From positions 774,881 to 838,880 of the forward strand of contig OZ220741.1 in the NCBI GenBank assembly GCA_965116885.1: DNA of 64,000 nucleotides, in the 5' to 3' direction. The notes under the pieces were generated by a model. That model ran no database searches, had not been told where the DNA came from, and saw nothing but the letters and a program-made list of their open reading frames with translations. Below, one piece after another: positions 1 through 64,000 of this stretch. The translations under genes were made by a program, and so were the position numbers. Source of the DNA: Candidatus Latescibacterota bacterium. Its GTDB lineage: Bacteria > Latescibacterota > UBA2968. The first letter of the stretch is position 1; each line of letters begins with the position of its first letter.

Positions 1-849
1 CTTGCCCAACTTGTGAAACGTACTCGCAACAACACCTTTCTTATCCACGCGCTCATCCAACCGTTCCTGCATCTCCTGTGCCGCCTTATTCGCAAAAGCC
101 AGCATAAGAATCTCATCGGGCCGTGCCTGCCCGCTCTCAACCAAAAAACCCGCGCGCCCCACCATCGCACTCGTCTTGCCAGTACCCGCACCAGCCAGTA
201 CCAGATTATTATCTTCATCTATCACACACGCATCGCGCTGGCTCTCGCTCAGAGGATTGCTCTCCACCCCATCAAAAAAGGTCGAAAACGCTTCTTTGAG
301 GCGCTTGACATACTGCGCGCGAAAATCTTCTACCTCTTGATCGCCCCAGTGCGCCACCTCCTGCACCAGCGTAAAATCAGCATGGCGCTTGCGATCCAAA
401 TACCCTACCGCTGGCACCTTGCGAAACTGATCGAGCATTTCCCGCGCCAGCTCTTTTATCTTCAACAAACGTGAACTGCGCAGATAACCTTCATCCAGCA
501 ATCTATTAATCTCCCCGGCACACCGCTTCACTTCTGACGCGAACTTTTGAGACTCCTCCAACCAATACCAATAATCCTGCAACCAGTCGAAAAACCCATC
601 CACCTCTGCCTTGCACAGCCCCTTCAATCGCTCCTCTCCGCGATCCGTCGGCAACACCAGCTCAAAAAACAGCTTCCCGCGATATAATACATCTTCTCGC
701 GTCAAATTTTCAGCGCATAAGGCAAAGCGTTTGCCCCCGGCCCTCTCCAAAGTCAGACCATCAGATGAAATTAAAATCGTTGCCGTCCTCGCGCCCAAAA
801 GACGCATTGCCCAATGCGGGGTAACACTTTTGTTTTTAAGTGTATCCAT
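1..849 (-). CDS. UvrD/Rep-family DNA helicase (helicase IV-like), N-terminal part; gene continues beyond window start
   Basis: Reverse-strand translation from ATG (complement of 847-849) gives ...LVLAGAGTGKTSAMVGRAGFLV...ILMLAFANKAAQEMQERL... with a Walker A motif (AGAGTGKT) and helicase IV-like N-terminal context; no stop codon before window edge. Confidence 0.6.
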   Translation of the reverse strand, partial: MDTLKNKSVTPHWAMRLLGARTATILISSDGLTLERAGGKRFALCAENLTREDVLYRGKLFFELVLPTDRGEERLKGLCKAEVDGFFDWLQDYWYWLEESQKFASEVKRCAGEINRLLDEGYLRSSRLLKIKELAREMLDQFRKVPAVGYLDRKRHADFTLVQEVAHWGDQEVEDFRAQYVKRLKEAFSTFFDGVESNPLSESQRDACVIDEDNNLVLAGAGTGKTSAMVGRAGFLVESGQARPDEILMLAFANKAAQEMQERLDERVDKKGVVASTFHKLGK

Positions 850-915
850 TCACCAATTCTCAAAAAAGAAAAGCCTCCTTGCTTCGGAGACTTTTCAAAA
901 AATAAATAAAACAGC

Positions 916-989
916 GGGCGACCACAGGGGGTCGCCCCTACAAATCGGATTCACAATATCACCGTAGGGGACGGCCCCTGTGCCGTCCC
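916..989. repeat. Two adjacent GC-rich 26-nt palindromic REP-like elements (GGGCGACCACAGGGGGTCGCCCCTAC and GTAGGGGACGGCCCCTGTGCCGTCCC) between clpP and helicase gene
   Basis: Perfect hairpin-forming palindromes; same family recurs at 52219-52244, 53646-53672, 61455-61480, 61499-61525, 61536-61561. Confidence 0.8.
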
Positions 990-1019
990 GCATGCGTAGC
1001 CCAACCAACCCCCAGCCCC

Positions 1020-1643
1020 TCACTCACCTATCTCATCAAACCCATTCACAACCCGACTGATCAACCCGTATTCCACAGCCTCATCGGGACTCATCCAATA
1101 GTCTCGATCCGTATCTTCCTCAATCTTTTCAAGTGGCTGACCGGTCTCATCGGCATACATCTCGTTAATCTTCTTCTTAATCTTCACGACCTCCTCAGCC
1201 GTGCGCCGCACATCTTCAGCCACCCCTTGAAACCGCATCGAAGGCTGATGAATCATAAGGCGCGAATTTGGCAAAGCCAGCCGATCTGCCTTATCTGCCG
1301 CCATCATAATCACCGTCGCTGCACTCGCCGACAGACCCGCACTGATAATTTTTACTCTGGGACGGATAAACCGGATCATATCGTAAATCGCAAACCCATC
1401 GTACACACTACCGCCGGGTGAATTAATAAAAATTTTAATCGGTTCTTCTGGATCTTCATGATCCAAAAACAGCAACTGAGCCGTCACCTTAGCCGTCAAC
1501 TTGTGATCCACGGGATCGGAAATCAAAATCGTACGCGCATCTATCAACCCCTTGTTCAAAATACCGTTCTTCGACGCGCTATCTTCCTCTTTCTCCTCAT
1601 CATCGAGGATCACATCGTCCTCAAAAATCATCCAGTCCTCCAA
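1020..1643 (-). CDS. clpP: ATP-dependent Clp protease proteolytic subunit ClpP
   Basis: 207 aa; ...IFINSPGGSVYDGFAIYDMIRFIRP...ISAGLSASAATVIMMAADK...LPNSRLMIHQP... matches ClpP serine protease fold with acidic N-terminal extension. Confidence 0.85.
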   Translation of the reverse strand: MEDWMIFEDDVILDDEEKEEDSASKNGILNKGLIDARTILISDPVDHKLTAKVTAQLLFLDHEDPEEPIKIFINSPGGSVYDGFAIYDMIRFIRPRVKIISAGLSASAATVIMMAADKADRLALPNSRLMIHQPSMRFQGVAEDVRRTAEEVVKIKKKINEMYADETGQPLEKIEEDTDRDYWMSPDEAVEYGLISRVVNGFDEIGE

Positions 1644-1720
1644 AAATAAAAATCAAAAAACCCGTTATGTTCAATGGCTCAATTTATCCCATATCCCCAT
1701 TTGAGTCAAGAGCCTTGCGG

Positions 1721-4700
1721 TTAATTTTTTTTCTCCAAACGCCTATCCGCCTTCACCAACTTCACCCCCACGCTCTTACCATCCTGACACGTAAACGCCA
1801 CAACCGTCTGATCCGCCTGAACCCTTGCGTCCACCAGATCATACGCACCATCCAAACGCCATATCCCTCGCACCGTCACCTCTACCTTCCGGGGCATACT
1901 CGCCTGATTGACAATTAGCGAACCATCCTGACGATGCGGCGTCTGAATCTCCCAACGCCACCCAAAATCCGGATCAGCAACCGAAAGCAATAACCCATCA
2001 CCCACTTCTCGGGACATTACCAAACTCGGCAAAGACACAGACACAATAGCTCCATCCGTCGGCCTCGCATCCTTATCGAACAGCGCATAACCCGTCGCCT
2101 TCATCCCCCGATGATGCACAATATGAGCCTTGTGATCTCGCTGCCAGACATCATACTCGGGTGCATTGGCAAACGCGCTTACCCTATCCGGCGACCTCTG
2201 AACCAACACGGCATATTCATAGAATCCATCTTGAGGCGCGCTACCGTGATCCAGATACGCCAATTCAAAAGTTCCTGTACCACCGCTATCCCTACCATAA
2301 TTTTTAGAAACTTGCTCCTGACGCTGCACCCTCAGGTCGCCCCCATCTGGAACCACATACCCATTACCCAACGAATCCATCACCCATACCCTCTGCCCCT
2401 TTATCCCCTCAAACATATATGGAATCGCATGCACACGCTCCCCATTCACCCCCGTAGAACGGTCCTCAGAGATAGCCGCCTGAAATAGCGGCGTCACCGT
2501 CGTATGACCACCATCATCATTCTCAATACCAGACCCCAGGCAAACCAGTACATCGTCAAAACAAAACACCGTCTTAACAGCTCGAAAACTCGTATTGAAT
2601 CTCGTATCGTGCAACTTCAAGGAGAACACACCATTTTGCCCTTTCAGATTCACCCCACCCACAAAAGTCTCATCCGAAAAATTGCGATCACGTCCCTCGT
2701 GTTTGAGCTGCTCATGACTCAAGCGGATCACCGTCGTACCCGGCCACATACTCCAATCCCATCCATCTCGCACAATCCCACTCGCCTCCCGGCCAACCGG
2801 ATCGCCACTCGCGTAAACCAGCATCGTCCCATAGCTCAAATAACGACCGAGCGGATTATTCCTCCCCGACGACTCGTAATCCCACACATATTTACCCCAC
2901 CCCTTCATACTCACCATCCAGTCCGCACGCCGATGAATGGACAACGCGCCATAAGGCAGCGTCCAGTGCCCCGAAGGTGGAGTAGCAGATGCATATCCCG
3001 CACTTGCAAAATCCGCCATCATCTGTATCGCACCCGGCGTGTGCAAATACATCAGCCGCACCGATACCCGCTCAAACAAATCTTCTATCAGCAACTGCGA
3101 CTTCGGTTTCCAAAGCTGCATAAACGCGCCCGACAGTTCTGCATCCACCGGAGCATAACTCAAAGCCACATACATATATGCCGGCAAAAGTTTGGTAGCC
3201 ACCGCTGTATTCCGCGGAAAACGACCATTAACAGCCATTGAAATATCATACGTATTCGCCATAATCCTGGACGTCAACAACGCCTGCTTCAAATTATCGC
3301 GCTTATCATCTCCAACCGCAAAAGGCGTATCGTGCAACAAATACACCAGCACAGAAGCCACATGAAAAGCATTTGGCGCATACCCACTCGCGTAAATCCC
3401 CCGATGGTGAAAACCCACAAAATCCGGCTTAATCGTATCCAACCACCCCGGCGCAATAGATAGTGCATTATTGAGCCACGCGATATAGCAACGCATATTC
3501 GCCACCTTCTCGGGCGAATCGTCCATCATCAAAATGCACAACAACCGATACATCGCCACCGAGCGTATAAAATCCGCATTCGCGCCCAGCACCTGCGGAC
3601 CCTCATACAACTCGCCAAACATACTGAACCATTTCAGCGTTGCCAACTCTCGTTCCAGCCGCTCCGTATCTTTCAGAATATCCCGCATCAAATACACCGC
3701 ATGGGCATAGCCAGCAACCCGCAAAAACTCGTGATGCATCGCCCCAACACCACTGCCATCTGCCCAACCCTGATCGTGCAAATAGTCGAAAACATCTATC
3801 ACCCGATCACGCGCCTCCTCATTGCCATTCAACCGATAATCCAACACCAGACGCAACAAAACCCCCTGAAAAACACTCTGAAAAAGAGGTTCATAGGGCG
3901 ACAACTCGGCAAACAGGGGCTTCCCCAAAATGCGATCACCCTCGCGTCGAATCTCGTAATCCGCCAGACTGCGATACCCGCGCCTTATATAGGCTTTAAG
4001 CTCATTGAGCCGAATCCTCACAGGCTCCCGCTCGTCATCCTTCACCCCATCACCCAGCACCCACGCCTCATATCGCCGGGCAATCGTCTCAAAAGCCTGT
4101 CTCTCATCATCAGTTATCTCTGTAGGAAGCGGACCTGGCAATGTGTTTTGACTCCACCGATATTCGCGACTCCTATCTGCCCTATTCGCATTGACAAAGG
4201 GAACCTGAGCATCTGGAGACCGCCTGGGGTGAATCCTCTCCACCAACTCCATCAAATCCAGATAAACAGCACCGCTATTCGATGCCCTAATTTCAAACGC
4301 CGTCACCCGTCCATTTCTCGCCCCCTCATAAGACCTGTTCCGCGCATCATCCCGCAAATGGATCCACATCGCCCGCCAGCCCGTAAAATTCAAGCCAAAC
4401 TCAAACTGATAACGCGGATTATTTGCCGACAACTCAGATTCCGTGCCAAACCGAAATGTCAGCACCTCATCGAGAGCCTCCTCGTTGTACACCCACGCCC
4501 GAAACCCGGTCAGTGCCTTATTGCGTCCCGGCGCGGGATCCGTGAACAAAAGTCGCCCGTTATTCTGCCAGGTCCATTTGAGAGATTGTTGCCCCCCTTT
4601 ATAACGCCTCGCTGAAAGCGACACCTCGCTACCTGCATCCACCTGATAGCTCTCGCCCATAGCCTCAAAATCATAGCGCCAGGACACATCCTGCGCCATC

Positions 4701-4753
4701 GCCGCACTGGCCAAGCCAAGAGCGAAAATAACAATACAGCATTTCAAATTCAT
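1721..4753 (-). CDS. Large secreted protein, probable polysaccharide lyase (heparinase II/III-like / alpha-alpha toroid plus beta-sandwich architecture); function inferred
   Basis: About 1010 aa ORF; start chosen at MNLKCCIVIFALGLASAAMA (cleavable signal peptide) rather than upstream ATG at 4816; size and composition resemble heparinase II/III-type lyases; sits next to sulfatase block. Confidence 0.35.
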   Translation of the reverse strand: MNLKCCIVIFALGLASAAMAQDVSWRYDFEAMGESYQVDAGSEVSLSARRYKGGQQSLKWTWQNNGRLLFTDPAPGRNKALTGFRAWVYNEEALDEVLTFRFGTESELSANNPRYQFEFGLNFTGWRAMWIHLRDDARNRSYEGARNGRVTAFEIRASNSGAVYLDLMELVERIHPRRSPDAQVPFVNANRADRSREYRWSQNTLPGPLPTEITDDERQAFETIARRYEAWVLGDGVKDDEREPVRIRLNELKAYIRRGYRSLADYEIRREGDRILGKPLFAELSPYEPLFQSVFQGVLLRLVLDYRLNGNEEARDRVIDVFDYLHDQGWADGSGVGAMHHEFLRVAGYAHAVYLMRDILKDTERLERELATLKWFSMFGELYEGPQVLGANADFIRSVAMYRLLCILMMDDSPEKVANMRCYIAWLNNALSIAPGWLDTIKPDFVGFHHRGIYASGYAPNAFHVASVLVYLLHDTPFAVGDDKRDNLKQALLTSRIMANTYDISMAVNGRFPRNTAVATKLLPAYMYVALSYAPVDAELSGAFMQLWKPKSQLLIEDLFERVSVRLMYLHTPGAIQMMADFASAGYASATPPSGHWTLPYGALSIHRRADWMVSMKGWGKYVWDYESSGRNNPLGRYLSYGTMLVYASGDPVGREASGIVRDGWDWSMWPGTTVIRLSHEQLKHEGRDRNFSDETFVGGVNLKGQNGVFSLKLHDTRFNTSFRAVKTVFCFDDVLVCLGSGIENDDGGHTTVTPLFQAAISEDRSTGVNGERVHAIPYMFEGIKGQRVWVMDSLGNGYVVPDGGDLRVQRQEQVSKNYGRDSGGTGTFELAYLDHGSAPQDGFYEYAVLVQRSPDRVSAFANAPEYDVWQRDHKAHIVHHRGMKATGYALFDKDARPTDGAIVSVSLPSLVMSREVGDGLLLSVADPDFGWRWEIQTPHRQDGSLIVNQASMPRKVEVTVRGIWRLDGAYDLVDARVQADQTVVAFTCQDGKSVGVKLVKADRRLEKKN

Positions 4754-4827
4754 ACTCAGACCTCTAATACTATTTGGGACTGAATCGCGGCTGAAGCATG
4801 CCGCGATGACAACCAAAATCTTCTGAA

Positions 4828-6093
4828 TTACTGGCCTAATACCGGTGCATCTTCTGGCCTGGGAATATTCACAAAATAGGCAAAAACGGCAACTATCAAC
4901 ACTGCTGGTGCCAGCGCGTAAAACGCGGGCGCATAAGACCCCGCAGAACTAAAAACAGACTCAATAAACCACGGACCTGTTGCAGAAGCCAAAACCGCAA
5001 ACACCTGTGCCGCACCCTGAATTTTTCCCAAATGAAGACGGCCAAAAATATCTGCCCACGCCGTAAAAAAAATCACCGAAACCACACCCCCGGAAAACCC
5101 CAGCAATCCCGCATGTGTCAGCGCTTGCCCCGGTGTTTTAAGCTGCGGAAACAAAAGCAAATAAAGACCAACCGCCAGCATCGCAACCGTCATCAGCCTG
5201 CCCAAAGACCATCGGCGCGCCGCCCACCCCGCTGTAAAATTCCCCAACAAACCCGTCGCCATAAACGCCGCCATCGCGTATTGAAACACCGTCTCATCAA
5301 ACCCCAACTCCCCCAATATAGACTGATTGAACAGCATCACACCCGCAATAACCAGATTGTAGAGCGCACTCCCAATAGCAAACACATAAAAAGCCGGTGT
5401 CATCAACGCCTGTACAAGCGTAAACCCAATCACCGGCTCCTGCGGCTCATCATCTTTCACAACCTCGGTATCCAGCCCAACTGCCTCTGGATCTCGACGA
5501 ACAAATAGCAGACACAAACCAGATAGAATCATCAAAATCCACCCCAGCCCCGACCACATAACCCGCCAACCCTGCGTGAGCACAACATCACCAGCAACAA
5601 CAATCGCAACCGCAAAACCCAGACTCATAAGCACGGCGAAAATACCCATCGCAAAGCTCAACCGCCGCACAAACCACTTGCCAACCATCGTCAAACTCAC
5701 CACAGACAGCGCGCTTTGCCCCACACCCCGCATCAAAACCAGCAACAAAAGCAAAAAACCAGCACCTGTCATCTGGCTAAACCCCAAAACCACCAGACTC
5801 AGAACAAATAGCACCGCCGTCACAACAGCGCGAACCCCAAAGCGATCAATAGTTACACCGCAGACCAAATTGAACAACGCTCCCAAAATAGTCGCCCAGA
5901 AATTCATCCCGGCAAAATCGAGCCGAGAAATACCCAGATCCGCGATCAAAGGCTCTGTAATCAAACCAATACCAACACTTCTGCCCGGCAGCGTAGCCAC
6001 CATCGCAACCGCCGCAAAAACCAAAACCACCCAACCGTAATAAAACAGCATACGCGCGGGTAGCGCATTGTCAAAATTATTTTTTAAAATCAA
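4828..6093 (-). CDS. MFS (major facilitator superfamily) transporter
   Basis: 421 aa, about 12 predicted hydrophobic helices, motif ...GVTIDRFGVRAVV... between TM2 and TM3 typical of MFS. Confidence 0.8.
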   Translation of the reverse strand: MILKNNFDNALPARMLFYYGWVVLVFAAVAMVATLPGRSVGIGLITEPLIADLGISRLDFAGMNFWATILGALFNLVCGVTIDRFGVRAVVTAVLFVLSLVVLGFSQMTGAGFLLLLLVLMRGVGQSALSVVSLTMVGKWFVRRLSFAMGIFAVLMSLGFAVAIVVAGDVVLTQGWRVMWSGLGWILMILSGLCLLFVRRDPEAVGLDTEVVKDDEPQEPVIGFTLVQALMTPAFYVFAIGSALYNLVIAGVMLFNQSILGELGFDETVFQYAMAAFMATGLLGNFTAGWAARRWSLGRLMTVAMLAVGLYLLLFPQLKTPGQALTHAGLLGFSGGVVSVIFFTAWADIFGRLHLGKIQGAAQVFAVLASATGPWFIESVFSSAGSYAPAFYALAPAVLIVAVFAYFVNIPRPEDAPVLGQ

Positions 6094-6134
6094 TTTTCTA
6101 CTCTGTTAGAATGGGCGCTGAACATATAGTTAAA

Positions 6135-6168
6135 AAGCTCCAACAAGATGAACTGCTTGTTGGAGCTT
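6135..6168 (-). terminator. Rho-independent terminator-like hairpin for the minus-strand AT-rich operon (13-bp perfect stem AAGCTCCAACAAG / CTTGTTGGAGCTT, 8-nt loop) followed on minus strand by TTTTAACTAT
   Basis: Perfect inverted repeat 6135-6147 / 6156-6168 immediately downstream (minus strand) of stop at 6187. Confidence 0.6.
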
Positions 6169-6186
6169 TGCAAATTAAAAAATGGG

Positions 6187-6750
6187 TTAATCCGGTAAAC
6201 CAATTCGACCCCTAAAATTGTAAAACCTTTGCATCAGATGCTGAACATAAATTGGTGGTACAACTGCAATCCTATCTATACCGCCCTCTTCAATTGCACG
6301 ATAAATATTTAAAGTTGCAATACCAAAGACATTTTTGAAATCCATATACAAATCAGGTAGAGGTCGGACTTGATCACTATTTTCAATCGACGCTTCTTGA
6401 AGATGGTGATACCTTTCGTTTTGGTTACTCTTCACATTTCTAAACAAGCTCGAATTGAGCTGACTTCGCTGCCGAATATTTTCTTCCTCATAAACGTCAC
6501 AAAAAAAAATCTGAGCAAGCTCATTTTGTGGCTTTGGGGGGCCAGTAAATCGCGATACATAATCCCACTCTAAATCACAAGCCGGGTTCATCACCATTAC
6601 CAGATTATGTTCTATAGGATTAAATATTATTTCCAAATCTCGTGATGAAGCTTGAGCAGGTACATCTGCCACAAACTCATGTACACCATATAGTATCTCA
6701 CCCTGGATTAAGGCTCCAACTTCGGGGGAAGGTTCATATTTAAACGCCAC
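6187..6750 (-). CDS. Hypothetical protein (AT-rich island gene 3)
   Basis: 187 aa ORF, low GC, no recognisable motif; co-directional and tightly spaced with 6760-7326. Confidence 0.55.
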   Translation of the reverse strand: MAFKYEPSPEVGALIQGEILYGVHEFVADVPAQASSRDLEIIFNPIEHNLVMVMNPACDLEWDYVSRFTGPPKPQNELAQIFFCDVYEEENIRQRSQLNSSLFRNVKSNQNERYHHLQEASIENSDQVRPLPDLYMDFKNVFGIATLNIYRAIEEGGIDRIAVVPPIYVQHLMQRFYNFRGRIGLPD

Positions 6751-6759
6751 GTCACGTCC

Positions 6760-7326
6760 TCAACCGTCAATAATCAACTCTGGTCGAGGAATGGTTTTCC
6801 CGACTTTGGCTATTTTAGGTTGCGTCTCTTGCTCTTGGCTCTTCAACCGGAACCGGGCTGGCGGTGGTGGTTGTAAATGAAATTGAAGTATATCCGCCAA
6901 TGTTTCCAAAGCCTCTTCTAAGCCTTGAGATGGCAAACCCGATATGAGAAAATGACAAAAGAATCTCTGCGCGATCTCCCTGCTCTCGCCCTCCTGCTCA
7001 TTGTAAAAACTAATCTCTTGCCCCAAAGCACCCACGGTACCACTAAACCTCCAATATCCCTTTACATTTTCTATTTCATTCTGGTTCAAGAGCATATCTG
7101 AGCTTCGGGATGCGATCTCTCTACTCTCGCCCTCTTGCTCATTGTAAAAACTAATCTCTTGTCCTAAATCTCCCACAGTACCACTAAACTTCCAATATCC
7201 CTTTACATTTTCTATTTCATTCTGGTTCAAGGGCATATCTGAGCTTCGAGGAGAGAGTCCATCGGAAGAGGTCCCCCGCTGTGCGATTAAAGGATTTAAG
7301 AATTGAAGGAATTGCATCAAACTCAC
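6760..7326 (-). CDS. Hypothetical protein with internal 47-aa tandem duplication (AT-rich island gene 2); true start may be downstream because ORF overlaps upstream gene by 110 nt
   Basis: 188 aa; segment SSDM(P/L)LNQNEIENVKGYW(K/R)FSGTVG(D/A)LGQEISFYNEQEGESREIA occurs twice. Confidence 0.5.
   Translation of the reverse strand: MSLMQFLQFLNPLIAQRGTSSDGLSPRSSDMPLNQNEIENVKGYWKFSGTVGDLGQEISFYNEQEGESREIASRSSDMLLNQNEIENVKGYWRFSGTVGALGQEISFYNEQEGESREIAQRFFCHFLISGLPSQGLEEALETLADILQFHLQPPPPARFRLKSQEQETQPKIAKVGKTIPRPELIIDG
6971..7252. repeat. 141-bp direct tandem duplication (2 copies, about 92% identical) inside CDS 6760-7326
   Basis: Copy 1 6971-7111, copy 2 7112-7252; in-frame (47 codons). Confidence 0.85.
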
Positions 7327-7996
7327 TCCTTTCTTCGGTATAACAGTCTGTATCTATCAAATACTGCTCTTGATTATTTTTATAACTTAGACCATGTCGA
7401 AGCCTGACCTTCGATAGTCCTTTGATATCAACAATATCGAATTCTGCCTCAGAAATGATACGGGACGGTGCAGTCTGAAGGGTTGTATCGCCAAGCAACC
7501 CAATGAGAGCCGGATTCAATAATTCTGACCACGCTATACCATCTAAACCGATTTTTTCTCGCTCAATTATATCAATATACCTGAGTCCGATTCTGGTGTA
7601 AAAATTGGGTTTATACTCTTCGTCCAATGCCTCAGCAACCAGATTCATCTCCTGACTGAAATTCTCCCAACTCTTGTAGCCATTGTCCGTGAGAGCGATA
7701 AAGCCCTGAGTCAGATTGACATATTTTTTTTTATTTTCAGATGCAAACTTATGATTAGGCCCTTCGGGAGTTTTAAGAGAACCTATATTCGAAAGTTGTT
7801 CTACTATCCTGGAGAATTCCTCTGGAAGATATTGATTCTCTCCCTCATAATAGGGATATTGAGACCTTATTCGATCTTGGAAATTAGACGGCGGTTCACT
7901 TGCAATTTTCAAAATTTCAGGAAATCGCAACTGACAAATAACCCTCTGCAATGGGTTTTTTGCGAATATTATTCTGTCAGATTTGGGAAAGGCCAT
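7217..7996 (-). CDS. Hypothetical protein, resembles conserved uncharacterised family (possibly TIGR04255-like) (AT-rich island gene 1)
   Basis: 259 aa from MAFPKSDRIIFAKNPLQRVICQLRFPEILKI...; about 42% GC versus about 58% in flanking genes; family resemblance is from memory only. Confidence 0.5.
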   Translation of the reverse strand: MAFPKSDRIIFAKNPLQRVICQLRFPEILKIASEPPSNFQDRIRSQYPYYEGENQYLPEEFSRIVEQLSNIGSLKTPEGPNHKFASENKKKYVNLTQGFIALTDNGYKSWENFSQEMNLVAEALDEEYKPNFYTRIGLRYIDIIEREKIGLDGIAWSELLNPALIGLLGDTTLQTAPSRIISEAEFDIVDIKGLSKVRLRHGLSYKNNQEQYLIDTDCYTEERSEFDAIPSILKSFNRTAGDLFRWTLSSKLRYALEPE

Positions 7997-8060
7997 ATCA
8001 TAAATTGTTATTTTGATGAAACTCAAACTTTCACAGAATGAAATAGGCAAAACACTTTAC

Positions 8061-8085
8061 GTCAAGCACTTTTTGGACGCTTGAC
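8061..8085. promoter_or_regulatory. 7-bp perfect inverted repeat GTCAAGC-N11-GCTTGAC in the gap between the sugar isomerase gene and the AT-rich operon; candidate operator or weak terminator
   Basis: Seen in 8051-8103 intergenic spacer; contains TTGAC -35-like hexamers on minus strand. Confidence 0.25.
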
Positions 8086-8103
8086 CTATCAAATGGGTTT
8101 CTG

Positions 8104-8931
8104 CTATTTATATTCTACACACGCCTTGAGCTTTGCCAGACCCTCTTCAGCGACCACAACAGACCCTTTTGCCCAGTAACTCGGATTAAACAACTCCAGA
8201 GACAACATCCCCTCATACCCCGCATTCTCAAACCCCGCCACAATCTCTGCCCAGGGCGCCAAACCATCCCCTGGATAAACCCGATCCGCATCTGTTATGG
8301 TATCCCTGCCGGGCGAAGCTGGATAATCATTCACATGCACCAAACCCAACTTACCCGGACCCAGATGCTCCAGCCCGTGAAAATGTCCACTCCCCTTGTA
8401 CATGTGATACACATCCGCCAGAAGCACCGTATCTGGCCGCCCGCATTCAGCCGCTACAAACAAAGCTTCACCCAGCGTACCCAGAGTCTGCGCAATACCC
8501 CAAAACTCCAGCAGCGGTCTCGCCCGAAACCCGACAACCTCATCCATCAATTCCCCATAGCGACGCGCCACAGAAAACAAATCCACATCCCGGTCCCGGA
8601 TCCCAAAAGGCGGAGCCGCGACATACGTACAATCGAGCGCATCGGCCATCTCAAAACAGCGACGCGCTTCCTCAAGCCCCTTTGCCCGCTCCTCATCCTC
8701 TGGCACAGACCACTCAAAAAACGCGATCAAATTGACAATCTGAATCCCCCTATCCGCTGCCTTATCGCGTATCTCAGACAGCGAACCACCCCCTGCAACC
8801 CACGCATCAATTTCTGCCACCCACGGCTCAATCCCCTCATACCCCGCATCCGCCGCAATATCGATGGCATCGACCACAGAAACGCCCTCATTGCGAATCG
8901 TGCTGGTATTCAAACAATACGAAAAACCCAT
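8104..8931 (-). CDS. Sugar phosphate isomerase/epimerase (xylose isomerase-like TIM barrel)
   Basis: Start MGFSYCLNTSTI with GAGGAG RBS (8941-8946, minus strand); ...GYEGIEPW...HVNDYP... pattern typical of AP endonuclease 2/xylose isomerase-like TIM barrels. Confidence 0.7.
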   Translation of the reverse strand: MGFSYCLNTSTIRNEGVSVVDAIDIAADAGYEGIEPWVAEIDAWVAGGGSLSEIRDKAADRGIQIVNLIAFFEWSVPEDEERAKGLEEARRCFEMADALDCTYVAAPPFGIRDRDVDLFSVARRYGELMDEVVGFRARPLLEFWGIAQTLGTLGEALFVAAECGRPDTVLLADVYHMYKGSGHFHGLEHLGPGKLGLVHVNDYPASPGRDTITDADRVYPGDGLAPWAEIVAGFENAGYEGMLSLELFNPSYWAKGSVVVAEEGLAKLKACVEYK

Positions 8932-9043
8932 GTTTATTCTCCTCACACAAAGACACGAAGGGATAAAAAACGACCCGTTTTACCCCGCCCGCTCCGTCTA
9001 TTCATCTGCGTCTATCTGCGTCATCTGCGGATACTTCTGTTTC

Positions 9044-10432
9044 CTATATACTCGGCAAAGGTGCCGTATCACCCGTCTCGTGCTGCCACAGGCGAATCGC
9101 CGCCGCCATACTGCGAACGCGATCCCGGTGCTCGGGCGCATCGAACAAATTATTCTCCTCAAAAGGATCGGTATTCAAATCGAACAACTCGCACTGATCG
9201 CCCGCACACAAATTCAACTTCCACCGGTCGCCCGTCACAACACAGCGCCACGGCAGCGTCGCCACCAAATTGATATCGGGAGTTCCCAAATTGCGGTCGC
9301 CAATCCCATTCCACTCCATAAACGCCATGTGCGCCTTCAAATCGCGGTCGCCCGTCAAAGCACCCGCCACACTCTCACCCTGACACTGATCTGGAATCGG
9401 TACCCCCGCCAGATCCAAAAGCGTCGGAACCAGATCCGCGTGACCAAACACCCCATCCACCCGCGTCTGCTCCGCATTCAACCACGGCACATGCATCAAA
9501 AACGGAACCCGCGCCGACTCTTCGTAAAACGCCCGCTTCTCCCACATGCGGTGATCGCCCGCCATCTCGCCGTGATCGCTCGTAAACACAAAAATCGTAT
9601 TCTCCATCTGACCCGTCTCATCCAGCGCCTGCACCATCTGACCAATGGCATCATCCACAATTTTCACATTGCCCAAATACTGCGCCCGCAACTTTCGCCA
9701 ATTCTCATCCCGCGTCATATCTTCTGCCACAACCCGCGCATCCGTGGTATTGCGATAAAAATCCGAACGCACGCGGTTAAACAGCGAATGCCCCTCTGGA
9801 TGCTTCAAAAACGTCGGTCCCACCGGAATCTCCTCCGGATCGTACAACCCGTCATAAGGTCCCCGATAAGGCGGATGCGGCTCAAACGTACTGGCAACGA
9901 GCAGCCATGGCCGCCCCGTATGCTCGCGAATAAACCGCTCGGACTCCGCGCCCACATAAGCCCCAATCTGCGCGGAAGCCGGCATCTCCGCACGTTGCTG
10001 GGGCGTAAACCTGTTGGGCACATCCGGCGCAAAGCCCTGATCCACCAACCACTGGTGGTACCCACACCCATCCGCAATACTACACCACTCGTCAAACCCG
10101 TGCTGACAGTTGCCATCATCTCCCAGATGCCACTTGCCCACATACCCCTTGCGGTACGTATCGGGCATCATCTCCGCGATGGACAACGTCTCCTCCCTCA
10201 TCGGAATCCCATTGACCACACACCCATGCGAATGCGGATAAAGCCCGGTAATCAACGACCCCCGCGCCGGCGTACAAACCGCCTGCGTCACATAGGCATT
10301 CTCAAAAACAAAACTCCGCGCAGCCAGCGCGTCATGATGCGGCGACTGAATCCACTCATTGCCATAACACGCCATCGTATCCGTGCGCTGCTGATCTGTG
10401 ATAATAACTACTATATTTGGTTGACGCGACAT
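9044..10432 (-). CDS. Sulfatase (S1 family, formylglycine-dependent)
   Basis: 462 aa; N-terminal IVVIITDQQR and C-T-P-A-R-G-S-L-I-T-G formylglycine motif. Confidence 0.9.
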   Translation of the reverse strand: MSRQPNIVVIITDQQRTDTMACYGNEWIQSPHHDALAARSFVFENAYVTQAVCTPARGSLITGLYPHSHGCVVNGIPMREETLSIAEMMPDTYRKGYVGKWHLGDDGNCQHGFDEWCSIADGCGYHQWLVDQGFAPDVPNRFTPQQRAEMPASAQIGAYVGAESERFIREHTGRPWLLVASTFEPHPPYRGPYDGLYDPEEIPVGPTFLKHPEGHSLFNRVRSDFYRNTTDARVVAEDMTRDENWRKLRAQYLGNVKIVDDAIGQMVQALDETGQMENTIFVFTSDHGEMAGDHRMWEKRAFYEESARVPFLMHVPWLNAEQTRVDGVFGHADLVPTLLDLAGVPIPDQCQGESVAGALTGDRDLKAHMAFMEWNGIGDRNLGTPDINLVATLPWRCVVTGDRWKLNLCAGDQCELFDLNTDPFEENNLFDAPEHRDRVRSMAAAIRLWQHETGDTAPLPSI

Positions 10433-10434
10433 TG

Positions 10435-11772
10435 CTATCTCTCCTGAATTTTAAAATGCCTACCTTCTTTCGCTGCTTGCCATTGGTCTTCTGTATCGAT
10501 CTCCACGCCGGGATCGCCCTGTTGATTCATCCAGCAGTCCAGTTCGGCAGACAGGCGTTTCTTCGTCTCTGCGTGCGCGGGATCATCGACCAAATTATTC
10601 AACTCACAGGGATCCTCATCCATGCGATACAACTGCTCAGGGGGACGGCGCATGTATCGATCCACCAAAAACCGCGTATGCTCATTAAACGTCGTATCAA
10701 AAACCCATGTCGGCCAGTACTGGTGCCATCTAAACTGCCCCATCAGATGCTTCTCAATATAGATCGCCTCGGGCGTCAAATTGCGAATATAGTGATACGT
10801 ACCATCCGTCACCGCGCGGATCGGATAGGGCGGACCCTCGGGAATATTATTATGCATAAAATACGCGAACTCTCGATGTGCATCTGCCTCGCCCAAAAGC
10901 ACAGACATAAAACTCGACCCATCAAAATCAATCGCATCGGGATCGCCGCCCGCAGCCTCAATCAGCGTTGGTGCGACATCTTCATACTGAATAACCGCAT
11001 CGGTATATCCCGGCTTCACCACGCCGGGCCAGCGCACGATAAAACCCGTATGAACACCCGTATTCCAATTCGTCCACTTGCACCCGGGAAACTGCGACCC
11101 CTGCTCAGACGTAAAAATCACCAGCGTATTATCCGCCTGCCCGGACTCATCCAGCACCGATAGAATCTCACCCACCTCCTGATCCAGCACCTCGATCTCC
11201 GCCAAATACTTGGCATAATCACTCCGCGTCTCCTCTGTATCCGCCAGATACGGAGGCAACTTCAACGCATCCAGATCAAAATGCTCGGGATTGCCCAGCG
11301 TCCACGGCGCGTGCGGCTCAAAAAGACCTGCCACAAGACAAAAAGGCGCATCCCGATCTTGCTCCACAAACGCGCGAATACCCTCAACGCCAAACTCGGG
11401 ATCGGGATGTGTGCATCCCCCCTCAATACCCGGCACATATTCAAAAGGAAAACTCTTATTGGGACCCACATGCTTCTTGCCACACAGCCCCACGCGATAT
11501 CCCAGATCCCCCAGAAAATGCGGAAGACTCCTCGTCCCCGGACGCGCAGCAGAATGATTCCAGCACGAACCATTGCGCGCCGGGTACAACCCCGTATAAA
11601 GTGCCGTACGGCACGGATTGCACATCGCCATAGGCAAATACGCCCGATTAAAAACCAGACCATCCCGCGCCAACCCGTCAATATTCGGCGTATCCACATT
11701 CTGCCCACCGTAAAGCGACAAATCGAGATACGTCGCATCATCTGCAATCACGATCAAAATATTCGGTCCCAT
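10435..11772 (-). CDS. Sulfatase (S1 family)
   Basis: 445 aa; ILIVIADD... and C-N-P-C-R-T-A-L-Y-T-G motif. Confidence 0.9.
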   Translation of the reverse strand: MGPNILIVIADDATYLDLSLYGGQNVDTPNIDGLARDGLVFNRAYLPMAMCNPCRTALYTGLYPARNGSCWNHSAARPGTRSLPHFLGDLGYRVGLCGKKHVGPNKSFPFEYVPGIEGGCTHPDPEFGVEGIRAFVEQDRDAPFCLVAGLFEPHAPWTLGNPEHFDLDALKLPPYLADTEETRSDYAKYLAEIEVLDQEVGEILSVLDESGQADNTLVIFTSEQGSQFPGCKWTNWNTGVHTGFIVRWPGVVKPGYTDAVIQYEDVAPTLIEAAGGDPDAIDFDGSSFMSVLLGEADAHREFAYFMHNNIPEGPPYPIRAVTDGTYHYIRNLTPEAIYIEKHLMGQFRWHQYWPTWVFDTTFNEHTRFLVDRYMRRPPEQLYRMDEDPCELNNLVDDPAHAETKKRLSAELDCWMNQQGDPGVEIDTEDQWQAAKEGRHFKIQER

Positions 11773-13211
11773 AACCCCTCCTTTTTAAGTCCCAATCGCA
11801 CCAACAACTCTGACGGCGCATCAATAGCGCGCAATTTCTCAACCATCAAATTTTGCATACGAGCCAGCGCATCGGATTCACTATCGGCGAGATCATTCTC
11901 CTGATCGGGATCCGAAGGCATGTGATACAACCGCGTCTTGTGCTTCTCGGGATGTCGCGCAGGCGTCTGCTTGCTCCGCAGCACATCGGCACCCCAATCA
12001 AACTGATTCCGATTCGCAATAATACTCGAATAAGCATACACCGGCGGATTGGACTCATCCACCCCCTGCAACAGCACATACTCCCCATCGGTAATATTGC
12101 ACGTCCCCGAAAACTGACCGTACAAAATCGCATCGCGCCCGGGCGCATCCTCATCCCTCAGAAACGGAATCAAACTCTGCCCGTGCAAATTCACCCCATC
12201 GGGCACCGCCAACCCCATGGCCTCCACCACAGTCGGAAAATAATCAACCGGCTGAACAAACTGCACGGGACGCGCACCGTGACCAAACTCGGGATGCCAC
12301 ACAATCATCGGAATCCGCGTAATCTCATTCCAGAGCACCCAATTCTTTCCCGTGCGCCCGTGATCGCCATTGTGCGTCCCGTGATCCGACGCGAGAATAA
12401 TCATCGTATTATCCATCAACCCCATATTCTCAACCTGATCCAGAAAATGCCCCACCCAGCGATCCACCATCGTCACCTCACCCGCATAAATCGCCTGCAC
12501 CCGCTTCAACTCCGCCGCCGTCAAATTGCCATCCACCCAATCGTACGGCGCCACCGGATACTCCATCACATCGTCTTCCGAATCATCGTACAACTTCACA
12601 TAGTGGCGTGGCGGATCCCATGGCTCGTGCGGATCAAAAGAATCAATCATCAAAAAGAACTCTTGATCCGCATTGTGCTGAAGCCATCGCGCCGCCCGTG
12701 AAAACAACTGCGGCGAAAACCAATCGCGTTCTTCCTTGCGGATATATTGCGCATTGCGAAAATGCGGTTGCTCGGGCCTGTTATGCGGCGGATAATCCAG
12801 CGTCCGATTCTCAAAAACAATATCCGAATCCGTCACATACCGGTCCCGCTCCTGCCCGCGCACAAAATCAAATCCCGAAAACGGACGCCAGTACCCACTG
12901 CCCGGATTGCTCGTCCAGTGGTGATACACATCCGTAAAAAAGTAGGACACCTTACCCGCCTCATGCACCGTCCCACCCAGCGTCACATCATCCGGCTCTA
13001 TACCGCCCCACCCCCGCCACGGAAACTCGTATCGCCCCGTCGCAATATCCCGGCGACACGGCAGCGTAGGATACGAAGCCAAATACGCATTCTCAAAAAC
13101 CGCGCCCCGCTCGGCAAAACGATCTATATTCGGCGTGTGAATCCGAGAATTGTCATAACACCCCACATGATCTCGACGCCAGGTATCCAGCACAATCAGA
13201 ATGACATTCAT
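11754..13211 (-). CDS. Sulfatase-family (alkaline phosphatase superfamily) protein with non-canonical active site: Thr replaces the formylglycine Cys (T-L-P-C-R-R-D-I-A-T-G)
   Basis: 485 aa; VILIVLDTWRRDH...; aligned on the conserved TG, the position of FGly-Cys is Thr and a Cys sits at +3. Confidence 0.75.
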   Translation of the reverse strand: MNVILIVLDTWRRDHVGCYDNSRIHTPNIDRFAERGAVFENAYLASYPTLPCRRDIATGRYEFPWRGWGGIEPDDVTLGGTVHEAGKVSYFFTDVYHHWTSNPGSGYWRPFSGFDFVRGQERDRYVTDSDIVFENRTLDYPPHNRPEQPHFRNAQYIRKEERDWFSPQLFSRAARWLQHNADQEFFLMIDSFDPHEPWDPPRHYVKLYDDSEDDVMEYPVAPYDWVDGNLTAAELKRVQAIYAGEVTMVDRWVGHFLDQVENMGLMDNTMIILASDHGTHNGDHGRTGKNWVLWNEITRIPMIVWHPEFGHGARPVQFVQPVDYFPTVVEAMGLAVPDGVNLHGQSLIPFLRDEDAPGRDAILYGQFSGTCNITDGEYVLLQGVDESNPPVYAYSSIIANRNQFDWGADVLRSKQTPARHPEKHKTRLYHMPSDPDQENDLADSESDALARMQNLMVEKLRAIDAPSELLVRLGLKKEGLWDRIF

Positions 13212-13221
13212 AAAAAACTCC

Positions 13222-13884
13222 TCATGTTAAAACTTCTTCTACCCTCACCCGCAGATCCGCCACAGAATCACCCGCGGCATTGAGCACCACAGGACCATCA
13301 TAACCATTCGCCTTGAGCGCGCGGACCACATCCACATCATCCTCCCCAATCGTCACCATCCCGATACGTTCCACATACTTATCCACAATCCCAACAGCGT
13401 TATCAACATCCATCGCATTGAGCCAGACATGCGCGCGCTCGGGCAAATCGGGCATCAAAGCGTCAAAATCCGCCGCACTTTCCAAACACGTATCCACCCC
13501 ATTCCCGATATTCAGCGTCACATCGGGAATATTCTCAAGCAACGCATGCACACCCCTCACCAGAGCCTCACGCGCCTCGCGGGAACGCGCACCACAGAGA
13601 AAATTGGCACACCGCAAGCGGAGTGCCCGCGCCAGATGAACATCCCACTCAACCTGCCGCAAATTGGAACCCGGATCATCGCGCACATGTAACCCCATCA
13701 ACGCCACCCCCGCATCATCGAAATAATCGCGAATCATCCTCACCGAAGCATCTGGATGAAAAGGCGAACTCGCCGTAAACGCACAATGCAACACCATAGC
13801 ATCAAAACCCGCTGCCTTCGCAATCTTCAAGGCAGCGGGCAACACAGCTTTTGGACACATAACAGGATCAAAACACAAACGCAA
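13222..13884 (-). CDS. Sugar phosphate isomerase/epimerase-like TIM-barrel protein (small)
   Basis: 220 aa; hydrophobic beta/alpha pattern similar to 8104-8931 family; weak. Confidence 0.5.
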   Translation of the reverse strand: MRLCFDPVMCPKAVLPAALKIAKAAGFDAMVLHCAFTASSPFHPDASVRMIRDYFDDAGVALMGLHVRDDPGSNLRQVEWDVHLARALRLRCANFLCGARSREAREALVRGVHALLENIPDVTLNIGNGVDTCLESAADFDALMPDLPERAHVWLNAMDVDNAVGIVDKYVERIGMVTIGEDDVDVVRALKANGYDGPVVLNAAGDSVADLRVRVEEVLT

Positions 13885-13905
13885 AACAAACCTCCTTCCC
13901 TCGTC

Positions 13906-14685
13906 TCACATCCCCTCCCAATACGCCCACATATCATCCGGATCTTCAAACTTGAGATCATCCCAATTCGTCCACCGAAAACGCGTAATAATCGCCATGC
14001 GAATCTCATCGCTGCAATTCATACTCGCGCTGTGAATCAAATGACTGTGCCAGAGCATCGCGGATCCCGCCGGCCCAGAAATCTCTTCATAATCCTCTTC
14101 ATCCCAATCGAGAATCTCCAGCGGCCTCGTCGAACGCGGCTCCCCCTCGTAAATCGGCAACTGGTAAAACGCCTTACCCAGGCTCACCCGCGAATGGGTC
14201 TTAAAATAATCCGCCATGTGCTTATGTGTCCTCGGCCACACGCAGGTACCCCCACCCTGGGGCTTCACATCATTGAGATACAGCGTAATACCCACCGTCC
14301 AATTATTCACAACACCGCTGCCAAGCCCGTGGCCATCCATATGATTACCTCTGGGACCTACCCATTCACCACCCTGTGGAAACCGCAAATTCGCCGACGT
14401 AATTGGCGGATGCAAAGGCGCCAGCCGCCCCTTACCAGCCAACTCCTCAACCATACTGTACAGCGGCGAATCGTAAATCAGCGCGTGAAATGCCGCGTGC
14501 CCATCCATCCCCTGAGACCCCTCTTTCCCAACCCACGAAGAAGGATCATTGCGATCCACAGGCAAATGATCCCAGATCACATCTCGCGCAGCTGCCATCT
14601 GCGCGGGCGTCACCACATCGCGTTTAATCACATAGCCCTTCTCTCGAAACACCTCTTTATCATCAACCGTCAAATACGCCATCAC
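13906..14685 (-). CDS. Phytanoyl-CoA dioxygenase (PhyH) family Fe(II)/2-oxoglutarate oxygenase
   Basis: 259 aa; H-M-D motif (NHMDGHG) and distal His (LIHSASM). Confidence 0.75.
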   Translation of the reverse strand: MMAYLTVDDKEVFREKGYVIKRDVVTPAQMAAARDVIWDHLPVDRNDPSSWVGKEGSQGMDGHAAFHALIYDSPLYSMVEELAGKGRLAPLHPPITSANLRFPQGGEWVGPRGNHMDGHGLGSGVVNNWTVGITLYLNDVKPQGGGTCVWPRTHKHMADYFKTHSRVSLGKAFYQLPIYEGEPRSTRPLEILDWDEEDYEEISGPAGSAMLWHSHLIHSASMNCSDEIRMAIITRFRWTNWDDLKFEDPDDMWAYWEGM

Positions 14686-16136
14686 ACGCTCCTTCCGTCT
14701 GCGATATACCGCTCGACCATCTCCCTGAACTCGCGCACAATACCCGGTTCCTGGTTAAACTTATTATACGACTCAAACGGATCATCCCCCATATGATAAA
14801 GCTGACCCCTTGACCCCGGCACAGGACCCGTGCCCGCACACCCATCCACACCGCGCCCCATATCTCCAGAATTATCACAATCGCCAATCAACTTCCAATC
14901 CCCTCGCCGAATCGAAAACACCCCCATGCAGGAATGGTGTATCAAATCATCCCGAACAGGCTCAGTCTCCCCCATCAACGCGGGTAAAAAACTCGCACTA
15001 TCTTCCCCCGCATCCTCAGGAAGCGTCTCCCCCACAATATCCGCCACAGTCGCCATAAAATCCTGCAACCCGACCAGCGCATCGCAAACCGAATTCGGCG
15101 CAACAACACCCGGCCAGCGCGCGATAAACGGCTCTCTGTGTCCTCCCTCCCAGATAAACCCCTTAAAACCGCGCCAATCACCGCAAGACTTGTGACCATA
15201 CGTGCGTCCATTACACCCGGGCAACGCCCCATTATCACTCGTCACAATAACCAGCGTATCATCCGCCAAATCACAGCGATCCAGCGCATCCATCACCTGC
15301 CCCACCATCCAGTCAACCAGCGCGACCATATCCCCCCGGGGACCTGCCTCACTCGCACCGCGCAAAAACTCCGGCACGCATTCGACCGTACACGGTTCAT
15401 GCGGCGCAGAAGCCGCCAGATAAAGAAAAAAAGGCGTATCTTCATCCTCTGCCCGCTCCTCAATATACGCCACAGCCTTCTCCGTAAAAGCCGGATCCGC
15501 CTCCTTGTGGTCCCAATCTGGAACCATCAACCCGCGCCGACCACCCGCCATCTCAACCGGCTTTTGCACACTCGGAATACCCACCGTCTGATCCTGATCG
15601 ATAAAACAATAAGGCGGTTGCGCCGTCGAACAACCCGATGTCCCGTAAAACCTGTCAAACCCCAACTCAATCGGTCCGCCAGCAATCGGCTTTGAAAAAT
15701 CGATCTTATCTTCCTCCACCGGATCGGGTGATCCACCCGGCCACGGCAGGGGCTGATCAAAATCAAACACCTCACCATCCTTCACACCCCAGCCCAAACC
15801 CAAATGCCACTTACCAAAACATCCCGTGTGATATCCACACTTCTTCAACAAAGAAGCCACCGTCATACGCTCAGGCTCAATCAATGGCAGTTCGTAATTG
15901 AACAACACATGAGACTTCAATTCGGTGCGCCAGCAATAACGCCCGGTCAAAATCCCGTATCGCGTGGGCGTACACACCGCCGAAGGCGAATGTGCATCTG
16001 TAAACCGCATCCCCTCGCGCGCCAACCGATCCATATACGGCGTGGGAATCTTCGACTGCGGATTATAACACCCCACATCGCCATAGCCCATATCATCGGC
16101 GAGGATATAAACAATATTTGGACGTGTATTAGACAT
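14682..16136 (-). CDS. Sulfatase (arylsulfatase-like, S1 family)
   Basis: 484 aa; NIVYILADDMGYGDVGCYN and C-T-P-T-R-Y-G-I-L-T-G. Confidence 0.9.
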   Translation of the reverse strand: MSNTRPNIVYILADDMGYGDVGCYNPQSKIPTPYMDRLAREGMRFTDAHSPSAVCTPTRYGILTGRYCWRTELKSHVLFNYELPLIEPERMTVASLLKKCGYHTGCFGKWHLGLGWGVKDGEVFDFDQPLPWPGGSPDPVEEDKIDFSKPIAGGPIELGFDRFYGTSGCSTAQPPYCFIDQDQTVGIPSVQKPVEMAGGRRGLMVPDWDHKEADPAFTEKAVAYIEERAEDEDTPFFLYLAASAPHEPCTVECVPEFLRGASEAGPRGDMVALVDWMVGQVMDALDRCDLADDTLVIVTSDNGALPGCNGRTYGHKSCGDWRGFKGFIWEGGHREPFIARWPGVVAPNSVCDALVGLQDFMATVADIVGETLPEDAGEDSASFLPALMGETEPVRDDLIHHSCMGVFSIRRGDWKLIGDCDNSGDMGRGVDGCAGTGPVPGSRGQLYHMGDDPFESYNKFNQEPGIVREFREMVERYIADGRSV

Positions 16137-16138
16137 CT

Positions 16139-16552
16139 CTAACCTCTCATATCAATCCACGGTTCATCCCCCGACACATCGACCAGCACCTCACCATCGA
16201 ATTTAGCCGGAGACAAAATCGCCAAAAAAACCAGATCCTCATCCCCGGCATTATACGTCCCATGCACCATATCCATCGGAATATGCGCCGCATCCCCCGG
16301 ACCCAGAATTTGCGAAACCCTATCCACCCACTGTTCCGCCGTCCCCGAAATCACATAAATAACCTCTTCCATACACGGATGGCGATGAAACGCGTGCGCC
16401 TTGCCCGGCGGCATCGTCACCCGCACCAGCAACAAATGATCCGCCTCGGTCAACCCCTCCCGACTGATCCACTCGTGCGGCCCCCACGGCAATTCCTCCA
16501 CCTGCACATCGTCTTGCGCGATAAACCTCAACACATCAGATTTTGGCATCAC
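16139..16552 (-). CDS. Cupin domain protein
   Basis: 137 aa; HRHPCMEEVIYVISG...HIPMDMVHG two-motif cupin signature. Confidence 0.75.
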   Translation of the reverse strand: MMPKSDVLRFIAQDDVQVEELPWGPHEWISREGLTEADHLLLVRVTMPPGKAHAFHRHPCMEEVIYVISGTAEQWVDRVSQILGPGDAAHIPMDMVHGTYNAGDEDLVFLAILSPAKFDGEVLVDVSGDEPWIDMRG

Positions 16553-17941
16553 TCACTCCTGCGGCAATTCCTCGGCACAGATATCGATCTCCTCGATCAG
16601 CCGCGCCAGATCTGCTTCTACTTCTGCCTGCACATCGGCATACGCCGGATCGCCGTACACACTCGTCATCTCCCAGGGATCCTTCTCCAAATCGAACAAA
16701 TCGCGCTCGCCGGTTCGATGTACCGCGAGCGTATAATTTTGCGTACGCACGCCATAGTGCTTCGTCGGCCCATCCCAATACGCATAAAAAGCCGACTGCC
16801 GCCAATCTTCGGGCGTCTTCCCCTCGCACAGCGCGCGAAAACTCCTGCCCTGCACCTGTGCATCGGGTTGCAACCCGGCAAAATCGAGATACGTCGCGCC
16901 AAAATCCACATTCACCACAATATCCTCATTCACCGAACCCGGTGCAATCGCCCCTGGATACCGCATCACATAAGGCATGAGCAGCGACTCCTCCAGAATC
17001 AATCGCTTGTCAAAATACGAATGCTCGCCCAAAAACATACCCTGGTCAGAAGTATATACCACAATCGTATTCTCCGTCAACCCCTCCTCATCCAGATAAT
17101 CCAGCAACCGCCCCACACCCTCATCAATCGCCGTAATACACCGCAAATAATCCTTCACATACTTCTGATAAGCCGCGTGAATCTTCTCCGTCGTACTCAT
17201 CCCCGTCGTATCCAACCGCCCCGTGGGCCACTCCCTTCCCCGGAGGCCCTCATCCATCCGCTCGGCCTGCATCAGTATCGTACGGTGGTGATCCTCCAAC
17301 GCGCTGGACACCTTGTCAAACGGCTTATACAAATTCGACGGCTCGGGCAAATCCCCATCCGTGAACAAATCCGCATGACGAGGCGCGTACTCCCACAAAC
17401 CATGGGGCGCTTTGTGATGGCACAGCATCAAAAAGGGCTTATCCGGATCGCGCGCCTTCAACCAATTGAGCGACAAATCCGTAATAATATCCGTCGCATA
17501 CCCCTCGTACTGCGTCGGCTCGCCATTGCGCGTAAACGACGGATCAAAATAAGCACCCTGCCCCGGCAACACCTCCCAATAATCAAACCCATCCGGATCA
17601 GACCCCAAATGCCACTTACCCGCAATACCCGTTTGATACCCAGAAGCCTGCAACTGCCGCACAAAATTGGGATGATCGTCACTCAGAGGTTGATTCAACC
17701 GCAACACCCCATTTTTATGGCTGTATTGCCCCGTAATAATACTCGCCCTGCTCGGCGAACACAGCGCATTATTGCAAATACAATTGTCAAACCGCATCCC
17801 CTCATTGGCGATGCGGTCAATATTCGGTGTATCCACCACCTCATTCAGCCATCCGTTATAACAACTAATGGCATTCACAGTGTGATCATCAGACATAATG
17901 TAGAGAATATTGGGACGCGAATCAGACATTAAACCCTCCAT
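16553..17941 (-). CDS. Sulfatase (S1 family)
   Basis: 462 aa; NILYIMSDDH and C-S-P-S-R-A-S-I-I-T-G. Confidence 0.9.
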   Translation of the reverse strand: MEGLMSDSRPNILYIMSDDHTVNAISCYNGWLNEVVDTPNIDRIANEGMRFDNCICNNALCSPSRASIITGQYSHKNGVLRLNQPLSDDHPNFVRQLQASGYQTGIAGKWHLGSDPDGFDYWEVLPGQGAYFDPSFTRNGEPTQYEGYATDIITDLSLNWLKARDPDKPFLMLCHHKAPHGLWEYAPRHADLFTDGDLPEPSNLYKPFDKVSSALEDHHRTILMQAERMDEGLRGREWPTGRLDTTGMSTTEKIHAAYQKYVKDYLRCITAIDEGVGRLLDYLDEEGLTENTIVVYTSDQGMFLGEHSYFDKRLILEESLLMPYVMRYPGAIAPGSVNEDIVVNVDFGATYLDFAGLQPDAQVQGRSFRALCEGKTPEDWRQSAFYAYWDGPTKHYGVRTQNYTLAVHRTGERDLFDLEKDPWEMTSVYGDPAYADVQAEVEADLARLIEEIDICAEELPQE

Positions 17942-17953
17942 TTGAAAAAAATA

Positions 17954-19216
17954 TCACCGCTCCGGAACATAATCATCAATAAATTCCGGCATCATATCCA
18001 GCACCTTTTGCAAGCGTTCACGCGCCGCTTCAGAATCGGCATCGCCCAGCCCCAAAACAATATCGTGTTCTTCCAGCCGATCCGCAGGCACATCGTAAAA
18101 CCGGCCATCGTGATAAATTTTAAACCGATGTTCTCGCGCAAACTGCCCCGCGTGATCTTGACCAAAACCAAAACGCGGGTTGTAATGACAAAAAATCCAA
18201 TCCCTCGGATCGCCCCGTTCGCCCCGCAACTGGGGCAAAAAACTGCGCCCATCGCACGGCATCCCCTCCGGAATGGGCGCATCGGCCAAATCCATCAGCG
18301 TCGGCAAAAAATCGCTAAAATCCACCAGATCATCTAACACTATGCCCTCTGGCGCCACACCCTTCCAAAAAGCAATAAAAGGCACATGCGTCCCCGCATC
18401 GGGCATCGTACCCTTACCCCCCACAATCTCAACACCACCCTCAAGCTGGGACGTAATCGTGCGATGCGTACCATTATCACTCGTAAACATCACCAGTGTA
18501 TTCTCGAGCAAATCCAGCGCCTCGAGCTTCTCCACAATCCGCCCCACCAGCTTATCCGCATACGCCACCATATCGGCAAAATAGCGCGTATCCTGCTCAC
18601 CTCTCCGATCTCTATCCCGCCACTCCGGACTATCGGGCGTGGGAACAAAAGGCGCGTGAACCAGAATCATCGGATAATAAGCAAAAAAAGGCACATCCCG
18701 ATGTCGCTCAATAAAATCCAGCAAATAATCACAACAAATATCGGGACCATACCGATCTTGAATATAATCGTCGGGCAACCATTCCCCATTACATTCAATT
18801 TGCGGATTTGCATATCGTCTCTTACCCGTGCGAGTACCATCTTCTGGCGGCGGGGTCATATTCCACAAACAATGCTCGTCAAACCCAAAATGCGCGGGCA
18901 TCTTATTGTCCTTGCTCAACTGCCACTTGCCCGCAACACATGTTGCATACCCCGCATCCTGTAACAAATTGCCAAACGTCTTTTCTCTGGGATTCAAATA
19001 GGCGAACCTGTCGTAATTCCGAAAATTGTACTGCCCCGTCATAATCTCCACGCGAGAAGGCGTACACAAAGGCGTCGAATAACAATGTGAAAAGCGAATC
19101 CCCCGCGCTGCCAGATCATCCAACACTGGCGTCTCATACGTCGTACTCCCATAACAACTCAAACACTCAAATCCCATATCATCTGCCATAATCAACACAA
19201 CATTTGGTCTCGCCAT
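17954..19216 (-). CDS. Sulfatase (S1 family)
   Basis: Start MARPNVVLIMADDMGFE with GGAGGAG RBS; C-T-P-S-R-V-E-I-M-T-G. Confidence 0.9.
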   Translation of the reverse strand: MARPNVVLIMADDMGFECLSCYGSTTYETPVLDDLAARGIRFSHCYSTPLCTPSRVEIMTGQYNFRNYDRFAYLNPREKTFGNLLQDAGYATCVAGKWQLSKDNKMPAHFGFDEHCLWNMTPPPEDGTRTGKRRYANPQIECNGEWLPDDYIQDRYGPDICCDYLLDFIERHRDVPFFAYYPMILVHAPFVPTPDSPEWRDRDRRGEQDTRYFADMVAYADKLVGRIVEKLEALDLLENTLVMFTSDNGTHRTITSQLEGGVEIVGGKGTMPDAGTHVPFIAFWKGVAPEGIVLDDLVDFSDFLPTLMDLADAPIPEGMPCDGRSFLPQLRGERGDPRDWIFCHYNPRFGFGQDHAGQFAREHRFKIYHDGRFYDVPADRLEEHDIVLGLGDADSEAARERLQKVLDMMPEFIDDYVPER

Positions 19217-19373
19217 ACGCTCCTCCATTAAATAAACCCGAGCCAATTTAATACGACAACATCTCTATATCAACCCTCTTCTGGCACCACTATGAATCTG
19301 GTTGACACACCAATGCTACAGATGATACTATTATATTTCCGTGGAAACAACAGAACAAAGGGAAGGACAAAAA

Positions 19374-20222
19374 ATGAACATCTCGCTCACATCAACAGAA
19401 CGAAGCTCTGGTGAACTGGCAAAAGACAAATTGGCAAATGCGATAGAGGCAATACGGCACGACGGCTATGTCATCATCGAGCAAGTGGTAAATCACGCGA
19501 TCCTCGACGCCCTCAAAACGCGCATGGACGAAGACTCTGCAAAGCTAATTGAAGCACAAAAATGGGGTGGCGCAGGTGGCGTACAGGGTCATTTACAGCA
19601 AGGTCCGCCACCATTTGACCCATACCTATCCCCAGACATCCTTGTCAATCCCTATGCCATTCAGATCTCACGAGAAATGCTGGGCACAGGGTTTTACTGT
19701 TGCTTTTACAACGGCAACACCAATACGCCAAACAGCACCTTTCAACCCCTTCATTCTGACGGCGTTCACCTCTGGGGAGAGCAAAACCGCCCCCATCCAG
19801 CAACCCAACTCATCATCAACATCTTTCCCCAGGACACATCTGACAAAAACGGATCGACACAAATCTGGCCAGGCTCACACCTCGATATGCGCCCGGTAAC
19901 AGACGAAACAGAAGCCGATCGTCGATCCTTTTCACCCCCCATTCAGGCCACCCTCCAAAAAGGCGACATCCTGATCCGCGATTCGCGCCTCTGGCATCGC
20001 GGCGTACCAAATCCCTCCGATCACAACCGCCACATGATCGCAGTTGTGTACAACATCGGATGGCTGGTCAAACGGCGAACACTCTTCTTCGATAAAAGCA
20101 GTAAAAAAATATTCGAAGCAGGTGGCGTCGATCCCAATGCCGAATTCATCGATCCTCCGTTCGAATACCTGTTTGAAATGGCGTGCAGAAAAATAAAAAA
20201 CGATCCCATGCGCGGCGTCTAA
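19374..20222 (+). CDS. PhyH-family Fe(II)/2OG dioxygenase (only plus-strand gene of the block; lower GC)
   Basis: H-S-D (PLHSDGVHLW) and distal His (LWHRGV); start MNISL preferred over upstream ATG 19341. Confidence 0.7.
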   Translation: MNISLTSTERSSGELAKDKLANAIEAIRHDGYVIIEQVVNHAILDALKTRMDEDSAKLIEAQKWGGAGGVQGHLQQGPPPFDPYLSPDILVNPYAIQISREMLGTGFYCCFYNGNTNTPNSTFQPLHSDGVHLWGEQNRPHPATQLIINIFPQDTSDKNGSTQIWPGSHLDMRPVTDETEADRRSFSPPIQATLQKGDILIRDSRLWHRGVPNPSDHNRHMIAVVYNIGWLVKRRTLFFDKSSKKIFEAGGVDPNAEFIDPPFEYLFEMACRKIKNDPMRGV

Positions 20223-20336
20223 ACCACTTCATTCTCGCCTGGCATAACCGCCCAATCGGTACGCAGTTCCGCGACGTGTTCGCCCAGTTCGCTATCGCTG
20301 AGGGGATGGACCGGTCGCATGGGCTGATCTCCTATC

Positions 20337-21620
20337 TCACTCTGCCTGCTTTTGTTGATTTTTCAGAATCTCGTCGAGAAGCGGCAGTCCTTTGAGCCGC
20401 GCTTTCCAGTTTCGAGGCTGTTTTTCGGCAAGGCTCATAATGCCTTTATTGTATTTGAATCCCTCGCTGGTCACATTCTCAATAATCGGATGCCAACTAT
20501 CCCCAGTGCGATCTCTTACAACCCCAACTGAGGGACCTCTAACCCGTTTGATCTTCCTATCATTCTTATCAAACCGTAGCGCTTTCAGGTATTCCTCCGG
20601 AACATTCGCAAGCCCCTTGAGTGCAATGGCCGCATTTGTCCCAAATATCGCATGGATATTCTTTACCGTAGTCCCATCTGAAAACACACCGGGTTTATAA
20701 CGCTCATCCGTCTGATTCCGTTTCTCCACATAACCAGGTCCCATCGTCACGGCAAAAGCACAACTCTTCACAGTCACACCGTCGATTTTGACAACGCCGT
20801 TTTGAGCTTTGTGTGGTCCAAGCAACACCGCAGTACTGCCATTCTCACAATATAGATTCTTTGCCGTAATATCATGCACGCCGCCGTTATGCCCTCCGGC
20901 ACCCGTTTCCAGTCTAAAAGTCACCCCACCGCCAATGGCTTCGAGATTTTCAAAATGGATGGTCTCCCCCGCATGCATCTGAACCAAACCGTAACCTGGG
21001 CTGGTATTCGTGCTTCTCAGGTTTCTCACCAGACCAGCGGTTGGCCTGAAGACGCCCTCACTCTCCACATCTCTATCGCTGGACGGCGTAAAGATAAATG
21101 CAGAATAAGTGGTAAAACTATCCTTAACATCAATATCGGAGAGCAGGAAATTTTTGACCTTCCTGCAGTTGACGGTCCGTATGCCTTCCCCCGCCACACT
21201 TCCGCGATCTGAATAATCGACAATAAACTTACCGCCCAACCCGCGAATACTGACATTCTCTATGGATTCGGCATTCCTTCCCGTACCCAATCCAAAAACA
21301 ATGGTCTTCGTACCTTTGGGCCAATAGGGTTTGATAACCGTGTCTTTCTCGATCAACAGGTGTACATTGGACTTCAAATTGATGCCCCCAAAACGATAAA
21401 CCCCTTTCGGAACGATCAGGCGTCCGCCACCTTTTACAGAGACCTCATCAATCGCTTTTTGCAATCGCTCACTCTGATTGCTCTCACCCCCATCATCAAC
21501 CAGTCCGAAATCCGTCTTCAGATTCATCGTCAAACCATTTGGATCCATCGTTTCCACGTATGTCGCCTCCGCAACCGCAGTCATTACAAATAGGGTTATC
21601 ATCAACAATACGGTCTTCAT
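20337..21620 (-). CDS. Secreted right-handed parallel beta-helix protein (pectate-lyase-3 / GH28-like glycosidase fold)
   Basis: 427 aa; signal peptide MKTVLLMITLFVMTAVAEA; N-term ...DFGLVDDGGESNQSERLQKAIDEV..GGGRLIVPKGVYRF.. matches pectate_lyase_3-type beta-helix; about 47% GC. Confidence 0.6.
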   Translation of the reverse strand: MKTVLLMITLFVMTAVAEATYVETMDPNGLTMNLKTDFGLVDDGGESNQSERLQKAIDEVSVKGGGRLIVPKGVYRFGGINLKSNVHLLIEKDTVIKPYWPKGTKTIVFGLGTGRNAESIENVSIRGLGGKFIVDYSDRGSVAGEGIRTVNCRKVKNFLLSDIDVKDSFTTYSAFIFTPSSDRDVESEGVFRPTAGLVRNLRSTNTSPGYGLVQMHAGETIHFENLEAIGGGVTFRLETGAGGHNGGVHDITAKNLYCENGSTAVLLGPHKAQNGVVKIDGVTVKSCAFAVTMGPGYVEKRNQTDERYKPGVFSDGTTVKNIHAIFGTNAAIALKGLANVPEEYLKALRFDKNDRKIKRVRGPSVGVVRDRTGDSWHPIIENVTSEGFKYNKGIMSLAEKQPRNWKARLKGLPLLDEILKNQQKQAE

Positions 21621-21632
21621 GGTTGTCTCCCC

Positions 21633-23441
21633 TCACTGACGTTCAACATAAACGTAGTAAGCGCCGCAGATGGGCTGGTTGCGCTCGTCGTCGAACCAGG
21701 TGTGCAAAAGCGTGGGGCCCGGCTCCAGATCCACGGTAAACACAACACCCTGATCGTCTGGCTTAACGGGCCTGGCGTAGAATTGTCCACCGACCAGCAC
21801 ACGCGCTCTGGCAATCGGCAACGCAATACCCGCTTTCAGTTCGCCATCGGTCAATTGAGCCGCCTGGCAAGCCTCTCTCAGCTTGAGGCCGCTCTCTCTC
21901 GGCCAGCGCCGCAGTTCAAAAGTGTACGTGCCAGCGGCCTCGACCATCAGGTGCCAGTAACTGTTCTTCCGCACGGCCGTCCTCACCTGCCGCTGCTGAT
22001 CCACAAAGACATCTCGCCACTCGCAGGCCGACAGCGTCATCGGATTCTCGGCTTCACTGCCGATGGTAATCCGCTGCACTTGATTGGCGACCGGTTCCAC
22101 TTCTTGCCACCAGGCATTTAGATAATCCCGCATCTGCCGGACAATGTCAGGATGCTGATCGGCAACATCGAGATTCTGTTCGGGATCGCTATCCAGATCA
22201 TACAGTGCCGTTCCTTCAAGCAAGCGCCACCGTTTCCAGAGCACAGCAGCCCCCTCGCGTCTTATGAACGAAGGGCTGTCGGGCGTCGGGTAGTCCAGCT
22301 GCCCGGGCATACGGCTGTAATTCACCGTCAACATGCGATCTTCCGGCACCTGCTCCGCACCCCGCAAAGCCGGAGATAGGCTAATCCCGTCCAAACGCAA
22401 TTCGGCTGGCGATTCCAGCCCACAAAACTCGATCAAAGTCGGCAAAATATCCTGCACCTGAGTCAGTCCCTCAATCTCCCGGGGTTCGCCCAGACCACCA
22501 TTTGGCCAATGCAAGAAAAACGGTACCCGATGCCCACCTTCCCAGAGCTCGCACTTTTTACCCCGCATCCCGGCATTGTAATAGACAGAACCAAAAGTAC
22601 TGCCATTATCAGTCATAAAAATCAGGATGGTATCCCTATCTACGCCCTGTTCTTGCAGAAAGCGCCGAAGCGCACCGACCTGAGTATCCAGATTTCGAAT
22701 CATAGCGAGAAAGCGAATGATATTTTCTCGCAAATTTTCGGGAAGTGCAGGCAACTGGTGTTCATCCTCTGCAAATGCCGCCTCAATGGCCTCGCGGTCT
22801 TCGGCAGGCACAAAAAGTGGGGCGTGCGGGGCATTGGTCGGCAGGAAAGTGAAAAAGGGTTCTGAAGCCGCGATCCGTGCTTGCATCCACGCTTTTGCCG
22901 CGTTGAAAAAGACCTCGGTACAGTACCCATCCTGTCGCACGCGAGAGCCATTGTGACAGTATATATCATCGAAATAATCGTTCTCCCAGTAGTCGGGCAC
23001 CGAACTGATATGAGAGGATGGAAACCAGAGACTTTCCTCAAAACCGCGGTCTTGAGGACGGTACGGATAGTTGTCGCCCAGATGCCATTTGCCAAACACA
23101 CCCGTTCGGTAACCGTTCGACCGGAAAATATCGGCCATGGTCGGCAAATCTGGGCGCAAAAGCGAGCGTCCGCTGCTCACGTTCACAGCGCCATTGCGTG
23201 CCGCATCAAGTCCGCTCAGCAATTGACCGCGAGTAGGCGTACACATGGGCGCGACGTGAAAATCCATCAGCCGAATACTTTCCCCGTGCAAGCTGTCCAG
23301 ATTCGGCGTCCGGGCAACGGGATTGCCGTGACAGCCCAGATCGCCATACCCCTGGTCGTCGGTAATGATCAAAATCACATTGGGGCGAGAAGGGTGCAGG
23401 CTCGATGATTCGCGTTCTTTCAAAACAGTTTTACCTTTCAA
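21633..23441 (-). CDS. Sulfatase (S1 family) with C-terminal extension domain
   Basis: 602 aa; NVILIITDDQGYGDLGCHGN and C-T-P-T-R-G-Q-L-L-S-G. Confidence 0.9.
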   Translation of the reverse strand: MKGKTVLKERESSSLHPSRPNVILIITDDQGYGDLGCHGNPVARTPNLDSLHGESIRLMDFHVAPMCTPTRGQLLSGLDAARNGAVNVSSGRSLLRPDLPTMADIFRSNGYRTGVFGKWHLGDNYPYRPQDRGFEESLWFPSSHISSVPDYWENDYFDDIYCHNGSRVRQDGYCTEVFFNAAKAWMQARIAASEPFFTFLPTNAPHAPLFVPAEDREAIEAAFAEDEHQLPALPENLRENIIRFLAMIRNLDTQVGALRRFLQEQGVDRDTILIFMTDNGSTFGSVYYNAGMRGKKCELWEGGHRVPFFLHWPNGGLGEPREIEGLTQVQDILPTLIEFCGLESPAELRLDGISLSPALRGAEQVPEDRMLTVNYSRMPGQLDYPTPDSPSFIRREGAAVLWKRWRLLEGTALYDLDSDPEQNLDVADQHPDIVRQMRDYLNAWWQEVEPVANQVQRITIGSEAENPMTLSACEWRDVFVDQQRQVRTAVRKNSYWHLMVEAAGTYTFELRRWPRESGLKLREACQAAQLTDGELKAGIALPIARARVLVGGQFYARPVKPDDQGVVFTVDLEPGPTLLHTWFDDERNQPICGAYYVYVERQ

Positions 23442-23490
23442 TGAACAATTATCAGGTCTTTTTCAGATCTTCCCTGGCCAGATCATCCAT

Positions 23491-24879
23491 TTAATAAATC
23501 AGCCGGCCTTTGCGTAGCGCAGGCTCATTGTAGCGCTCCATCTGGGCAATCAGCTCAGCTTTAAACTTCTCGGCAATCTCTTTGTATTCGGGATCGGAAT
23601 ATACGTTGACCAGCTCATCCGGGTCCTTATGCAGATCGTACAACCAGGGATCATCAACCTGTGAGAGAACCAGTTTATAACGTCGGTTAACGGCCATAAC
23701 GGTCTGCGATCCTGAAGTAGTCATATAGACAATGCGATCATCATCTACCACCTTTTCATCACCGAGAAACGCCGCAGCATCATTTAACCCATGGGCATCT
23801 GGAATCTCCTCCTCAATCCCCATAATACCCAGAATCGTCGGACCGAAATCAACCGTCGTATAGGCGGTATTCACAACTTTCCCCGGCGCGATCTTCTCCG
23901 GCCAGCGAATCACAAACGGAATCTTTGCACTGCCCTCGTAGGGCATCCCCTTGTTGTGGCGTCTATGTTCGCCCATCAGGTCGCCGTGATCGGCAGTAAA
24001 AATTACGATCGTATTCTGATCCAACCCCCCGGCTTCCAGATCTGCCAGAATGCGCCCCACATTATCGTCGATGCATTTGACCATCCCAAAATACCTCTGC
24101 ATCTGCCTCTGATTCAGCTCATGGGCCGTATTCCTGTCTCCAAACCGGTGCCATTTCGGCATTTTCTCCACAGGAAAATCCATCGTGCGCGGATTTTGAA
24201 AAACCATGTCTTTGTACATCGTATCGTAGGGCGCGCGAACCGTATTTGGCCCGTGCGGATCCGGGATAGAAACCATAATGCAAAAGGGTTGATTCTGATC
24301 GCGCTCGATAATTTCCAGGGTGCGGATAGTCAACCAATCAGTTGTAAACGATTTTTCGTCGGCATCATCTACTCTGCTGGCAGGTCCACCCCTGTTGTTC
24401 CTCGCCGCAACATAGGGCGTGCCATCATCTTTCAACCCAAGTTTCTTCCAGTGACCGCGGTTCCACATATACCGATTGTCTTCAAAACCGAATTTGTGCT
24501 CTGGCGCAAAACCGGGCTTGGCTTCTCCACCCAGATGCCACTTGCCGAGATATGAGGTGGCATAACCCTGATTCTTGAGCACCTCGGCAAACGTGATCAG
24601 CCCCTCTTTCAGGGGAATGTCGTTTTTATAAACATCGGTAGCAATCGGATAAAGACCGGAAACAAAAGAAGCACGCGAAGGCGAACAAACAGGCGACGAC
24701 GAATAATAACTGTCGCAAATAGCACCGTCCCGCGCGAGCGAATCAATATGCGGCGTATCTACTTTAACGCCTGGTCCCCAGACAAAAGCCTGATCCTCCG
24801 TCATCAAATCGCGATAACAACCCAATGTGCGAAAATTGTGTTCATCGGTATGAATAATCAGCAGATTCGGTTTACTCAT
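23491..24879 (-). CDS. Sulfatase (S1 family)
   Basis: 462 aa; NLLIIHTDEH and C-S-P-S-R-A-S-F-V-S-G. Confidence 0.9.
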   Translation of the reverse strand: MSKPNLLIIHTDEHNFRTLGCYRDLMTEDQAFVWGPGVKVDTPHIDSLARDGAICDSYYSSSPVCSPSRASFVSGLYPIATDVYKNDIPLKEGLITFAEVLKNQGYATSYLGKWHLGGEAKPGFAPEHKFGFEDNRYMWNRGHWKKLGLKDDGTPYVAARNNRGGPASRVDDADEKSFTTDWLTIRTLEIIERDQNQPFCIMVSIPDPHGPNTVRAPYDTMYKDMVFQNPRTMDFPVEKMPKWHRFGDRNTAHELNQRQMQRYFGMVKCIDDNVGRILADLEAGGLDQNTIVIFTADHGDLMGEHRRHNKGMPYEGSAKIPFVIRWPEKIAPGKVVNTAYTTVDFGPTILGIMGIEEEIPDAHGLNDAAAFLGDEKVVDDDRIVYMTTSGSQTVMAVNRRYKLVLSQVDDPWLYDLHKDPDELVNVYSDPEYKEIAEKFKAELIAQMERYNEPALRKGRLIY

Positions 24880-24894
24880 TTGGTTCTCCCTTAC

Positions 24895-25611
24895 TCAAAC
24901 TGGGCCAGCCGCCCATCTTACAGCCTTTTCCACCAGATAACCCAGTGCGTCTGTCTTTTCGGGATGCGCGCTAAAACAAAATACACGGCCTTTTTCAAAC
25001 TGCGTGCGAACAATGGCTGAAGTGCCTGGCATAACGCCTTCAGGCGCACCTTTTTTTGCGATCTCAGTGCGGTATAGAGCAAGACATTCGTAATCGGGGA
25101 CGAGTGGATCATCCGATTCACGGCGTCCCAGCAGCGGTCCCTGACCATAGAAAATCTGAAGATTTTTCTCCTTGATCCCAAACAACTTCTGGGCATCCGA
25201 AGACAGTTCAATCGTCACAATGCCAGTGCCCCGCGCCCAGTGTTCTCGGTCTATCACCTTTGCATCTATCAAGTCGAGAGACCACAGGTAGTCATTGGTC
25301 GCAAGATAGGCTCCGGCACAGATCCCGATAAAACCGCCTCCCTCTTTTACAAATTCCCGCACTGCTTCTCTCCCCTTTGACTCCAGGGCACGCCCTTGCT
25401 TTCCACCGCTACCACCGGGTTGGATGAGAACATCCACCTCCGAGAGCTTACCCCCACGAATTGCCAGAGCGTCCATCCTGACGATCTCGAAATCCGGCTT
25501 TGCCTTTGCCTTGCCGAGCACTTCGAGAAGTTCCGCGCAACTTGGACCAGCGCCTTCGCCCTCATACACAGCGATCCGAATCCGGGTATTTTTTATTTTC
25601 TTTTCACTCAT
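24895..25611 (-). CDS. Class I glutamine amidotransferase-like / BPL_N-type domain protein
   Basis: Start MSEKKIKN; ...EGGGFIGICAGAYLAT... nucleophile-elbow-like motif. Confidence 0.5.
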   Translation of the reverse strand: MSEKKIKNTRIRIAVYEGEGAGPSCAELLEVLGKAKAKPDFEIVRMDALAIRGGKLSEVDVLIQPGGSGGKQGRALESKGREAVREFVKEGGGFIGICAGAYLATNDYLWSLDLIDAKVIDREHWARGTGIVTIELSSDAQKLFGIKEKNLQIFYGQGPLLGRRESDDPLVPDYECLALYRTEIAKKGAPEGVMPGTSAIVRTQFEKGRVFCFSAHPEKTDALGYLVEKAVRWAAGPV

Positions 25612-26443
25612 ATTGCACAACCGGTGGTTTTGATGGCTCAATAGGCCGAATAATCTTTCGACGGGCGGGCGTCAATCTCGCCACCAACTCATCGGAATAT
25701 TCATACCCCAAACGATCTCGGGTCCAAAAAGACGAATACCGATAAATCAATGCGCGGCGCTCTCCTTCGTTGGTCCTCACACTGGCACCGTGAATAAGTG
25801 CATCAGTAAACACAACGGCATCTCCCGCCTTGAGATGCACCTCCTTGAGAAGGGGAGCCATATCACCGGGCTCGAGAACATAATCCTTCCTGCCCTGCCT
25901 TTTCTGATGCACCAGCGGATTTGGAAGATTGGACTTATGGGACCCGGGAACGACCAGTGTCCCACCATCCCCGGGACCAATATCATTCAGCGCCAGGAGA
26001 ATGTTCAAATTGCCACAGAAAAATTTATTGTCGTGATATTCAAAACTCGTGCGATACATCTTATTGTGACCGCCAGCATGCAACCTCACATGGCTCCCAC
26101 GACGGATGATCGGAAGAAAATTCATCCAGATGTGCAAACCGTGGTTATCCACGTACCGCTTGACAAACTCGATCCAGTTCGGATTATCGATCAACGCCTC
26201 AAAACACGAACCCCCTTCGATAACATTTCTGAAACTCACACTGTGACTATTGGTATTTTCATTTTTCACAACATGAACATTGCCCAACCATTCCTCACCA
26301 GCGTCGCTCAAAACAAGCCATTCATCAACCTTCTCATTGATCTCGGCAATAAGCTCTGGCTGCACGGCGTTTTCCAGAATGAGGAAGCCCTCAAGATCAA
26401 AACAATAGTCATCCCATTTATCGGGCATAGGTGTCATAGTCAT
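25604..26443 (-). CDS. PhyH-family dioxygenase-like protein, HxG variant (LHAGGH), paralog of 26457-27293
   Basis: 279 aa; no HxD/E upstream of distal His (ALIHGASV); about 55% identical to the next gene. Confidence 0.7.
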   Translation of the reverse strand: MTMTPMPDKWDDYCFDLEGFLILENAVQPELIAEINEKVDEWLVLSDAGEEWLGNVHVVKNENTNSHSVSFRNVIEGGSCFEALIDNPNWIEFVKRYVDNHGLHIWMNFLPIIRRGSHVRLHAGGHNKMYRTSFEYHDNKFFCGNLNILLALNDIGPGDGGTLVVPGSHKSNLPNPLVHQKRQGRKDYVLEPGDMAPLLKEVHLKAGDAVVFTDALIHGASVRTNEGERRALIYRYSSFWTRDRLGYEYSDELVARLTPARRKIIRPIEPSKPPVVQYE

Positions 26444-26456
26444 ATCCCCTAAAAAA

Positions 26457-27293
26457 TCATGCAGTCACAGATTGAACAGGCGGTCTTATCGGCACAACAG
26501 GCCGCACAATTTTTCTGCGTGCAGGCGTGAGCCTGGCGAGCAATTCTTCTGACGGCTCAAAACCAGTAGCATTTTTCATCCAAAACGCAGTGTATCGATA
26601 AATCAGTATCCTGCGCTCGCCATCATTAGTCCGCACACTGGCACCGTGTGTACACGCATCCGTAAAAATAACAGCATCTCCAGCATCGAGATGCATTTCC
26701 TTTAAATAGGGCCTCAATTTCGTCTCCTCAACCGCAGTCTTATGTCGCCCATTCTCCGCCTCAAAAACCAGAGGATTAACCACATTGCATTTATGTGATC
26801 CAGGCACAATCATAGTACCGCCATCCCCCGGACCAATATCGTTCAGCGCGAGTAAAACATTGAAATTGCCACAATAGAAATTATCGTTATGATATCGAAA
26901 ACTGGTGCGATAACTCTTATTATGCCCACCGGAATGCACAGGTACATAGCTACCTTTTCGACTGACAGACAGATGGTTCGCCCAGATGTACAACCCATCA
27001 TTATCGACATAGCGCTTCACGTACTCGAGCCAATTGGGATTATCGATCAACGCCTCAAAAGCTGGTCCACCCTCAATAATATTGGCAAACTTAATATCGG
27101 GACCCTTTACGGGTTCGGGATCGCTACCGCGAACATGACCGATCCATTTGTGTCCGGCCTCGTGTAAAGCAACCCACTCATCAACCGTCTCATTAATCTC
27201 CGCAATCAACTCTGGGGAAACGACATCCTTCAGAACGAGATATCCCTGAAGATCAAAACGGTAATCATCCCATTCAGTGGGTGAGGGTACCAT
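26457..27293 (-). CDS. PhyH-family dioxygenase-like protein, HxG variant (VHSGGH)
   Basis: 278 aa; tandem paralog of 25604-26443. Confidence 0.7.
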   Translation of the reverse strand: MVPSPTEWDDYRFDLQGYLVLKDVVSPELIAEINETVDEWVALHEAGHKWIGHVRGSDPEPVKGPDIKFANIIEGGPAFEALIDNPNWLEYVKRYVDNDGLYIWANHLSVSRKGSYVPVHSGGHNKSYRTSFRYHNDNFYCGNFNVLLALNDIGPGDGGTMIVPGSHKCNVVNPLVFEAENGRHKTAVEETKLRPYLKEMHLDAGDAVIFTDACTHGASVRTNDGERRILIYRYTAFWMKNATGFEPSEELLARLTPARRKIVRPVVPIRPPVQSVTA

Positions 27294-27421
27294 ATTTTTT
27301 CTCCTTATTTATCAACGCGAATGCCCCCAGTGTGCCCAGAACCCAATCGAAACCACTGGGGGCAATTGTACTGCTGTCAAGATTCCCACGTTGCTTTAAA
27401 TCGTACCATACAATTTCCCTG

Positions 27422-28516
27422 TTATTCACAGTACAACTTCGCCACGGCAATCGCATCCTCTTCCCAGCAGGTATAAAACAAATACAACTGACCATCTTCT
27501 TTGAAGGCATAAGAATCGTGCACCACATCGCCCTCCCAATCCTCCTCAGCGCGGACCATATCTTCGGGGGGATAACTCGTCTGCCACGTCCGCCAATCGC
27601 CTGCACTCAAATCCACAGTCGAACGCATAATATATTCCGGCTCCTCCCATTTTCGGCTGTAAAACACCTCCAGCGTCTCGCCGTCTTCCATCACCCGCAC
27701 AGACCCGTGGCGCAGACCCAACCCCCCATTGGGAAGATGATCACCCGCCAGCCCATCGGCGACGAGATCATCTTCAATAGGCGACGACTCAGCAGACACC
27801 CACAGAGGGTCGCTCGTATTCCAACCCTCTGGCGCATCCCACGGACATTCGGGATCAGCCGGCTCTAAAAAAAATCCGCGCTGTGCAAAACCGTACCAAT
27901 CGCCGCGATAGGTAAACACCCGCAAATAATTTCGATCCGCAAATTTCAACCTTTTCAATCCATGGCCTTCTTCCCCACCTACCTCGGGACGGTTAAAATT
28001 CAACCCGGACTTCGACGTCGCCACAAATGAACGCTGGCCATCATTGCTCTTCCCGTGAACCACCATGATAAAATGCCGATTATCCTCATCCACAATCACC
28101 TCGGGAGACGACACATGCCCCGTCAACACAATGCCATCTACCACATCAATCGTCTCAGTCTCATTGCCCAGCCGCAAATCAAACACCCCGCGCCCCGGAA
28201 AACGCGGATCATCCAATCTCCCGGCATTAAAAATCGTCCAATCCGCCGAATCCACCCGATCTGACCACGCCATGTGAATACTCGTCCCGTGATGCGACGC
28301 AAAATAGAGATAATAATTCGCATCCGAATGTGCCCGATCTTCCGCAGACACCCAATCGGGAATCCGAACCACCGTGGGAAACATCGCATCGCCGCGCAAC
28401 CTCGAGCGATTGGGATCTGCGCCAATTCTGAGCCGCCGCACATCATTTCCCTCGACAATCGGCCTGCCGTGCAATTTCTCGACCCGATAAGTTACTACAC
28501 CCATACATTCCTCCAT
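27422..28516 (-). CDS. Hypothetical protein, possibly beta-propeller glycoside hydrolase-like
   Basis: 364 aa, Trp/Asp-rich, no secure motif; embedded in sulfatase/PhyH block. Confidence 0.4.
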   Translation of the reverse strand: MEECMGVVTYRVEKLHGRPIVEGNDVRRLRIGADPNRSRLRGDAMFPTVVRIPDWVSAEDRAHSDANYYLYFASHHGTSIHMAWSDRVDSADWTIFNAGRLDDPRFPGRGVFDLRLGNETETIDVVDGIVLTGHVSSPEVIVDEDNRHFIMVVHGKSNDGQRSFVATSKSGLNFNRPEVGGEEGHGLKRLKFADRNYLRVFTYRGDWYGFAQRGFFLEPADPECPWDAPEGWNTSDPLWVSAESSPIEDDLVADGLAGDHLPNGGLGLRHGSVRVMEDGETLEVFYSRKWEEPEYIMRSTVDLSAGDWRTWQTSYPPEDMVRAEEDWEGDVVHDSYAFKEDGQLYLFYTCWEEDAIAVAKLYCE

Positions 28517-28519
28517 AAT

Positions 28520-29476
28520 TCAACGGCGTTCATTCAGCGACGTCCAACCGCGTCCCGGGGTGTGAACCTTCTTTCTATCCCACTCCCTCCGCAACGCGGC
28601 AAATTCCCCGGGATCTCGCATCTCGCGCTCGGGATTTTGCGTATCCTGAATCACGAAATACGCCTCACCCGGATGGCACGCCATCGTCACTGGCTCGCGT
28701 TCTGGCGTATAATCTTCGGGCACCTCGCCGATATTGCTCGGCACGCCAAAATCCTGATATCGCAAATCCATACTCCACCGCACAATATCCGTCTTGTTTT
28801 CAAACGAAGCATGCGGCGTCAAATTCGTCAAAAACAAAACCGACCCCGCCGACATCTCCACAGGTATCGCACCCTCGGGAACATTTTCAGGTGCAATTTC
28901 CAAAAAGCCCGCGTGCCCACCCGTATAATGTCGAATAATCCCCTTATCCTGCACCTTTGGAATCACCCACAAACACCCATTATCCAGCGTCGCATCCACC
29001 AGCGGTACCCAACACGTCACCATCAAATACTCGTAACAATGCGCCATTGAATAACCCGCATCCTGATGCCACGGCACCTCCCCGCGCGAATAGCCCGGCA
29101 CCTTGGGACGTATGCGATAAATCGACGTACCGACGATATTGGGACCAATAATATCCTCAATACACGCAATCAACGGCCGATGCCGCAACGCCTTCAAAAT
29201 CCCCGGCCCGTGAAACCTGCCCGACCAGATCGACATCAACACCTTGTGGGCGGCCTCCGGATTGTACCGATTAAGCCTCGTCAGCCGCGTCTCAAACGGC
29301 TCCTCAGCAAAATCGCGGTCCAGCTCGCCTTCGGCAATCAACTCATCGCACTTCTCCTGAACCGCGCCCGTCAACCCATCCTTCAAAAGTTGCAAATCGT
29401 CCGAAGAATAAATGGATTCTTTAACCACATAACCAAGCTCTTTGAATTGTCTAACTTCCTCTGCTGTAAGCCCCAT
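28520..29476 (-). CDS. PhyH-family Fe(II)/2OG dioxygenase
   Basis: Start MGLTAEEV (RBS AAAGGAAA); classic VPWHQDAGY motif. Confidence 0.75.
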   Translation of the reverse strand: MGLTAEEVRQFKELGYVVKESIYSSDDLQLLKDGLTGAVQEKCDELIAEGELDRDFAEEPFETRLTRLNRYNPEAAHKVLMSIWSGRFHGPGILKALRHRPLIACIEDIIGPNIVGTSIYRIRPKVPGYSRGEVPWHQDAGYSMAHCYEYLMVTCWVPLVDATLDNGCLWVIPKVQDKGIIRHYTGGHAGFLEIAPENVPEGAIPVEMSAGSVLFLTNLTPHASFENKTDIVRWSMDLRYQDFGVPSNIGEVPEDYTPEREPVTMACHPGEAYFVIQDTQNPEREMRDPGEFAALRREWDRKKVHTPGRGWTSLNERR

Positions 29477-29493
29477 AGATATTTCCTTTCCGA

Positions 29494-30264
29494 TCACATC
29501 ACCACTGGTTGCCGCCCGCCAATCGACGGCGGCTCCATAATCCGTCGCTGCTGATCTGTCACATTGGGATAATCGTCTGGATTGTAATAATTCTGTGCCC
29601 ACGCCGAATGTCCCGGACTGAATTTATACAGCAATGAACGGCGCTCGTGCTCGCCTTCCCAGGGCATTGTTCCGTGCACCAGAGCCTCTGTAAAAATGAT
29701 CATATCCCCAGCCTCTGCTTCGGGCTGATGTACATAGTGCGCTGGCCGCTCAAAATTGCGCACATCGTTGGGAATATTGACAAAATTGCTCTTATGCGAC
29801 CCGGGAACACAGGCAAAGCCGCCATCCCCTTTGCGCGCGGGCGCAAGATTATACGTAAACACCGTCAACCCATTGCGCATCACGCCATCATGGTATTTGT
29901 ACCAATGATCGCCCGGCACACCCGCCTGCAGTGATGGCCCACCGTGCAATCGCCCGCGTCTCGCGCCCTTCTTCATAAAAATAGAATAATCGTGATCCAC
30001 GCGAAACGTCGGCCCCAACAACTCAATCATATACGGCAACGCATTGGGATGATCGAACAACGCCTGCGTCTCTGGACCCCACATTGAAACGCGACTCGTG
30101 CGGCGGTGCCCATCTTTTTCGTCGTCAGGATCAGCCCATACCTCATCGGCCAACTTATTCAGCGCATCCACCTCATCTGCACTCAACACATCTTTAACAA
30201 CCAAAAACCCCTGCAAATCAAATCGAAACTTCTCTTCCGGTGTCATAATGGCCTCCGTTTCCAT
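29494..30264 (-). CDS. PhyH-family dioxygenase-like protein, HxG variant (RLHGGP)
   Basis: 256 aa; distal His in FTEALVHGT; no HxD/E found. Confidence 0.7.
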   Translation of the reverse strand: METEAIMTPEEKFRFDLQGFLVVKDVLSADEVDALNKLADEVWADPDDEKDGHRRTSRVSMWGPETQALFDHPNALPYMIELLGPTFRVDHDYSIFMKKGARRGRLHGGPSLQAGVPGDHWYKYHDGVMRNGLTVFTYNLAPARKGDGGFACVPGSHKSNFVNIPNDVRNFERPAHYVHQPEAEAGDMIIFTEALVHGTMPWEGEHERRSLLYKFSPGHSAWAQNYYNPDDYPNVTDQQRRIMEPPSIGGRQPVVM

Positions 30265-31061
30265 TACAGATTATCAACCGCATAAACCGCTTTCTCTATC
30301 TGTTCCTCTCCGACGGTTTTGACCTTCGCATCAGAACCGAGCAACAGGGCAATATCGCAAATATTATTTATATCTCGCGGAACACCATTGGACGCTTGAT
30401 AGAGCGCGTCGAGCGCGTCCTCGTCGAACAAGGATCGATCGGCTCCCGCTTTTTCCAGACGTGTTTGCACATAAGACAGGGTTTCTTCGCGCTTAAATGG
30501 TGCGAGGTGATATTGGCGTGCGACCTGTTGTCCCAATGGCTCAATGCCAGCGACCCGGTCCTTGAGACCTGTCTGTCCAATGAGGAGAAGAGTAAGAAAA
30601 AAACGCCCGTTGCGTTGAAAGCTGAACAGAGATTGCAACTCTTCAAATGTATTGTCGTCTGCTATTGCATCGGCATCATCGACAATGACAACCGTATATT
30701 TGCCCGCATTGGCACTTTTGACAGTCTGAACCTCAAGTGCGCGTTGCAATTTTCCATTCGATTGGTCCTCAACACCCAATTGCCCGAGCATATCTCGAAG
30801 AAAGTCTTCCGGCGCAAGACCGGGTCTATTCATAAGCGCGATTTTATACCTATCGGATGACAGTTCATGGATGAGCATGCGACTCACAACGGTTTTGCCA
30901 CAGCCCGCATCGCCCGTGAGTACGGCAGCCCCCATGCGAGTATTAATCGCGTAAAACATTTGCAACAGTGCTCTCTGGTGATCTGCTGAAGAATAAAAAA
31001 AACGCGGATCCGGCACACTTTCAAACGGCAATTCTGTCAGATTCCAATATTCCTGGTACAC
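30264..31061 (-). CDS. ExeA/GspA-like AAA+ ATPase (AAA_22 family)
   Basis: 265 aa; N-term YWNLTELPFESVPDPRFFYSSADHQRALLQMFYAINTRMGAAVLTGDAGCGKT matches ExeA-type pattern; stop overlaps PhyH start by 1 nt. Confidence 0.7.
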   Translation of the reverse strand: MYQEYWNLTELPFESVPDPRFFYSSADHQRALLQMFYAINTRMGAAVLTGDAGCGKTVVSRMLIHELSSDRYKIALMNRPGLAPEDFLRDMLGQLGVEDQSNGKLQRALEVQTVKSANAGKYTVVIVDDADAIADDNTFEELQSLFSFQRNGRFFLTLLLIGQTGLKDRVAGIEPLGQQVARQYHLAPFKREETLSYVQTRLEKAGADRSLFDEDALDALYQASNGVPRDINNICDIALLLGSDAKVKTVGEEQIEKAVYAVDNL

Positions 31062-31338
31062 GGTTTTAACCCTTTATTTTAAATCCGACCATGGTCTTTA
31101 CAGCCCAATCGGAGTCGTGGTTTAACGCTGCCCATTGCACCTATTTTGTCGCAATCCAATATAGTTACCTCAAACGGTCTGTGTCAAGTAATCGACAAAG
31201 CGATTTAAGGGCTTTCCCATGTTTTATACAACACGGAGACATTGGCACAAAATACTTTGACGGAACGTAACCAAACCCTATATTTTGCTGCACTGCGCTT
31301 GTGACATATCTGTTTTGACTCTCATTTTGGAGATCTGT

Positions 31339-32835
31339 ATGGCCTGGTGGCAATCCGTTTTGCTGGCCACTTACAGCCTGGTGTTTGCATTGCTGATGCT
31401 CGTAAGTCTGCATAGACACTTGATGGTACACCTCTATTACAAGCACCGTCGCAAACAACCCATTCCCCGCGGCACCTTTGATGAATTGCCCTTTGTGACA
31501 GTGCAATTGCCCGTATTTAATGAACGCTATGTGGTCGAACGATTGATTCGCGCGGTCGCCAAAATGGATTATCCAACCGACCGCCTCGAAATTCAGGTTT
31601 TAGATGACTCAACCGATGAAACAACCGCCATTGCCAGACAGTGCGTGGATGAACTTCGGCGTTCGGGACTGGATATCGCGCTGATACACCGCAACACGCG
31701 CACCGGGTATAAAGCCGGTGCTCTCGCAGAGGGATTGCGGGTTGCACGGGGTGAATTGATCGCAATTTTTGACGCCGATTTCCTGCCGCCACCAGACTTT
31801 TTGAACAAAACCATCCCGCACTTCGTCGAACCGCAGGTCGGCATGGTTCAGACGCGCTGGGGACATCTGAATCGGGACTATTCCATTTTGACACGCGTAC
31901 AGGCCATCTATCTCGACGGTCATTTTGTGATGGAACACGGTGCGCGAAGCCGCTCGGGCTTGTTCTTCAATTTTAACGGCACAGCGGGCGTCTGGCGCCG
32001 AGCCTGTATCGATGAAGCGGGCGGTTGGCAGCACGACACCCTGACCGAAGACCTCGATTTGAGCTACCGCGCGCAATTGGCGGGCTGGCGATTTGTCTAT
32101 CTTGAGAATACCGTAACACCGGCAGAAATCCCCGTGGAAGTAAATGCCTGGAAGTCACAGCAATTTCGGTGGGCAAAAGGCTCGGTTCAGACCGCAAAAA
32201 AAACACTAAAGACCCTGTTGAAAAGTCATCTCTCCTGGCGCGTGAAGGGCGAAGCCGCTTTTCATCTGGTAACCAATTTCGCATATTGTTTGATGGCAAT
32301 GATCGCCATTCTCATCTTTCCCGCAATTGTCCTGAGGGAAGACCTGGGATGGCTCCGGGTGGTAATAATCGATTTTCCCCTCTTTGTAGGCGCAACGGGC
32401 GTGATCTCCAGATACTATATCCACTCGCAGCGGGAAATATATTCGGATTGGAAATCGCGCATCCTGTATTTGCCATTTGTACTCGCCCTGGGCATGGGAA
32501 TTTCATTGAACAACGCGCGCGGAGTAATTCAGGCACTGCGAGGGCACGAGACTGCATTTAACCGCACCCCTAAGTATCGCGTTATCGGACGGAATGGAAG
32601 TTGGTATCGCAAAAATTACGCCCTGCGAAAAAACATGACGTCATTTTTGGAAATTGGACTCGGTTTTTATTTGCTGGCCGCTATGGCGTATTCGATTGCG
32701 AAAGGACTGTATTTCCCCGTACCATTCCTGGTTTTGTTTGCCTCTGGATTTTTTTATGTAGGGTGCCTGTCTTTGTTCCAGGGTACCTGGGCAAAGATGC
32801 ATTCGCAATCAATTGAAGTCGCGGAAGCAAACTAA
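31339..32835 (+). CDS. Processive family-2 glycosyltransferase (cellulose synthase/CslA-like) with N- and C-terminal TM helices
   Basis: LDDSTDET (DxD), FDADF, TED and QQFRW (QxxRW) motifs; start MAWWQ with GGAG RBS. Confidence 0.8.
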   Translation: MAWWQSVLLATYSLVFALLMLVSLHRHLMVHLYYKHRRKQPIPRGTFDELPFVTVQLPVFNERYVVERLIRAVAKMDYPTDRLEIQVLDDSTDETTAIARQCVDELRRSGLDIALIHRNTRTGYKAGALAEGLRVARGELIAIFDADFLPPPDFLNKTIPHFVEPQVGMVQTRWGHLNRDYSILTRVQAIYLDGHFVMEHGARSRSGLFFNFNGTAGVWRRACIDEAGGWQHDTLTEDLDLSYRAQLAGWRFVYLENTVTPAEIPVEVNAWKSQQFRWAKGSVQTAKKTLKTLLKSHLSWRVKGEAAFHLVTNFAYCLMAMIAILIFPAIVLREDLGWLRVVIIDFPLFVGATGVISRYYIHSQREIYSDWKSRILYLPFVLALGMGISLNNARGVIQALRGHETAFNRTPKYRVIGRNGSWYRKNYALRKNMTSFLEIGLGFYLLAAMAYSIAKGLYFPVPFLVLFASGFFYVGCLSLFQGTWAKMHSQSIEVAEAN

Positions 32836-32855
32836 AACAAAGGTGGAATAGGCAC

Positions 32856-33704
32856 ATGGCAATGCGACTCGACAATCCATATCTCTGGGCATATACCGCA
32901 GCCATTCTGTTGCACATTCTACTCCTGCTCCTGGAAAACCCGCTGTCTGCGATCATTGTGCCGCAACCAGAAAAAATACCCGTGTCACCGCCCCTGACAT
33001 TTGAATTTGTCGATGTGCCCCAAAATCGAGACGACGCCCCGCCTGAAGAAACCCCGTTGCTCGCAGAGCGCGATAACATCTCTCGCGATCAACAAATGGA
33101 CCCCTTGCCCGAAAGCCACTTGCCATATTCCGATGGCATATCGCGGGCAAAGAACATAGCGACGCCAGCGCAGGGAAAGTCGCGCAGTGAGACACAGAGT
33201 ACAGACCGCGCACCGGAAACCACCGACAATCCCTTTAGCTTTGTAGAGGTATTGCAGAAAAATCCCGAAGAAGCGCGAAAAGAGCGAGAACGCGCGGTGC
33301 TGGGTGGGGAACTGCCTCAAGTGCGTATAGATATGGACAACAGCAAAACCCGCGCACTCGAACGCGGGGGATTGCAACTGAGCACGTATGCCTGGGACTA
33401 TGCGCCCTATATGCAATATCTCAAGCGACATATTGACCGTCATATTTATCCACCCCGCGCATTCGAGTTGGGTATGATCGACGGCATGACCCAGGTAAAA
33501 TTTAGAATCTGGCGCGATGGTCGGCTTGAAGGTCCCGAACTGATCGACTATAAGGGCCATGGCTTGTTGCGCGATACGAGCCTGAAGGCTGTTGAACTCT
33601 CGGCACCATTCAAGGCATTACCGCCAGATTTCCCGGATGAGTACCTCGAAATTGTGGGGACTTTTGAGTATTTAATTTTTGGAAAAGGACAAAGGCGACA
33701 ATAA
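32856..33704 (+). CDS. TonB-family energy transducer (N-terminal TM, Pro/Glu-rich linker, TonB C-terminal domain)
   Basis: 282 aa; C-term YPPRAFELGMIDGMTQVKFRIWRDGRLEGPELID... Confidence 0.65.
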   Translation: MAMRLDNPYLWAYTAAILLHILLLLLENPLSAIIVPQPEKIPVSPPLTFEFVDVPQNRDDAPPEETPLLAERDNISRDQQMDPLPESHLPYSDGISRAKNIATPAQGKSRSETQSTDRAPETTDNPFSFVEVLQKNPEEARKERERAVLGGELPQVRIDMDNSKTRALERGGLQLSTYAWDYAPYMQYLKRHIDRHIYPPRAFELGMIDGMTQVKFRIWRDGRLEGPELIDYKGHGLLRDTSLKAVELSAPFKALPPDFPDEYLEIVGTFEYLIFGKGQRRQ

Positions 33705-33705
33705 T

Positions 33706-34329
33706 ATGGGCTGGGCACTATTTGAACAGGGTGGTCTCATGATGTATCCTCTGACTTTGTGCTCAGTACTGGCTTTGGGCATTGCAATTGAGCGCGGATT
33801 TGCACTGCGCCGTCGCGCCATCATCCGGCCCGAGATTGTCAGTGTAATCGACAATATTCAAGGATCCGAAGACATTGGATTGGCTTTGAACGTCTGCAGA
33901 CAACACAAAGGTCCTTTCTCTGCAGTGATGCGCGCGGGATTAGACAACCGACATTTGTCCTTAGAAGAGATCCGAGAAAGTATTCTGGATCAGGGCCGTC
34001 AAGAGATGGGGGTATTGCAGAAGGGACTGGTAGTTCTGGAAACCGTAGCGGGAGTTTCGCCGCTTTTGGGACTTTTGGGCACTGTTTTGGGCATGATTAA
34101 AGTTTTTCAACAGGTTTCAGAAGTGGGCGTAGGGCAGGCCAATCTCCTGGCAGGGGGTATTTCGGAAGCAATTCTAACGACTGCTGCCGGACTTTTTATT
34201 GCAATTCCATCACTTGTATTTTACAATCTATACAGCAGTCGGGCAGAAAGCCTGATTTTGGAAATTGAGAAATACGCCAACACCCTGCTAAAAAAACTCC
34301 GGGGATTTCAAGGATCCGAAGGTGGATAG
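33706..34329 (+). CDS. exbB: MotA/TolQ/ExbB proton channel protein
   Basis: 3 TM helices, ...GVSPLLGLLGTVLGMIKVFQ... signature; ATG overlaps TonB stop. Confidence 0.8.
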   Translation: MGWALFEQGGLMMYPLTLCSVLALGIAIERGFALRRRAIIRPEIVSVIDNIQGSEDIGLALNVCRQHKGPFSAVMRAGLDNRHLSLEEIRESILDQGRQEMGVLQKGLVVLETVAGVSPLLGLLGTVLGMIKVFQQVSEVGVGQANLLAGGISEAILTTAAGLFIAIPSLVFYNLYSSRAESLILEIEKYANTLLKKLRGFQGSEGG

Positions 34330-34331
34330 CG

Positions 34332-34739
34332 ATGCGATTGCAAATGCCCGGCAAACGCCGCCCGGCCATCAATGTGACCTCTTTGATCGACGTCCTGTTT
34401 TTATTGCTTACATTTTTTCTCGTAACCACGCAATTTGTCGATCAATCCGCGCTCAAAGTCGAACTGCCCGCCATGGCACACGCGGAAAAAACGCAGCACG
34501 CGAGGCGTTATATTCTCAACATATCGGCAGATGGTCAAATGGCATTGGATGGTCAGATCGTCGATCAAACGACATTGCGGGAATTATTAAAACAACACGC
34601 AGCGGCCATAGATGAAAGTGGGGGCCTGATTTTGCGGGCAGACCGCCAATTGCCTTATGGCGATGTGATGTCGATTCTGGACCTCGTCAGAGGTGTGGGA
34701 ATCAGACGGATTACCAATGCCACAGCGGAACCCGAATAG
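34332..34739 (+). CDS. exbD: ExbD/TolR biopolymer transport protein
   Basis: 135 aa; INVTSLIDVLFLLLTFFLVTTQF single TM; stop TAG lies inside the GACGAATA repeat. Confidence 0.8.
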   Translation: MRLQMPGKRRPAINVTSLIDVLFLLLTFFLVTTQFVDQSALKVELPAMAHAEKTQHARRYILNISADGQMALDGQIVDQTTLRELLKQHAAAIDESGGLILRADRQLPYGDVMSILDLVRGVGIRRITNATAEPE

Positions 34740-34850
34740 ACGAATAGACGGTGCGGGGTACAACTGGTCGTTTCCCAGACCAGTTCATAGACGAATAGAC
34801 GAACCCTGCCCTACCAGCCAACCGCTATCGTTGATTCGTTGATTCGTTGC
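34733..34850. repeat. Composite repeat element: (GACGAATA)n octamers flanking hairpin GGTACAACTGGTC-N9-GACCAGTTCATAG, then GAACCCTGCCCTACCAGCCAAC and inverted GATTCGTT copies
   Basis: About 85% identical to element at 53474-53650. Confidence 0.8.
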
Positions 34851-34861
34851 GAGGTAGGAAC

Positions 34862-35471
34862 AATGCGCGTTTCCAAATCGTCCAATTTTTCACATATTGA
34901 AGATATCCAAATCGTTGCCCGGGTCTTAGAAGGCAACACAGAGGCTTTCTCTGTGCTGGTACAGCGACACCATGAACGCGTGTACAATACAGTTTACAGC
35001 TTCATTGGCGATATCGACGAAGCCGACGATTTGGCGCAAGAAGCATTTCTCAAAGCATTTCGCGCTCTGAAACGATTTCGAGGACAATCGCTATTTTCAA
35101 CATGGGTACACCGCATCGCTGTCAATTGCTGCTTAGACCATCTCAAGTCCAGACATCGGCGCAGCTTTGTTTCTCTGGATGAACATCGAGAAAATTGGGA
35201 CGCACCGCGCATCTGGGTGGGCCAGCCCCCAAATGCAGATGTGCGCGTTGAACGGCGGGAACTTCAAGAAATTCTCGAACGCGCCCTGAATGATCTGTCG
35301 GAAGAATATCGCGTGACCTTTGTTTTGCGAGAAATTGAAGGCCTGGCCTATGAAGAAATTGCCGAAGTGCTCAAATGCTCGATAGGAACCGTGAAATCTC
35401 GCCTGTTTCGCGGACGGACAAAACTCCGCGAAATTTTGCAAGTACAATACGACAACTGGATTGAGGCGTAA
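34862..35471 (+). CDS. ECF (sigma-70 family, group 4) RNA polymerase sigma factor
   Basis: Region 2 (DDLAQEAFLKAFRAL) and region 4 HTH (YEEIAEVLKCSIGTVKSRLFRGR); RBS AGGTAGG. Confidence 0.85.
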
Positions 35472-35473
35472 AT

Positions 35474-35947
35474 ATGGACGCAGACAACACCGTTGACATC
35501 AACTGCGAATTGTTGTCGGCTTATCTCGACGATGCGCTTACAGAAGCAGAACGGACGAGAGTTGAGAAGCTATTGCGCGTGTCCGATAGTCTCAGGCGTG
35601 AACTGGCCGAGATGGTGCGAGTGCGACAACTTTTTGCGGCCTGGTCTCCACCTGCACCCGATCGTTTTTTTGTACGGCGTGTAGATATAAAAATCCGGGA
35701 AGAAATGGCGCAAATGAAGAACAGGTGGGGGTTTCAAAAATTCGCCACTGCCGCAATATTGCTGATTTCTATTGGCTCTCTGGCATTTTTAACCCAACGC
35801 CTGGACAGAACTGTTGAACCCGTCACGCTGGATGCTTTTTTGCAGAGTTCGCTCGACCGAGAGGTTCGAGAAGTTGTGAGTTTGACCGAAGATGATTTTT
35901 CCAAAGACCGCGTGCTCGACCTCGTCTTATCAGACAACGCGCGTTAG
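35474..35947 (+). CDS. Putative anti-sigma factor (N-terminal anti-sigma helix, single TM)
   Basis: 157 aa immediately after sigma gene; CELLSAYLDDALTEAER motif; central hydrophobic helix. Confidence 0.6.
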   Translation: MDADNTVDINCELLSAYLDDALTEAERTRVEKLLRVSDSLRRELAEMVRVRQLFAAWSPPAPDRFFVRRVDIKIREEMAQMKNRWGFQKFATAAILLISIGSLAFLTQRLDRTVEPVTLDAFLQSSLDREVREVVSLTEDDFSKDRVLDLVLSDNAR

Positions 35948-35959
35948 AAGGTTTTTATT

Positions 35960-36346
35960 ATGTTTATTTCGCGTTTCCGCTTTATATGCCTGATCGTTTT
36001 GTGTCTCTTACTTGGCGCGGTAATAGGGACTGTTTACGAAAGTCTCGCGTCTGGTGATTCTGGAAAGAGGCGAGTGCGCCTGTCTGAAATGGTGGCAAAG
36101 CTCGACCTGTCAGATGGTCAGAAAGCGCAACTGGACACAATCCTCGAACAAGGGCGCAAATGCATGGTCGATATCAACACGGCCTATCGCTCAGAGTTTG
36201 GAAAAGTGAGAAACATAACCCGCGCTCAAATACGGGAAATCTTGACGCCTGATCAGCGCAAAGAATTTGATGAAATGATGGCCGAACAAGAGGCTCTGCG
36301 GCATCATCAGCGCAAAAACAGGACCCCCGGCAATCAGGCCGAGTGA
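35960..36346 (+). CDS. Periplasmic Spy/CpxP-like (LTxxQ) stress protein
   Basis: 128 aa, signal/TM then LSDGQKAQLDTIL and LTPDQRKEFDEMM repeats. Confidence 0.6.
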   Translation: MFISRFRFICLIVLCLLLGAVIGTVYESLASGDSGKRRVRLSEMVAKLDLSDGQKAQLDTILEQGRKCMVDINTAYRSEFGKVRNITRAQIREILTPDQRKEFDEMMAEQEALRHHQRKNRTPGNQAE

Positions 36347-36416
36347 TAAAAAGAATTTTATGAAAAAATAAGTGAGTAATCGTTTACTTTCTTCAAAGAT
36401 TTGAGAGGACGGAAGA

Positions 36417-38072
36417 ATGATAAAAAAAATAGCTACTTGCCGATGGTTCATGCTGCTTTTTCTCGCGCTCTTTGCCTGTGGCGAAGAAGAAGCACAACAG
36501 GCAGAGGGACAAGGCGGACGTGCTGGACGCGGCGGACGTGCTGGACGCGGTGGTGGCGCTGCTGCGCCCGTCAAGGTCGAGACTGTACAGCGAGGAGACA
36601 TTTCTGCATATATTCTCAAAAATACGACACTCGAAGCCGAAAGATGGGTTGACGTTCGAGCGCGCAGAGCTGGGCAGGTCATCGCATTACTAAAAGAAGA
36701 AGGCGACCCCGTACGTGCGGGTACCATCCTGGCACGACTCGACGCCGACGCTGCTCAAATCAGCGTCTCGCAGCGAGAAATTTCGTATCGCGAAGCCAAA
36801 CAGCGGTATGAACGCGAAGATGCCTTATTTCAGCGCAATCTGGGTAGCAAACAGTCTTATGAAAATGCCAAGACCCAATTCGAATCGTCCAAAGCACAAC
36901 TCGAACAGGCCAAACTCGATTTGAGTTACACGGCAATTAGAGCACCCATTGAAGGCATTATGACGCTGAGAAATATTGAGGTCGGCAACATGGTCACCAA
37001 CAATCAGGTGGTCGCCTCTGTAGCCAAATTCGATCCCCTGCTTGCACGCATCCAGGTAACCGAAAAGGACTTTGGCAAAATCACCGTAGGGCAGACCGCG
37101 CGCATTACGGTTGAAGCCGCACCTGAAAGAGAATTTACGGGCACAGTCAAAATGATCAGCCCGGTGGTAGATCCCGAAAGCGGCACGGTTAAAGTAACCG
37201 TTGAGATACCTCGAACAGATGCAAGTCTGCTGCGCCCGGGAATGTTTGCCTCGGTTTATATTATCACGGAAACGCGAAGAAACACCCTGGTTATTCCCAA
37301 AAAAGCCCTCGTACTCGAAGGAGAAGGCAACCAGGTATTCACCTTTGAAACCGATCCCGAAAGCGGGCGCGGTCAGGCACAACGCAGGCGCATTGAAATC
37401 GGCTTTACAGACAGTGACCGTTTAGAGATTCTCACAGGTCTTTCCCAAGGAGAGCAAGTCATTACCGTAGGACAGGAAGGATTGCGGCCCGGTTCTTCCG
37501 TACGCCTCGTAGGCGAGGCAGCACCTCCCGCATTTGCCGGACGCGGTGGACAGGGACGCGCTGGACGTGGACAGATGGGACAAAGTGGACAGGGACGCGC
37601 TGGACGCGGACAGATGGGACAAGGTGGGCAGGGTAGGCAGGGGCGTGGACAGATGGGACAGGGCGAAGGACGCGCTGGACGCGGACAGATGGGACAAGGC
37701 GGGCAGGGTAGGCAGGGGCGCGGACAGATGGGGCAAGGCGGACAACGAGGTGGTGATGGACAGGGACGCGCTGGACGTGGGCAGATGGGGCAAGGTGGAC
37801 AACGAGGTGGTGATGGACAGGGACGCGCTGGACGCGGGCAGATGGGGCAAGGCGGACAACGAGGTGGCGGTTTTGCCGGTGGACAAGGCGGCGGTGATCC
37901 CACAGACCGCATAAAACGCATGATTGAGCGCTTCCCCGAAGTCAAAGCCGAATACGAAAAGCGCGTGAAAGACGACCCCGAACTCGCAACAAATATGGAA
38001 AAACTCCGCGCTTTTATAGCTGAGATGCAAGAAAAAGGATTGATACCAGCACGAGGCAGACGAGGTAATTAA
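36417..38072 (+). CDS. RND efflux membrane fusion protein (HlyD/AcrA family) lipoprotein with N-terminal GRAGRGG and about 110-aa C-terminal Gly/Gln/Arg/Met repeat extension
   Basis: Lipobox LALFAC; biotinyl-lipoyl/beta-barrel MFP core; repeats GRAGRGQMGQGGQ. Confidence 0.8.
   Translation: MIKKIATCRWFMLLFLALFACGEEEAQQAEGQGGRAGRGGRAGRGGGAAAPVKVETVQRGDISAYILKNTTLEAERWVDVRARRAGQVIALLKEEGDPVRAGTILARLDADAAQISVSQREISYREAKQRYEREDALFQRNLGSKQSYENAKTQFESSKAQLEQAKLDLSYTAIRAPIEGIMTLRNIEVGNMVTNNQVVASVAKFDPLLARIQVTEKDFGKITVGQTARITVEAAPEREFTGTVKMISPVVDPESGTVKVTVEIPRTDASLLRPGMFASVYIITETRRNTLVIPKKALVLEGEGNQVFTFETDPESGRGQAQRRRIEIGFTDSDRLEILTGLSQGEQVITVGQEGLRPGSSVRLVGEAAPPAFAGRGGQGRAGRGQMGQSGQGRAGRGQMGQGGQGRQGRGQMGQGEGRAGRGQMGQGGQGRQGRGQMGQGGQRGGDGQGRAGRGQMGQGGQRGGDGQGRAGRGQMGQGGQRGGGFAGGQGGGDPTDRIKRMIERFPEVKAEYEKRVKDDPELATNMEKLRAFIAEMQEKGLIPARGRRGN
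37541..37870. repeat. Imperfect tandem DNA repeats (about 39-66 bp units) encoding GQGRAGRGQMGQGGQ(RGGD) in the MFP gene
   Basis: GGACAGGGACGCGCTGGACG(T/C)GG(A/G)CAGATGGG(A/G)CAAGG(T/C)GG repeated 7 or more times. Confidence 0.85.
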
Positions 38073-38076
38073 ACCT

Positions 38077-41000
38077 ATGAAACTCATTGAATTTTCGACC
38101 CGGCGACGGGTAACAGTAACTATGTTTGTGGCTGCGGCAGTACTATTCGGCATGGTAGCTTTTCAACGCCTATCGATTAACCTGCTCCCCGACATCACCT
38201 ATCCCACCCTGACGGTACGCACAGAATACGAAGGTACAGCACCCTCAGAGATGGAACGCTTAATCACCGAACCGATTGAAGGGTCTGTGGGTGTGGTAAA
38301 CGGAGTTATCCGGGTAACCTCGGCCTCGCGCCCTGGCATATCGGATGTGGTTGTGGAATTCGCCTGGGGCACGGACATGGATTTTGCTTCACTCGATATT
38401 CGAGAAAAGCTCGATCAAGTGCGCCTGCCACAGGATGTGAGAAAACCCGTACTGCTGAGATTTGACCCTTCGCTCGACCCAATCATGCGTATCGGCCTCT
38501 ACGGCGAAGAAAGTTTGATTTCGCTGCGCCTCCTGGCCGAAGAAGAAATTAAGCCCGAACTGGAAAGCCTTGAAGGCGTCGCATCTGTGCGCGTCAATGG
38601 CGGGCTGGAAGAAGAAATACAAGTTGAAATCGACCAACCCAAACTGGCTGCATTGCGCATTCCACTCGCTCAGGTCGTCAATCGCTTAGCCCAGGAAAAT
38701 GTGAACTTAACGGGCGGAGAACTCAAAGACGGCGAAGCGGAATACCTGGTTCGCACATTCAACGAATTTAAAACAATAGAAGAAATTCAGGATATCGTGG
38801 TAGGCCAGCGGCAGGGCACAGTTATCACATTAGCCGATATAGGACTGGTGACCCGAGGACATCGCGAACGCACGGTAATTACGCGCATTGATCAGCAAGA
38901 AAGTGTCGAACTGGCCATATACAAAGAGGGCGACGCCAACACTGTAACAGTTGCACAAGCCGTTAAAGAAGCCATCGCGCAATTCCGCCGCACATCCGGC
39001 GATTTGCTCGGTAATTCGCGTATGGAGGTCGTCTCCGATCAATCGACATTCATTCGAGACTCAGTATCCGAGGTCCTCAACACCGCTATTTTGGGCGGCT
39101 TTTTGGCCATCATCGTTCTCTACCTATTTTTGCAAAGCCCCAAAAGCACGGGCATCATCAGCGTATCCATTCCCATCTCAGTTGTTGCCACATTTTTCCT
39201 CATGTACGCATCGGATGTGAGTCTCAACATCATGTCGTTGGGTGGACTCGCCCTGGGAATAGGCATGCTGGTTGACAACTCAATTGTCGTACTCGAAAGC
39301 GTACAGCGTTACCAGGAAAGCGGCATGAGTCCGCGTGAAGCGACCAATAAAGGGGGGTCTGAAGTGGGGCAAGCCGTGGTGGCTTCTACAATGACGACAA
39401 TATGCGTCTTTGTCCCCATTGTTTTTGTAGAAGGCATTGCCGGACAGCTCTTCCGAGATCAGGCACTCACCGTGACCTATTCACTTGTCGCTTCCCTTCT
39501 TGTCGCACTCACAGTCATACCCATGCTGGCTTCGTTGGAATTTTCATGGATCGGCGAATTTGCCGCTGTAGAGCAACGGAAAAAGGAAAGTGGACACAAG
39601 GGGGGAGTAGAAGGTCCCGCCCACATAATGGGAATGCTCGGGGCGGTTGCGGGATGGCTCGGACGCGGTATTCTGGCCTGTCTGGCACCCTTATTCTGGC
39701 TTTTCGACAGGGTGATTGGGCGCGCTTATCTCATCTATCCGCACATTATCAGGTGGGCACTCAGGCATCGCCTGTATGTAATTGGGTTGGCAATAGCCCT
39801 CCTGGCCGGCACTGCGACACTTGGCAATAGACTCGGCAGTGAACTGATCCCTGAAATGAGCCAGGGAGAGTTCTCAATTTCAGTTGAAATGCCACTGGGT
39901 ACGCCCCTTGCCGCGACCACGCAATCCATTCAAGCCATTGAGAGAATTGTGCGCAGCCAACCCGAAGTACGTCTGGTGTACAGCATTGTCGGTACGCAAT
40001 CGGCATCTGGAGGAAGCGGCGGAGAAGAAAGGGAAAATGTAGGCGAAGTCAATGTCGTACTCCACGAGGGTATTATTCGAGATCGCGAAATTGCCGTAAT
40101 GGATCGCTTGCGCCAAATGATCCTGGAAATTCCCGCCGTGGATACAAAATTTACTCGTCCATCGCTATTTTCTTCCCGCACGCCCATCGAAGTGGAAGTC
40201 GCCGGTTATAATTTGCAGTCTCTACAGATGATCGCCGGGGAAATGATGGCGCGCATGCAAACCATTCCGGGACTGACAGATGTTAAAACCACGAGCGAGG
40301 GCGGTACACCCGAAGTGCAAATTCGGTTTGACCGCAAGCGTGTGGCTCAAATGGGCACGACGATAAATGCCATTGGCGAGATTATCCGCAATCAGGTTCA
40401 AGGGGAGGTTGCCACACAATTTACCCGAGGAGATCGGCGAGTCGATATTCGCGTCCGAGCCGAGGAGGAACATCGAAGCACAGTAGATGATCTGAGGCGA
40501 TTGATCATCAGCCCCAACAATGCCCCATCGCCAGTTCCTTTGAGTGTGGTCGCCGATTTACAGGTGGAAATGGGACCTGCTGAAATTCGCAGAATTGATC
40601 AGGAGCGCGTGGCATTGATTTCAGCCAACCTGGTGGGGCGAAGTCTGAGTGCTGTCGTCGCAGACCTCGAACGCGAAATCGATCGGATGGAGTTGCCCGC
40701 CGATTTTGCTATTAAAGTGGGTGGACAAAATGAAGAGCAACAGCGGTCGTTTGAAAGTATGCAATTGGCGATTGGACTGGCGATCTTTCTCGTCTATCTG
40801 GTCATGGCATCGCAGTTTGAATCGCTCGTTCACCCCTTCGTGATCATGTTTGCCATCCCTTTTGCGCTGGTAGGTGTTTTTGCCCTGCTCCTCCTGACCG
40901 GACAAACCATCAGTGTGGTCGTGCTCATCGGTTTGATTATGCTCGCTGGCATTGTCGTCAACAATGCCATTGTGCTCATCGATTATATCAACACCCTTCG

Positions 41001-41352
41001 AAGAGATCAAGGCATGCCCAAAATGGAGGCCATAGCAGAAGGGGGCAAAGTGCGCCTGCGTCCCATTTTAATGACCACCTCGACAACCGTGCTCGGTTTG
41101 TTGCCTATGGCGCTGGGCGTTTTCAATTTTCAGCCCCTTGTCAAAAGCATCGAAGGCGCGCTGGATGGCATATTGTCCGGACAGGTATTCGTCGTGGTCA
41201 TGGCTGTAGTGGGTATGATATTCCCCGTGGGACAGGGCGCAGAGATACGCGCGCCTATGGCCATTACTGTTATCGGCGGCCTGGTCGTATCAACACTGGT
41301 AACCCTGGTACTGATCCCAACGCTGTATTCGCTAACCGACCGCAAGGAATAG
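38077..41352 (+). CDS. RND family efflux transporter permease (AcrB/HAE1-like)
   Basis: 1091 aa, 12-TM with two large periplasmic loops; 4-nt spacing from MFP gene. Confidence 0.9.
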   Translation: MKLIEFSTRRRVTVTMFVAAAVLFGMVAFQRLSINLLPDITYPTLTVRTEYEGTAPSEMERLITEPIEGSVGVVNGVIRVTSASRPGISDVVVEFAWGTDMDFASLDIREKLDQVRLPQDVRKPVLLRFDPSLDPIMRIGLYGEESLISLRLLAEEEIKPELESLEGVASVRVNGGLEEEIQVEIDQPKLAALRIPLAQVVNRLAQENVNLTGGELKDGEAEYLVRTFNEFKTIEEIQDIVVGQRQGTVITLADIGLVTRGHRERTVITRIDQQESVELAIYKEGDANTVTVAQAVKEAIAQFRRTSGDLLGNSRMEVVSDQSTFIRDSVSEVLNTAILGGFLAIIVLYLFLQSPKSTGIISVSIPISVVATFFLMYASDVSLNIMSLGGLALGIGMLVDNSIVVLESVQRYQESGMSPREATNKGGSEVGQAVVASTMTTICVFVPIVFVEGIAGQLFRDQALTVTYSLVASLLVALTVIPMLASLEFSWIGEFAAVEQRKKESGHKGGVEGPAHIMGMLGAVAGWLGRGILACLAPLFWLFDRVIGRAYLIYPHIIRWALRHRLYVIGLAIALLAGTATLGNRLGSELIPEMSQGEFSISVEMPLGTPLAATTQSIQAIERIVRSQPEVRLVYSIVGTQSASGGSGGEERENVGEVNVVLHEGIIRDREIAVMDRLRQMILEIPAVDTKFTRPSLFSSRTPIEVEVAGYNLQSLQMIAGEMMARMQTIPGLTDVKTTSEGGTPEVQIRFDRKRVAQMGTTINAIGEIIRNQVQGEVATQFTRGDRRVDIRVRAEEEHRSTVDDLRRLIISPNNAPSPVPLSVVADLQVEMGPAEIRRIDQERVALISANLVGRSLSAVVADLEREIDRMELPADFAIKVGGQNEEQQRSFESMQLAIGLAIFLVYLVMASQFESLVHPFVIMFAIPFALVGVFALLLLTGQTISVVVLIGLIMLAGIVVNNAIVLIDYINTLRRDQGMPKMEAIAEGGKVRLRPILMTTSTTVLGLLPMALGVFNFQPLVKSIEGALDGILSGQVFVVVMAVVGMIFPVGQGAEIRAPMAITVIGGLVVSTLVTLVLIPTLYSLTDRKE

Positions 41353-41353
41353 C

Positions 41354-42175
41354 ATGGAGCAGAGCCGAAATGAAGCGTTTGTCGAATCGCTTCAGAACTA
41401 TTCGCTTTCAGAACTCGAAGATATTTATGCACATCTGGACCGAGACCTGTTTCCAGAGCGATTCGATCAAGTCAGGGACGAAATTGAAGCGCGCTTAAAG
41501 GACTTTGATTCAAAAGCTACAGGCATAAGTACACTAACTGGATCACCCGGATTTTTGAGACGCATCGCATCGAGCGCGATTGATTTCTCCATGCAAGTGC
41601 TCGTTCCCTTTTTGATTTTTTTTCTTCTCAAAAGCGTTCTTTTTCCAAGTGCCCCAACCGCAAGTGGCGGGGGTGGACGCGGCGGACGAGGTGGCGGGGG
41701 ACGCGGCGGACGAGGTGGGGGCGGTGGCGGCAATCAATCCGATGACCTCTGGTCAGACATCACGGGTTTTGTGGGCAGTGCAAAGGACATCGCTGTTGGA
41801 TTGGTCGAAGGGGATCCCGCAGCACAGAGCAGGGCGATGCTTATCTGGAACGATTTTGGTATCATCCTGGTCATTCTACTCGTTTTCCGGGTCTTCATGA
41901 CCTTATCGGGGTGGGCGCGTTCTGGATTTACCCCTGGAATGCGCGAATTGGGCATTCGGGTCGAGCGCGTTGGAGGCGGTGTTCCAACCTGGTCACAAGC
42001 GGTGGGCAGATTTGTTCTACAGCCTCTAATTTTTATCGCGACACTGGGGCTCAGTGGTCTGTGGATGCTATGGGATCGCGACAGTCGGGCACTTCACGAT
42101 AAAATTCTCGGCACAAGGCTCGTTCGCGTGGTGCGCACCTGGGAAAAAACTGGATCCGAGAGAAGATTTGAATAG
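41354..42175 (+). CDS. RDD family membrane protein with internal GGGRGGRGGGGRGGRGGGGGG tract
   Basis: C-term LWDRDSRALHDKILGTRLVR (R..D..D); start 2 nt after RND stop. Confidence 0.6.
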   Translation: MEQSRNEAFVESLQNYSLSELEDIYAHLDRDLFPERFDQVRDEIEARLKDFDSKATGISTLTGSPGFLRRIASSAIDFSMQVLVPFLIFFLLKSVLFPSAPTASGGGGRGGRGGGGRGGRGGGGGGNQSDDLWSDITGFVGSAKDIAVGLVEGDPAAQSRAMLIWNDFGIILVILLVFRVFMTLSGWARSGFTPGMRELGIRVERVGGGVPTWSQAVGRFVLQPLIFIATLGLSGLWMLWDRDSRALHDKILGTRLVRVVRTWEKTGSERRFE

Positions 42176-42255
42176 AATATGTCAGTTATCCGAAACTTTT
42201 AATCATGTGATTTCGTCTAAACCCTCGAAATATTTTAAGAGGAGGAGTAAGTATT

Positions 42256-42693
42256 ATGTATAGACGGATGTATAAAGTGTGTTGTGTCGTGCTGGCAACC
42301 GCATTTTTTTGGGGGTGTTTGGCCCCTGTTGCCGAAGCGCAGTCCCTTTTTACTGCACGGCGCACATTTGGTATCTTATTTCTCGGAGGTAGTGCGTTTA
42401 TGGCCAAGCGCGCCATTGATTATAAGCGCGATGCAAACGACATCTATGAAGCCTACAAGGCGGCGACAGATGCACGGGAAGCCGAGCGGCTTTTTAACCG
42501 CACAAGTGATCGAGATACCAAGAGCCAGATGAGTATTGGATTTTCCGCAATTTTGTTGATCAGTGGTTTGCGTTTGCTCATGCACAGCGGCGTGGATGAT
42601 AAAATGCCCAAAATTGATCGACGAATCAAAATTGATCTCAACAGTGATATTCGCAAAAAGTCTGTTGGGATTGTGTTAAAGAAAAAATTTTAA
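42256..42693 (+). CDS. Small hypothetical lipoprotein/secreted protein
   Basis: Strong RBS AGGAGGAG; signal VLATAFFWGCLAPVAEAQS. Confidence 0.55.
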   Translation: MYRRMYKVCCVVLATAFFWGCLAPVAEAQSLFTARRTFGILFLGGSAFMAKRAIDYKRDANDIYEAYKAATDAREAERLFNRTSDRDTKSQMSIGFSAILLISGLRLLMHSGVDDKMPKIDRRIKIDLNSDIRKKSVGIVLKKKF

Positions 42694-42702
42694 TCATCAA
42701 TA

Positions 42703-45700
42703 ATGGGCCATGAGGAGATTATTATGAATCACTGGTGGACGCGCCGACTACAAGTCGGCCTTTTGGGGATTGCGATAATTTTAATTGCTATGTGGGGATG
42801 CGGACGCGAGCGCGTAAATCCAATTGACGCACAATATGAGGGTGAGGGAAGCGTAACTCTGAATGCGCCGGGCAATATTCGCGCCCAGGGCGGTATTGGA
42901 CGGATCACTTTGAACTGGAATCCGGTAAACAGCACCAGCCTTGCGGGATACGGCATATCGCGGTCAACATCGGCTACGGGAGACTACGTGCTGTTACGCG
43001 GCGAATCATCTGTCCCCGGCGCGACGACAGCACGGACGACATTTGTGGATTCAACAATAGATGTTAGTGTATCGAAAATATACTTTTACAAACTCAGCAG
43101 CGTAGATGTAGATGGACAAGCGAGCGAGTTGTCTGCATTTGTAAGCGCAGAAGTCCTCGATGATACGCGCGCACCAGCTATGCCGACAAATCTCGTCGCT
43201 ATCACCGATGCCGATGGCAAACAGGTGACACTGGGCTGGTCAGCACCAGAAACGGATGAGGGCAATCAGGAATTGACCGGCTTGTCCGGGTACAGAATTT
43301 TCAGGATCAAAGATTCGCAGGGCAAACTCCAGATACAGGGATCACAAACAGCTCTGGTTCAACTCGCAACAGAACTGGGCATTGACCTCGATAATCTGGG
43401 AGCAATATCCGACGACTTGAAGGATATTTTCGTCGAACTTGGGACAGTGCCAGCCGGCCAGACTTATTTCCTCGATACCGATGGACTCGAAGCTGGTGTG
43501 CTTCACGTTTATGTGGTCATCGCTGTTGATCCAGATGGCAACACCGGGCCTCCAGCACTTGCTTTAGTGACCATAAGCGCACCGGGCGCGAACGTACCAG
43601 TGCCTGCTGGCTTGCGCGCGACGAAAAATGAACAGGCGCGCATTGTCATCTCCTGGAATCCCGTGAACGATCCCAATTTGCTGGGCTATCTGGTCTTGCG
43701 GTCACAATCGACACAAGGTCCCTTCACATCCGTAACAAGTGATACGCTCTTTACCACGGGACAGACGACCTATGTCGATTCGCTCGTCACCACCGATCAA
43801 GTGTACTACTACAAAGTTCAAACCGTTGTGCAAGATCCTCAGCTTGGGCTATTGCGCAGTGATACTTCCACTTTCATTGACGGACAGGCACTTGCCGACC
43901 AGAGTGCTCCTGGCGCGCCCTCAGATCTCATCGTCAGCCTGGACGATGAGAATTTCCAGCGGGTGATGCTGAACTGGACTGCACCTGTAACAGACAGAAA
44001 TGGCAATGAACTGACCGGACTGGCCTCTTTTGAAATCTACCGGTCGCGCGAGAACAATACATCCTTTGCACTGATCGCCACAGTATCGAGCGATCAGGTG
44101 AGTTTTGTGGATACTTCTGTCGAATTGCTCACCACGTATTTCTATGCAATCAGAGCATTGGATCAAGCCGGCAATGCCGGACCCCGGTCTCAGCCGATAT
44201 CTGTGACCACCAGGGGATTTGCCATCCCGCGCAACGTGCGGGCAACTTCTGGTGTGCAGAAAATCACCTTGACCTGGACGGCAAACACCGAGCCTGAATT
44301 AACGGGATATGAAATCTTGCGCTTTACAGATCCCACGCACGAAACCCCCGACAAAACCTTCTCTTCTGTACTGACGACGTATGTGGATACCCCTGTCACA
44401 GCAGATCAACCCTTTGTCTATCGGGTGCGGGCGGTTGGCACCGCCAATGTAAAGAGCGAATTGTCACCCCCCGTCTCTGCACAGGCCACGGAAGCTGCTC
44501 CGGTTCTGGCAGCACCGCGCAATGTGCAGGCAAGGGGTGGGATTGGTCACATTACCATCACCTGGGCGGCAAACACAGAAGCAGAACTGATCGGATATCG
44601 CGTGATGCGCTATACAGACCCGGCACAAACCGAGGCTGAAGCGACCTTTATGACCGTGCAAACGACTTATGTCGATTCACCACTGGTATCGGAACAGACC
44701 TATGTGTATCGCGTACAGGCGCTTGGTACCAACAACGAAGAAAGCGAACGGTCACTATATGCCTCTGCAACGGTCTCAGCCGATCAGAGTCCTCCTGGCG
44801 CGCCTTCGGATCTCATCGTCAGTCTGGACGAGGCGAATTTCCAGCGCGTGACGCTCAGCTGGACGGCTCCCACGAGAGACAGCAATGGCAATGAATTGAC
44901 CGGATTGACCTCCTTTGAAATCTACCGGTCACGCGACAATAATACATCCTTTGCGCTAATCGCCACAGTATCGAGCGATCAGGTGAGTTATGAAGACACA
45001 TCTGTCGAGTTGTTGACGCGATACTTTTATGCGGTCAGAGCATTGGATCAGGCCGACAATGCCGGACCCCGGTCTCAGTCGGTATCTGTGACGACCAAAG
45101 GATTTGCTGCACCGCGCAACTTGCAGGCGACTGCTGGTGTGCAGCAAATCACCTTGACCTGGGCGGCAAATACCGAGCCGGAATTGACGGGATATGAAAT
45201 CTTGCGCTTTACAGATCCCACACAAGCAACACCTGAGCGAATCTTCTCTTCTGTGTTGACGACGTATGTGGACACCCCTGTCACAGCAGATCACCCCTAT
45301 GTGTATCGCGTGCGTGCGATTGGTCCTTCCAATGTGAAGAGCGAACTATCGGCTCCCGTTTTTGCACAGGCCACTGCGCCAGTTTTGGCAGCCCCGCGCA
45401 ATGTGCGCGCGACTGCTGGAATTGAGTACATTACCATCACCTGGTCTGCCAATACAGAAGCAGAACTGACCGGGTATCGCGTGATGCGCTATACAGACCC
45501 GGCACAAACCGAAGCCGAAGCGACCTTCACAATCGTGCATACGACTTATGTCGATTCGCCGCTGGTAGCAGGACAGACCTATGTCTATCGCGTACAGGCG
45601 GTAGGTGTAAACAATACAGAAAGCGAACTCTCGCTATTTGCCTCTGCAACGGTACTGATCGATGATAGCCCACCTGCTACTCCTGGCAATTTTGCCGCCG

Positions 45701-46281
45701 TTTTGGCGAGTACCGGCACAGCGGTAGAGTTGAGTTGGGATGCCTCCATAAGAGATGCAAATGGCGGTGCTCTGACCGGACTTGTCCGCTATGTGATTTA
45801 TCGAGACACATCGAATACTGTGCCGATTGAGCTAACGACCGTAGATGCGGCGCATCAAATGTATATAGATACCGGCCTGGTAAACCGCACGACTTACAGG
45901 TATCAGATCTCTGCCATTGACCATCGTGGTAATGAGAGTGCGCGATCACCCATCAGGACAGTGACCACATCTGAAACAGATGTCGTGGCACCATCGAACC
46001 TGCAGGTTTCTTATAATGGCGACGTCCCCGAGGTCACTTTGAACTGGAGTTCCCCCGCTGAGTTTGACAGTTTTGTGATTCAACGGGCAGTACTCGCTCC
46101 AGGTGCTTCACTTCAAGATTTAACAGATGCAAATTACACGAATTTGGACATCTCACAACAGACCACTTCTTATAGCGATACAACTATACAAAGTGGTGTC
46201 ACCTATGTTTACCGGGTCCGCACAAATCTTGCCGGACGGATCAGCAGTCCTTCCAATATTGTGATTATTGTGGTCCCATAG
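42703..46281 (+). CDS. Large cell-surface lipoprotein with multiple fibronectin type III-like domains; contains 885-bp tandem duplication
   Basis: 1192 aa; lipobox IAMWGC; repeated xPxNVxAxxGxxxITLxWxANTExELTGYxIxR FN3-like units. Confidence 0.8.
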   Translation: MGHEEIIMNHWWTRRLQVGLLGIAIILIAMWGCGRERVNPIDAQYEGEGSVTLNAPGNIRAQGGIGRITLNWNPVNSTSLAGYGISRSTSATGDYVLLRGESSVPGATTARTTFVDSTIDVSVSKIYFYKLSSVDVDGQASELSAFVSAEVLDDTRAPAMPTNLVAITDADGKQVTLGWSAPETDEGNQELTGLSGYRIFRIKDSQGKLQIQGSQTALVQLATELGIDLDNLGAISDDLKDIFVELGTVPAGQTYFLDTDGLEAGVLHVYVVIAVDPDGNTGPPALALVTISAPGANVPVPAGLRATKNEQARIVISWNPVNDPNLLGYLVLRSQSTQGPFTSVTSDTLFTTGQTTYVDSLVTTDQVYYYKVQTVVQDPQLGLLRSDTSTFIDGQALADQSAPGAPSDLIVSLDDENFQRVMLNWTAPVTDRNGNELTGLASFEIYRSRENNTSFALIATVSSDQVSFVDTSVELLTTYFYAIRALDQAGNAGPRSQPISVTTRGFAIPRNVRATSGVQKITLTWTANTEPELTGYEILRFTDPTHETPDKTFSSVLTTYVDTPVTADQPFVYRVRAVGTANVKSELSPPVSAQATEAAPVLAAPRNVQARGGIGHITITWAANTEAELIGYRVMRYTDPAQTEAEATFMTVQTTYVDSPLVSEQTYVYRVQALGTNNEESERSLYASATVSADQSPPGAPSDLIVSLDEANFQRVTLSWTAPTRDSNGNELTGLTSFEIYRSRDNNTSFALIATVSSDQVSYEDTSVELLTRYFYAVRALDQADNAGPRSQSVSVTTKGFAAPRNLQATAGVQQITLTWAANTEPELTGYEILRFTDPTQATPERIFSSVLTTYVDTPVTADHPYVYRVRAIGPSNVKSELSAPVFAQATAPVLAAPRNVRATAGIEYITITWSANTEAELTGYRVMRYTDPAQTEAEATFTIVHTTYVDSPLVAGQTYVYRVQAVGVNNTESELSLFASATVLIDDSPPATPGNFAAVLASTGTAVELSWDASIRDANGGALTGLVRYVIYRDTSNTVPIELTTVDAAHQMYIDTGLVNRTTYRYQISAIDHRGNESARSPIRTVTTSETDVVAPSNLQVSYNGDVPEVTLNWSSPAEFDSFVIQRAVLAPGASLQDLTDANYTNLDISQQTTSYSDTTIQSGVTYVYRVRTNLAGRISSPSNIVIIVVP
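43901..45670. repeat. Two tandem 885-bp (295-codon) near-identical units inside FN3 gene
   Basis: Unit A 43901-44785, unit B 44786-45670; both start APGAPSDLIVSLD(D/E)(E/A)NFQRV. Confidence 0.85.
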
Positions 46282-46302
46282 AAACCCGCGAGAAAGGAAA
46301 AA

Positions 46303-46340
46303 AATGGCGTTCTTCTTTTGAAGGACGCCATTTTCTTTAT
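46303..46340 (+). terminator. Rho-independent terminator after FN3 gene (AATGGCGTTCT / AGGACGCCATT stem, then TTCTTTAT)
   Basis: 11-bp stem with 1 mismatch, 8-nt loop, T-rich tail. Confidence 0.6.
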
Positions 46341-46446
46341 AAATAGGCGTCAACTGTCGCCTTTTATGCGTCAGATATCAAAGTTAAGAATTTTCATAAT
46401 CTCTTTAACCAATTTATTATCAACATGTTATAAATCTCATCACCTC

Positions 46447-46462
46447 TGGCACAGATTGTGCA
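46447..46462 (+). promoter_or_regulatory. Candidate sigma-54 (-24/-12) promoter TGGCACAGATTGTGCA about 42 nt upstream of the sigma-54 activator gene
   Basis: GG and GC elements with correct spacing (consensus TGGCACG-N4-TTGCW, one mismatch in -12 box). Confidence 0.35.
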
Positions 46463-46504
46463 TGATGTCTCTTGTAAAACAACTCACTACATATTGGAGG
46501 TTTT

Positions 46505-47854
46505 ATGGGAGACATACTGATTGTTGATGGAAACCCGCAACGCGCAATGCAATTGGCGCAACTGGCAGAAGAACTCGGCGCAAACGCGCGCACAGCGAGT
46601 TCCTTTTTTCACTGCTTGAAACGCATTGAAGAAAAAATTCCCGATCTCGCCCTTGTCGCTGAAACCCTCCCCGATGGACGGGGATTAAAGCTACTTCCCG
46701 TATTTGATGGCCTGTGTCCCGTCGTAATTATCGGTGAATATATGGCATCTGATAGAATACTCGAGGCTCTGTCGTCGGGAGCGCGCGATTTTCTCGTACA
46801 CCCCATTGACCGTCAGACGCTGGATATTCTGATCTCTCAATTGCAGGGTGAGGGCAAAATCGCACTGCACTATCTGTCTCAGAATCCCGGGGGTGAGTCG
46901 CCGACGGGAATGGTAATTGGATCGTGTCCAGACATGTTATTTGCACTCAAGCGCGCGGGCCTGGCAGCGCGAACATCAGCAACGGTCCTGATCTATGGTG
47001 AAAGTGGAACTGGAAAAGAGTTAATGGCGCGAGAAATCCATCGGGCATCGGGACGGGTGGGTGCATTTGTAGCACTCAATTGTGCTGCAATAGCAGAAAA
47101 TATTGCCGAAAGTGAACTCTTTGGGCATGAGCGAGGTGCTTTTACCGGTGCCATAACCCGTCGGGCAGGGTGTTTTGAACAAGCCGATGGTGGCACGCTT
47201 TTTCTCGACGAAATTGGCGAGGCTTCGCCTGCATTTCAAGCCAAGCTATTGCGGGTATTAGACCGCGGTGAATTTGTCAGAGTTGGCGGGCAATCCCCCA
47301 TACAAACGCAGGTTCGGATCATTGCTGCCACCAACCGCGACCTCGATTCCATGATCGAGCAAGACAAATTTCGCCTGGATTTGTTTTACAGGCTCAGCGC
47401 CGTGACCATAGCCCTCCCCCCACTGCGAGAGCGCAGCGAAGATATTCCACACATTGTTCAAGCAATGCTAACGCGATTGAAAACCGATACCGGCGTGGAG
47501 GTCCGGGGGGTATCTGAAGCGGCAGTTGCATATCTGGCGGGATGTGAATGGCCGGGCAATTTAAGGGAATTGCAACACGCCATTTACCGCGCAGCCCTGG
47601 CCTGTCAAAAAGGGGTAATTCGACCTGAACATCTCGATGTACTCAAATCTACACAGTCCAGCGCACAGGACAAAGTTGAAACCCTGGATGAAATCGAGCA
47701 GGCGCATATTGAACGGGTACTACTCACTACCGGTGGCAATCAGGGACGAGCCTGTGAGTTGCTCGGAATATCCAGACCGACGTTGAGACGAAAAATACGC
47801 CGATACGCGCTTGAAAGAGTGAAAAACGGACAGGTGAGTTCAACCTTGACTTGA
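46505..47854 (+). CDS. Sigma-54-dependent transcriptional activator (NtrC-family response regulator: receiver, AAA+ sigma-54 interaction and HTH_8 domains)
   Basis: GESGTGKELMAREIH Walker A; ESELFGHERGAFTGA (GAFTGA); C-term ...GNQGRACELLGISRPTLRRKIRRY. Confidence 0.9.
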   Translation: MGDILIVDGNPQRAMQLAQLAEELGANARTASSFFHCLKRIEEKIPDLALVAETLPDGRGLKLLPVFDGLCPVVIIGEYMASDRILEALSSGARDFLVHPIDRQTLDILISQLQGEGKIALHYLSQNPGGESPTGMVIGSCPDMLFALKRAGLAARTSATVLIYGESGTGKELMAREIHRASGRVGAFVALNCAAIAENIAESELFGHERGAFTGAITRRAGCFEQADGGTLFLDEIGEASPAFQAKLLRVLDRGEFVRVGGQSPIQTQVRIIAATNRDLDSMIEQDKFRLDLFYRLSAVTIALPPLRERSEDIPHIVQAMLTRLKTDTGVEVRGVSEAAVAYLAGCEWPGNLRELQHAIYRAALACQKGVIRPEHLDVLKSTQSSAQDKVETLDEIEQAHIERVLLTTGGNQGRACELLGISRPTLRRKIRRYALERVKNGQVSSTLT

Positions 47855-47910
47855 GAAAAGGTACAACCCATACTATGACGAGTTTTTAATTTTTTTATAG
47901 AGAGGTATTT

Positions 47911-49077
47911 ATGGGATTTCTCATTGATCTGGTCTGTACAAAAACGGACAAAGCGTATTCAAAAGACCTCCTCTGGAATTTGAGTCCAGAGGCAGAGGCG
48001 CCGTTATTTGCCCGATATGACCTCGATGCGGTTGCAAAAGCTATGCGCCGGGAAAAACTCGCAGAACGAGTACCGACAATGTGGCGTTATGCCGAAGTTT
48101 TACCCGTCGAAAACGAGCAATTTCAGGTAAGTCTCGGCGAAGGATTTACCCCCTTGTTGCAAGCAACATCGTTGGGGCGAAAAATTGGCGTGCCAAAGCT
48201 GTACATCAAAGACGAAGGCTTAAATCCAACGGGATCATTTAAAGCGCGAGGCATGTCAGCGGCAATTTCGAGAGCTGCGGAATTGGGTGCTCGGGCCATT
48301 GCCATCCCCTCGGCTGGCAATGCAGGTGGCGCAACAGCCGCTTATGCTGCGCGAGCGGGCTTGCCAGCGCATATTTTTATGCCTAAAGATGTGCCACAGG
48401 CCAATTATATCGAATGTAAGGTCTTGGGCGCAAATGTCGAATTGATAGACGGTCTGATTTCCGATTGCGGAAAAATTGTGGCATCGCGCAAAGAAGCCGA
48501 GGGATGGTTCGATATCTCGACACTCAAAGAGCCATACCGCGTGGAAGGCAAAAAAACGATGGGCTATGAATTGGCCGAACAATTTGATTGGGAATTGCCA
48601 GAAGTCGTCATCTATCCAACCGGAGGTGGCACGGGACTGATAGGCATGTGGAAGGCATTTGACGAAATGGAACAAATGGGATGGATTGGCTCAGAACGCC
48701 CCCGCATGATATCCGTACAAGCCGAGGGATGCGCACCCATTGTTCGAGCTTATAGCGCAGGAGAAGAACACGCCGAACCGTGGGCCGATGCAGAAACAAT
48801 CGCCGCAGGTCTGCGCGTTCCCGCTGCCGTAGGCGATTTTTTAATGCTAAAAGCCATCCGCGACAGCGGTGGATGCGCGCTCTCCGTCACAGATGAAGAA
48901 CTGATGGCATCCGCATCAAAAATGGCTGCTGCCGTGGGTTCATTTCCCGCACCCGAAGGCGCAGCTACCCTCTCTGCCCTCGAAAAACTCATAGCACAAA
49001 ACCTGGTTAGCGAGCGCGAGCGCGTCGTATTATTCAACACGGGAACAGGCTTAAAATACATCGAACTATTTGAGTGA
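47911..49077 (+). CDS. Threonine synthase-like PLP-dependent enzyme (fold type II)
   Basis: 388 aa; LNPTGSFKARG PLP-lysine motif; short ThrC-like N-terminus. Confidence 0.6.
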   Translation: MGFLIDLVCTKTDKAYSKDLLWNLSPEAEAPLFARYDLDAVAKAMRREKLAERVPTMWRYAEVLPVENEQFQVSLGEGFTPLLQATSLGRKIGVPKLYIKDEGLNPTGSFKARGMSAAISRAAELGARAIAIPSAGNAGGATAAYAARAGLPAHIFMPKDVPQANYIECKVLGANVELIDGLISDCGKIVASRKEAEGWFDISTLKEPYRVEGKKTMGYELAEQFDWELPEVVIYPTGGGTGLIGMWKAFDEMEQMGWIGSERPRMISVQAEGCAPIVRAYSAGEEHAEPWADAETIAAGLRVPAAVGDFLMLKAIRDSGGCALSVTDEELMASASKMAAAVGSFPAPEGAATLSALEKLIAQNLVSERERVVLFNTGTGLKYIELFE

Positions 49078-50379
49078 AATCGCATCTGCAGCCGCGTACC
49101 CGCTTCTGACAGCACCTTCGATAGTAGGTGGCAATCCAGTGTCAGTCCAATCGCCCGCGAGAAACAAACGGGGATGTGGCGTCTGAGTCTCGGGCACTGC
49201 ATAAGAAAGTGGCAACGCGCAAGTCGCCGCGTGTTCGCATATCACTTTGGCGTGTAATACCTCGGCACGCCTACTTTCGGGAAAGACCTGATGGAGTTCT
49301 CTACAAGCCATGTCAATGAGTTCTTCATGTGACATGTGTAAAAGATGATGCGCCGCACTTGCGACCATAGTGAGAAAACCCTCAGAAGCGCGGTCATGGT
49401 CGCCATAGAGCACAGGCTTATTAAAAACCCATTCCATTGTCGTGCCGAGCAAACCGCACATAGGTTCACGCATAATGGACCGATCAAACCATAAGTTGAC
49501 GGAAAAAATCGGCGATGGCTCGTATTGACAAAGCGTGTGATGGAGTTCGGCAAAGGTTTTCGCACAAATCATTCTCGCGAGTTGTAGTGGGGGAACCGCC
49601 GCAATACACATATCTGTATCTATCACATCTCCCGAGCGGGTATGAATGCGAACGCCAGAGGAAGCTGGCACAATAGATGTCACAGCTTTTCCGCACAGGA
49701 CCTCGCCATCCCGTTTTGAGATATATTCCCGTGCGCGATTGGCAAACAAACCGCTCAGACCCGTCCGCGCATATCCCAAACGCGCGCCATCTGATTCGCC
49801 CCAAAAAGCTTCTCGCAGCACGGCTTGAAGATATCGCGCACTGGCATTTTTCGGTCGCTGGTTGAGGGCCGCAATGCAAAGCGGATCCCAGAAAGCCCTC
49901 CGCATACGCGGCTTCTGACCGCACTGCTTGAGCCAGGCATCCACCGTGAGACGGGTATCGAGATCCTGGTGCAACTCCGCCACAATTTTTCTCAACGATG
50001 GGATATCTGTCCAGTGAACCGCGCCAAATCGCAAAAAGCCCGATAGCAAATTTAGCGGCACGGGCAAAAAGGATGGAAACCTCAATGTGTACGCGCCATC
50101 AACAGCGTGACGAAAGTCTATCCTGAACTGAGGTTGAAACACCACATCATCGCGCGCACCAATCCGCTCGAGAAAATCGAGCGTCTCCCGATAGCACTTC
50201 ATCAACAGATGCTGCCCATTATCAACAGTATCGCCCGTAACGGGATCTGTATAAGAAAAGGTGCGCCCCCCCAGTTGCTGCCGCCGCTCCAAAAGCGTGA
50301 CGGAATATCCCGCATCGCAAAGGCGGACACCCGCTGCAAGACCAGCAAATCCCCCCCCGATTATGATAACGCGTTTCAC
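49066..50379 (-). CDS. hpnE: Hydroxysqualene dehydroxylase HpnE (squalene-associated FAD-dependent desaturase)
   Basis: Rossmann VIIIGGGFAGLAAGVRL...E; downstream of two squalene/phytoene synthase paralogs; start GTG 50379 or upstream ATG 50472 (ambiguous). Confidence 0.65.
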   Translation of the reverse strand: MKRVIIIGGGFAGLAAGVRLCDAGYSVTLLERRQQLGGRTFSYTDPVTGDTVDNGQHLLMKCYRETLDFLERIGARDDVVFQPQFRIDFRHAVDGAYTLRFPSFLPVPLNLLSGFLRFGAVHWTDIPSLRKIVAELHQDLDTRLTVDAWLKQCGQKPRMRRAFWDPLCIAALNQRPKNASARYLQAVLREAFWGESDGARLGYARTGLSGLFANRAREYISKRDGEVLCGKAVTSIVPASSGVRIHTRSGDVIDTDMCIAAVPPLQLARMICAKTFAELHHTLCQYEPSPIFSVNLWFDRSIMREPMCGLLGTTMEWVFNKPVLYGDHDRASEGFLTMVASAAHHLLHMSHEELIDMACRELHQVFPESRRAEVLHAKVICEHAATCALPLSYAVPETQTPHPRLFLAGDWTDTGLPPTIEGAVRSGYAAADAISLK

Positions 50380-50380
50380 A

Positions 50381-51229
50381 TTACCCCCAGGCGAAACGAC
50401 TGCCCAGCCAATAGCGCAGTGCAATGCCCAGTTTGTGCAAATTGTTGAGGCGAACAGACGTGCCAAAAACATCGTAGTTGGCGCGCTGGATCTTCACGAG
50501 CAACTGGGCATAAATTTTGCCCATAATCTGTGCCGAAAACATGGCTGTTTGGTCCTCGGCGGGAAGCAATTCTTCTGCTTTTTGATAATAGTCCCATGCG
50601 CGTTGCGCTTGAAACCGCATCAAATCGACAAACGCGGCATTATAATCTCCCCGAGCAAGAGCCTCTTCCGGATATCCAAACCGCACCATCTCTTCCCCCG
50701 GAAGATAAATACGGTCCTGTTGCCAATCCGTATGCACATCTCGCAAAATATTAGTCAGTTGAAGCGCGAGACCCAGATTGACGGCATATTCGCGGGTCTG
50801 CGAATTGCGGTACCCAAAAATTTCAATACAAATTAACCCCACAACCGATGCGACCCGATAGCAGTATTCGCGCAACTCGTCAAACGTCGCATACCGATTC
50901 TTAGTCAAATCCATCTCCACGCCCTCAATAAGCGCCAGAAAATGCGCTTTGGGAATGGGAAAATCTCGCAAAACGCCCTGCAGATTCTGCGCAATTGGAT
51001 GCGTAGCACTGCCCTCATAACAGGCGTGGAGTTGCTCACGCCATGCCTCAAGGCGGCACCCCGCCTCTTCTGGCGAAGCCGCATCATCCACAATATCATC
51101 GGTATGTCGGCTAAACGCATAAGCCGAAAAAATGGCCTCGCGTTTTTTGCGCGGCAAAAAAACAAAGGCATAAAAAAAATTCGTTTGGGCACCTCGCACA
51201 ATTTTGGCAACGTGTCTTTTGAGGTTCAT
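50381..51229 (-). CDS. hpnD: Presqualene diphosphate synthase HpnD (squalene/phytoene synthase family)
   Basis: FFYAFVFLPRKKREAIFSAYAFSRHTDDIVDD Asp-rich motif; ATGA overlap with upstream hpnC. Confidence 0.65.
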   Translation of the reverse strand: MNLKRHVAKIVRGAQTNFFYAFVFLPRKKREAIFSAYAFSRHTDDIVDDAASPEEAGCRLEAWREQLHACYEGSATHPIAQNLQGVLRDFPIPKAHFLALIEGVEMDLTKNRYATFDELREYCYRVASVVGLICIEIFGYRNSQTREYAVNLGLALQLTNILRDVHTDWQQDRIYLPGEEMVRFGYPEEALARGDYNAAFVDLMRFQAQRAWDYYQKAEELLPAEDQTAMFSAQIMGKIYAQLLVKIQRANYDVFGTSVRLNNLHKLGIALRYWLGSRFAWG

Positions 51230-52110
51230 GATCCAAAGCCTCGAAAAAAAAGCATCTTGAACAAAAGCATGGGTAAATCGCGTTTTGTAACCGTAGGCCG
51301 TCGATGAAAAATATCGCAATCGCTATCGCGAATCTTTTTTAGAATATGCATCCCGCCCAAACAGGTCAACCGCAGTTCAAAGCGCAACCGTCCCTTCACC
51401 ATATCCAGCAGGGGATAACCCTGCACAAAGAGATCCCGCGTACTGTTGATAAGATGATCCATAAGCTCGCAAAATTGCGGCGTAACGCGCTGATCGCGCA
51501 GATCTGAAATCCCCACGCCAAACCGTTTGAGATCCTCCTGCGGGAGATAAATGCGCCCACGCGAAAAATCAATCGCAATATCCTGCCAGAAATTGGCGAG
51601 TTGCAACGCACTACATATCGCGTCGGAATGCCGCGCATAGTGCTCGCCGCGATACCCAAACAGATGGAGAATAAGCCGCCCAACGGGATTCGCAGAAAAG
51701 GTACAATACGCCAGCAAATCCTCATAAGCCCGATGGCGATTGGTCGTCACATCCATGCGAAAAGCCGTGAGCAAATCCCTGAGCAATTGCACGGGTAAAT
51801 CGCGCGTGCGAATCGTCTCTGCAAGCGCCGTAAATATCGGACCAACCGGGTCTGAAAGACACGCATCGAGCCGCGCTTCCCACTCCGCCAGATGACCGAG
51901 CCGCTCCTGTGCCGTCAAACCCGGCTCATCGGCAAAATCATCCGCCGTACGCGCAAACGCATAGATACTATACACATGGGGCCGAACGCGTTTTGGAATA
52001 AGCACCGAGCCAACCGGAAAATTCTCATAATGCGCGCGGGTGAGTGCCTCGCAATGGGCATAAGCCTCTGCAATCGCAATCCCGCGGGTATTGTGTGCAG
52101 TCTGTGACAT
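51226..52110 (-). CDS. hpnC: Hydroxysqualene synthase HpnC (squalene/phytoene synthase family)
   Basis: HYENFPVGSVLIPKRVRPHVYSIYAFARTADDFADE; start MSQTAHN (52110) preferred because longer ORF would read through the REP element at 52219. Confidence 0.65.
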   Translation of the reverse strand: MSQTAHNTRGIAIAEAYAHCEALTRAHYENFPVGSVLIPKRVRPHVYSIYAFARTADDFADEPGLTAQERLGHLAEWEARLDACLSDPVGPIFTALAETIRTRDLPVQLLRDLLTAFRMDVTTNRHRAYEDLLAYCTFSANPVGRLILHLFGYRGEHYARHSDAICSALQLANFWQDIAIDFSRGRIYLPQEDLKRFGVGISDLRDQRVTPQFCELMDHLINSTRDLFVQGYPLLDMVKGRLRFELRLTCLGGMHILKKIRDSDCDIFHRRPTVTKRDLPMLLFKMLFFRGFGS

Positions 52111-52218
52111 AAGATGAAGATACGACAGGGGGGTGGGAAAATCAATATATTGACTTTCGGGTGTGTATCCTTGCATTTTACAGCGTGCGTGTGTATCTTT
52201 GCCCGCGCACAATAAAAC

Positions 52219-52244
52219 GGGACGGCACAGGGGCCGTCCCCTAC
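52219..52244. repeat. REP-like palindrome GGGACGGCACAGGGGCCGTCCCCTAC preceded by AATAAAAC
   Basis: Identical to copies at 61455 and 61536; reverse complement of copy at 964. Confidence 0.8.
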
Positions 52245-52285
52245 AACACCATGCCGCAATGACAACTAAAACAAAGGAAAAAATA

Positions 52286-53482
52286 ATGTTTGAATCCCTG
52301 ACAATGGCCCCTGCGGATCCCATTATAGGATTGACCGAAGCATTCAAAAACGATCCAAACCCCAACAAAATAAACCTCGGCGTTGGCGTGTACAAAGACG
52401 GCGACGGCAACACACCAATATTTGTCTCTGTAAAAACAGCAGAAGAACGCCTACTCGCACATGAAGACACCAAAAATTATCTCGGCATAGAAGGCGACGA
52501 AGCGTATAACAAAGCCGTCCAGGAACTCCTCTGGGGAACAGAACACGAAATCCTCACCAGTGGACGCGCGGGAACAGCCCAGGCACCGGGCGGCACGGGC
52601 GCGTTGCGCATTGCCGGTGACTTTATTCATCAGCACTATCCCCATGCCCGCGTATGGCTGAGCGATCCCACCTGGGCAAACCACCCCAAAATTTTTGAAT
52701 CTGCCAGCGTACCCACAGCGACCTACCGCTATTACAACCCCGCGTCTTTCGGCCTGGACTTTGATGCACTCATCCAGGACCTCGAACAAATCCCCGCTGG
52801 CGATGTCGTATTACTACACGGATGTTGCCACAACCCCACCGGCGTCGATCCCTCCGCCGAGCAATGGGCACAAATAGCCGATATCATCGCAGATCGCGGC
52901 ATCATCCCACTCGTTGACTTTGCCTATCAGGGCCTGGGCAATGGCCTTGCTGAAGACGCAGTCGGACTCCTATCTCTCAGCCGACCCGGCAGCGAACTCC
53001 TCGTCGCCAGTTCCTTCTCCAAAAACTTTGGCCTCTACCGCGAACGCACAGGCGCATTGACCCTCGTGGGAAAAAACGCCGCCACCGTTGAAAAAGCGAT
53101 GAGCCACATCAAAATCTGCATCCGCACAAATTATTCCAACCCGCCATCGCACGGCGCACAGGCAGTCGCAACAGTCCTCAACGACACCGACCTGCGAGCA
53201 CAATGGGACGGCGAAGTAAAAGCCATGCGCGACCGCATCAACACCATGCGCACCCTATTTGTGGATACCCTCGAAACAAAAGGCGTGCGGCGCGACTTTT
53301 CGTTTATCGCACACCAGAGGGGAATGTTCTCATTCTCCGGGTTGACCCCCGAGCAAGTAGATGCATTGCGCGAGCGATATTCGATATACATCGTCAGTTC
53401 GGGACGCATCAACGTGGCGGGCATGACAAAGGACAATATTGGGCCATTGTGTGAGGCGATCGCGGAAGTGATAGACGAATAG
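52286..53482 (+). CDS. aspC: Aspartate/aromatic-amino-acid aminotransferase (class I, AspC/TyrB family)
   Basis: 399 aa from MFESLTMAPADPIIGLTEAFKNDPNPNKINLGVGVY; SFSKNFGLYRER PLP-lysine motif. Confidence 0.85.
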   Translation: MFESLTMAPADPIIGLTEAFKNDPNPNKINLGVGVYKDGDGNTPIFVSVKTAEERLLAHEDTKNYLGIEGDEAYNKAVQELLWGTEHEILTSGRAGTAQAPGGTGALRIAGDFIHQHYPHARVWLSDPTWANHPKIFESASVPTATYRYYNPASFGLDFDALIQDLEQIPAGDVVLLHGCCHNPTGVDPSAEQWAQIADIIADRGIIPLVDFAYQGLGNGLAEDAVGLLSLSRPGSELLVASSFSKNFGLYRERTGALTLVGKNAATVEKAMSHIKICIRTNYSNPPSHGAQAVATVLNDTDLRAQWDGEVKAMRDRINTMRTLFVDTLETKGVRRDFSFIAHQRGMFSFSGLTPEQVDALRERYSIYIVSSGRINVAGMTKDNIGPLCEAIAEVIDE

Positions 53483-53765
53483 ACGAATAGACGAATAGAC
53501 GGAGCGGTGTACAACTGGCCGCCTCTCAGGCCAGTTCATAGACGAATAGACGAATAGACGAATAGACGAATAGACGAATAGACGAATAGACGAATAGACG
53601 AATAGACGAATAGACGAATAGACGAACCCCGCCCAACCACCCAACGGGCGGGCACAGGGGCACCGCCCCTACATTGATGAACTGTACCGAACCAGTTGTA
53701 CCCCGTTCCGTAGATTCGCTGATGAACTGCTGGCGCAGTTGTACCCCGTTCCGCTGATTCGCCTT
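53474..53765. repeat. Composite repeat: (GACGAATA)x3, hairpin GTACAACTGGCC-N9-GGCCAGTTCATAG, (GACGAATA)x10, GAACCCCGCCCAACCACCCAAC, a REP-like palindrome (53646-53672), then two inverted degenerate copies of the hairpin unit
   Basis: Octamer units start at 53541 every 8 nt to 53620; first units overlap aspC stop codon. Confidence 0.85.
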
Positions 53766-53779
53766 TCCAGGGAGACATC

Positions 53780-54553
53780 ATGACACTCAAAGACCGCATA
53801 GCAATCGTCACAGGCGCAAGCTCTGGCATTGGACGGGGCATAGCACTGGCACTTGCCCGAGAAGGCGCAGGTGTAGCAGTGGCCGATATTCAGGAAGCAC
53901 CTAAAAAGGGCATCTATCACGACACTGACCTGACCACTTCTACAGTTGAAGAAATAGAAAAACTGGGAGGAAAAGGGATCTTTGTGCAGACCGACGTATC
54001 CGATGACGAGGCGGTGAAAATCCTGATCGAACGGACCGTCTCCGAATTTGGCAAACTGGACATCCTAATAAACAACGCCGGCATCACAATACCCGGCGGC
54101 ATTGAAGAAACGACCATCGCCGACTACGACACCGTAATGGGCGTAAACCTTCGGGCACTATATGTCGCCAGCAAACTCGCCATGCCACACCTCAAAAAAC
54201 CCTCGGGCAGAATCATCCACATCGCATCTGTACAGTCATTCGGCGGTGGTGGCGGACCCGCGTATGCCGCATCAAAAGCCGGCGTAGTCAACCTCACGCG
54301 AGACACCGCCCTGGAATTGGCCCCCTTTGGCGCAACCGTCAACGCCATCTGCCCGGGCTACATCGAAACGCCCATACAGGATTATCTCACACCGCAGGAA
54401 ATTGAAGACTGCCGGGTAAAAACCCCACTGCCCCGCCTGGGTTTGCCATCGGACATCGGCAACGCCGCGGTATTCTTCGCATCGGACGCCGCCGCATGGA
54501 TCACCGGCACCGCCCTGCCCGTGGATGGCGGATGGATGGCGTCTATTTTTTGA
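53780..54553 (+). CDS. SDR family NAD(P)-dependent oxidoreductase
   Basis: TGASSGIG cofactor motif; S..YAASK catalytic tetrad. Confidence 0.85.
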   Translation: MTLKDRIAIVTGASSGIGRGIALALAREGAGVAVADIQEAPKKGIYHDTDLTTSTVEEIEKLGGKGIFVQTDVSDDEAVKILIERTVSEFGKLDILINNAGITIPGGIEETTIADYDTVMGVNLRALYVASKLAMPHLKKPSGRIIHIASVQSFGGGGGPAYAASKAGVVNLTRDTALELAPFGATVNAICPGYIETPIQDYLTPQEIEDCRVKTPLPRLGLPSDIGNAAVFFASDAAAWITGTALPVDGGWMASIF

Positions 54554-54559
54554 TTCTCA

Positions 54560-57034
54560 TCAATGCGGTATTCCCAACTGATGCATCCGCCGATGAATCG
54601 CTGCACGGGCTTCGACAAAGGGACGTTCCAAATACGCGAGATGGTCCAACTCGCCATGATGGTGCGTCGCCGTGCCAGAGGCGTGTCGGGCAGCGGTTTG
54701 ACGGATGTACGCCAGGTCGCCATCGATAAGCGTCAGCATATACTGGGCGGCTTCCAGATCGAACATCCACCACTCGCCACCGCAGGCGATATAAATCGGC
54801 GACGTATGGGCGAAAATCCCCCGTCCCCAGCCATCGTGATGGGGAACACTGGTATAATTGGGACCGGCACATCGGGCGGCAATCCACGTATGACCATCCA
54901 CCTTCACCTTTCCCTTTAGTTCCAGTCGTCGCGCACCTTTATTATCCTCCGTCGAAGCAACAACGCGCCCTGCCTGAACGATCTCGAGCGTATGAATCGG
55001 GAAAATACTCTCTGCCCACGCCTCGACCTCCACCGTACCGGCTCCCGACAACTGCATCGTATCGCCAACCTGGTGTCCATCTGCGGTAAGATGAATGATG
55101 GGACCACCGCTGTGAAATGTTCGCCCCTGTGACACACTCTTGCACCAATTATCGTAGGTGAATTCCTCGTCGGGCAAATAGGCGTACGTGCGGTAAATAC
55201 CAACGGGCACATCGCTACTCATCTTATCCGTTCCACCAACCAGCGGCAAGCGGTAACCGCAGTTGAGATAGCGGTAGTATTCCAGATGATTGAACGGCGC
55301 ATGACGCAGCATCTCCACGCCATCCACGCGCCCCGTGGCAATCAGCGCCGCAGGCTCCCCATTTGGATTCGGGAGATGCGGGATAATAACCGAGCCACCC
55401 TGCGCGTGACACTGATCCGCCCAATCGCTCATCGTAATCTCCAGCGTACCACCCAGTTCGGACTCACCCGGACCGTCACTGCACCACGGCATCACCGGCT
55501 CCTTGAGACCCCACAGGATGAGATGCCCCAAAAAGTGCTGCCTATTCTCCTGACCCACATAGACGATATTATTCCCATCTTGCGAAATACTCGGCCTGCC
55601 CGTAAAATCCTCCGTATTGGTAAAAAGATTGCCCCACTGCGACGGAAGCAAATTAACGATATTGAGATCCTCCCCCTGGGACTCCGTATGACTTCCCTGT
55701 GTCGAAAGAAAGTGAACGTGCGAATCCCCGCTATACCATCCCCCCTCGTTCATATGAATCCATCGCTTGAGACGCAAAGTCAGTTCGCGTTGACCCGGTT
55801 CGATCTTCACCCGCGTCCGCACCGGCTCATACTCAAATCCCCGGGCGACATCCACAATAACTTCACCGCGCGGCAACCACCCCTGGCAACGACCGTCGAT
55901 GTACGCATAAGTGATTTGTCCGAGCCGAAGATCGCCACCAATATCAACATGCCAGCTATCGAGGTTAGAATTGACCTGATTGTGATGCCCGTAAGGCTGA
56001 TAGGGAATCCCCTCTGGCGAGCGGAAATGGACGCGGCAAGGGATAGGCTTGCCCGTATCGTCATCGAGCACAGTGACGTGAACCCAGTTCCGTCCCCGAT
56101 CCAGGAGTTCCACACGCATGCGCGGGGTCTCGACCACCTTCTTCTCCTCCACATCACCCCACTTGACCTCGCCCACCTTTTCCTCGCCCTGCTTCACCGT
56201 CATCGTAGCCGAAGGCGTGGCAGCGACCTCGACATAAGCCGGACTCGATTTGGGATTCTGCGCCTCTCCCCAACCGGCGAAATCATCATTGACAAAATCA
56301 TCGGCAGACGCTTCGGGCAAGGGATGCACATAAGTTGCCGTCCCCCGATCCACCTCTACGTTGAGATCAAACGGTTTTTCCGCATCTTCGGGATGGGTCA
56401 GAATCAGACGCGCTTCCCGCTTCCCGTGTCGCACAAAAGGATACTCATCCAGATGCGAAAGCGTAACACCCGCGATAATAAAACGCGGACCGCCCGGGAT
56501 AATCTCCAGCGACTCGACTACGCGATCCGGCAAAGGATTCTCCCACGCCCACAGAAAATAACCGCGGGCCGACCCGCGCGACACCTCGGTCTGACGTCGC
56601 CCCATACTCTCCCATTTCCCTTCATAACGCGGCATCAACTGGTCGTTCTGGTCCGAAAATGCGACAAAAGGCGCGCCGCCGCTGGATAAATGTGCAATCT
56701 CAAATCGCTCGCGGATGGGAATGCGGAATTCTTCACCCTCCGCCATCCGAAACAAATAATCCGCCACAGTCTCCCCCAACGGACCGCCCTCCATCAGATC
56801 GGAATCCAACAGGCGATGAGCAATAATCACGCGGCGTGCCGACGCATTGATCGGAATCGTCACGCGACCAGAAGCCTCATCCAGCGCGATAAAACAATTC
56901 GAACCGTCGTCGTTTACCAAAAATGGCAGACCGCGGAAGGATTGTTTGCCTATAGGAGCCTTCGCATTTGCGCCCAGAACTTCCAGTCCCGCACTGCACA
57001 ACGCCGACAAATCGAGAGGTTGATAGTCTGCCAT
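54560..57034 (-). CDS. Large PHP-like/CehA-McbA-type metallohydrolase domain protein
   Basis: 824 aa; GDSHVHFLSTQGSHT His-rich metal-binding motif; no signal peptide obvious. Confidence 0.45.
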   Translation of the reverse strand: MADYQPLDLSALCSAGLEVLGANAKAPIGKQSFRGLPFLVNDDGSNCFIALDEASGRVTIPINASARRVIIAHRLLDSDLMEGGPLGETVADYLFRMAEGEEFRIPIRERFEIAHLSSGGAPFVAFSDQNDQLMPRYEGKWESMGRRQTEVSRGSARGYFLWAWENPLPDRVVESLEIIPGGPRFIIAGVTLSHLDEYPFVRHGKREARLILTHPEDAEKPFDLNVEVDRGTATYVHPLPEASADDFVNDDFAGWGEAQNPKSSPAYVEVAATPSATMTVKQGEEKVGEVKWGDVEEKKVVETPRMRVELLDRGRNWVHVTVLDDDTGKPIPCRVHFRSPEGIPYQPYGHHNQVNSNLDSWHVDIGGDLRLGQITYAYIDGRCQGWLPRGEVIVDVARGFEYEPVRTRVKIEPGQRELTLRLKRWIHMNEGGWYSGDSHVHFLSTQGSHTESQGEDLNIVNLLPSQWGNLFTNTEDFTGRPSISQDGNNIVYVGQENRQHFLGHLILWGLKEPVMPWCSDGPGESELGGTLEITMSDWADQCHAQGGSVIIPHLPNPNGEPAALIATGRVDGVEMLRHAPFNHLEYYRYLNCGYRLPLVGGTDKMSSDVPVGIYRTYAYLPDEEFTYDNWCKSVSQGRTFHSGGPIIHLTADGHQVGDTMQLSGAGTVEVEAWAESIFPIHTLEIVQAGRVVASTEDNKGARRLELKGKVKVDGHTWIAARCAGPNYTSVPHHDGWGRGIFAHTSPIYIACGGEWWMFDLEAAQYMLTLIDGDLAYIRQTAARHASGTATHHHGELDHLAYLERPFVEARAAIHRRMHQLGIPH

Positions 57035-57067
57035 AACAGGTATCCTTTCTTTATAGGTGTCTATATC

Positions 57068-58756
57068 TCACAAAAAATCCAAATCTGCGCCGAGGTGAGC
57101 GGGCAAAACGCATTTGGCATACAGATGTCGCCATCCGCGCTCGGGAATTGGCAAAGGAACAAAAGCCTCGCGGCGACGCGCAAGCTCTGCCTCATCGACC
57201 AGCAAATCAATGCGGCGCTCTTTTGCATTCAACGCCACCATATCGCCATCGCGCACAAAAGCAAGCGGTCCCCCTGTCGCCGCCTCGGGAGAACAGTGCA
57301 ACACCACCGTACCATAAGACGTCCCACTCATACGCGCATCGGAAATCCGCACCATATCTTTGACCCCTCTTTGCGCCAGATATTTGGGAATGGGAAGAGA
57401 CCCCGCCTCTGGAAACCCATCCCCCACAGGACCGGCATTTCGCAAAATCATCACATGATCGGGCGTAATATTGAGAGACGGGTCATCAATCCGCGCAGAT
57501 GCATCCTCAGCAGAATCAAAAACAACCGCGGGACCCCGGTGCGCGAGCAATTCCGGAGACGCCGCAGCAACCTTCAGCACAGCCCCGTCCGGCGCCAGAT
57601 TGCCGCGAACCACAATCAGCGCGCCCGTAGCACCAAGAGGATCGTCCAGCGTGCGAATAGTACTTTGCCACGGTTGAGGAGGTTGAACCGTCTCCAAATA
57701 ATCGCCCAGCGTCTGCCCCGTAATCGTCGGCACAGAACAATCCAGCAAAGACGCCAGCGCCTTGAGCAACGCGGGAACACCGCCCGCATCGTGAAAATCC
57801 TCCATATAACCCACACCTGCGGGCTTGCAATCCACCAGCAGTGGCACATGTTGCGACACATCGTGCATATCTTCCAGAGTCAGCCGAGTCCCCGCCCGCC
57901 GTGCAATAGCCAGAAGATGCACAATCGCATTCGTAGAACCACCCAGCGCGTGGAGCACTGCAAGCGCATTGAGAAAAGACCCCCGCGTGAGCAATTGCGC
58001 AGGACGCCGTTCTGCGCGAGCTATCGCAACAGCCATGCGTCCAGACCGCACGCCCACGCGCAAGCGATCTCCCGTACCCGAAAGCGGAGTCGCCCCGCCA
58101 GAAACCATCAAACCCAGCGTCTCCACCACACTCGCCATCGTCGAAGCAGTCCCCATAACCATACACGTCCCCGGCGTACTGCAAAGCGACTGCGTCACAC
58201 CTTCGATCTGCCAATCGCTCAGTTCCCCAGCACGATATTGCGCCCAATAGCGGCGACAATCTGTACACGCACCCAACCTCTCACCCTGCCACGAACCCGT
58301 TCGCATCGCACCAGACACCACCTGAACAGCGGGAATATTAGCCGAAGCAGCCGCCATCAATTGCGCCGGCACAGTCTTATCGCACCCCCCCATCAGCACC
58401 ACAGCATCCATAGGTTGCGCCCTGATCAGTTCCTCGGTCTCCATAGACAGCAAATTCCGAAAAAGCATCGTCGTAGGCGAAAAGAAAATTTCATTCAGCG
58501 AAATCGTGGGAAACACAAACGGCAGGCCGCCGCCTTCGAAAACCCCGCGTTTGACCGCCTCGATCAAATCCGGCATATGCCCGTGGCAGGGGTTATAATC
58601 AGAAGCTGTCGATGCAATCCCAATAACGGGACGATCCACATCCTCACCATCATATCCCGCAGCCGCGAGAAACGCCCTGCGAATATACTTGCTAAATTCC
58701 GGATCGCCGTAGCTCGTCAAATTCCGGTTAATACCGGTGTCTGTCGATTGGGTCAT
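57068..58756 (-). CDS. IlvD/EDD family dehydratase (dihydroxy-acid/sugar-acid dehydratase)
   Basis: Start MTQSTDTG; ...CDKTVPAQLMAAA... Fe-S cluster Cys motif region. Confidence 0.8.
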   Translation of the reverse strand: MTQSTDTGINRNLTSYGDPEFSKYIRRAFLAAAGYDGEDVDRPVIGIASTASDYNPCHGHMPDLIEAVKRGVFEGGGLPFVFPTISLNEIFFSPTTMLFRNLLSMETEELIRAQPMDAVVLMGGCDKTVPAQLMAAASANIPAVQVVSGAMRTGSWQGERLGACTDCRRYWAQYRAGELSDWQIEGVTQSLCSTPGTCMVMGTASTMASVVETLGLMVSGGATPLSGTGDRLRVGVRSGRMAVAIARAERRPAQLLTRGSFLNALAVLHALGGSTNAIVHLLAIARRAGTRLTLEDMHDVSQHVPLLVDCKPAGVGYMEDFHDAGGVPALLKALASLLDCSVPTITGQTLGDYLETVQPPQPWQSTIRTLDDPLGATGALIVVRGNLAPDGAVLKVAAASPELLAHRGPAVVFDSAEDASARIDDPSLNITPDHVMILRNAGPVGDGFPEAGSLPIPKYLAQRGVKDMVRISDARMSGTSYGTVVLHCSPEAATGGPLAFVRDGDMVALNAKERRIDLLVDEAELARRREAFVPLPIPERGWRHLYAKCVLPAHLGADLDFL

Positions 58757-60594
58757 GATGTCACCGCTTCCAGCGCGCACGCCGCTGAATCGAGCATCCC
58801 ATTGACAATCTCCTCGGCGAACTGATCGACATTTTCGCGCGTCTGCTCCAAATCATCCCCAGCCAGATCTGCGCGATCAGCCGAAGCCGCCGACACGTAA
58901 TACTTGATCTTCGGTTCTGTGCCAGAAGGCCGAGCTGTTACCCGCGTGTACCCTTTCTCCGACAAAGTAAACGCGAGAACATTGCCTGTACTCCCCTCAA
59001 TTGTGCGCGTATTCCCCGTCTGAACATTGTACACAGTATTCGTCTGGCGATCAATAACCTCAACCACCTTGTACCCGCCAATTGCAACAGGTGGATCCCG
59101 GCGCAGACCATTCATAATTTGGGCAATCTCCTCATTGCCCCGCGCGCCTTCTCGATACGTCGATCTCTGCACCTCGCAAAAATAACCGAACATGCGATAA
59201 ATATCATCCAGATAATCCCGCAGCGTGCGACCTTGCCTCTTGAGTTTAGCCGCGCACTCCGCGATCAAAACCGCTGCAACAGCCGCATCCTTATCGCGCA
59301 CAAAATCCGTAAACAAATAACCGTGGCTCTCTTCCGTCCCAAACACAAAAGTCTCATCTTCTGCCAGACTATTGATCACATCGCCAATATATTTAAACCC
59401 AACGAGCAGATTGTCAACAGGCATCAAACCAAAATGCCTGGCAATAAGACTGATGAGATCTGTCGTAACAATCGTCTTACACACAATTCCCCTATTGGGC
59501 AATTTATCCTGCTCCCTGAGCGAAGTCAAAATATAATAACACAAAACAGCACCGATCTGATTGCCATTAATCGCGAGACCATCGGGAGCGGCATCCCAAC
59601 CCTTCTGCGGATCGGGCAGCGCACACCCCAGACGATCGGCATCTGGATCGCTCGCCAGAACAACATCAGCCCGAACCTGTCTCGCCTCTTCAATAGCCAG
59701 AGCAAGCGCGCCCGGATCTTCGGGATTTGCCACACCCCTTGCCACCGTCGGAAAATTGCCATCCGGAACATCTTGCGCCTCCACCAGATGGAGAGAATAC
59801 CCCAGATTCTGAAGCGCGGGCACAACACTCGTTGCACCAACGCCGTGTAGCGGCGTATATACAACACTTATATCGCGGGCATCGCAAAGGGAAAGATTCG
59901 CCAGACTTTTGACATATTGCGCGTCGAGCTTCTCATCGAGCACCTCAATCAGCCCCCGTTCCACCCCCTCCTCATAGCCAATTCTATTGAGGCTCTTAAC
60001 ACCACCAACCTCGGCAATAATATTCTTATCGTGTGGCGGAACAACCTGCCCGCCATCTATCCAGTACGCCTTAAAACCATTATCCGAAGGCGGATTGTGA
60101 CTCGCGCTAATAACCACCCCTGCAACAGCACCCACCTTGCGAAGCGCAAAAGAAAGATGAGGCGTTGCGCGAGGACCGTCAAACAGACGCGCAACAATAC
60201 CATTGCCCGCAATAATCGAAGCCGTCTCCCGCGCAAAAACATCCGAATTATTGCGCGTATCATACGCGATCACCACACCCTTATCTCTAACATCTTCAAT
60301 ACCCGACTTGAGAATATACTGCGCCAAACCCTGTGCGGCTTCTCCAATCGTCCTCAAATTAATCCGATTGGGACCCGGCCCCATCTTGCCCCGAATACCC
60401 CCCGTACCAAACTCAATATGGGTGCGAAAAGCATCCTCAATCTCGTCCATATCTCCATCTTCAATAAACAATTGAATCTCCGGCACAAAATCGGCAAATT
60501 CCGGATCAATAAGCCATTGTGAAACGGCTCGAAATGCCGCGGCAGAAAGCCTGTTCTCCGCTGCCCAGTCTTTGATCTGCTGGTGTATCGTCAT
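58753..60594 (-). CDS. Phosphoglucomutase/phosphomannomutase (alpha-D-phosphohexomutase) family
   Basis: VISASHNPPSDNGFK phosphoserine loop; 4-nt overlap with downstream gene. Confidence 0.85.
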   Translation of the reverse strand: MTIHQQIKDWAAENRLSAAAFRAVSQWLIDPEFADFVPEIQLFIEDGDMDEIEDAFRTHIEFGTGGIRGKMGPGPNRINLRTIGEAAQGLAQYILKSGIEDVRDKGVVIAYDTRNNSDVFARETASIIAGNGIVARLFDGPRATPHLSFALRKVGAVAGVVISASHNPPSDNGFKAYWIDGGQVVPPHDKNIIAEVGGVKSLNRIGYEEGVERGLIEVLDEKLDAQYVKSLANLSLCDARDISVVYTPLHGVGATSVVPALQNLGYSLHLVEAQDVPDGNFPTVARGVANPEDPGALALAIEEARQVRADVVLASDPDADRLGCALPDPQKGWDAAPDGLAINGNQIGAVLCYYILTSLREQDKLPNRGIVCKTIVTTDLISLIARHFGLMPVDNLLVGFKYIGDVINSLAEDETFVFGTEESHGYLFTDFVRDKDAAVAAVLIAECAAKLKRQGRTLRDYLDDIYRMFGYFCEVQRSTYREGARGNEEIAQIMNGLRRDPPVAIGGYKVVEVIDRQTNTVYNVQTGNTRTIEGSTGNVLAFTLSEKGYTRVTARPSGTEPKIKYYVSAASADRADLAGDDLEQTRENVDQFAEEIVNGMLDSAACALEAVTS

Positions 60595-60713
60595 AAATAC
60601 TCCTGTCCATCGCGTTTACATAACTATCTATTGCCAAATATTGCAATCTACACGCCACTGTGTCAAGTGCATAGGCAAAACTACTTGACTTTAACCCTCA
60701 TTTATGCCCTATT

Positions 60714-61493
60714 TTGAAAATGCTCACAACAATCCTCATCGCCATTGGCCTTGTGCTGGGTATTCCCCTGGCTATTATAGCACTTTTCTTATGCCTGCCA
60801 ATCCGCATACGTGCAACGGGATACTACCGCGAAAACGACTATAGTATATCCGGTTTTGCGCGCGGTTGTGCCGGGCTATGTGGTATTATCTGCGACATCG
60901 ACAAAAAGGGGATACAACTACGCGTCGTTATCGGACGCTGGACCGCGTGGCGACCCCGAGAAAAACCGCCATCATCAGAGCCGACAACAGAATCCGAAAG
61001 AGATACCGCCACTGAACCACAACGGGACAGACCAGAATCATATCCGACAACAAAACCCTCCTATTGGTCGCGTTTGCAAACCCTGCGCGCAAAAACAAAA
61101 CAATACCTGAACTACGCCGCGGATGCGCGTCCTATTCTGACGCGATTTATGAAACGGTTGCTGAAAACAATATCACTTCAACACGCGGAATTGAATCTGG
61201 AGTTAGGAACAGACGATCCCGCCTTCACCGGACGTCTATTTGGATATATCGAAGCGACCAAATGCATCTTTGGCAAACGCATCCACATCTCAATCACCCC
61301 TGATTTTTTGCAACCGCGCTTTGCCGGATCGGGATCCTTGAAACTCTCCATTTATCTTCACCGTTTGATATTCGCCGCACTCGCCCTGATCCTGCGCGGC
61401 GGACTCATGCGCGCAAAAATCTGGTGGACAAAACGCAAAAACAGGCGCAAAGCAGGGACGGCACAGGGGCCGTCCCCTACGATGATATTGTGA
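60714..61493 (+). CDS. DUF2953/YtfI-like membrane protein
   Basis: N-terminal TM, Pro/Glu/Thr-rich linker; upstream of a GerW/YtfJ-like gene as in Bacillus ytfIJ; C-terminal 14 codons are encoded by a REP element. Confidence 0.45.
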   Translation: MKMLTTILIAIGLVLGIPLAIIALFLCLPIRIRATGYYRENDYSISGFARGCAGLCGIICDIDKKGIQLRVVIGRWTAWRPREKPPSSEPTTESERDTATEPQRDRPESYPTTKPSYWSRLQTLRAKTKQYLNYAADARPILTRFMKRLLKTISLQHAELNLELGTDDPAFTGRLFGYIEATKCIFGKRIHISITPDFLQPRFAGSGSLKLSIYLHRLIFAALALILRGGLMRAKIWWTKRKNRRKAGTAQGPSPTMIL

Positions 61494-61561
61494 TTTTTGT
61501 AGGGGCGACCCCCCTGTGGTCGCCCGCTGACTGCTGGGACGGCACAGGGGCCGTCCCCTAC
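61455..61561. repeat. Cluster of three REP-like palindromes (61455-61480, 61499-61525, 61536-61561) in alternating orientation
   Basis: Same 26-nt family as at 916-989 and 52219-52244. Confidence 0.85.
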
Positions 61562-61597
61562 GGCTAATTATCGCGACTTTATTTATTGGGAGGAAAC

Positions 61598-61987
61598 ATG
61601 GCCATCGAAGACATGGTGCGAACGATGTTAAATGAACTGCGTGAAATCGTAAAAACCGAAACCGTAGTAGGCGAGCCTGTAATTGCGGGCGACATCACCA
61701 TCATCCCCGTATCCAAAATATCCTTTGGATTTGGTGCAGGAGGAGGACAGGGAAAAAAAGACGACGGAAGCAGTGGCACGGGTGGAGGCGGCTCTGTGCA
61801 ACCCGTGGCATTCATCGTCATACAAAAAGGCAAAGCACAGCTTCTGCCCATAGAAGACAAAAGCATGTCCATCGCCGACCTGCTCAAATACGCGCCCGAT
61901 GTACTTGAAAAAATTAAAGCATTTAAGGACAAGCGAAAACAGAAGAAAGATGACGAGGAAGCCGACAGCGAAAAAGAAAAAAAATAA
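61598..61987 (+). CDS. GerW/YtfJ family protein
   Basis: About 130 aa; ...VVGEPVIAGDITIIPVSKISFGFGAGGGQG... followed by Lys/Glu-rich tail; RBS GGGAGG. Confidence 0.6.
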   Translation: MAIEDMVRTMLNELREIVKTETVVGEPVIAGDITIIPVSKISFGFGAGGGQGKKDDGSSGTGGGGSVQPVAFIVIQKGKAQLLPIEDKSMSIADLLKYAPDVLEKIKAFKDKRKQKKDDEEADSEKEKK

Positions 61988-61993
61988 AATAAT

Positions 61994-64000
61994 ATGCTCT
62001 CAAACTTAAACCAACCCTTGCGAACTCTGCCGGGTATTGGGCTAAAACGCGAAAAAGTATTGGAAAACGCAGGCATCGCCACCGTGGGCGATCTCCTATT
62101 GTATTTGCCCTATCGGTACATAGATCGCTCTACCGAAGTCGGCATCGCACACCTGCCGCTGGATCGAGAAGTCACCGCAGTAGGCGAAATCGTGAGCATG
62201 CAGACAATCCCCGGCAAGCGTCGGCGATTCGTCATGACAGTCGAAGACCAGACCGGATCGGTCGCCTGTACGTGGTTCGGAGGCATTCAATACCTCAAAA
62301 ATTCATATCGCGCGGGCGACATCGTAGCACTCGGAGGCAAATTGACGCGGTTTGGGCGCACATTGCAAATGGTACACCCCGAAATAGAAGTTCTCGCAAA
62401 CGAAGACGACGACAATCAGCGGCTGCATACCGGACGCATCATCCCGCTGTATTCCACCACATCAAAAATGAAAGCAGACCGCCTCACAGCCCGCGCACTT
62501 CGCCGTCTCTTATTCGCCGCGCTACAAGCTATTGGAGATCAAATCGAAGACCCATTGGACGAAAACATACGCAAACGCTGTGGCCTGATGCGCCTGCGAG
62601 ACGCAATTGAAAAAATCCATTTCCCAGACACAACAACGGACATAGACACTGCGCGGCAGCGCCTATCTTTCGACGAGATCTTCTACATCCAGCTCTATCT
62701 GGGACACGCAAAAAAGCTGCGCCAGCGCACACCCGGACGCGTACTGGCATCCAGTGGCCCCCTGACGCAACAACTCGTGGCGAATCTACCCTTCAAACTA
62801 ACGCATGCACAAACGCACGCTATAGCAGAAATCGGCCATGACCTGCAGCGACCCGTAGCCATGCACCGCCTGTTACAGGGCGACGTGGGATCTGGCAAAA
62901 CCCTGGTCGCCCTTCACGCCATGTTGTGTGCCGCAGACAGCGGCGCGCAAGCCGCCTTAATGGCACCCACAGAGATCCTCGCCGAGCAGCACGCCCATAC
63001 CATTCGAGAACTCGTCGCCCCACTGGGCTTAGAAATAGCATTGGTAACAGGACGCATGCGAAAAGCGCAACGCACCAAAATACTGGACGGATTGCATTCT
63101 GGAAAAATAAAAATAGCAGTCGGCACACATGCCCTATTGCAAAACGACATCGCATTTGCCGACCTCGCACTCATCGTCGTCGATGAGCAACATCGCTTTG
63201 GCGTGGTCCAGCGCGCCATGCTGCGCGAAAAAGGCAACGCGCCCCATCTTCTGGTCATGACCGCCACCCCCATACCCAGATCCCTATCGCTGACCCTGTA
63301 CGGCGACCTGGATGTCACCATCATCGACGCCCTGCCGCCTGGTCGCATCCCTGTACGCACGGGATGGCGTTATGCACAGGACCGCGCTCGCGCACTGCAA
63401 TTTCTGCGCAGCGAACTGCAACAAGGACATCAGGCATATATCGTCTATCCACTCGTCTCCGAATCCGAAAAAAGCGACCTGCAAGCCGCCACCGCCGCCT
63501 TTGAAGACCTGCAAAAAGGCGCACTCTCCAACTCCCGGTTGGGCTTGCTTCACGGACGGCTAAAACGCGACGAAAAAGAAACCACAATGTCTGCCTTCAG
63601 GCGCGGCGATCTGGATGCGCTGGTCACGACAACAGTCATAGAAGTCGGCGTCGATGTTCCCAATGCCACAGTCATGATGGTCGAACACGCCGAGCGCTTT
63701 GGACTATCGCAATTGCACCAATTGCGCGGGCGCGTGGGCCGCGGTCAACATCAATCCTACTGTATTTTAATCGCAGACCCCCAGGAAGGGCTATCGGATG
63801 ACGCACATGAACGCCTCGACGCCATGGCGCGAACAACGGACGGATTCGAAATCTCAGAAGCCGACTTGTGCATCCGGGGACCCGGACATATTTTTGGCAC
63901 CCAACAAGCCGGCTTCCCCAAATTCCACTTTGCCGACCTCGTACGCGACGGCGCCTTAATCACCGCCGCGCGTAGAGAAGTACAGACACTCCTGGACCAC
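61994..64000 (+). CDS. recG: ATP-dependent DNA helicase RecG (runs off window end)
   Basis: Wedge domain then helicase motifs GDVGSGKT, VVDEQHRFGV, ...QLHQLRGRVGRG; no stop within window. Confidence 0.85.
   Translation, partial: MLSNLNQPLRTLPGIGLKREKVLENAGIATVGDLLLYLPYRYIDRSTEVGIAHLPLDREVTAVGEIVSMQTIPGKRRRFVMTVEDQTGSVACTWFGGIQYLKNSYRAGDIVALGGKLTRFGRTLQMVHPEIEVLANEDDDNQRLHTGRIIPLYSTTSKMKADRLTARALRRLLFAALQAIGDQIEDPLDENIRKRCGLMRLRDAIEKIHFPDTTTDIDTARQRLSFDEIFYIQLYLGHAKKLRQRTPGRVLASSGPLTQQLVANLPFKLTHAQTHAIAEIGHDLQRPVAMHRLLQGDVGSGKTLVALHAMLCAADSGAQAALMAPTEILAEQHAHTIRELVAPLGLEIALVTGRMRKAQRTKILDGLHSGKIKIAVGTHALLQNDIAFADLALIVVDEQHRFGVVQRAMLREKGNAPHLLVMTATPIPRSLSLTLYGDLDVTIIDALPPGRIPVRTGWRYAQDRARALQFLRSELQQGHQAYIVYPLVSESEKSDLQAATAAFEDLQKGALSNSRLGLLHGRLKRDEKETTMSAFRRGDLDALVTTTVIEVGVDVPNATVMMVEHAERFGLSQLHQLRGRVGRGQHQSYCILIADPQEGLSDDAHERLDAMARTTDGFEISEADLCIRGPGHIFGTQQAGFPKFHFADLVRDGALITAARREVQTLLDH

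What the first reader, a model, noticed from the sequence alone, without database searches (positions are those of the whole stretch)
11754..13211. Sulfatase-fold protein with Thr in place of the formylglycine-forming Cys
The seven other sulfatases in the window all have C-x-P-x-R aligned 10 residues before the conserved TG. This paralog has T-L-P-C-R-R-D-I-A-T-G, with Thr at the nucleophile position and the Cys displaced to +3. Thr or Ser nucleophiles at this position characterise phosphodiesterase and phosphatase branches (NPP, LtaS-like) of the alkaline-phosphatase superfamily. This enzyme is therefore probably not a sulfatase despite its context. It may be a phosphoester or phosphono hydrolase, or a non-FGly sulfatase.
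Basis: seen in the sequence. Interest (0 to 1): 0.5.

Follow-up and report, generated by a model that had tools for sequence, protein, structure and literature searches.

The report
Sulfatase-fold enzyme with threonine nucleophile
This gene encodes an intact, cytoplasmic sulfatase-fold enzyme in which threonine replaces the cysteine that normally becomes the formylglycine catalytic residue; it belongs to a large, uncharacterised family where this swap happened repeatedly, each time with loss of a neighbouring histidine, so it probably no longer works as a classical sulfatase.

Summary
ORF 11754-13211(-) encodes a 485-aa protein with T49-L-P-C-R...T58-G59, where seven neighbouring paralogs have C-x-P-x-R...[TS]-G.

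By sequence, profile and predicted structure it belongs to the S1 sulfatase / phosphonate-monoester-hydrolase branch. It does not belong to the NPP or LtaS branches.

Thr49 is not a defect. In 332 aligned homologs from bacteria and archaea, 230 have Thr, 101 Cys and 1 Ser at this position. The Thr-type proteins keep the metal ligands and catalytic residues at 99-100% (D9, R53, D94, H195, E196, D276, H277, K289).

The nucleophile switched several times, and the query clade is nested among Cys-type members. Each switch is coupled to residue 95, which is His in 98/101 Cys-type and 1/230 Thr-type proteins. Thr-type proteins also relax the small-residue constraints at +1 and +3 of the formylglycine signature.

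Most likely this is an active, formylglycine-independent metallo-enzyme that uses Thr49 directly, probably on phosphate esters (inferred). A Thr-based sulfatase is not excluded.

I found no characterised member, no curated family and no paper describing it.

It is a new variant of a known kind and of moderate to high interest.

The parts
11754..13211 (-). Coding sequence of the Thr-type sulfatase-fold protein (485 aa, no signal peptide)
   Evidence: ORF present; Pfam PF00884 5e-37 over residues 2-333 plus SGSH_C; AF2 model with pLDDT 92.9
13218..13223 (-). GAGGAG ribosome-binding site 6 nt upstream of the ATG, overlapping the stop codon of the upstream gene
   Evidence: read directly from the sequence
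13167..13187 (-). D9-T10-W-R-R-D14-H15. D9 is the first metal ligand. T10 stands where S1 sulfatases have a second Asp and PMH-like enzymes have Gln
   Evidence: D9 100% and T/S10 99% in both Thr- and Cys-type members
13035..13076 (-). Nucleophile signature S46-Y-P-T49-L-P-C-R53-R-D-I-A-T58-G59
13065..13067 (-). ACG codon of Thr49, the residue at the formylglycine position
12918..12932 (-). D94-V95-Y96-H97-H98 loop, the counterpart of the S1 'G-K-x-H' loop. Residue 95 is His in Cys-type relatives and never His in Thr-type
12609..12638 (-). F-D-P-H195-E196-P-W-D-P-P family signature. H195 is the counterpart of the S1 general-acid His in the 'P-H-x-P' motif
   Evidence: H195 and E196 100%
12345..12386 (-). 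D276-H277-G...G-D-H284-G...G-K289. D276 and H277 are metal ligands. K289 is the counterpart of the S1 sulfate-binding Lys
   Evidence: D276 100%, H277 99%, K289 100%
10435..11772 (-). Downstream canonical Cys-type sulfatase whose start overlaps the target's 3' end by 19 nt (same operon)
13222..13884 (-). Upstream co-directional gene, a weak xylose-isomerase-like TIM barrel, ending 10 nt before the target's ATG

Best explanation
The gene encodes a catalytically active, cytoplasmic, metal-dependent hydrolase or transferase of the S1-sulfatase / phosphonate-monoester-hydrolase fold. It has given up the formylglycine mechanism and uses the hydroxyl of Thr49 directly as nucleophile. The proposed mechanism is inferred. 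A divalent metal held by D9, T49, D276 and H277 (with T10 nearby) activates the Thr49 alkoxide. This is the same ligand set as the nucleophile-side metal of alkaline phosphatase, NPP, LtaS and EptA. The anionic ester is bound by R53, K289 and H97. H195 protonates the leaving group. A covalent Thr-O-phosphoryl intermediate is formed and then resolved by water or by an acceptor hydroxyl, possibly with help from the family-specific D94 or E196. The most likely substrate class is a phosphate mono- or diester of a small cytoplasmic metabolite or sugar, not a sulfate ester. The enzyme descends from formylglycine-type ancestors in a family where the Cys-to-Thr switch occurred repeatedly.
For: Shown:
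- Thr49 aligns to the formylglycine position.
- Among 332 family members, 230 have Thr, 101 Cys, 1 Ser, and no Thr-type clade uses Ser.
- Thr-type members conserve D9 100%, T/S10 99%, R53 100%, D94 99%, H195 100%, E196 100%, D276 100%, H277 99% and K289 100%. They are therefore enzymes, not decayed copies.
- Residue 95 is His in 98/101 Cys-type and 1/230 Thr-type proteins. Isolated Thr members nested among Cys-type ones (P0150, P0133, P0144, L072) have also lost it. This is as expected if His95 serves the formylglycine gem-diol chemistry and is useless with Thr.
- The SulfAtlas signature positions +1 and +3 are obeyed by 92% and 97% of Cys-type members but only 41% and 22% of Thr-type. This argues that Thr-type proteins are no longer substrates of the formylglycine machinery.
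- Thr-type proteins carry Arg109 in 78% of cases (3% in Cys-type) and mostly lack the Glu at position 100 found in 72% of Cys-type, giving a more cationic loop.
- Neighbours of Cys-type genes are enriched in sulfatases (6/34), GHL6 (6/34) and alpha-L-fucosidase (5/34). Thr-type neighbours are not (sulfatase 3/71, no fucosidase).
- The nearest characterised relatives (PehA, PMHs, arylsulfatases, choline sulfatase, Mn-arylsulfatase) are the promiscuous phosphoryl/sulfuryl-transfer group (PMC12421950).

Established knowledge: every characterised alkaline-phosphatase-superfamily enzyme with a Ser/Thr nucleophile (AP, NPP, iPGM, phosphopentomutase, PhnA, LtaS, EptA/MCR-1) acts on phosphorus. Cys-to-Ser variants of sulfatases that stay unmodified are inactive or trap the sulfo-enzyme.
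Against: - No substrate evidence of any kind exists, and no characterised homolog.
- In this window the gene is translationally coupled to canonical sulfatases. One other member of its clade (P0012) is followed by three sulfatases, which would also fit a sulfatase role.
- The anion-binding residues K289, H195 and R53 are the same as in the Cys-type sisters.
- K289 occupies the position where binuclear phosphatases have a His ligand for the second metal. It is therefore unclear how a phospho-Thr intermediate would be hydrolysed. Single-metal Thr enzymes of this Pfam family are transferases.
Confidence: 0.5

Rival explanations
1. It is still a sulfatase, but formylglycine-independent. Thr49 attacks sulfur, and the Thr-O-sulfate intermediate is hydrolysed by water activated by D94, E196 or H97. 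This would free a cytoplasmic enzyme from dependence on a maturation enzyme.
For: It lies in an operon with seven cytoplasmic Cys-type sulfatases, a PL8 lyase and an MFS transporter. P0012 is followed by three sulfatases. The query clade is nested among Cys-type members whose context is sulfated-glycan degradation. The anion-binding residues are unchanged relative to the Cys-type sisters. No FGE or anSME gene was found in the 64 kb window.
Against: No natural sulfatase with a Ser/Thr nucleophile is known. In S1 enzymes an unmodified Ser gives a dead-end sulfo-enzyme (established knowledge). Across 71 neighbours of Thr-type genes only 3 are sulfatases, and four of six loci of the query clade have no adjacent sulfatase. 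The seven neighbouring paralogs keep Cys, so the organism clearly can mature formylglycine.
Confidence: 0.17
2. It is a phosphoryl (or sulfuryl) transferase or mutase rather than a hydrolase. The covalent Thr49 intermediate is passed to an acceptor hydroxyl, as in LtaS/EptA, phosphopentomutase or iPGM.
Against: There is no membrane anchor and no lipid-linked context. Sequence and structure are closer to hydrolytic S1/PMH enzymes. There is no conserved partner gene that would suggest a donor/acceptor pathway.
Confidence: 0.15
3. Thr49 is post-translationally oxidised, for example by a radical-SAM maturase, to a 3-keto residue. Its hydrate would then act like the formylglycine gem-diol, giving a 'methyl-formylglycine' sulfatase.
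For: P51, R53, T58 and G59 of the maturation/active-site signature are retained. The SulfAtlas paper notes that oxidation of Thr would give a ketone (PMC5066984). From memory, unverified here: anSME was reported to oxidise threonyl or allo-threonyl peptides in vitro.
Against: His95, which tracks the formylglycine state, is lost in 229/230 Thr-type proteins. Signature positions +1 and +3 are relaxed to bulky residues. No maturase gene lies in the window or next to Thr-type genes. There is no precedent in vivo.
Confidence: 0.04
4. It is a non-catalytic pseudo-enzyme, a binding or regulatory protein derived from a sulfatase.
For: It has lost the canonical nucleophile and lacks a conserved genomic context.
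Against: Metal ligands and catalytic residues are conserved at 99-100% across 230 divergent Thr-type sequences from many phyla, and Thr49 itself is invariant with no drift to Ala, Gly or Ser.
Confidence: 0.05

Closest known systems
Cys-type members of the same family (e.g. Paenibacillus thalictri P0094, Cohnella, Ktedonobacter, Chloroflexota; uncharacterised)
   Same: They share 37-45% identity over the full length. They have the same family motifs D-[TS]-x-R-R-D-H, S-x-P-X-x-P-x-R-R-D-x-x-T-G, D94...H97, F-D-P-H-E-P-W-D-P-P and D-H-G...G-K. They also lack a signal peptide.
   Different: They have Cys (C-M-P-A-R, a complete formylglycine signature) and His95. Their neighbours are sulfatases, alpha-L-fucosidases, GHL6 and ABC sugar transporters.
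S1 formylglycine sulfatases and phosphonate monoester hydrolases of the 'D-Q' group (BT1918 S1_46 7oz8; SpAS1/2 4upi/4upl; RlPMH 2vqr; BcPMH/PehA 2w8s; choline sulfatase; EfAS 9koq)
   Different: All use formylglycine and all have the G-K-x-H lysine loop. Identity is only 16-26%. The query scores 130-141 bits against NCBIfam cut-offs of 481-900.
LtaS / EptA / MCR-1 / OpgB-type phospho-transferases (Thr-bearing members of Pfam PF00884)
   Same: They have a Thr nucleophile on the same structural position, a single metal bound by acidic residue + Thr + Asp + His, and the same Pfam family. The SulfAtlas paper already noted 30 Thr proteins in the PF00884 seed.
Nucleotide pyrophosphatase/phosphodiesterase (NPP) and alkaline phosphatase
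   Same: Same superfamily core, and a Thr/Ser nucleophile activated by a metal with a D/T/D/H ligand set.

Membership tests
SulfAtlas S1 (formylglycine-dependent sulfatases) | Sulfatase N-terminal alpha/beta domain plus C-terminal subdomain | tested here: met
SulfAtlas S1 (formylglycine-dependent sulfatases) | Cys or Ser at the nucleophile position of (C/S)-x-(P/A)-x-R, convertible to formylglycine | tested here: not met
   Thr49, codon ACG. In SulfAtlas, 100% of 4058 S1 sequences have C or S (PMC5066984).
SulfAtlas S1 (formylglycine-dependent sulfatases) | [quoted passage not shown] | tested here: not met
   The query Y-P-T-L-P-C-R-R-D-I-A-T-G fails at 5 of 13 positions: Y47, T49, L50, C52 and A57.
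SulfAtlas S1 (formylglycine-dependent sulfatases) | Metal ligands D-D ... D-(N/H) | tested here: inconclusive
   D9, D276 and H277 are present, but the second Asp is Thr10. Metal binding itself cannot be tested here.
SulfAtlas S1 (formylglycine-dependent sulfatases) | G-K-x-H loop (PAS Lys113/His115) | tested here: not met
   The loop reads T-D94-V-Y-H97. The Lys is replaced by D94 or V95 depending on the alignment, and the His is probably H97.
SulfAtlas S1 (formylglycine-dependent sulfatases) | General-acid His in P-H-x-P and the distal Lys (PAS His211, Lys375) | tested here: met
   H195 and K289 align and are 100% conserved.
SulfAtlas S1 (formylglycine-dependent sulfatases) | Sulfate-ester hydrolase activity | not testable with these tools
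   Needs an enzyme assay.
Phosphonate monoester hydrolase / PehA / arylsulfatase group | Score above the curated NCBIfam cut-off; formylglycine; D-Q motif | tested here: not met
   PehA scores 129.9 bits against a cut-off of 900, and PRK13759 scores 140.7 against 481. The query has Thr49 and D-T instead of D-Q.
NPP / type I phosphodiesterase (PF01663) | Full-length match and a binuclear Zn site (D, H, H for the second metal) | tested here: not met
LtaS / EptA-type phospho-transferases | N-terminal membrane domain; family HMM match | tested here: not met
   The protein starts 8 residues before D9, so there is no room for a membrane domain. NCBIfam LtaS scores 17 bits against 970 and EptB 15.2 against 493.
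LtaS / EptA-type phospho-transferases | Thr nucleophile with acidic/Thr/Asp/His single-metal ligand set | tested here: met
   D9, T49, D276 and H277 by alignment. This is a resemblance in mechanism, not in membership.

The most novel reading that the evidence does not exclude
Nature has repeatedly exchanged the formylglycine nucleophile for threonine inside one sulfatase family while keeping the rest of the active site. The Thr-type enzymes, including this one, would then be either the first formylglycine-independent sulfatases (Thr-O-sulfate intermediate, or a keto-Thr cofactor) or a natural sulfatase-to-phosphatase switch achieved with essentially two active-site substitutions (Cys49Thr plus loss of His95).
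Probability: 0.2. Interest if true: 0.85.

Novelty: new variant of a known kind. Interest (0 to 1): 0.6.

Why it matters
The alkaline-phosphatase superfamily is the textbook system for how nucleophile identity (Ser, Thr, formylglycine) relates to phosphate versus sulfate chemistry. Until now these nucleophiles defined separate, anciently diverged branches.

This family offers natural, closely related Thr/Cys pairs at 37-45% identity, with several independent switches and a single tightly coupled second-shell change (His95). That makes the question directly testable by swapping two residues.

There are also practical consequences:
- Hundreds of genes annotated 'sulfatase' or 'arylsulfatase A-like' in Planctomycetota, Latescibacterota, Armatimonadota, Chloroflexota, Bathyarchaeia and others are probably not formylglycine sulfatases. 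They inflate sulfatase counts used to infer sulfated-polysaccharide degradation.
- If any of them is a sulfatase that needs no maturation enzyme, it would be attractive for biotechnology.

Tried and rejected
- **Register shift placing Cys52 in the formylglycine slot.** Rejected. There is no indel relative to the Cys-type sisters, and Cys52 is clade-specific.
- **Sequencing error or pseudogene.** Rejected. The codon is ACG, the ORF is intact with a ribosome-binding site, and the motif is the same in four assemblies.
- **Membership in the NPP or LtaS branches.** Rejected.
- **Conserved operon partner that would name the substrate.** None found. Eight encoding-contig look-ups and Pfam scans of 71 Thr-type and 34 Cys-type neighbours gave only weak, scattered associations for Thr-type.
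- **FGE or anSME in the window.** None found among 40 scanned ORFs.
- **Literature.** Eight full-text searches for a Thr-type S1 or 'TxPxR' sulfatase, pseudo-sulfatase, or anSME acting on threonine found nothing relevant. The only related item is the SulfAtlas remark on Thr in the PF00884 seed. This covers open-access PMC and bioRxiv only.
- **Curated family.** No NCBIfam model reaches its cut-off for the query or for 10 diverse members.
- **Active-site geometry and a possible second metal site (D94, E196, H97, H195).** Could not be examined, because the model coordinates are not exposed.
- **afdb50 fold search.** Unavailable.
- **Direction of the switches.** NJ with bootstraps shows the query clade nested among Cys-type members. 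It does not resolve whether the two deep Thr clades are ancestral or independently derived.
Full report
**1. The observation**

The minus-strand ORF 11754..13211 encodes a 485-aa protein beginning MNVILIVLDTWRRDH.... A GAGGAG ribosome-binding site lies 6 nt upstream of the ATG and overlaps the stop codon of the upstream gene. The 3' end overlaps the start of the next sulfatase gene by 19 nt, so the gene sits inside an operon.

A motif scan of all long ORFs finds exactly seven other proteins with C-x-P-x-R-x4-[TS]-G. This one reads T49-L-P-C-R-R-D-I-A-T58-G59. HMMER alignments to solved sulfatases put T49 on the formylglycine position without gaps.

The Thr codon is ACG. The same motif occurs in three Candidatus Latescibacterota chromosomes at 95-97% protein identity, which identifies the source lineage, and in a 307-member 90% cluster.

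**2. What kind of protein it is**

- Pfam gives Sulfatase PF00884 at 5e-37 over residues 2-333, plus the S1-type C-terminal module. The only hit to the NPP family is a 56-residue partial match.
- No NCBIfam model reaches its cut-off. The nearest are arylsulfatase PRK13759, PehA, choline sulfatase and Mn-arylsulfatase. LtaS, EptB and YejM score 15-18 bits.
- An AlphaFold2 model built on an 81-sequence alignment is confident (pLDDT 92.9, pTM 0.93).
- The Foldseek top 50 PDB matches are all S1 sulfatases or phosphonate monoester hydrolases.
- A family profile is closest to BT1918 (S1_46), SpAS1/2 and the PMHs.

The protein therefore belongs structurally to the formylglycine branch, not to the classical Thr branches.

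**3. A large family with both nucleophiles**

A search of 5.8 billion proteins returned 1566 hits at E<=1e-10. An exhaustive scan of 1.84 billion 50%-identity representatives gave 758 at E<=1e-30.

The family motifs are:
- D9-[TS]10-x-R-R-D-H
- S-x-P-X49-x-P-x-R53-R-D-x-x-T-G
- D94-x-x-H97
- F-D-P-H195-E196-P-W-D-P-P
- D276-H277-G...G-K289

.

In 332 aligned members, position 49 is Thr in 230, Cys in 101 and Ser in 1. Thr-type proteins conserve D9, R53, H195, E196, D276 and K289 at 100%, and T/S10, D94 and H277 at 99%. This excludes a decayed pseudo-enzyme.

About 90% of members have fewer than 15 residues before D9, so the family is cytoplasmic.

**4. What changes with the nucleophile**

The column most informative about Thr versus Cys, apart from position 49 itself, is residue 95. 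It lies in the loop that corresponds to the S1 'G-K-x-H' loop lining the formylglycine.
- Residue 95 is His in 98/101 Cys-type proteins (and in the single Ser-type).
- It is His in 1/230 Thr-type proteins, which have T, V or I instead.
- Isolated Thr members nested among Cys-type ones (P0150, P0133, P0144, L072) have also lost His95.
- A few Cys-type members without His95 (P0132, P0075, P0057) cluster next to one of these. The coupling is therefore seen in several independent events.

Thr-type proteins also violate the SulfAtlas catalytic-site pattern at +1 and +3. Compliance is 41% and 22%, against 92% and 97% in Cys-type.

Most Thr-type proteins carry Arg109 (78% versus 3%) and lack the Glu at position 100 that 72% of Cys-type proteins have.

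My reading is that His95 and the small +3 residue serve formylglycine formation and gem-diol chemistry, and become dispensable once Thr is the nucleophile.

**5. Evolution**

I built neighbour-joining trees rooted on the seven in-window sulfatases, with the active-site columns removed.
- The query clade (T-L-P-C-R; Latescibacterota, Planctomycetota, Kiritimatiellota, Lentisphaeria, Sumerlaeota) is nested among Cys-type members in 100/100 bootstraps.
- Query plus Cys-type forms a group apart from two large deep Thr-type clades in about 72/100 bootstraps.

The nucleophile therefore switched several times, and parsimony gives about 7 changes. The tree does not resolve whether the deep Thr clades are ancestral.

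**6. Context**

The window is a cytoplasmic desulfation cluster. It holds a secreted PL8 chondroitinase-ABC-like lyase, an MFS transporter, two xylose-isomerase-like TIM barrels, eight sulfatase-fold proteins without signal peptides and six PhyH dioxygenases.

This context is not conserved across the family:
- Within the query clade, two loci are flanked by housekeeping genes.
- One is followed by three sulfatases.
- One lies beside a PcRGLX-type lyase and an FAD oxidoreductase.
- One has no informative neighbours.
- Over 71 immediate neighbours of Thr-type genes, the commonest families are GFO/IDH/MocA (4), sulfatase (3), TIM barrel (3) and GNAT (3).
- Of 34 Cys-type neighbours, 6 are sulfatases, 6 GHL6 and 5 alpha-L-fucosidases. 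Two Cys-type loci that were examined in full also hold ABC sugar transporters.

The two types thus differ in genomic company as well as in the active site.

**7. Mechanism**

- Shown: the residue identities, their conservation, the fold and the covariation.
- Inferred: a metal bound by D9/T49/D276/H277 activates Thr49. R53, K289 and H97 bind the anionic ester. H195 protonates the leaving group. A covalent Thr-O-P intermediate is resolved by water or by an acceptor.

I favour a phosphoester substrate because every characterised Ser/Thr-nucleophile member of the superfamily acts on phosphorus. In addition, unmodified Ser in S1 sulfatases is catalytically dead, and the nearest characterised relatives are promiscuous phosphoryl/sulfuryl hydrolases (PMC12421950).

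Weak points:
- There is no substrate evidence.
- K289 sits where hydrolytic binuclear enzymes have a metal-binding His.
- The role of the family-specific D94, E196 and T10 is unknown.

Rivals are a Thr-based sulfatase, a transferase or mutase, a keto-Thr cofactor and a pseudo-enzyme.

**8. Comparison and novelty**

The SulfAtlas paper defines S1 by Cys or Ser only. It notes Thr proteins in the PF00884 seed and describes one uncharacterised group with a T-x-N-x-E motif in place of (C/S)-x-P-x-R. I found no paper, solved structure or curated model for a Thr-x-Pro-x-Arg clade nested within the formylglycine branch. This absence holds only within the open-access literature searched.

I rate it a new variant of a known kind. 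The fold and superfamily are ordinary. The nucleophile state, its recurrence and its coupling to His95 appear undescribed.

**9. Verdict**

It is right that this is not a formylglycine sulfatase, wrong about branch affinity, and unproven about the substrate.
- Interest is 0.6.

Noticed in passing
window 9044-24879 (eight sulfatase-fold ORFs) and 1721-4816: All eight sulfatase-fold proteins lack a signal peptide, with beta-strand 1 starting within about 20 residues of the start codon. The PL8 chondroitinase-ABC-like lyase has a clear signal peptide. Desulfation in this cluster therefore appears to be entirely cytoplasmic, after import, possibly via the MFS transporter at 4828-6093.
   Followed up: partly
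window 13906-14685(-), 19341-20222(+), 25604-26443(-), 26457-27293(-), 28520-29602(-), 29494-30264(-): Six PhyH-family (PF05721) Fe/2-oxoglutarate dioxygenase genes are interleaved with the sulfatases. This is an unusual density with no obvious role in glycosaminoglycan breakdown.
   Followed up: no
window 10435-11772(-): The Cys-type sulfatase immediately downstream has S-E-Q-G where sulfatases have D-(H/N)-G, the two C-terminal metal ligands. It also has Cys at +3 (C-N-P-C-R). This is a rare ligand variant.
   Followed up: no
window 9044-10432(-): This sulfatase has D-Q-Q-R-T-D (Gln instead of the second metal-binding Asp), as in phosphonate monoester hydrolases and S1_46. It is the in-window paralog most like the target's family.
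   Followed up: no
window ~10435-10450 versus L011 12765-20311: In the closest genome (Latescibacterota OZ242311.1), about 7.5 kb separate the homologs of two sulfatase genes that are adjacent in the window. This is an indel at the gene junction.
   Followed up: no
L072 9998-11497 (Anaerolineae MAG DATKWG010000136.1): This family member has Thr in an otherwise Cys-type motif (S-Y-P-T-M-P-A-R-R-D-I-Y-T-G) and Asn at both positions 95 and 97. It may be a very recent switch or a decaying copy.
   Followed up: partly
L001 8480-9871, L005 9468-10871, L009 5254-6702: A PF12831 FAD-dependent oxidoreductase lies next to family members in three unrelated loci, two Thr-type and one Cys-type. This is a possible weak functional link.
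   Followed up: no
window 54560-57034(-), 27422-28516(-), 6187-8050(-): Several sizeable ORFs (824, 364, 187, 188 and 277 aa) have no Pfam match at E<=0.001.
   Followed up: no

What the first reader, a model, noticed from the sequence alone, without database searches (positions are those of the whole stretch)
30264..31061. ExeA/GspA-like AAA ATPase at the head of the sulfatase/PhyH block
ExeA/GspA normally partners with GspB to insert a type II secretion secretin, or sits in PEP-CTERM/exosortase loci (TIGR03015-type). Here it lies in neither a T2SS nor an exosortase context. Instead its stop overlaps the first PhyH gene by 1 nt, and it is divergent from a GT2-TonB-ExbBD operon. It may be a regulatory or assembly ATPase co-opted for this locus.
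Basis: partly seen in the sequence, partly recalled or inferred. Interest (0 to 1): 0.5.

Follow-up and report, generated by a model that had tools for sequence, protein, structure and literature searches.

The report
Partner-less ExeA-like ATPase beside sulfatase genes
The gene is a real, selected ExeA/GspA-type AAA+ ATPase in a Latescibacterota genome; in most relatives it is paired with an HD-GYP gene inside cell-surface polysaccharide loci, so its place at the head of the PhyH/sulfatase block looks like a recent rearrangement rather than a new job.

Summary
ORF 30264-31061 (-) encodes a 265-aa AAA+ protein. It matches Pfam AAA_22 (1.6e-17) and aligns over its full length to TIGR03015 (185 bits, below the 324.5 cutoff). 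The 64-kb window has no T2SS or exosortase genes.

Across 85 orthologous loci, the conserved partner is an HD-GYP gene lying directly downstream. This holds in 50 of 66 loci from other phyla and in 4 of 4 basal Latescibacterota-like loci. Wza/Wzc and glycan-synthesis genes are often nearby, and an exosortase appears in 2 loci. The window's sub-clade (at least 70% identity, 7 species) shows no HD-GYP gene or remnant in the stretches held. Parsimony on the NJ tree reads this as a loss.

In that sub-clade the PhyH genes lie 0.8 to 7.2 kb downstream, with variable insertions between. A divergent GT2-TonB-like-ExbB-ExbD operon and a TTGACA-18-TATATT promoter are conserved throughout it. However, the GT2 is a housekeeping-type enzyme that stands without the ATPase in Acidobacteriota.

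The gene is under purifying selection (dN/dS 0.14-0.26). It evolves faster than its relatives, and its Walker B motif reads DD instead of DE.

Best reading: an orphaned envelope-polysaccharide-locus ATPase acting in trans, and probably co-transcribed with the PhyH genes. Interest is modest.

The parts
30264..31061 (-). ExeA/GspA-like stand-alone AAA+ ATPase, 265 aa, GTG start. Walker A is GDAGCGKT. Walker B is VVIVDDAD where the family consensus is IDEAQ. GQ and PR motifs are conserved.
   Evidence: Pfam AAA_22 1.6e-17. TIGR03015 185 bits, below the 324.5 cutoff. AF2 model pLDDT 90.5, entirely AAA+ base plus lid. Foldseek best hits are Orc/Cdc6, TnsC and MuB. Motifs. dN/dS 0.14-0.26.
31158..31187 (-). 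Sigma-70-type promoter-like site TTGACA-18-TATATT, about 97 nt upstream of the ATPase start codon.
   Evidence: Matches 11 of 12 consensus positions. Both hexamers are invariant in all 8 aligned orthologous intergenic regions, while flanking sequence diverges to 49% mean column identity.
31062..31338 (.). Divergent intergenic region shared by the ATPase gene and the GT2 operon.
   Evidence: Sequence; alignment A2.
31257..31284 (+). Promoter-like site TTGACG-16-TATATT facing the GT2 operon.
   Evidence: Conserved in the close relatives in A2.
31339..32835 (+). Membrane GT2 with processive-synthase motifs (DDSTD, DAD, TED, QQFRW). The start is as chosen by gene callers (498 aa); the longest ORF starts at 31285.
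   Evidence: Pfam Glyco_tranf_2_3 3.3e-29. Sequence. Best solved relative is BcsA at 85 bits. It is 55-60% identical to GT2s of other phyla that have no ATPase or TonB neighbours.
32856..33704 (+). TonB-like protein with an N-terminal TM segment and a weak TonB_C domain.
   Evidence: Pfam TonB_C 1.1e-5; sequence.
33679..34329 (+). ExbB/TolQ-family proton channel subunit.
   Evidence: Pfam MotA_ExbB 1.8e-32. NCBIfam tolQ 90.7 bits and exbB 69 bits, both below cutoff.
34332..34739 (+). ExbD/TolR-family subunit.
   Evidence: Pfam ExbD 3.2e-28.
29494..30264 (-). First PhyH-family dioxygenase gene, probably co-transcribed with the ATPase. The likely true start is ATG 30246, preceded by GGAGG.
   Evidence: Pfam PhyH 6.3e-12. 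Sequence. Gene calls of 250 aa. No terminator-like site between the genes.

Best explanation
The gene encodes a soluble, stand-alone AAA+ ATPase of the ExeA/GspA-TIGR03015 kind (initiator-clade fold). It belongs to a widespread, uncharacterised sister clade of the XrtA/PEP-CTERM-associated ATPase. In that clade the ancestral setting is a two-gene module, ATPase followed by an HD-GYP protein, embedded in cell-envelope polysaccharide biosynthesis and export loci (Wza/Wzc/Wzy, initiating and other glycosyltransferases, sometimes an exosortase).

In the Latescibacterota sub-clade that includes this window, the HD-GYP gene and the glycan genes downstream are absent, read here as a loss. A PhyH/sulfatase catabolic block now sits behind the ATPase and its conserved promoter.

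Shown:
- family membership
- fold
- purifying selection
- the conserved promoter-like site
- the conservation pattern of the neighbours

Inferred:
- The protein still works as a nucleotide-dependent switch or assembly factor for envelope-glycan export machinery encoded elsewhere, by analogy with ExeA helping secretin assembly.
- The DE-to-DD Walker B change and the long branch suggest it may be a slow hydrolyser.
- Its link to the PhyH genes is transcriptional read-through, not shared function.
For: Family and fold.

Sub-threshold on TIGR03015, as are its orthologues (213-241 bits).

HD-GYP partner directly downstream on the same strand: 50 of 66 loci from other phyla, plus 13 more elsewhere in the locus; 4 of 4 basal Latescibacterota-like loci; 0 of 7 in the window's sub-clade. 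The partner is HD-GYP type (Pfam HD_5; GYP motifs visible in the sequences).

Polysaccharide context: Wza/Wzc in 34 of 73 loci. Recurrent WecA-like GT4, Wzy_C, WbqC, PIG-L, DegT, GT4 and flippases, and an exosortase in 2 loci.

Loss inference: the NJ tree nests the window's sub-clade inside the HD-bearing Latescibacterota group. No HD remnant was found by tblastn in the window or in 8 related loci. None of the top 120 HD-GYP homologues lies on contigs of the sub-clade.

PhyH spacing varies from 0.8 to 7.2 kb with foreign insertions.

Selection and rate: dN/dS 0.14-0.26. Faster evolution: window versus L013 is 44% identical, whereas L009 versus L013 is 55%.

Invariant promoter hexamers.
Against: No function has been shown for any member of this clade or of TIGR03015. 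Four literature searches found no paper describing the family or the pairing, and Haft 2006 does not mention the ATPase.

The rest of the genome could not be scanned, so it is unknown whether export machinery or an HD-GYP partner exists elsewhere.

The tight spacing to the PhyH gene, with a strong RBS and no terminator, persists in four species (window, L014-L016). It coincides with the Walker B DD change. That is also what a new functional coupling would look like.
Confidence: 0.55

Rival explanations
1. First reader's view. The ATPase has been recruited as a regulatory, chaperone or assembly factor for the PhyH/sulfatase catabolic block, and is its first gene.
For: The genes are co-directional with a 17-nt gap or 1-nt overlap, GGAGG precedes the PhyH start, and no terminator lies between them. 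This layout is kept in L014-L016 and in the identical-protein contigs. The Walker B DE-to-DD change and accelerated divergence are confined to, or strongest in, the clade where the genes are adjacent.
Against: The adjacency is broken by unrelated insertions in L017 (84% identity), L007, L008/L019 and L018. No PhyH or sulfatase neighbour occurs in any of 78 orthologous loci below 60% identity. The number and order of downstream sulfatases vary even among contigs with a 100% identical ATPase. The protein has no domain that suggests substrate or DNA recognition.
Confidence: 0.15
2. The ATPase works with the divergently transcribed GT2-TonB-like-ExbB-ExbD (plus RND) envelope cluster. One possibility is coupling a membrane glycan or glycolipid synthase to a proton-motive-force-driven trans-envelope system.
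For: The divergent arrangement with a fixed distance of about 1.8-2.0 kb is kept in all 7 species of the window's sub-clade. At 5.3 kb it is kept in basal loci L009, L020, L021 and L095. Divergent promoter-like sites share one 277-bp region and are conserved.
Against: The GT2 is 55-60% identical to GT2s in Acidobacteriota, which sit among housekeeping genes with no ATPase, TonB or ExbBD. No ExbB or ExbD lies near the ATPase in any of 73 loci from other phyla. Three unrelated genes lie between the two units in the basal loci. Shared ancestry within one phylum can explain the synteny.
Confidence: 0.2
3. It is a TniB/TnsC/MuB-like target-selection ATPase left over from a mobile element.
For: The fold matches TnsC (7m99, TMq 0.71 / TMt 0.73) and MuB (8xvb) over the full length. 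Precomputed Pfam TniB hits exist for many orthologues.
Against: No transposase, TniQ or integrase lies nearby. Synteny is stable across species and phyla, with an HD-GYP partner and polysaccharide genes. Purifying selection and a conserved promoter are present. The best curated sequence model is TIGR03015, not a transposition family.
Confidence: 0.03
4. It is a decaying, functionless remnant after loss of its partner.
For: The HD-GYP partner is missing. The Walker B catalytic Glu is replaced by Asp. The clade sits on a long branch. dN/dS is somewhat higher than for GT2 or ExbB.
Against: The reading frame is intact in every relative. dN/dS is 0.14-0.26 over dS up to about 1.1. Walker A, GQ and PR motifs are intact. 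The DD variant also occurs in 9 other family members. The promoter is invariant.
Confidence: 0.07

Closest known systems
TIGR03015, XrtA/PEP-CTERM system-associated ATPase (NCBIfam hypothetical equivalog)
   Same: Same length (about 265-269 aa). The alignment is full-length and colinear at E 1.7e-54. Both are stand-alone AAA+ proteins with no membrane or peptidoglycan-binding domain. Orthologues in other phyla sit in exopolysaccharide loci, two of them with an exosortase within 10 kb.
   Different: The score of 185 bits is far below the 324.5 cutoff, and all tested orthologues are also below it at 213-241 bits. The window has no exosortase, PEP-CTERM or Wza/Wzc genes. The clade's hallmark partner is an HD-GYP protein, which I did not find described for TIGR03015.
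T2SS GspA/ExeA (for example E. coli K-12 GspA b3323; Aeromonas ExeA)
   Same: Both have an N-terminal AAA_22 P-loop ATPase domain. The general idea of an ATPase assisting assembly of an outer-membrane export channel also applies; that part rests on established knowledge of ExeAB, not on a test here.
   Different: E. coli GspA is 489 aa and carries GspA_C39-like and PG_binding_1 domains. It lies beside gspB and gspC-O. The window protein is 265 aa and is AAA+ only. It shares just 21% identity over 114 residues with GspA and has no GspB or T2SS neighbours.
ATPase plus HD-GYP module of polysaccharide loci (unnamed clade delineated here)
   Same: The window protein is an orthologue, at 40-58% full-length identity, and nests within the Latescibacterota branch of this clade.
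   Different: The adjacent HD-GYP gene and the Wza/Wzc/glycan genes are absent in the window's sub-clade (0 of 7 species). Walker B is DD rather than DE.
Initiator-clade AAA+ proteins TnsC/TniB, MuB, Orc1/Cdc6
   Same: The fold matches (Foldseek E 1e-10 to 1e-9; TM 0.66-0.77).
   Different: Sequence identity is only 13-19%. There is no winged-helix domain and no transposition or replication gene context.

Membership tests
T2SS GspA/ExeA | N-terminal AAA_22-type P-loop ATPase domain | tested here: met
   Pfam AAA_22 1.6e-17. E. coli GspA also hits AAA_22.
T2SS GspA/ExeA | Membrane anchor plus periplasmic C39-like and peptidoglycan-binding (PF01471) domains | tested here: not met
   The protein is 265 aa and every residue is modelled as AAA+ base plus lid. 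No such Pfam hits. E. coli GspA has PF21327 and PF01471.
T2SS GspA/ExeA | Adjacent gspB/exeB and a T2SS (secretin GspD, GspE-O) in the neighbourhood | tested here: not met
   None among the scanned ORFs of the 64-kb window. Compare the E. coli locus.
T2SS GspA/ExeA | Clear sequence similarity to a bona fide GspA | tested here: inconclusive
   BLASTP against E. coli GspA gives 21% identity over 114 aa, E 0.007 for the pair. E. coli GspA is itself a divergent member. Aeromonas ExeA was not available.
TIGR03015 XrtA/PEP-CTERM-associated ATPase | Whole-protein HMM score at or above the curated cutoff (324.5 bits) | tested here: not met
   185 bits. Orthologues score 213-241 bits.
TIGR03015 XrtA/PEP-CTERM-associated ATPase | Full-length colinear match to the model | tested here: met
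   Residues 1-261 align to model positions 1-265 of 269.
TIGR03015 XrtA/PEP-CTERM-associated ATPase | Co-occurrence with exosortase XrtA and PEP-CTERM proteins | tested here: not met
   Pfam scans of the window's larger ORFs gave no match to the exosortase family PF09721. Genome-wide presence cannot be tested with these tools. An exosortase is seen in only 2 of the wider-family loci.
ATPase plus HD-GYP polysaccharide-locus clade (defined here) | Orthology to the clade's ATPases | tested here: met
   40-58% full-length identity. Nested in the clade in the NJ tree.
ATPase plus HD-GYP polysaccharide-locus clade (defined here) | HD-GYP gene directly downstream | tested here: not met
   0 of 7 species in the window's sub-clade, against 54 of 70 elsewhere. 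No remnant by tblastn.
ATPase plus HD-GYP polysaccharide-locus clade (defined here) | Wza/Wzc or other glycan biosynthesis genes nearby | tested here: inconclusive
   No Wza/Wzc in the window. A membrane GT2 is adjacent, but it is a housekeeping-type enzyme.
Catalytically competent AAA+ ATPase | Walker A GxxGxGKT, Walker B hhhhDE, sensor and arginine residues | tested here: inconclusive
   Walker A, GQ and PR motifs are conserved. The Walker B Glu is replaced by Asp (VDDAD) in the window and L014-L017. The DD variant occurs in 9 other members. Activity cannot be tested here.
TniB/TnsC/MuB transposition ATPases | Adjacent transposase or target-selector genes, and mobility | tested here: not met
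   None in the window or in orthologous loci; synteny is stable. Only the fold matches.

The most novel reading that the evidence does not exclude
Proposed reading for the clade as a whole: it is a c-di-GMP-linked assembly or gating module for polysaccharide export. The soluble ExeA-like ATPase would work with an HD-GYP protein. In basal Latescibacterota that protein carries a TM segment and a peptidoglycan-binding SPOR tail, so the pair resembles a split form of GspA's ATPase-TM-PG-binding design.

On this reading, the window's lineage has discarded the HD-GYP half and rewired the ATPase. Its Walker B is now DD and it evolves fast. Its new partner would be either the adjacent GT2/TonB-like/ExbBD envelope system or the co-transcribed cytoplasmic PhyH/sulfatase enzymes.
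Probability: 0.12. Interest if true: 0.6.

Novelty: new variant of a known kind. Interest (0 to 1): 0.3.

Why it matters
For the window itself the result is mostly clarifying. The ATPase should not be taken as evidence for a new regulatory layer of sulfated-glycan catabolism, nor annotated as a type II secretion protein.

The comparative work has a wider by-product. It delineates a conserved, apparently undescribed gene pair, an ExeA-like AAA+ ATPase followed by an HD-GYP protein. The pair sits in exopolysaccharide loci labelled as Planctomycetota, Nitrospirota, Nitrospinota, Rokubacteria/Methylomirabilota, Desulfobacterota, Omnitrophota, Aminicenantes, Latescibacterota and others.

This gives a concrete, testable handle on what the long-unexplained TIGR03015-type ATPases do in polysaccharide export. 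It also suggests a possible link to cyclic-di-GMP signalling. The Latescibacterota lineage offers a natural partner-loss variant for comparison.

Tried and rejected
- **Solved structures by sequence.** A PDB sequence search with the ATPase gave nothing significant (best E 0.065, NtrC P-loop).
- **Is the 364-aa gene a degenerate HD protein?** I compared the 364-aa unknown gene (27422-28516) and the 363-aa gene that follows the ATPase in L007 with HD proteins. They are unrelated to HD proteins and to each other.
- **Remnants of the HD-GYP gene.** tblastn against the window and 8 related loci found none (best E 0.5).
- **HD-GYP orthologue elsewhere in the genome.** I matched contig lengths among the top 120 homologues and found none on the sub-clade's contigs. 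This is weak evidence, because only 120 of 252 hits are listed and the search is word-based.
- **Defence-system role.** PADLOC gave only trivial P-loop hits (at most 20 bits).
- **Literature.** No paper describing the family or the pairing was found for TIGR03015, for ExeA with exosortase, for HD-GYP with AAA and Wza, or for GspA with AAA_22. Haft 2006 does not mention the ATPase.
- **Geobacter xap lead.** A lead recalled from memory, that the Geobacter xap locus might contain the pair, could not be verified from the papers held and was dropped.
- **Is GT2-TonB-ExbBD a widely conserved operon?** It is not. The GT2 stands alone among housekeeping genes in Acidobacteriota.
Full report
**1. What is there**

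The ORF at 30264..31061 on the minus strand encodes 265 residues from a GTG start.
- It matches Pfam AAA_22 at E 1.6e-17.
- It aligns over its full length to NCBIfam TIGR03015, the XrtA/PEP-CTERM system-associated ATPase. The score is 185 bits, E 1.7e-54, residues 1-261 against 1-265 of 269. That is well under the curated cutoff of 324.5 bits.
- An AlphaFold2 model built on 42 homologues is confident (pLDDT 90.5, pTM 0.85). The whole chain forms an AAA+ base plus lid, with no further domain.
- The nearest solved folds are Orc/Cdc6, TnsC and MuB, the initiator clade.
- A sequence search of the PDB found nothing useful.

Walker A (GDAGCGKT) and the family's invariant GQ and PR motifs are present. 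Walker B reads VDDAD where the family consensus is IDEAQ.

**2. Neighbourhood in the window**

| Side | Genes |
|---|---|
| Downstream, same strand | two PhyH genes, a 364-aa gene with no family, two more PhyH genes, a BPL_N/ThuA-like gene, two sulfatases, a pectate-lyase-fold protein |
| Upstream, divergent | membrane GT2 with D, D, D, QxxRW motifs; TonB-like protein; ExbB; ExbD; ECF sigma and anti-sigma; Spy/CpxP-like protein; HlyD; AcrB; RDD protein |
| Rest of the 64 kb | ClpP, a PL8 lyase, MFS, seven further sulfatases, a sigma-54 activator, squalene-synthesis genes, central metabolism |

No T2SS component, secretin, exosortase, Wza or Wzc was found.

One detail needs correcting. The 1-nt overlap with the PhyH gene holds only for the longest possible ORF. 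An ATG at 30246 has GGAGG 5 nt upstream, and gene callers used it on all six related contigs. The spacing is tight either way, and no terminator-like site intervenes.

**3. Source organism**

Contigs carrying an identical protein, and the best genome matches, are all MAGs labelled Latescibacterota (WS3). Examples are OX638329.1 at 95% identity and OX638317.1 at 93%.

**4. Which neighbour is conserved**

I collected 85 orthologous loci. I searched their ORFs with the window's proteins and with proteins taken from the distant loci. Three tiers appear.

(a) Window sub-clade: seven distinct species at 70-95% ATPase identity (L014-L019, L007).
- All keep the divergent GT2-TonB-like-ExbB-ExbD operon at 1.8-2.0 kb.
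- All have PhyH genes downstream, but at variable distance:
  - 0.8 kb in the window and L014-L016
  - 2.5 kb in L017
  - 1.6 kb in L008/L019
  - 5.1 kb in L007
  - 7.2 kb in L018
- The intervening DNA is foreign. L007 and L017 carry a roughly 370-aa gene plus a Fic gene.
- Even among contigs with a 100% identical ATPase, the number of downstream sulfatases differs.

(b) Basal Latescibacterota-like loci at 50-58% identity (L009/L010, L020-L023, L095).
- The ATPase is followed directly by an HD-GYP-type protein in 4 of 4 loci with enough downstream sequence.
- The GT2 operon lies 5.3 kb away, behind three unrelated genes.
- There are no PhyH or sulfatase genes.

(c) 73 loci at 40-50% identity. 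Their record labels are Planctomycetota (Brocadiaceae, Scalindua), Nitrospirota, Nitrospinota, Rokubacteria/Methylomirabilota, Desulfobacterota, Omnitrophota, Aminicenantes and others.
- The HD-GYP gene is directly downstream on the same strand in 50 of the 66 loci with enough downstream sequence to judge. It lies elsewhere in the locus in 13 more and is absent in 3.
- Wza and/or Wzc homologues are present in 34 of 73.
- Other recurrent neighbours are WecA-like Glycos_transf_4, Wzy_C, WbqC, PIG-L, DegT, GT4, NTP_transf_5, flippases and radical SAM/SPASM genes. An exosortase appears in two loci.
- None has PhyH, sulfatase, ExbB or ExbD next to the ATPase.

**5. Loss of the partner**

An NJ tree places the window sub-clade as a monophyletic group nested within the HD-bearing Latescibacterota-like group. 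The absence of the HD-GYP gene is therefore a loss.
- tblastn finds no HD remnant in the window or in eight related 20-kb loci.
- None of the 120 best database homologues of the L009 HD-GYP protein lies on a contig of this sub-clade. This is weak evidence.

The sub-clade's ATPases sit on a long branch. L009 is 55% identical to a Planctomycetota orthologue (L013), whereas the window protein is 44% identical to it. The Walker B Glu-to-Asp change is confined within Latescibacterota to the window and L014-L017, although DD occurs sporadically elsewhere.

The gene is not decaying. dN/dS against seven relatives is 0.14-0.26, compared with 0.05-0.12 for GT2 and 0.08-0.15 for PhyH1.

A consensus-like TTGACA-18-TATATT site lies about 97 nt upstream. 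Both hexamers are invariant across all eight aligned intergenic regions, while the surrounding sequence diverges.

**6. The GT2 operon as a candidate partner**

The GT2 is very strongly conserved, at 55-60% identity to proteins labelled Acidobacteria, Gemmatimonadetes and Handelsmanbacteria. In two Acidobacteriota-type loci it sits between AIRC and citrate synthase genes, with no TonB, ExbBD or ATPase.

The GT2-TonB-ExbBD linkage, and its proximity to the ATPase, are thus specific to this phylum-level lineage. Inherited synteny could explain them.

**7. Comparison with known families**

- **E. coli K-12 GspA.** It is 489 aa with AAA_22, a C39-like domain and PG_binding_1, and it lies next to gspB and gspC-O. 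The window protein shares 21% identity with it over 114 residues. It lacks every feature of GspA other than the P-loop domain, so it should not be filed as a T2SS GspA/ExeA.
- **TIGR03015.** This is the nearest curated model, but the window protein and four tested orthologues all fall below its cutoff. The clade is best described as a sister group with the same general habitat, exopolysaccharide loci.
- **The peptidoglycan-binding partner.** In the basal Latescibacterota-like loci the HD-GYP partner carries a TM segment and a SPOR domain (27.4 bits against a cutoff of 21). Several database homologues do too. The pair there mimics GspA's ATPase-TM-peptidoglycan-binding layout.

**8. Mechanism and confidence**

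The biochemical identity is shown: an initiator-clade AAA+ NTPase, soluble, about 30 kDa. Its cellular role is inferred.

| Reading | Probability |
|---|---|
| Still serves envelope-polysaccharide export or assembly encoded elsewhere, as a nucleotide-dependent switch; the PhyH genes merely ride on its promoter | 0.55 |
| Functional tie to the GT2/TonB-like/ExbBD cluster | 0.20 |
| Genuine co-option for the PhyH/sulfatase block | 0.15 |
| Functionless remnant | 0.07 |
| Mobile-element ATPase | 0.03 |

Four literature searches found no paper describing the family or its pairing with HD-GYP, and Haft 2006 does not mention the ATPase.

**9. Verdict**

The gene is a partner-less variant of a known kind of ATPase. 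Its position at the head of the sulfatase/PhyH block is most simply explained as a lineage-specific rearrangement.

Interest for this window is modest at 0.3. The conserved ATPase-HD-GYP module found along the way is the more interesting lead.

Noticed in passing
L009:10001-12745, L013:10001-11982 and most of L011-L093: A conserved two-gene module: an ExeA-like AAA+ ATPase followed directly by an HD-GYP protein. It is seen in 54 of 70 loci, across loci labelled with many different phyla, and usually lies inside Wza/Wzc/Wzy polysaccharide loci. I found no description of it in the searchable literature.
   Followed up: partly
L009:10919-12745, L021:10804-12534: In basal Latescibacterota-like loci the HD-GYP partner has a C-terminal TM segment plus a SPOR peptidoglycan-binding domain. 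Together with the ATPase this resembles a split version of the GspA architecture.
   Followed up: partly
window 9044-24879 (nine sulfatase ORFs): In every sulfatase ORF the Pfam Sulfatase domain starts at residue 2-20 of the longest possible ORF. That leaves no room for a signal peptide, so these sulfatases look cytoplasmic. They are interleaved with PhyH dioxygenases, xylose-isomerase-like TIM barrels and an MFS transporter.
   Followed up: no
window 6100-8100: A low-GC island (0.41 against about 0.52) holds three ORFs. One is a TIGR04255 family protein (7217-8050). One has an internal duplication of about 45 aa (6760-7326). Two have no Pfam, NCBIfam or PADLOC match.
   Followed up: partly
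window 1-20000: GC skew is very strongly negative (about -0.33) over 20 kb in which nearly all genes lie on the minus strand. It weakens sharply beyond about 30 kb.
   Followed up: no
L007:10960-12437 and L017:10938-12451: A roughly 370-aa gene of unknown family plus a 128-aa Fic-domain gene (PADLOC PDC-S23, 58 bits) is inserted between the ATPase and the PhyH genes in two species. It looks like a mobile toxin or defence-type pair.
   Followed up: partly
window 31339-32835; L096:1241-2728; L097:7001-8497: The membrane GT2 with processive-synthase motifs is 55-60% identical across phyla. In Acidobacteriota-type loci it sits between an AIRC gene and a conserved 140-aa gene plus citrate synthase. 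This suggests a housekeeping envelope glycan or glycolipid synthase of unknown product.
   Followed up: partly
L061:12868-13965 and 17 other loci of the wider family: Radical SAM/SPASM genes recur in multiple copies (39 copies in 18 loci) near the ATPase-HD-GYP module in other phyla.
   Followed up: no
window 34839-41352: An ECF sigma factor, a zf-HC2 anti-sigma, a Spy/CpxP-like periplasmic protein and an HlyD/AcrB RND pump follow ExbD. The sigma/anti-sigma/Spy trio is absent from the basal loci, where ExbD is followed directly by HlyD/AcrB.
   Followed up: no
window 49066-52473: An amine-oxidase-family flavoprotein followed by two tandem squalene/phytoene synthase genes, resembling the HpnE/HpnD/HpnC three-step squalene route.
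   Followed up: no
window 27422-28516: A 364-aa protein with no Pfam, NCBIfam or PADLOC match is conserved (86-94% identity) within the PhyH block of related Latescibacterota.
   Followed up: partly

What the first reader, a model, noticed from the sequence alone, without database searches (positions are those of the whole stretch)
34733..34850. Novel composite repeat (octamer VNTR plus hairpin) supplying the exbD stop codon
An (GACGAATA)n array flanks a conserved hairpin (GTACAACTGG...CCAGTTCATAG) and a conserved tail (GAACCCyGCCCwACCAsCCAAC). A second, longer copy lies at 53474-53765. In both places the host gene's stop codon, TAG, is part of the first octamer unit. The element has therefore inserted or expanded exactly at gene 3' ends and defines the C-terminus (…EPE* here, …VIDE* in aspC). 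It looks like a MITE or REP-type mobile or recombinogenic element with a phase-variable octamer tract.
Basis: seen in the sequence. Interest (0 to 1): 0.6.

Follow-up and report, generated by a model that had tools for sequence, protein, structure and literature searches.

The report
Nested hairpin-and-octamer repeat between genes
The finding is real: it is a previously undescribed family of small, strain-variable repeats (a roughly 35-base hairpin nested in 8-base tandem arrays) that fills the gaps between genes in Latescibacterota bacteria, and it overlaps stop codons without really reshaping the proteins.

Summary

**What it is.** The unit is a REP-like hairpin, GGARCGGK-GTAC-AACTG…CAGTT-CAT. 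It sits inside arrays of CGAATAGA. A C-rich tail follows, then reversed CGAATCAA-type arrays. The whole element folds as a long imperfect palindrome.

**How widespread.**
- It was found essentially nowhere else.

**Evidence that it moves and recombines.**
- The hairpin is a discrete 28–37-nt insertion. Copies of an unrelated 250-nt MITE exist with and without it.
- Contigs ≥98.8% identical to the window show four structural alleles at the exbD site. One allele is empty, and octamer counts differ between the others.
- Three relatives have only 9–12 nt between aspC and the next gene.
- One exbD allele carries a ~105-nt segment ~95% identical to the window's aspC element.

**Relation to stop codons.** 27 of 42 oriented elements start at or within 12 nt of a stop codon, against 5% for random intergenic positions. 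The protein effect is negligible:
- ExbD ends at the same codon without the element.
- AspC gains one residue.

**Not supported.** Phase variation is not supported, because the arrays carry stops in all three frames. No transposase was found, so the mobilising enzyme is only inferred.

The parts
34332..34739 (+). exbD gene. Its stop codon TAG (34737-34739) lies in the first octamer.
   Evidence: ORF. Pfam PF02472 ExbD on the identical protein. The empty allele has TAA at the same codon.
34733..34749 (+). A-type octamer array (CGAATAGA x2), left arm of element 1.
   Evidence: TRF 34733-34750, 2.2 copies, 100% match. Sequence.
34750..34788 (+). Hairpin core with its 5' tail: GGTGCGGG-GTAC-AACTGGTC-GTTTCCCA-GACCAGTT-CAT.
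   Evidence: Pattern match 34758-34788. Conserved 5' tail GGARCGGK. Stem covariation.
34787..34803 (+). A-type octamer array (2.1 copies) 3' of the core.
   Evidence: This array has 3.6 copies in L003-L005.
34804..34823 (+). C-rich tail module (CCCTGCCCTACCAGCCAACC).
   Evidence: Module T recurs in many composites, in either orientation.
34828..34849 (+). B-type octamers in reverse orientation (TCGTTGAT x2.8, the reverse complement of CGAATCAA), right arm of element 1. The arm ends 13 nt before the ATG of the ECF sigma-factor gene (34863).
   Evidence: This array has 4 copies (b'4) in L006. Neighbouring gene Pfam hits.
52286..53482 (+). aspC-type aminotransferase gene. Its last codons, ATA GAC GAA TAG, lie in the octamer array.
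   Evidence: Homologues are mostly 396-398 aa and the closest end ...AIAEVLxD. Pfam PF00155.
53471..53500 (+). A-type octamer array (3.9 copies), left arm of element 2.
53501..53539 (+). Hairpin core with its 5' tail: GGAGCGGT-GTAC-AACTGGCC-GCCTCTCA-GGCCAGTT-CAT.
   Evidence: The stem shows a compensatory change relative to locus 1 (TC/GA becomes CC/GG).
53538..53626 (+). A-type octamer array, 11.1 perfect copies.
53627..53645 (+). C-rich tail module (CCCCGCCCAACCACCCAAC).
53646..53672 (+). A copy of a second, canonical GTAG-type REP hairpin (GGGCGGGCACAGGGGCACCGCCCCTAC), embedded in the element.
   Evidence: Inverted-repeat family I1-I4 and I13. Other copies.
53677..53718 (-). Reverse-oriented hairpin core. 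On the minus strand it reads CGAATCTACGGAACGGG-GTACAACTGGTTCGGTACAGTTCAT.
   Evidence: I7, I9.
53722..53761 (-). Second reverse-oriented hairpin core, short-loop class. On the minus strand it reads CGAATCAGCGGAACGGG-GTACAACTGCGCCAGCAGTTCAT. The element ends about 18 nt before the ATG of the short-chain dehydrogenase gene (53780).
   Evidence: (I5). Neighbouring gene Pfam hits.

Best explanation
**What it is.** Two copies of a lineage-specific, nested, non-autonomous repeat of the REP/BIME kind.

- **Layer 1, the core.** A 28-37-nt mini-element, 5'-(A)GCGGK-GTAC-AACTG-loop-CAGTT-C(A)-3'. It has a conserved single-stranded 5' tail, a conserved stem base, and a variable distal stem and loop. It inserts as a discrete unit next to GGA/AT-type sites inside other repeats.
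- **Layer 2, the host element.** A 100-290-nt element whose two arms are tandem octamers. CGAATAGA lies on the side of the upstream gene. Reversed CGAATCAA-type octamers lie on the other side. Between them is a C-rich tail, sometimes with other small hairpins. The arms pair into a long imperfect palindrome.

**How it behaves.**
- The host element sits in very short spacers between a stop codon and the next ribosome-binding site, or between two convergent stop codons.
- Its octamer number most likely changes by replication slippage.
- Its modules are most likely exchanged between copies by ectopic recombination.

**Why it overlaps stop codons.** I take this to be a by-product. The only tolerated insertion points in such spacers abut the stop. 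The junctions show 5-6 nt of pre-existing octamer-like sequence (CGAATA in exbD, ATAGA in aspC). The array provides TAG in every frame, so a gene clipped in its last codons still terminates at once.

**Shown versus inferred.**
- Shown: the anatomy, dispersal, nesting, polymorphism, exchange between loci and position statistics.
- Inferred: that the core is moved as a single-stranded DNA hairpin by a HUH/Y1 (RAYT- or IS200/IS605-like) enzyme encoded elsewhere. I put this at about 35-40%.
- Inferred: that the element is mainly selfish rather than regulatory.
For: **Dispersal**
One further hit, in a Gemmatimonadota MAG, looks like chance (28-nt spacer).
- JGI metagenomes gave 31 stretches. Eighteen are from one metagenome; most of the rest, largely soil contigs with long spacers and no family context, look like chance.
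- There are none in viral contigs.

**Structure**
- The 5' tail GGARCGGK is conserved outside the searched pattern.
- The stem is 98.6% paired. One pair covaries: C:G 37, T:A 15, T:G 2 among 54 distinct sequences, with 0/500 shuffles reaching the observed score.
- Short-loop copies have C-GNNA-G or C-GTA-G loops.

**The core is a discrete insert**
- Copies of a 250-nt TIR-bearing MITE exist with and without it and have identical flanks. For example, L037 4304 against 4475 reads GCGAAGG[AGCGGGGTAC...CAGTTC]ATCTCATACC.
- The core occurs in at least six different flank contexts and as head-to-tail arrays (L145).

**Host architecture**
- About 50 elements follow the scheme a(n)[H a(n)](T|t)[K|R][h]b'(n).
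- The elements fold better than shuffles as DNA: z = -3.3 and -5.6.

**Position**
- 27/42 left ends lie within -30 to +12 nt of a same-strand stop codon, against 101/2196 random non-ORF positions.
- Right ends are typically 11-26 nt from the next start codon, or abut a convergent stop.

**Polymorphism**
- Contigs 98.8-99.9% identical in the flanks show four alleles at the exbD site, one of them empty.
- Two alleles (L006, L007) come from one sample.
- Octamer counts differ between orthologous copies: 1.6 vs 3.6, 2.8 vs 4.8, 2 vs 3, and 2 vs 4.
- The aspC spacer is 9 nt in L121 and L122 and 12 nt in L155. In L123 and L156 it is filled with other modules.

**Exchange between loci**
- About 105 nt of L006's exbD allele is ~95% identical to window 53615-53720.
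Against: **No enzyme identified**
- No HUH...YxxNP-type ORF occurs in about 1 Mb of element-bearing loci plus the window.
- No ORF flanked by cores looks like a transposase.
- No transposase family recurs among 145 neighbouring ORFs. That tool lists only the 25 commonest families, so a single transposase could have been missed.

**Departures from the RAYT model**
- The tetranucleotide next to the stem is GTAC, not the GTAG/GTGG of RAYT-associated REPs.
- Core strand shows no association with local GC skew (p = 0.47). A strong lagging-strand bias, as seen for IS200/IS605, is therefore not evident, although the proxy is crude.

**Not simple insertions**
- The two filled/empty comparisons of the host element are not clean insertions. 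Twenty native bases at exbD and 4 at aspC are missing from the filled alleles.

**A function is not excluded**
- The consistent polarity (A-arm towards the upstream gene), the stops in all frames, and the preference for intercistronic spacers could reflect a selected function rather than survivorship.
Confidence: 0.6

Rival explanations
1. A selected intercistronic regulatory element. The hairpins and the long palindrome act in the mRNA. They could protect the upstream cistron from 3' exonucleases, uncouple translation of neighbouring genes, or stop read-through ribosomes with all-frame stops. Dispersal would then be secondary.
For: - The element is polar with respect to transcription: the A-arm lies at the upstream stop in 27/42 cases and the right end lies just before the next RBS.
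- On the coding strand both arm types carry stops in all frames: TAG in CGAATAGA and TGA in TTGATTCG (read directly from the sequence).
- The hairpin stem is kept by compensatory change.
- REP elements are known to stabilise upstream mRNA (established knowledge, not tested here).
Against: - The element is present or absent, and shuffled in module content, among strains ≥98.8% identical in the flanks, with housekeeping genes on both sides.
- Cores occur in both orientations relative to genes (33 vs 28) and in divergent regions.
- The core also sits inside an unrelated MITE.
- There is no terminator consensus and no Rfam match even at E ≤ 1.
Confidence: 0.2
2. A phase-variable contingency locus. 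Changes in octamer number would switch expression or the reading frame of exbD/aspC or of the downstream genes.
For: - Copy number does vary between strains.
- The period of 8 is not a multiple of 3.
Against: - The gene's own stop is the first TAG of the array, and every frame meets a TAG within 8 codons. Copy number therefore cannot alter the upstream protein.
- The arrays lie upstream of the RBS of the next gene, not between promoter hexamers, and no promoter consensus is present.
- The genes concerned are ordinary metabolic or transport genes.
Confidence: 0.05
3. A conventional MITE. The whole composite would be cut and pasted by a DDE transposase that recognises the octamer arms as terminal inverted repeats.
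For: - The arms are imperfect inverted repeats (CGAATAGA... / ...TTGATTCG) and the element folds as a long hairpin.
- Element size is 100-290 nt.
Against: - There is no target-site duplication in either filled/empty comparison.
- Arm length is variable, and arms are often present on one side only.
- No related full-length IS was seen in the loci.
Confidence: 0.1
4. An assembly or sequencing artefact of a low-complexity region.
For: Tandem octamers are hard to assemble from short reads.
Against: - The same architecture appears in many independent assemblies, including complete long MAG chromosomes, with arrays of up to 14 copies.
- Alleles are reproduced in separate samples: L001/L002, L003-L005 and L008/L009.
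Confidence: 0.02

Closest known systems
REP / BIME elements and REPINs with their RAYT (Y1 HUH) transposases (enterobacteria, Pseudomonas; Bertels & Rainey 2011, PMC3116915)
   Same: - A short imperfect palindrome with a conserved unpaired 5' motif next to the stem.
- Extragenic, with many copies per genome.
- Clustered in alternating orientation with specific linker modules, so that inverted pairs fold into a larger hairpin.
- Located within or at the end of operons rather than in promoters.
- Strain-variable.
   Different: - The motif is GTAC with a GGARCGGK tail, not GTAG/GTGG.
- The hairpins are embedded in variable-number octamer arrays, which REP/BIME elements lack.
- No RAYT gene was found next to any copy in the roughly 1 Mb sampled.
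- The genome has a separate, canonical GTAG-type REP family, one copy of which lies inside locus 2.
Small dispersed repeats (SDR) of heterocyst-forming cyanobacteria (Elhai et al. 2008, Genome Res 18:1484; cited in PMC4390886 for the precise insertion of SDR5 inside HIP1)
   Same: - Mobile-looking units only tens of bases long, with no coding capacity.
- They insert precisely into other repeats and are therefore found nested.
- From my recollection of that paper, which the library does not hold, some SDRs lie within short tandem heptamer repeats.
   Different: - A different phylum, and no sequence relationship was tested.
- The unit here is 28-37 nt with a clear hairpin and a conserved 5' tail.
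- The host arrays are octamers that form the two arms of a palindromic element.
Mycobacterial interspersed repetitive units (MIRU-VNTR) (from memory)
   Same: Variable-number tandem repeats in intercistronic spacers of operons, overlapping the stop codon of the upstream gene. They are useful as strain markers.
   Different: MIRU units are 46-101 bp and have no nested hairpin or inverted arms. From memory, they also carry small ORFs in phase with the flanking genes. Here the units are 8 bp with stops in all frames.
MITEs (for example Correia/NEMIS, ERIC, RUP) (from memory)
   Same: Non-coding elements of 100-300 nt with inverted ends, intergenic and strain-variable.
   Different: There is no target-site duplication and no related autonomous IS. 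The ends are tandem arrays of variable length.

Membership tests
REP/BIME-REPIN (RAYT-associated) | Short (20-40 nt) imperfect palindrome, repetitive and extragenic. | tested here: met
   Over 125 copies in 16 genomes. All but about 21 lie outside long ORFs, and those 21 mostly sit at over-extended ORF edges. The stem is 98.6% paired.
REP/BIME-REPIN (RAYT-associated) | Conserved GTAG/GTGG tetranucleotide 5' of the stem. | tested here: not met
   The tetranucleotide is GTAC in all copies, preceded by GGARCGGK. It holds the analogous position but has a different sequence.
REP/BIME-REPIN (RAYT-associated) | Organisation in clusters of alternating orientation with recurrent linkers, or inverted doublets forming a larger hairpin. 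| tested here: met
   The architecture is a(n)[H]..T/K/R..[h]b'(n). Whole-element DNA folds give z = -3.3 and -5.6.
REP/BIME-REPIN (RAYT-associated) | A cognate RAYT (PF01797-type Y1 transposase) gene flanked by the same REPs in the genome. | tested here: inconclusive
   None was found by motif search in about 1 Mb of loci plus the window, among core-flanked ORFs, or among 145 neighbours scanned with Pfam.
MITE (DDE-transposed) | Terminal inverted repeats plus a target-site duplication of fixed length. | tested here: not met
   The arms are only loosely inverted and vary in length. Neither the exbD nor the aspC filled/empty comparison shows a duplication; native bases are missing instead.
Phase-variable simple-sequence contingency locus | The repeat tract lies inside a reading frame or between promoter elements, so that copy number switches expression. 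| tested here: not met
   The tract begins at the stop codon and has a stop in every frame. No promoter consensus is present.
Intrinsic transcription terminator | A G+C-rich hairpin followed by a T-run. | tested here: not met
   No terminator-like sites on either strand at either locus. The hairpin is followed by CAT plus octamers.
Any curated RNA family (Rfam 15) | A match to a covariance model. | tested here: not met
   No hits at gathering score in the whole window. None at E ≤ 1 in either locus.
Cyanobacterial SDR elements | Sequence identity to SDR1-8 consensus sequences. | not testable with these tools
   The defining paper is not held in the library. Only the behaviour (precise nesting in other repeats) could be compared.

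The most novel reading that the evidence does not exclude
The 28-37-nt GTAC hairpin could be a new class of ultra-small mobile DNA with its own site preference (GGA/AT within GAAT-type octamers) and a mobilising enzyme unrelated to RAYTs. The octamer arrays would be produced by, or maintained for, its insertion cycle. Together they would make a mobile 'all-frame stop cassette' that is preferentially integrated at octamer-like sequences overlapping stop codons. It would thereby remodel operon junctions in uncultured Latescibacterota, which are probably sponge symbionts.
Probability: 0.15. Interest if true: 0.75.

Novelty: new variant of a known kind. Interest (0 to 1): 0.5.

Why it matters
- It adds a well-documented case of nested, tens-of-bases-long mobile DNA in an uncultured phylum. 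The only comparable case I know of is in cyanobacteria. Here there are clean filled/empty pairs that define the insert to within one base.
- In practice, the elements make variable-number markers for typing strains of Latescibacterota (probably sponge symbionts) directly from metagenomes.
- They explain contig breaks.
- They explain spurious ORFs. The reverse strand of the arrays is open and reads SIRLFVYSSIRLFVY.
- They shift annotated gene ends by a residue or two.
- If the polarity towards stop codons proves to be a targeting property, or a function in operon expression, it would be of wider interest.

Tried and rejected
- **Searching for a transposase.** I tried a HUH...YxxNP motif search over all six frames of about 1 Mb. 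I looked for ORFs bracketed by cores (which returned only housekeeping genes). I ran a Pfam scan of 145 neighbouring ORFs (which found ordinary metabolic families). Nothing was found, so the enzyme remains inferred.
- **Strand bias against local GC skew, as a proxy for replication direction.** No association (p = 0.47). The proxy is noisy, so this is inconclusive.
- **Looking up the window's own AspC (two possible starts) and the downstream dehydrogenase.** No record holds exactly these proteins. I used homologues instead.
- **Rfam, terminator and promoter scans.** All negative.
- **Literature search for the sequences and for repeats in Latescibacteria.** Nothing relevant. The Elhai 2008 paper could not be read.
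- **Fixing the insertion point of the core to a single base across contexts.** The L037 MITE pair gives a clean insertion with a 1-nt ambiguity. Other comparisons need an extra G or the loss of an A, so the exact cut sites stay open.
- **Rejected outright.** CRISPR-like array, integron attC site and intrinsic terminator. The first two I considered from the sequence alone and did not pursue; the terminator scan was negative.

Full report
**Observation.**
- Perfect 8-nt arrays lie at 34733-34750, 34787-34803, 53471-53501 and 53538-53626, the last with 11.1 copies. A reversed variant octamer (TCGTTGAT) lies at 34828-34849.
- The hairpin pattern GTACAACTG-N-CAGTTCAT occurs four times in the window, against none expected from shuffles. 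The two extra copies are in reverse orientation at 53677-53701 and 53722-53744.
- exbD (34332-34739) and the aspC-type gene (to 53482) each end at a TAG inside the first octamer.
- The identical ExbD protein carries Pfam PF02472. Its neighbours are ExbB, a TonB-like protein and an ECF sigma/anti-sigma pair. The aspC neighbour is a short-chain dehydrogenase.

**Anatomy.**
- The four hairpins share more than the stem. Each reads CGAAT-nnn-CGG-nn-CGG-n-GTAC-AACTG-loop-CAGTT-CAT.
- The octamer CGAATAGA equals the sequence on either side of the hairpin, so the hairpin sits in register inside the array.
- After the second array comes a C-rich tail.
- In locus 2 there follow a copy of a different, canonical GTAG-type REP (53646-53672) and two reversed hairpins with CGAATCTA and CGAATCAG flanks.
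- In locus 1 the right arm is a reversed CGAATCAA array without a hairpin.
- Each element therefore has a left arm and a reversed, related right arm. As single-stranded DNA it folds into a long imperfect hairpin: z = -3.3 for locus 1 and -5.6 for locus 2.

**Family and host range.**
All but one are in 16 Latescibacterota MAGs, with 25 stretches in one 6.5-Mb chromosome. The exception is a Gemmatimonadota contig with a 28-nt spacer inside coding-like sequence, probably a chance match.
- JGI metagenomes gave 31 stretches. Eighteen come from a single metagenome; most of the rest, largely soil contigs with long spacers and no family context, look like chance.
- Viral contigs gave none.
- AspC's closest named relatives are Latescibacterota. 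Contigs carrying the identical ExbD have record names that look like sponge-metagenome labels. I infer, but did not verify, that the window comes from a sponge-associated Latescibacterota.
- I found no paper containing these sequences or describing such repeats in this phylum.

**The hairpin core.**
- Outside the searched pattern, the 5' flank is conserved as GGA(G/A)CGG(G/T).
- In 54 distinct long-class copies the 8-bp stem is 98.6% paired. One pair covaries: C:G 37, T:A 15, T:G 2, with 0/500 shuffles reaching the observed covariation.
- There is a caveat. The five basal pairs were fixed by the search pattern, so only the inner pairs are informative.
- Short-class copies close with C-GNNA-G or C-GTA-G loops.

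**The core is a separate insert.**
- It occurs in at least six unrelated flank contexts:
  - CGAATAGA arrays.
  - CGAATCAA/CTA/CAG arrays.
  - GAATTAAG-type arrays.
  - A CGCAGATGAA-repeat context.
  - A CAGGATGA-repeat context.
  - The centre of a ~250-nt MITE with terminal inverted repeats.
- Copies of that MITE exist with and without the core and have otherwise identical flanks. In L037 two neighbouring copies read GCGAAGG[AGCGGGGTACAACTGCGTAGCAGTTC]ATCTCATACC and GCGAAGGATCTCATACC.
- The core is therefore a discrete 28-37-nt insertion with no inverted ends and at most one duplicated base.
- It can also form head-to-tail arrays (L145).

**The host element and its position.**
- About 50 elements oriented on the CGAATAGA array follow one scheme. 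A-octamers (1-14 copies) are optionally interrupted by a forward core. Then comes the C-rich tail in either orientation, optionally followed by a TTGCGGC...GCCGCAA hairpin or a GTAG REP. An optional reversed core and reversed B-octamers complete the element.
- In 942 kb of loci there are 23 A-type arrays of at least 2.5 copies (maximum 14.1) and 9 B-type arrays (maximum 7.6).
- The left end lies within -30 to +12 nt of the stop codon of a long same-strand ORF in 27 of 42 elements. Eleven of these have the stop inside the array. The figure for random non-ORF positions is 101 of 2196.
- The right end is usually 11-26 nt from the next start codon, leaving only the ribosome-binding site, or it abuts a convergent stop.
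- Cores themselves show no strand preference relative to genes (33 vs 28 in tandem contexts). They also occur in 12 divergent regions.

**Polymorphism at the exbD site.** Ten contigs encode the identical ExbD and are 98.8-99.9% identical to the window in the flanks. Nine of them span the exbD-sigma spacer (L010 ends before it). With the window they show four structures there:
- An empty allele with 30 nt between the genes (GAA TAA ATAGCGGTTTCTGTCTCAG AGGTAGGAACA ATG), seen in two runs.
- The window type.
- A type with an inverted tail and either 1.6 or 3.6 octamers after the core.
- A type lacking the forward core but carrying tail, GTAG REP, a reversed core and 4.8 reversed octamers.

The last type (L006) and a window-like allele (L007) come from one sample. 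About 105 nt of L006's allele is ~95% identical to window 53615-53720, the aspC element 19 kb away. This points to ectopic exchange between copies.

**Polymorphism at the aspC site.**
- L121 and L122 (94-95% protein identity) have a 9-nt spacer, and L155 (81%) has 12 nt. These spacers contain little more than the RBS (for example GAT TAA GGAGACATC ATG).
- Two others, L123 and L156, have a different set of modules inserted directly after the TAA.

**Effect on the proteins.**
- Without the element, ExbD stops at the same codon, TAA instead of TAG.
- AspC homologues are mostly 396-398 aa, and the closest ones end ...AIAEVLxD. The closest empty allele ends ...EVID* and the window ends ...EVIDE*.
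- The element therefore physically supplies the stop but changes nothing in ExbD and adds one residue to AspC.
- Elsewhere the all-frame stops matter a little more. Two apparently orthologous genes (L055, L077), read by eye in the long open frame reported, would run into the array in different frames and end ...WLRE* and ...WLTRIDE*.
- In both window loci the native sequence at the junction already matched the octamer in register: CGAATA in exbD and ATAGA in aspC. This suggests integration or expansion guided by short homology or by a site preference. Two cases are too few to generalise.

**Mechanism.**
- The features of the core are these: an asymmetric hairpin with a conserved unpaired 5' tail; no inverted ends; essentially no target duplication; insertion next to a short motif; and nesting in palindromic hosts. 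They are those of substrates of single-strand-specific HUH/Y1 enzymes (IS200/IS605 TnpA and the RAYTs that go with REP/REPIN elements; PMC3116915).
- That is my preferred mechanism, but it is an inference. No such gene was found near any copy in about 1 Mb. The motif is GTAC, not GTAG. No strand bias relative to GC skew was detected.
- Array length most likely changes by slippage, and modules move between copies by recombination. The exchange between loci supports the latter directly.
- The tie to stop codons is best explained by three things together: very short native spacers in which only the stop-RBS junction tolerates an insert, octamer-like microhomology that includes TAA/TAG, and stops in every frame.
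- A selected role in the mRNA cannot be excluded. The consistent polarity favours it. The within-species presence/absence, the shuffling of modules and the lack of any terminator, promoter or Rfam signal argue against it.
- Phase variation is not supported.

**Comparison and novelty.**
- The element works like REP/BIME/REPIN repeats and meets their structural and positional criteria. It fails the GTAG criterion, and the RAYT criterion could not be settled.
- Its nesting behaviour most resembles the cyanobacterial small dispersed repeats (Elhai 2008, as cited in PMC4390886).
- Its VNTR-at-operon-junction behaviour resembles mycobacterial MIRUs.
- The combination appears undescribed: a mobile hairpin of about 35 nt inside variable octamer arms that abut stop codons, confined to one uncultured lineage.
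- I rate it a new variant of a known kind, of moderate interest.

**Limits.**
- Gene calls in the loci are simple ORF calls.
- The enzyme, the exact cut sites and any RNA-level role remain untested.

Noticed in passing
window 912-990, 52218-52244, 61455-61563 (and 53646-53672 inside locus 2): A second, canonical REP family with a GTAG motif (GGGACGGCACAGGGGCCGTCCCCTAC and GGGCGACCACAGGGGGTCGCCCCTAC). The copies form BIME-like clusters of alternating orientation in intergenic regions. One copy lies just upstream of aspC.
   Followed up: partly
window 8985-9030 (minus strand): Three CGCAGATGA-type 9/10-mers are followed by GAATAGACGGAGCGGG, the 5' flank of the core, but the GTAC hairpin is absent. 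This looks like a degenerate or related element between two minus-strand genes.
   Followed up: partly
L017, L019, L023, L028, L033, L035, L037, L049, L057, L062, L086 and others: A ~250-nt MITE in related genomes. It has terminal inverted repeats (TTAGAGACTGTTTTAAAAC ... GTTTTAAAACAGCTTCTAA) and an internal TGTCATTCTGAGCG/CGCTCAGCATGACA palindrome. Copies occur with or without the nested core.
   Followed up: partly
L027, L055, L061, L085, L091, L123, L156 and others: Another recurrent small hairpin module, (A)CCTCTGGAT(T/C)GCGGC-N-GCCGC(A/G)ATGACGGC. It occurs inside the composites and, together with CGCAGATGAA repeats, fills the aspC-SDR spacer in two relatives.
   Followed up: no
L145 (MKWU01054821.1) 1-300: A head-to-tail array of at least six cores with a 35-37-nt period and alternating loop types. 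It is attached to a GTAG REP, a tail and A-octamers.
   Followed up: no
window 53330-53841 (minus strand): The reverse strand of the octamer array has no stop codons. This produces spurious ORFs of about 100 aa reading ...SIRLFVYSSIRLFVY..., which could be mis-annotated as genes.
   Followed up: yes
window 36513-36561, 37545-37867, 41675-41731: In-frame tandem repeats encode Gly/Arg/Gln-rich low-complexity stretches (GRAGRGQMGQGGQ...). They occur at both ends of a 551-aa protein (36417-38072), and again near 41.7 kb.
   Followed up: no
window ~9100-24600 and 43000-45700: Many diverged direct repeats of 40-300 nt recur at kilobase spacing (families D2-D5, D7, D10, D13-D19). They look like a cluster of paralogous genes and a protein with ~290/880-nt internal repeats.
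   Followed up: no
window 6971-7248: A 141-nt unit repeated twice in tandem at 92% identity.
   Followed up: no
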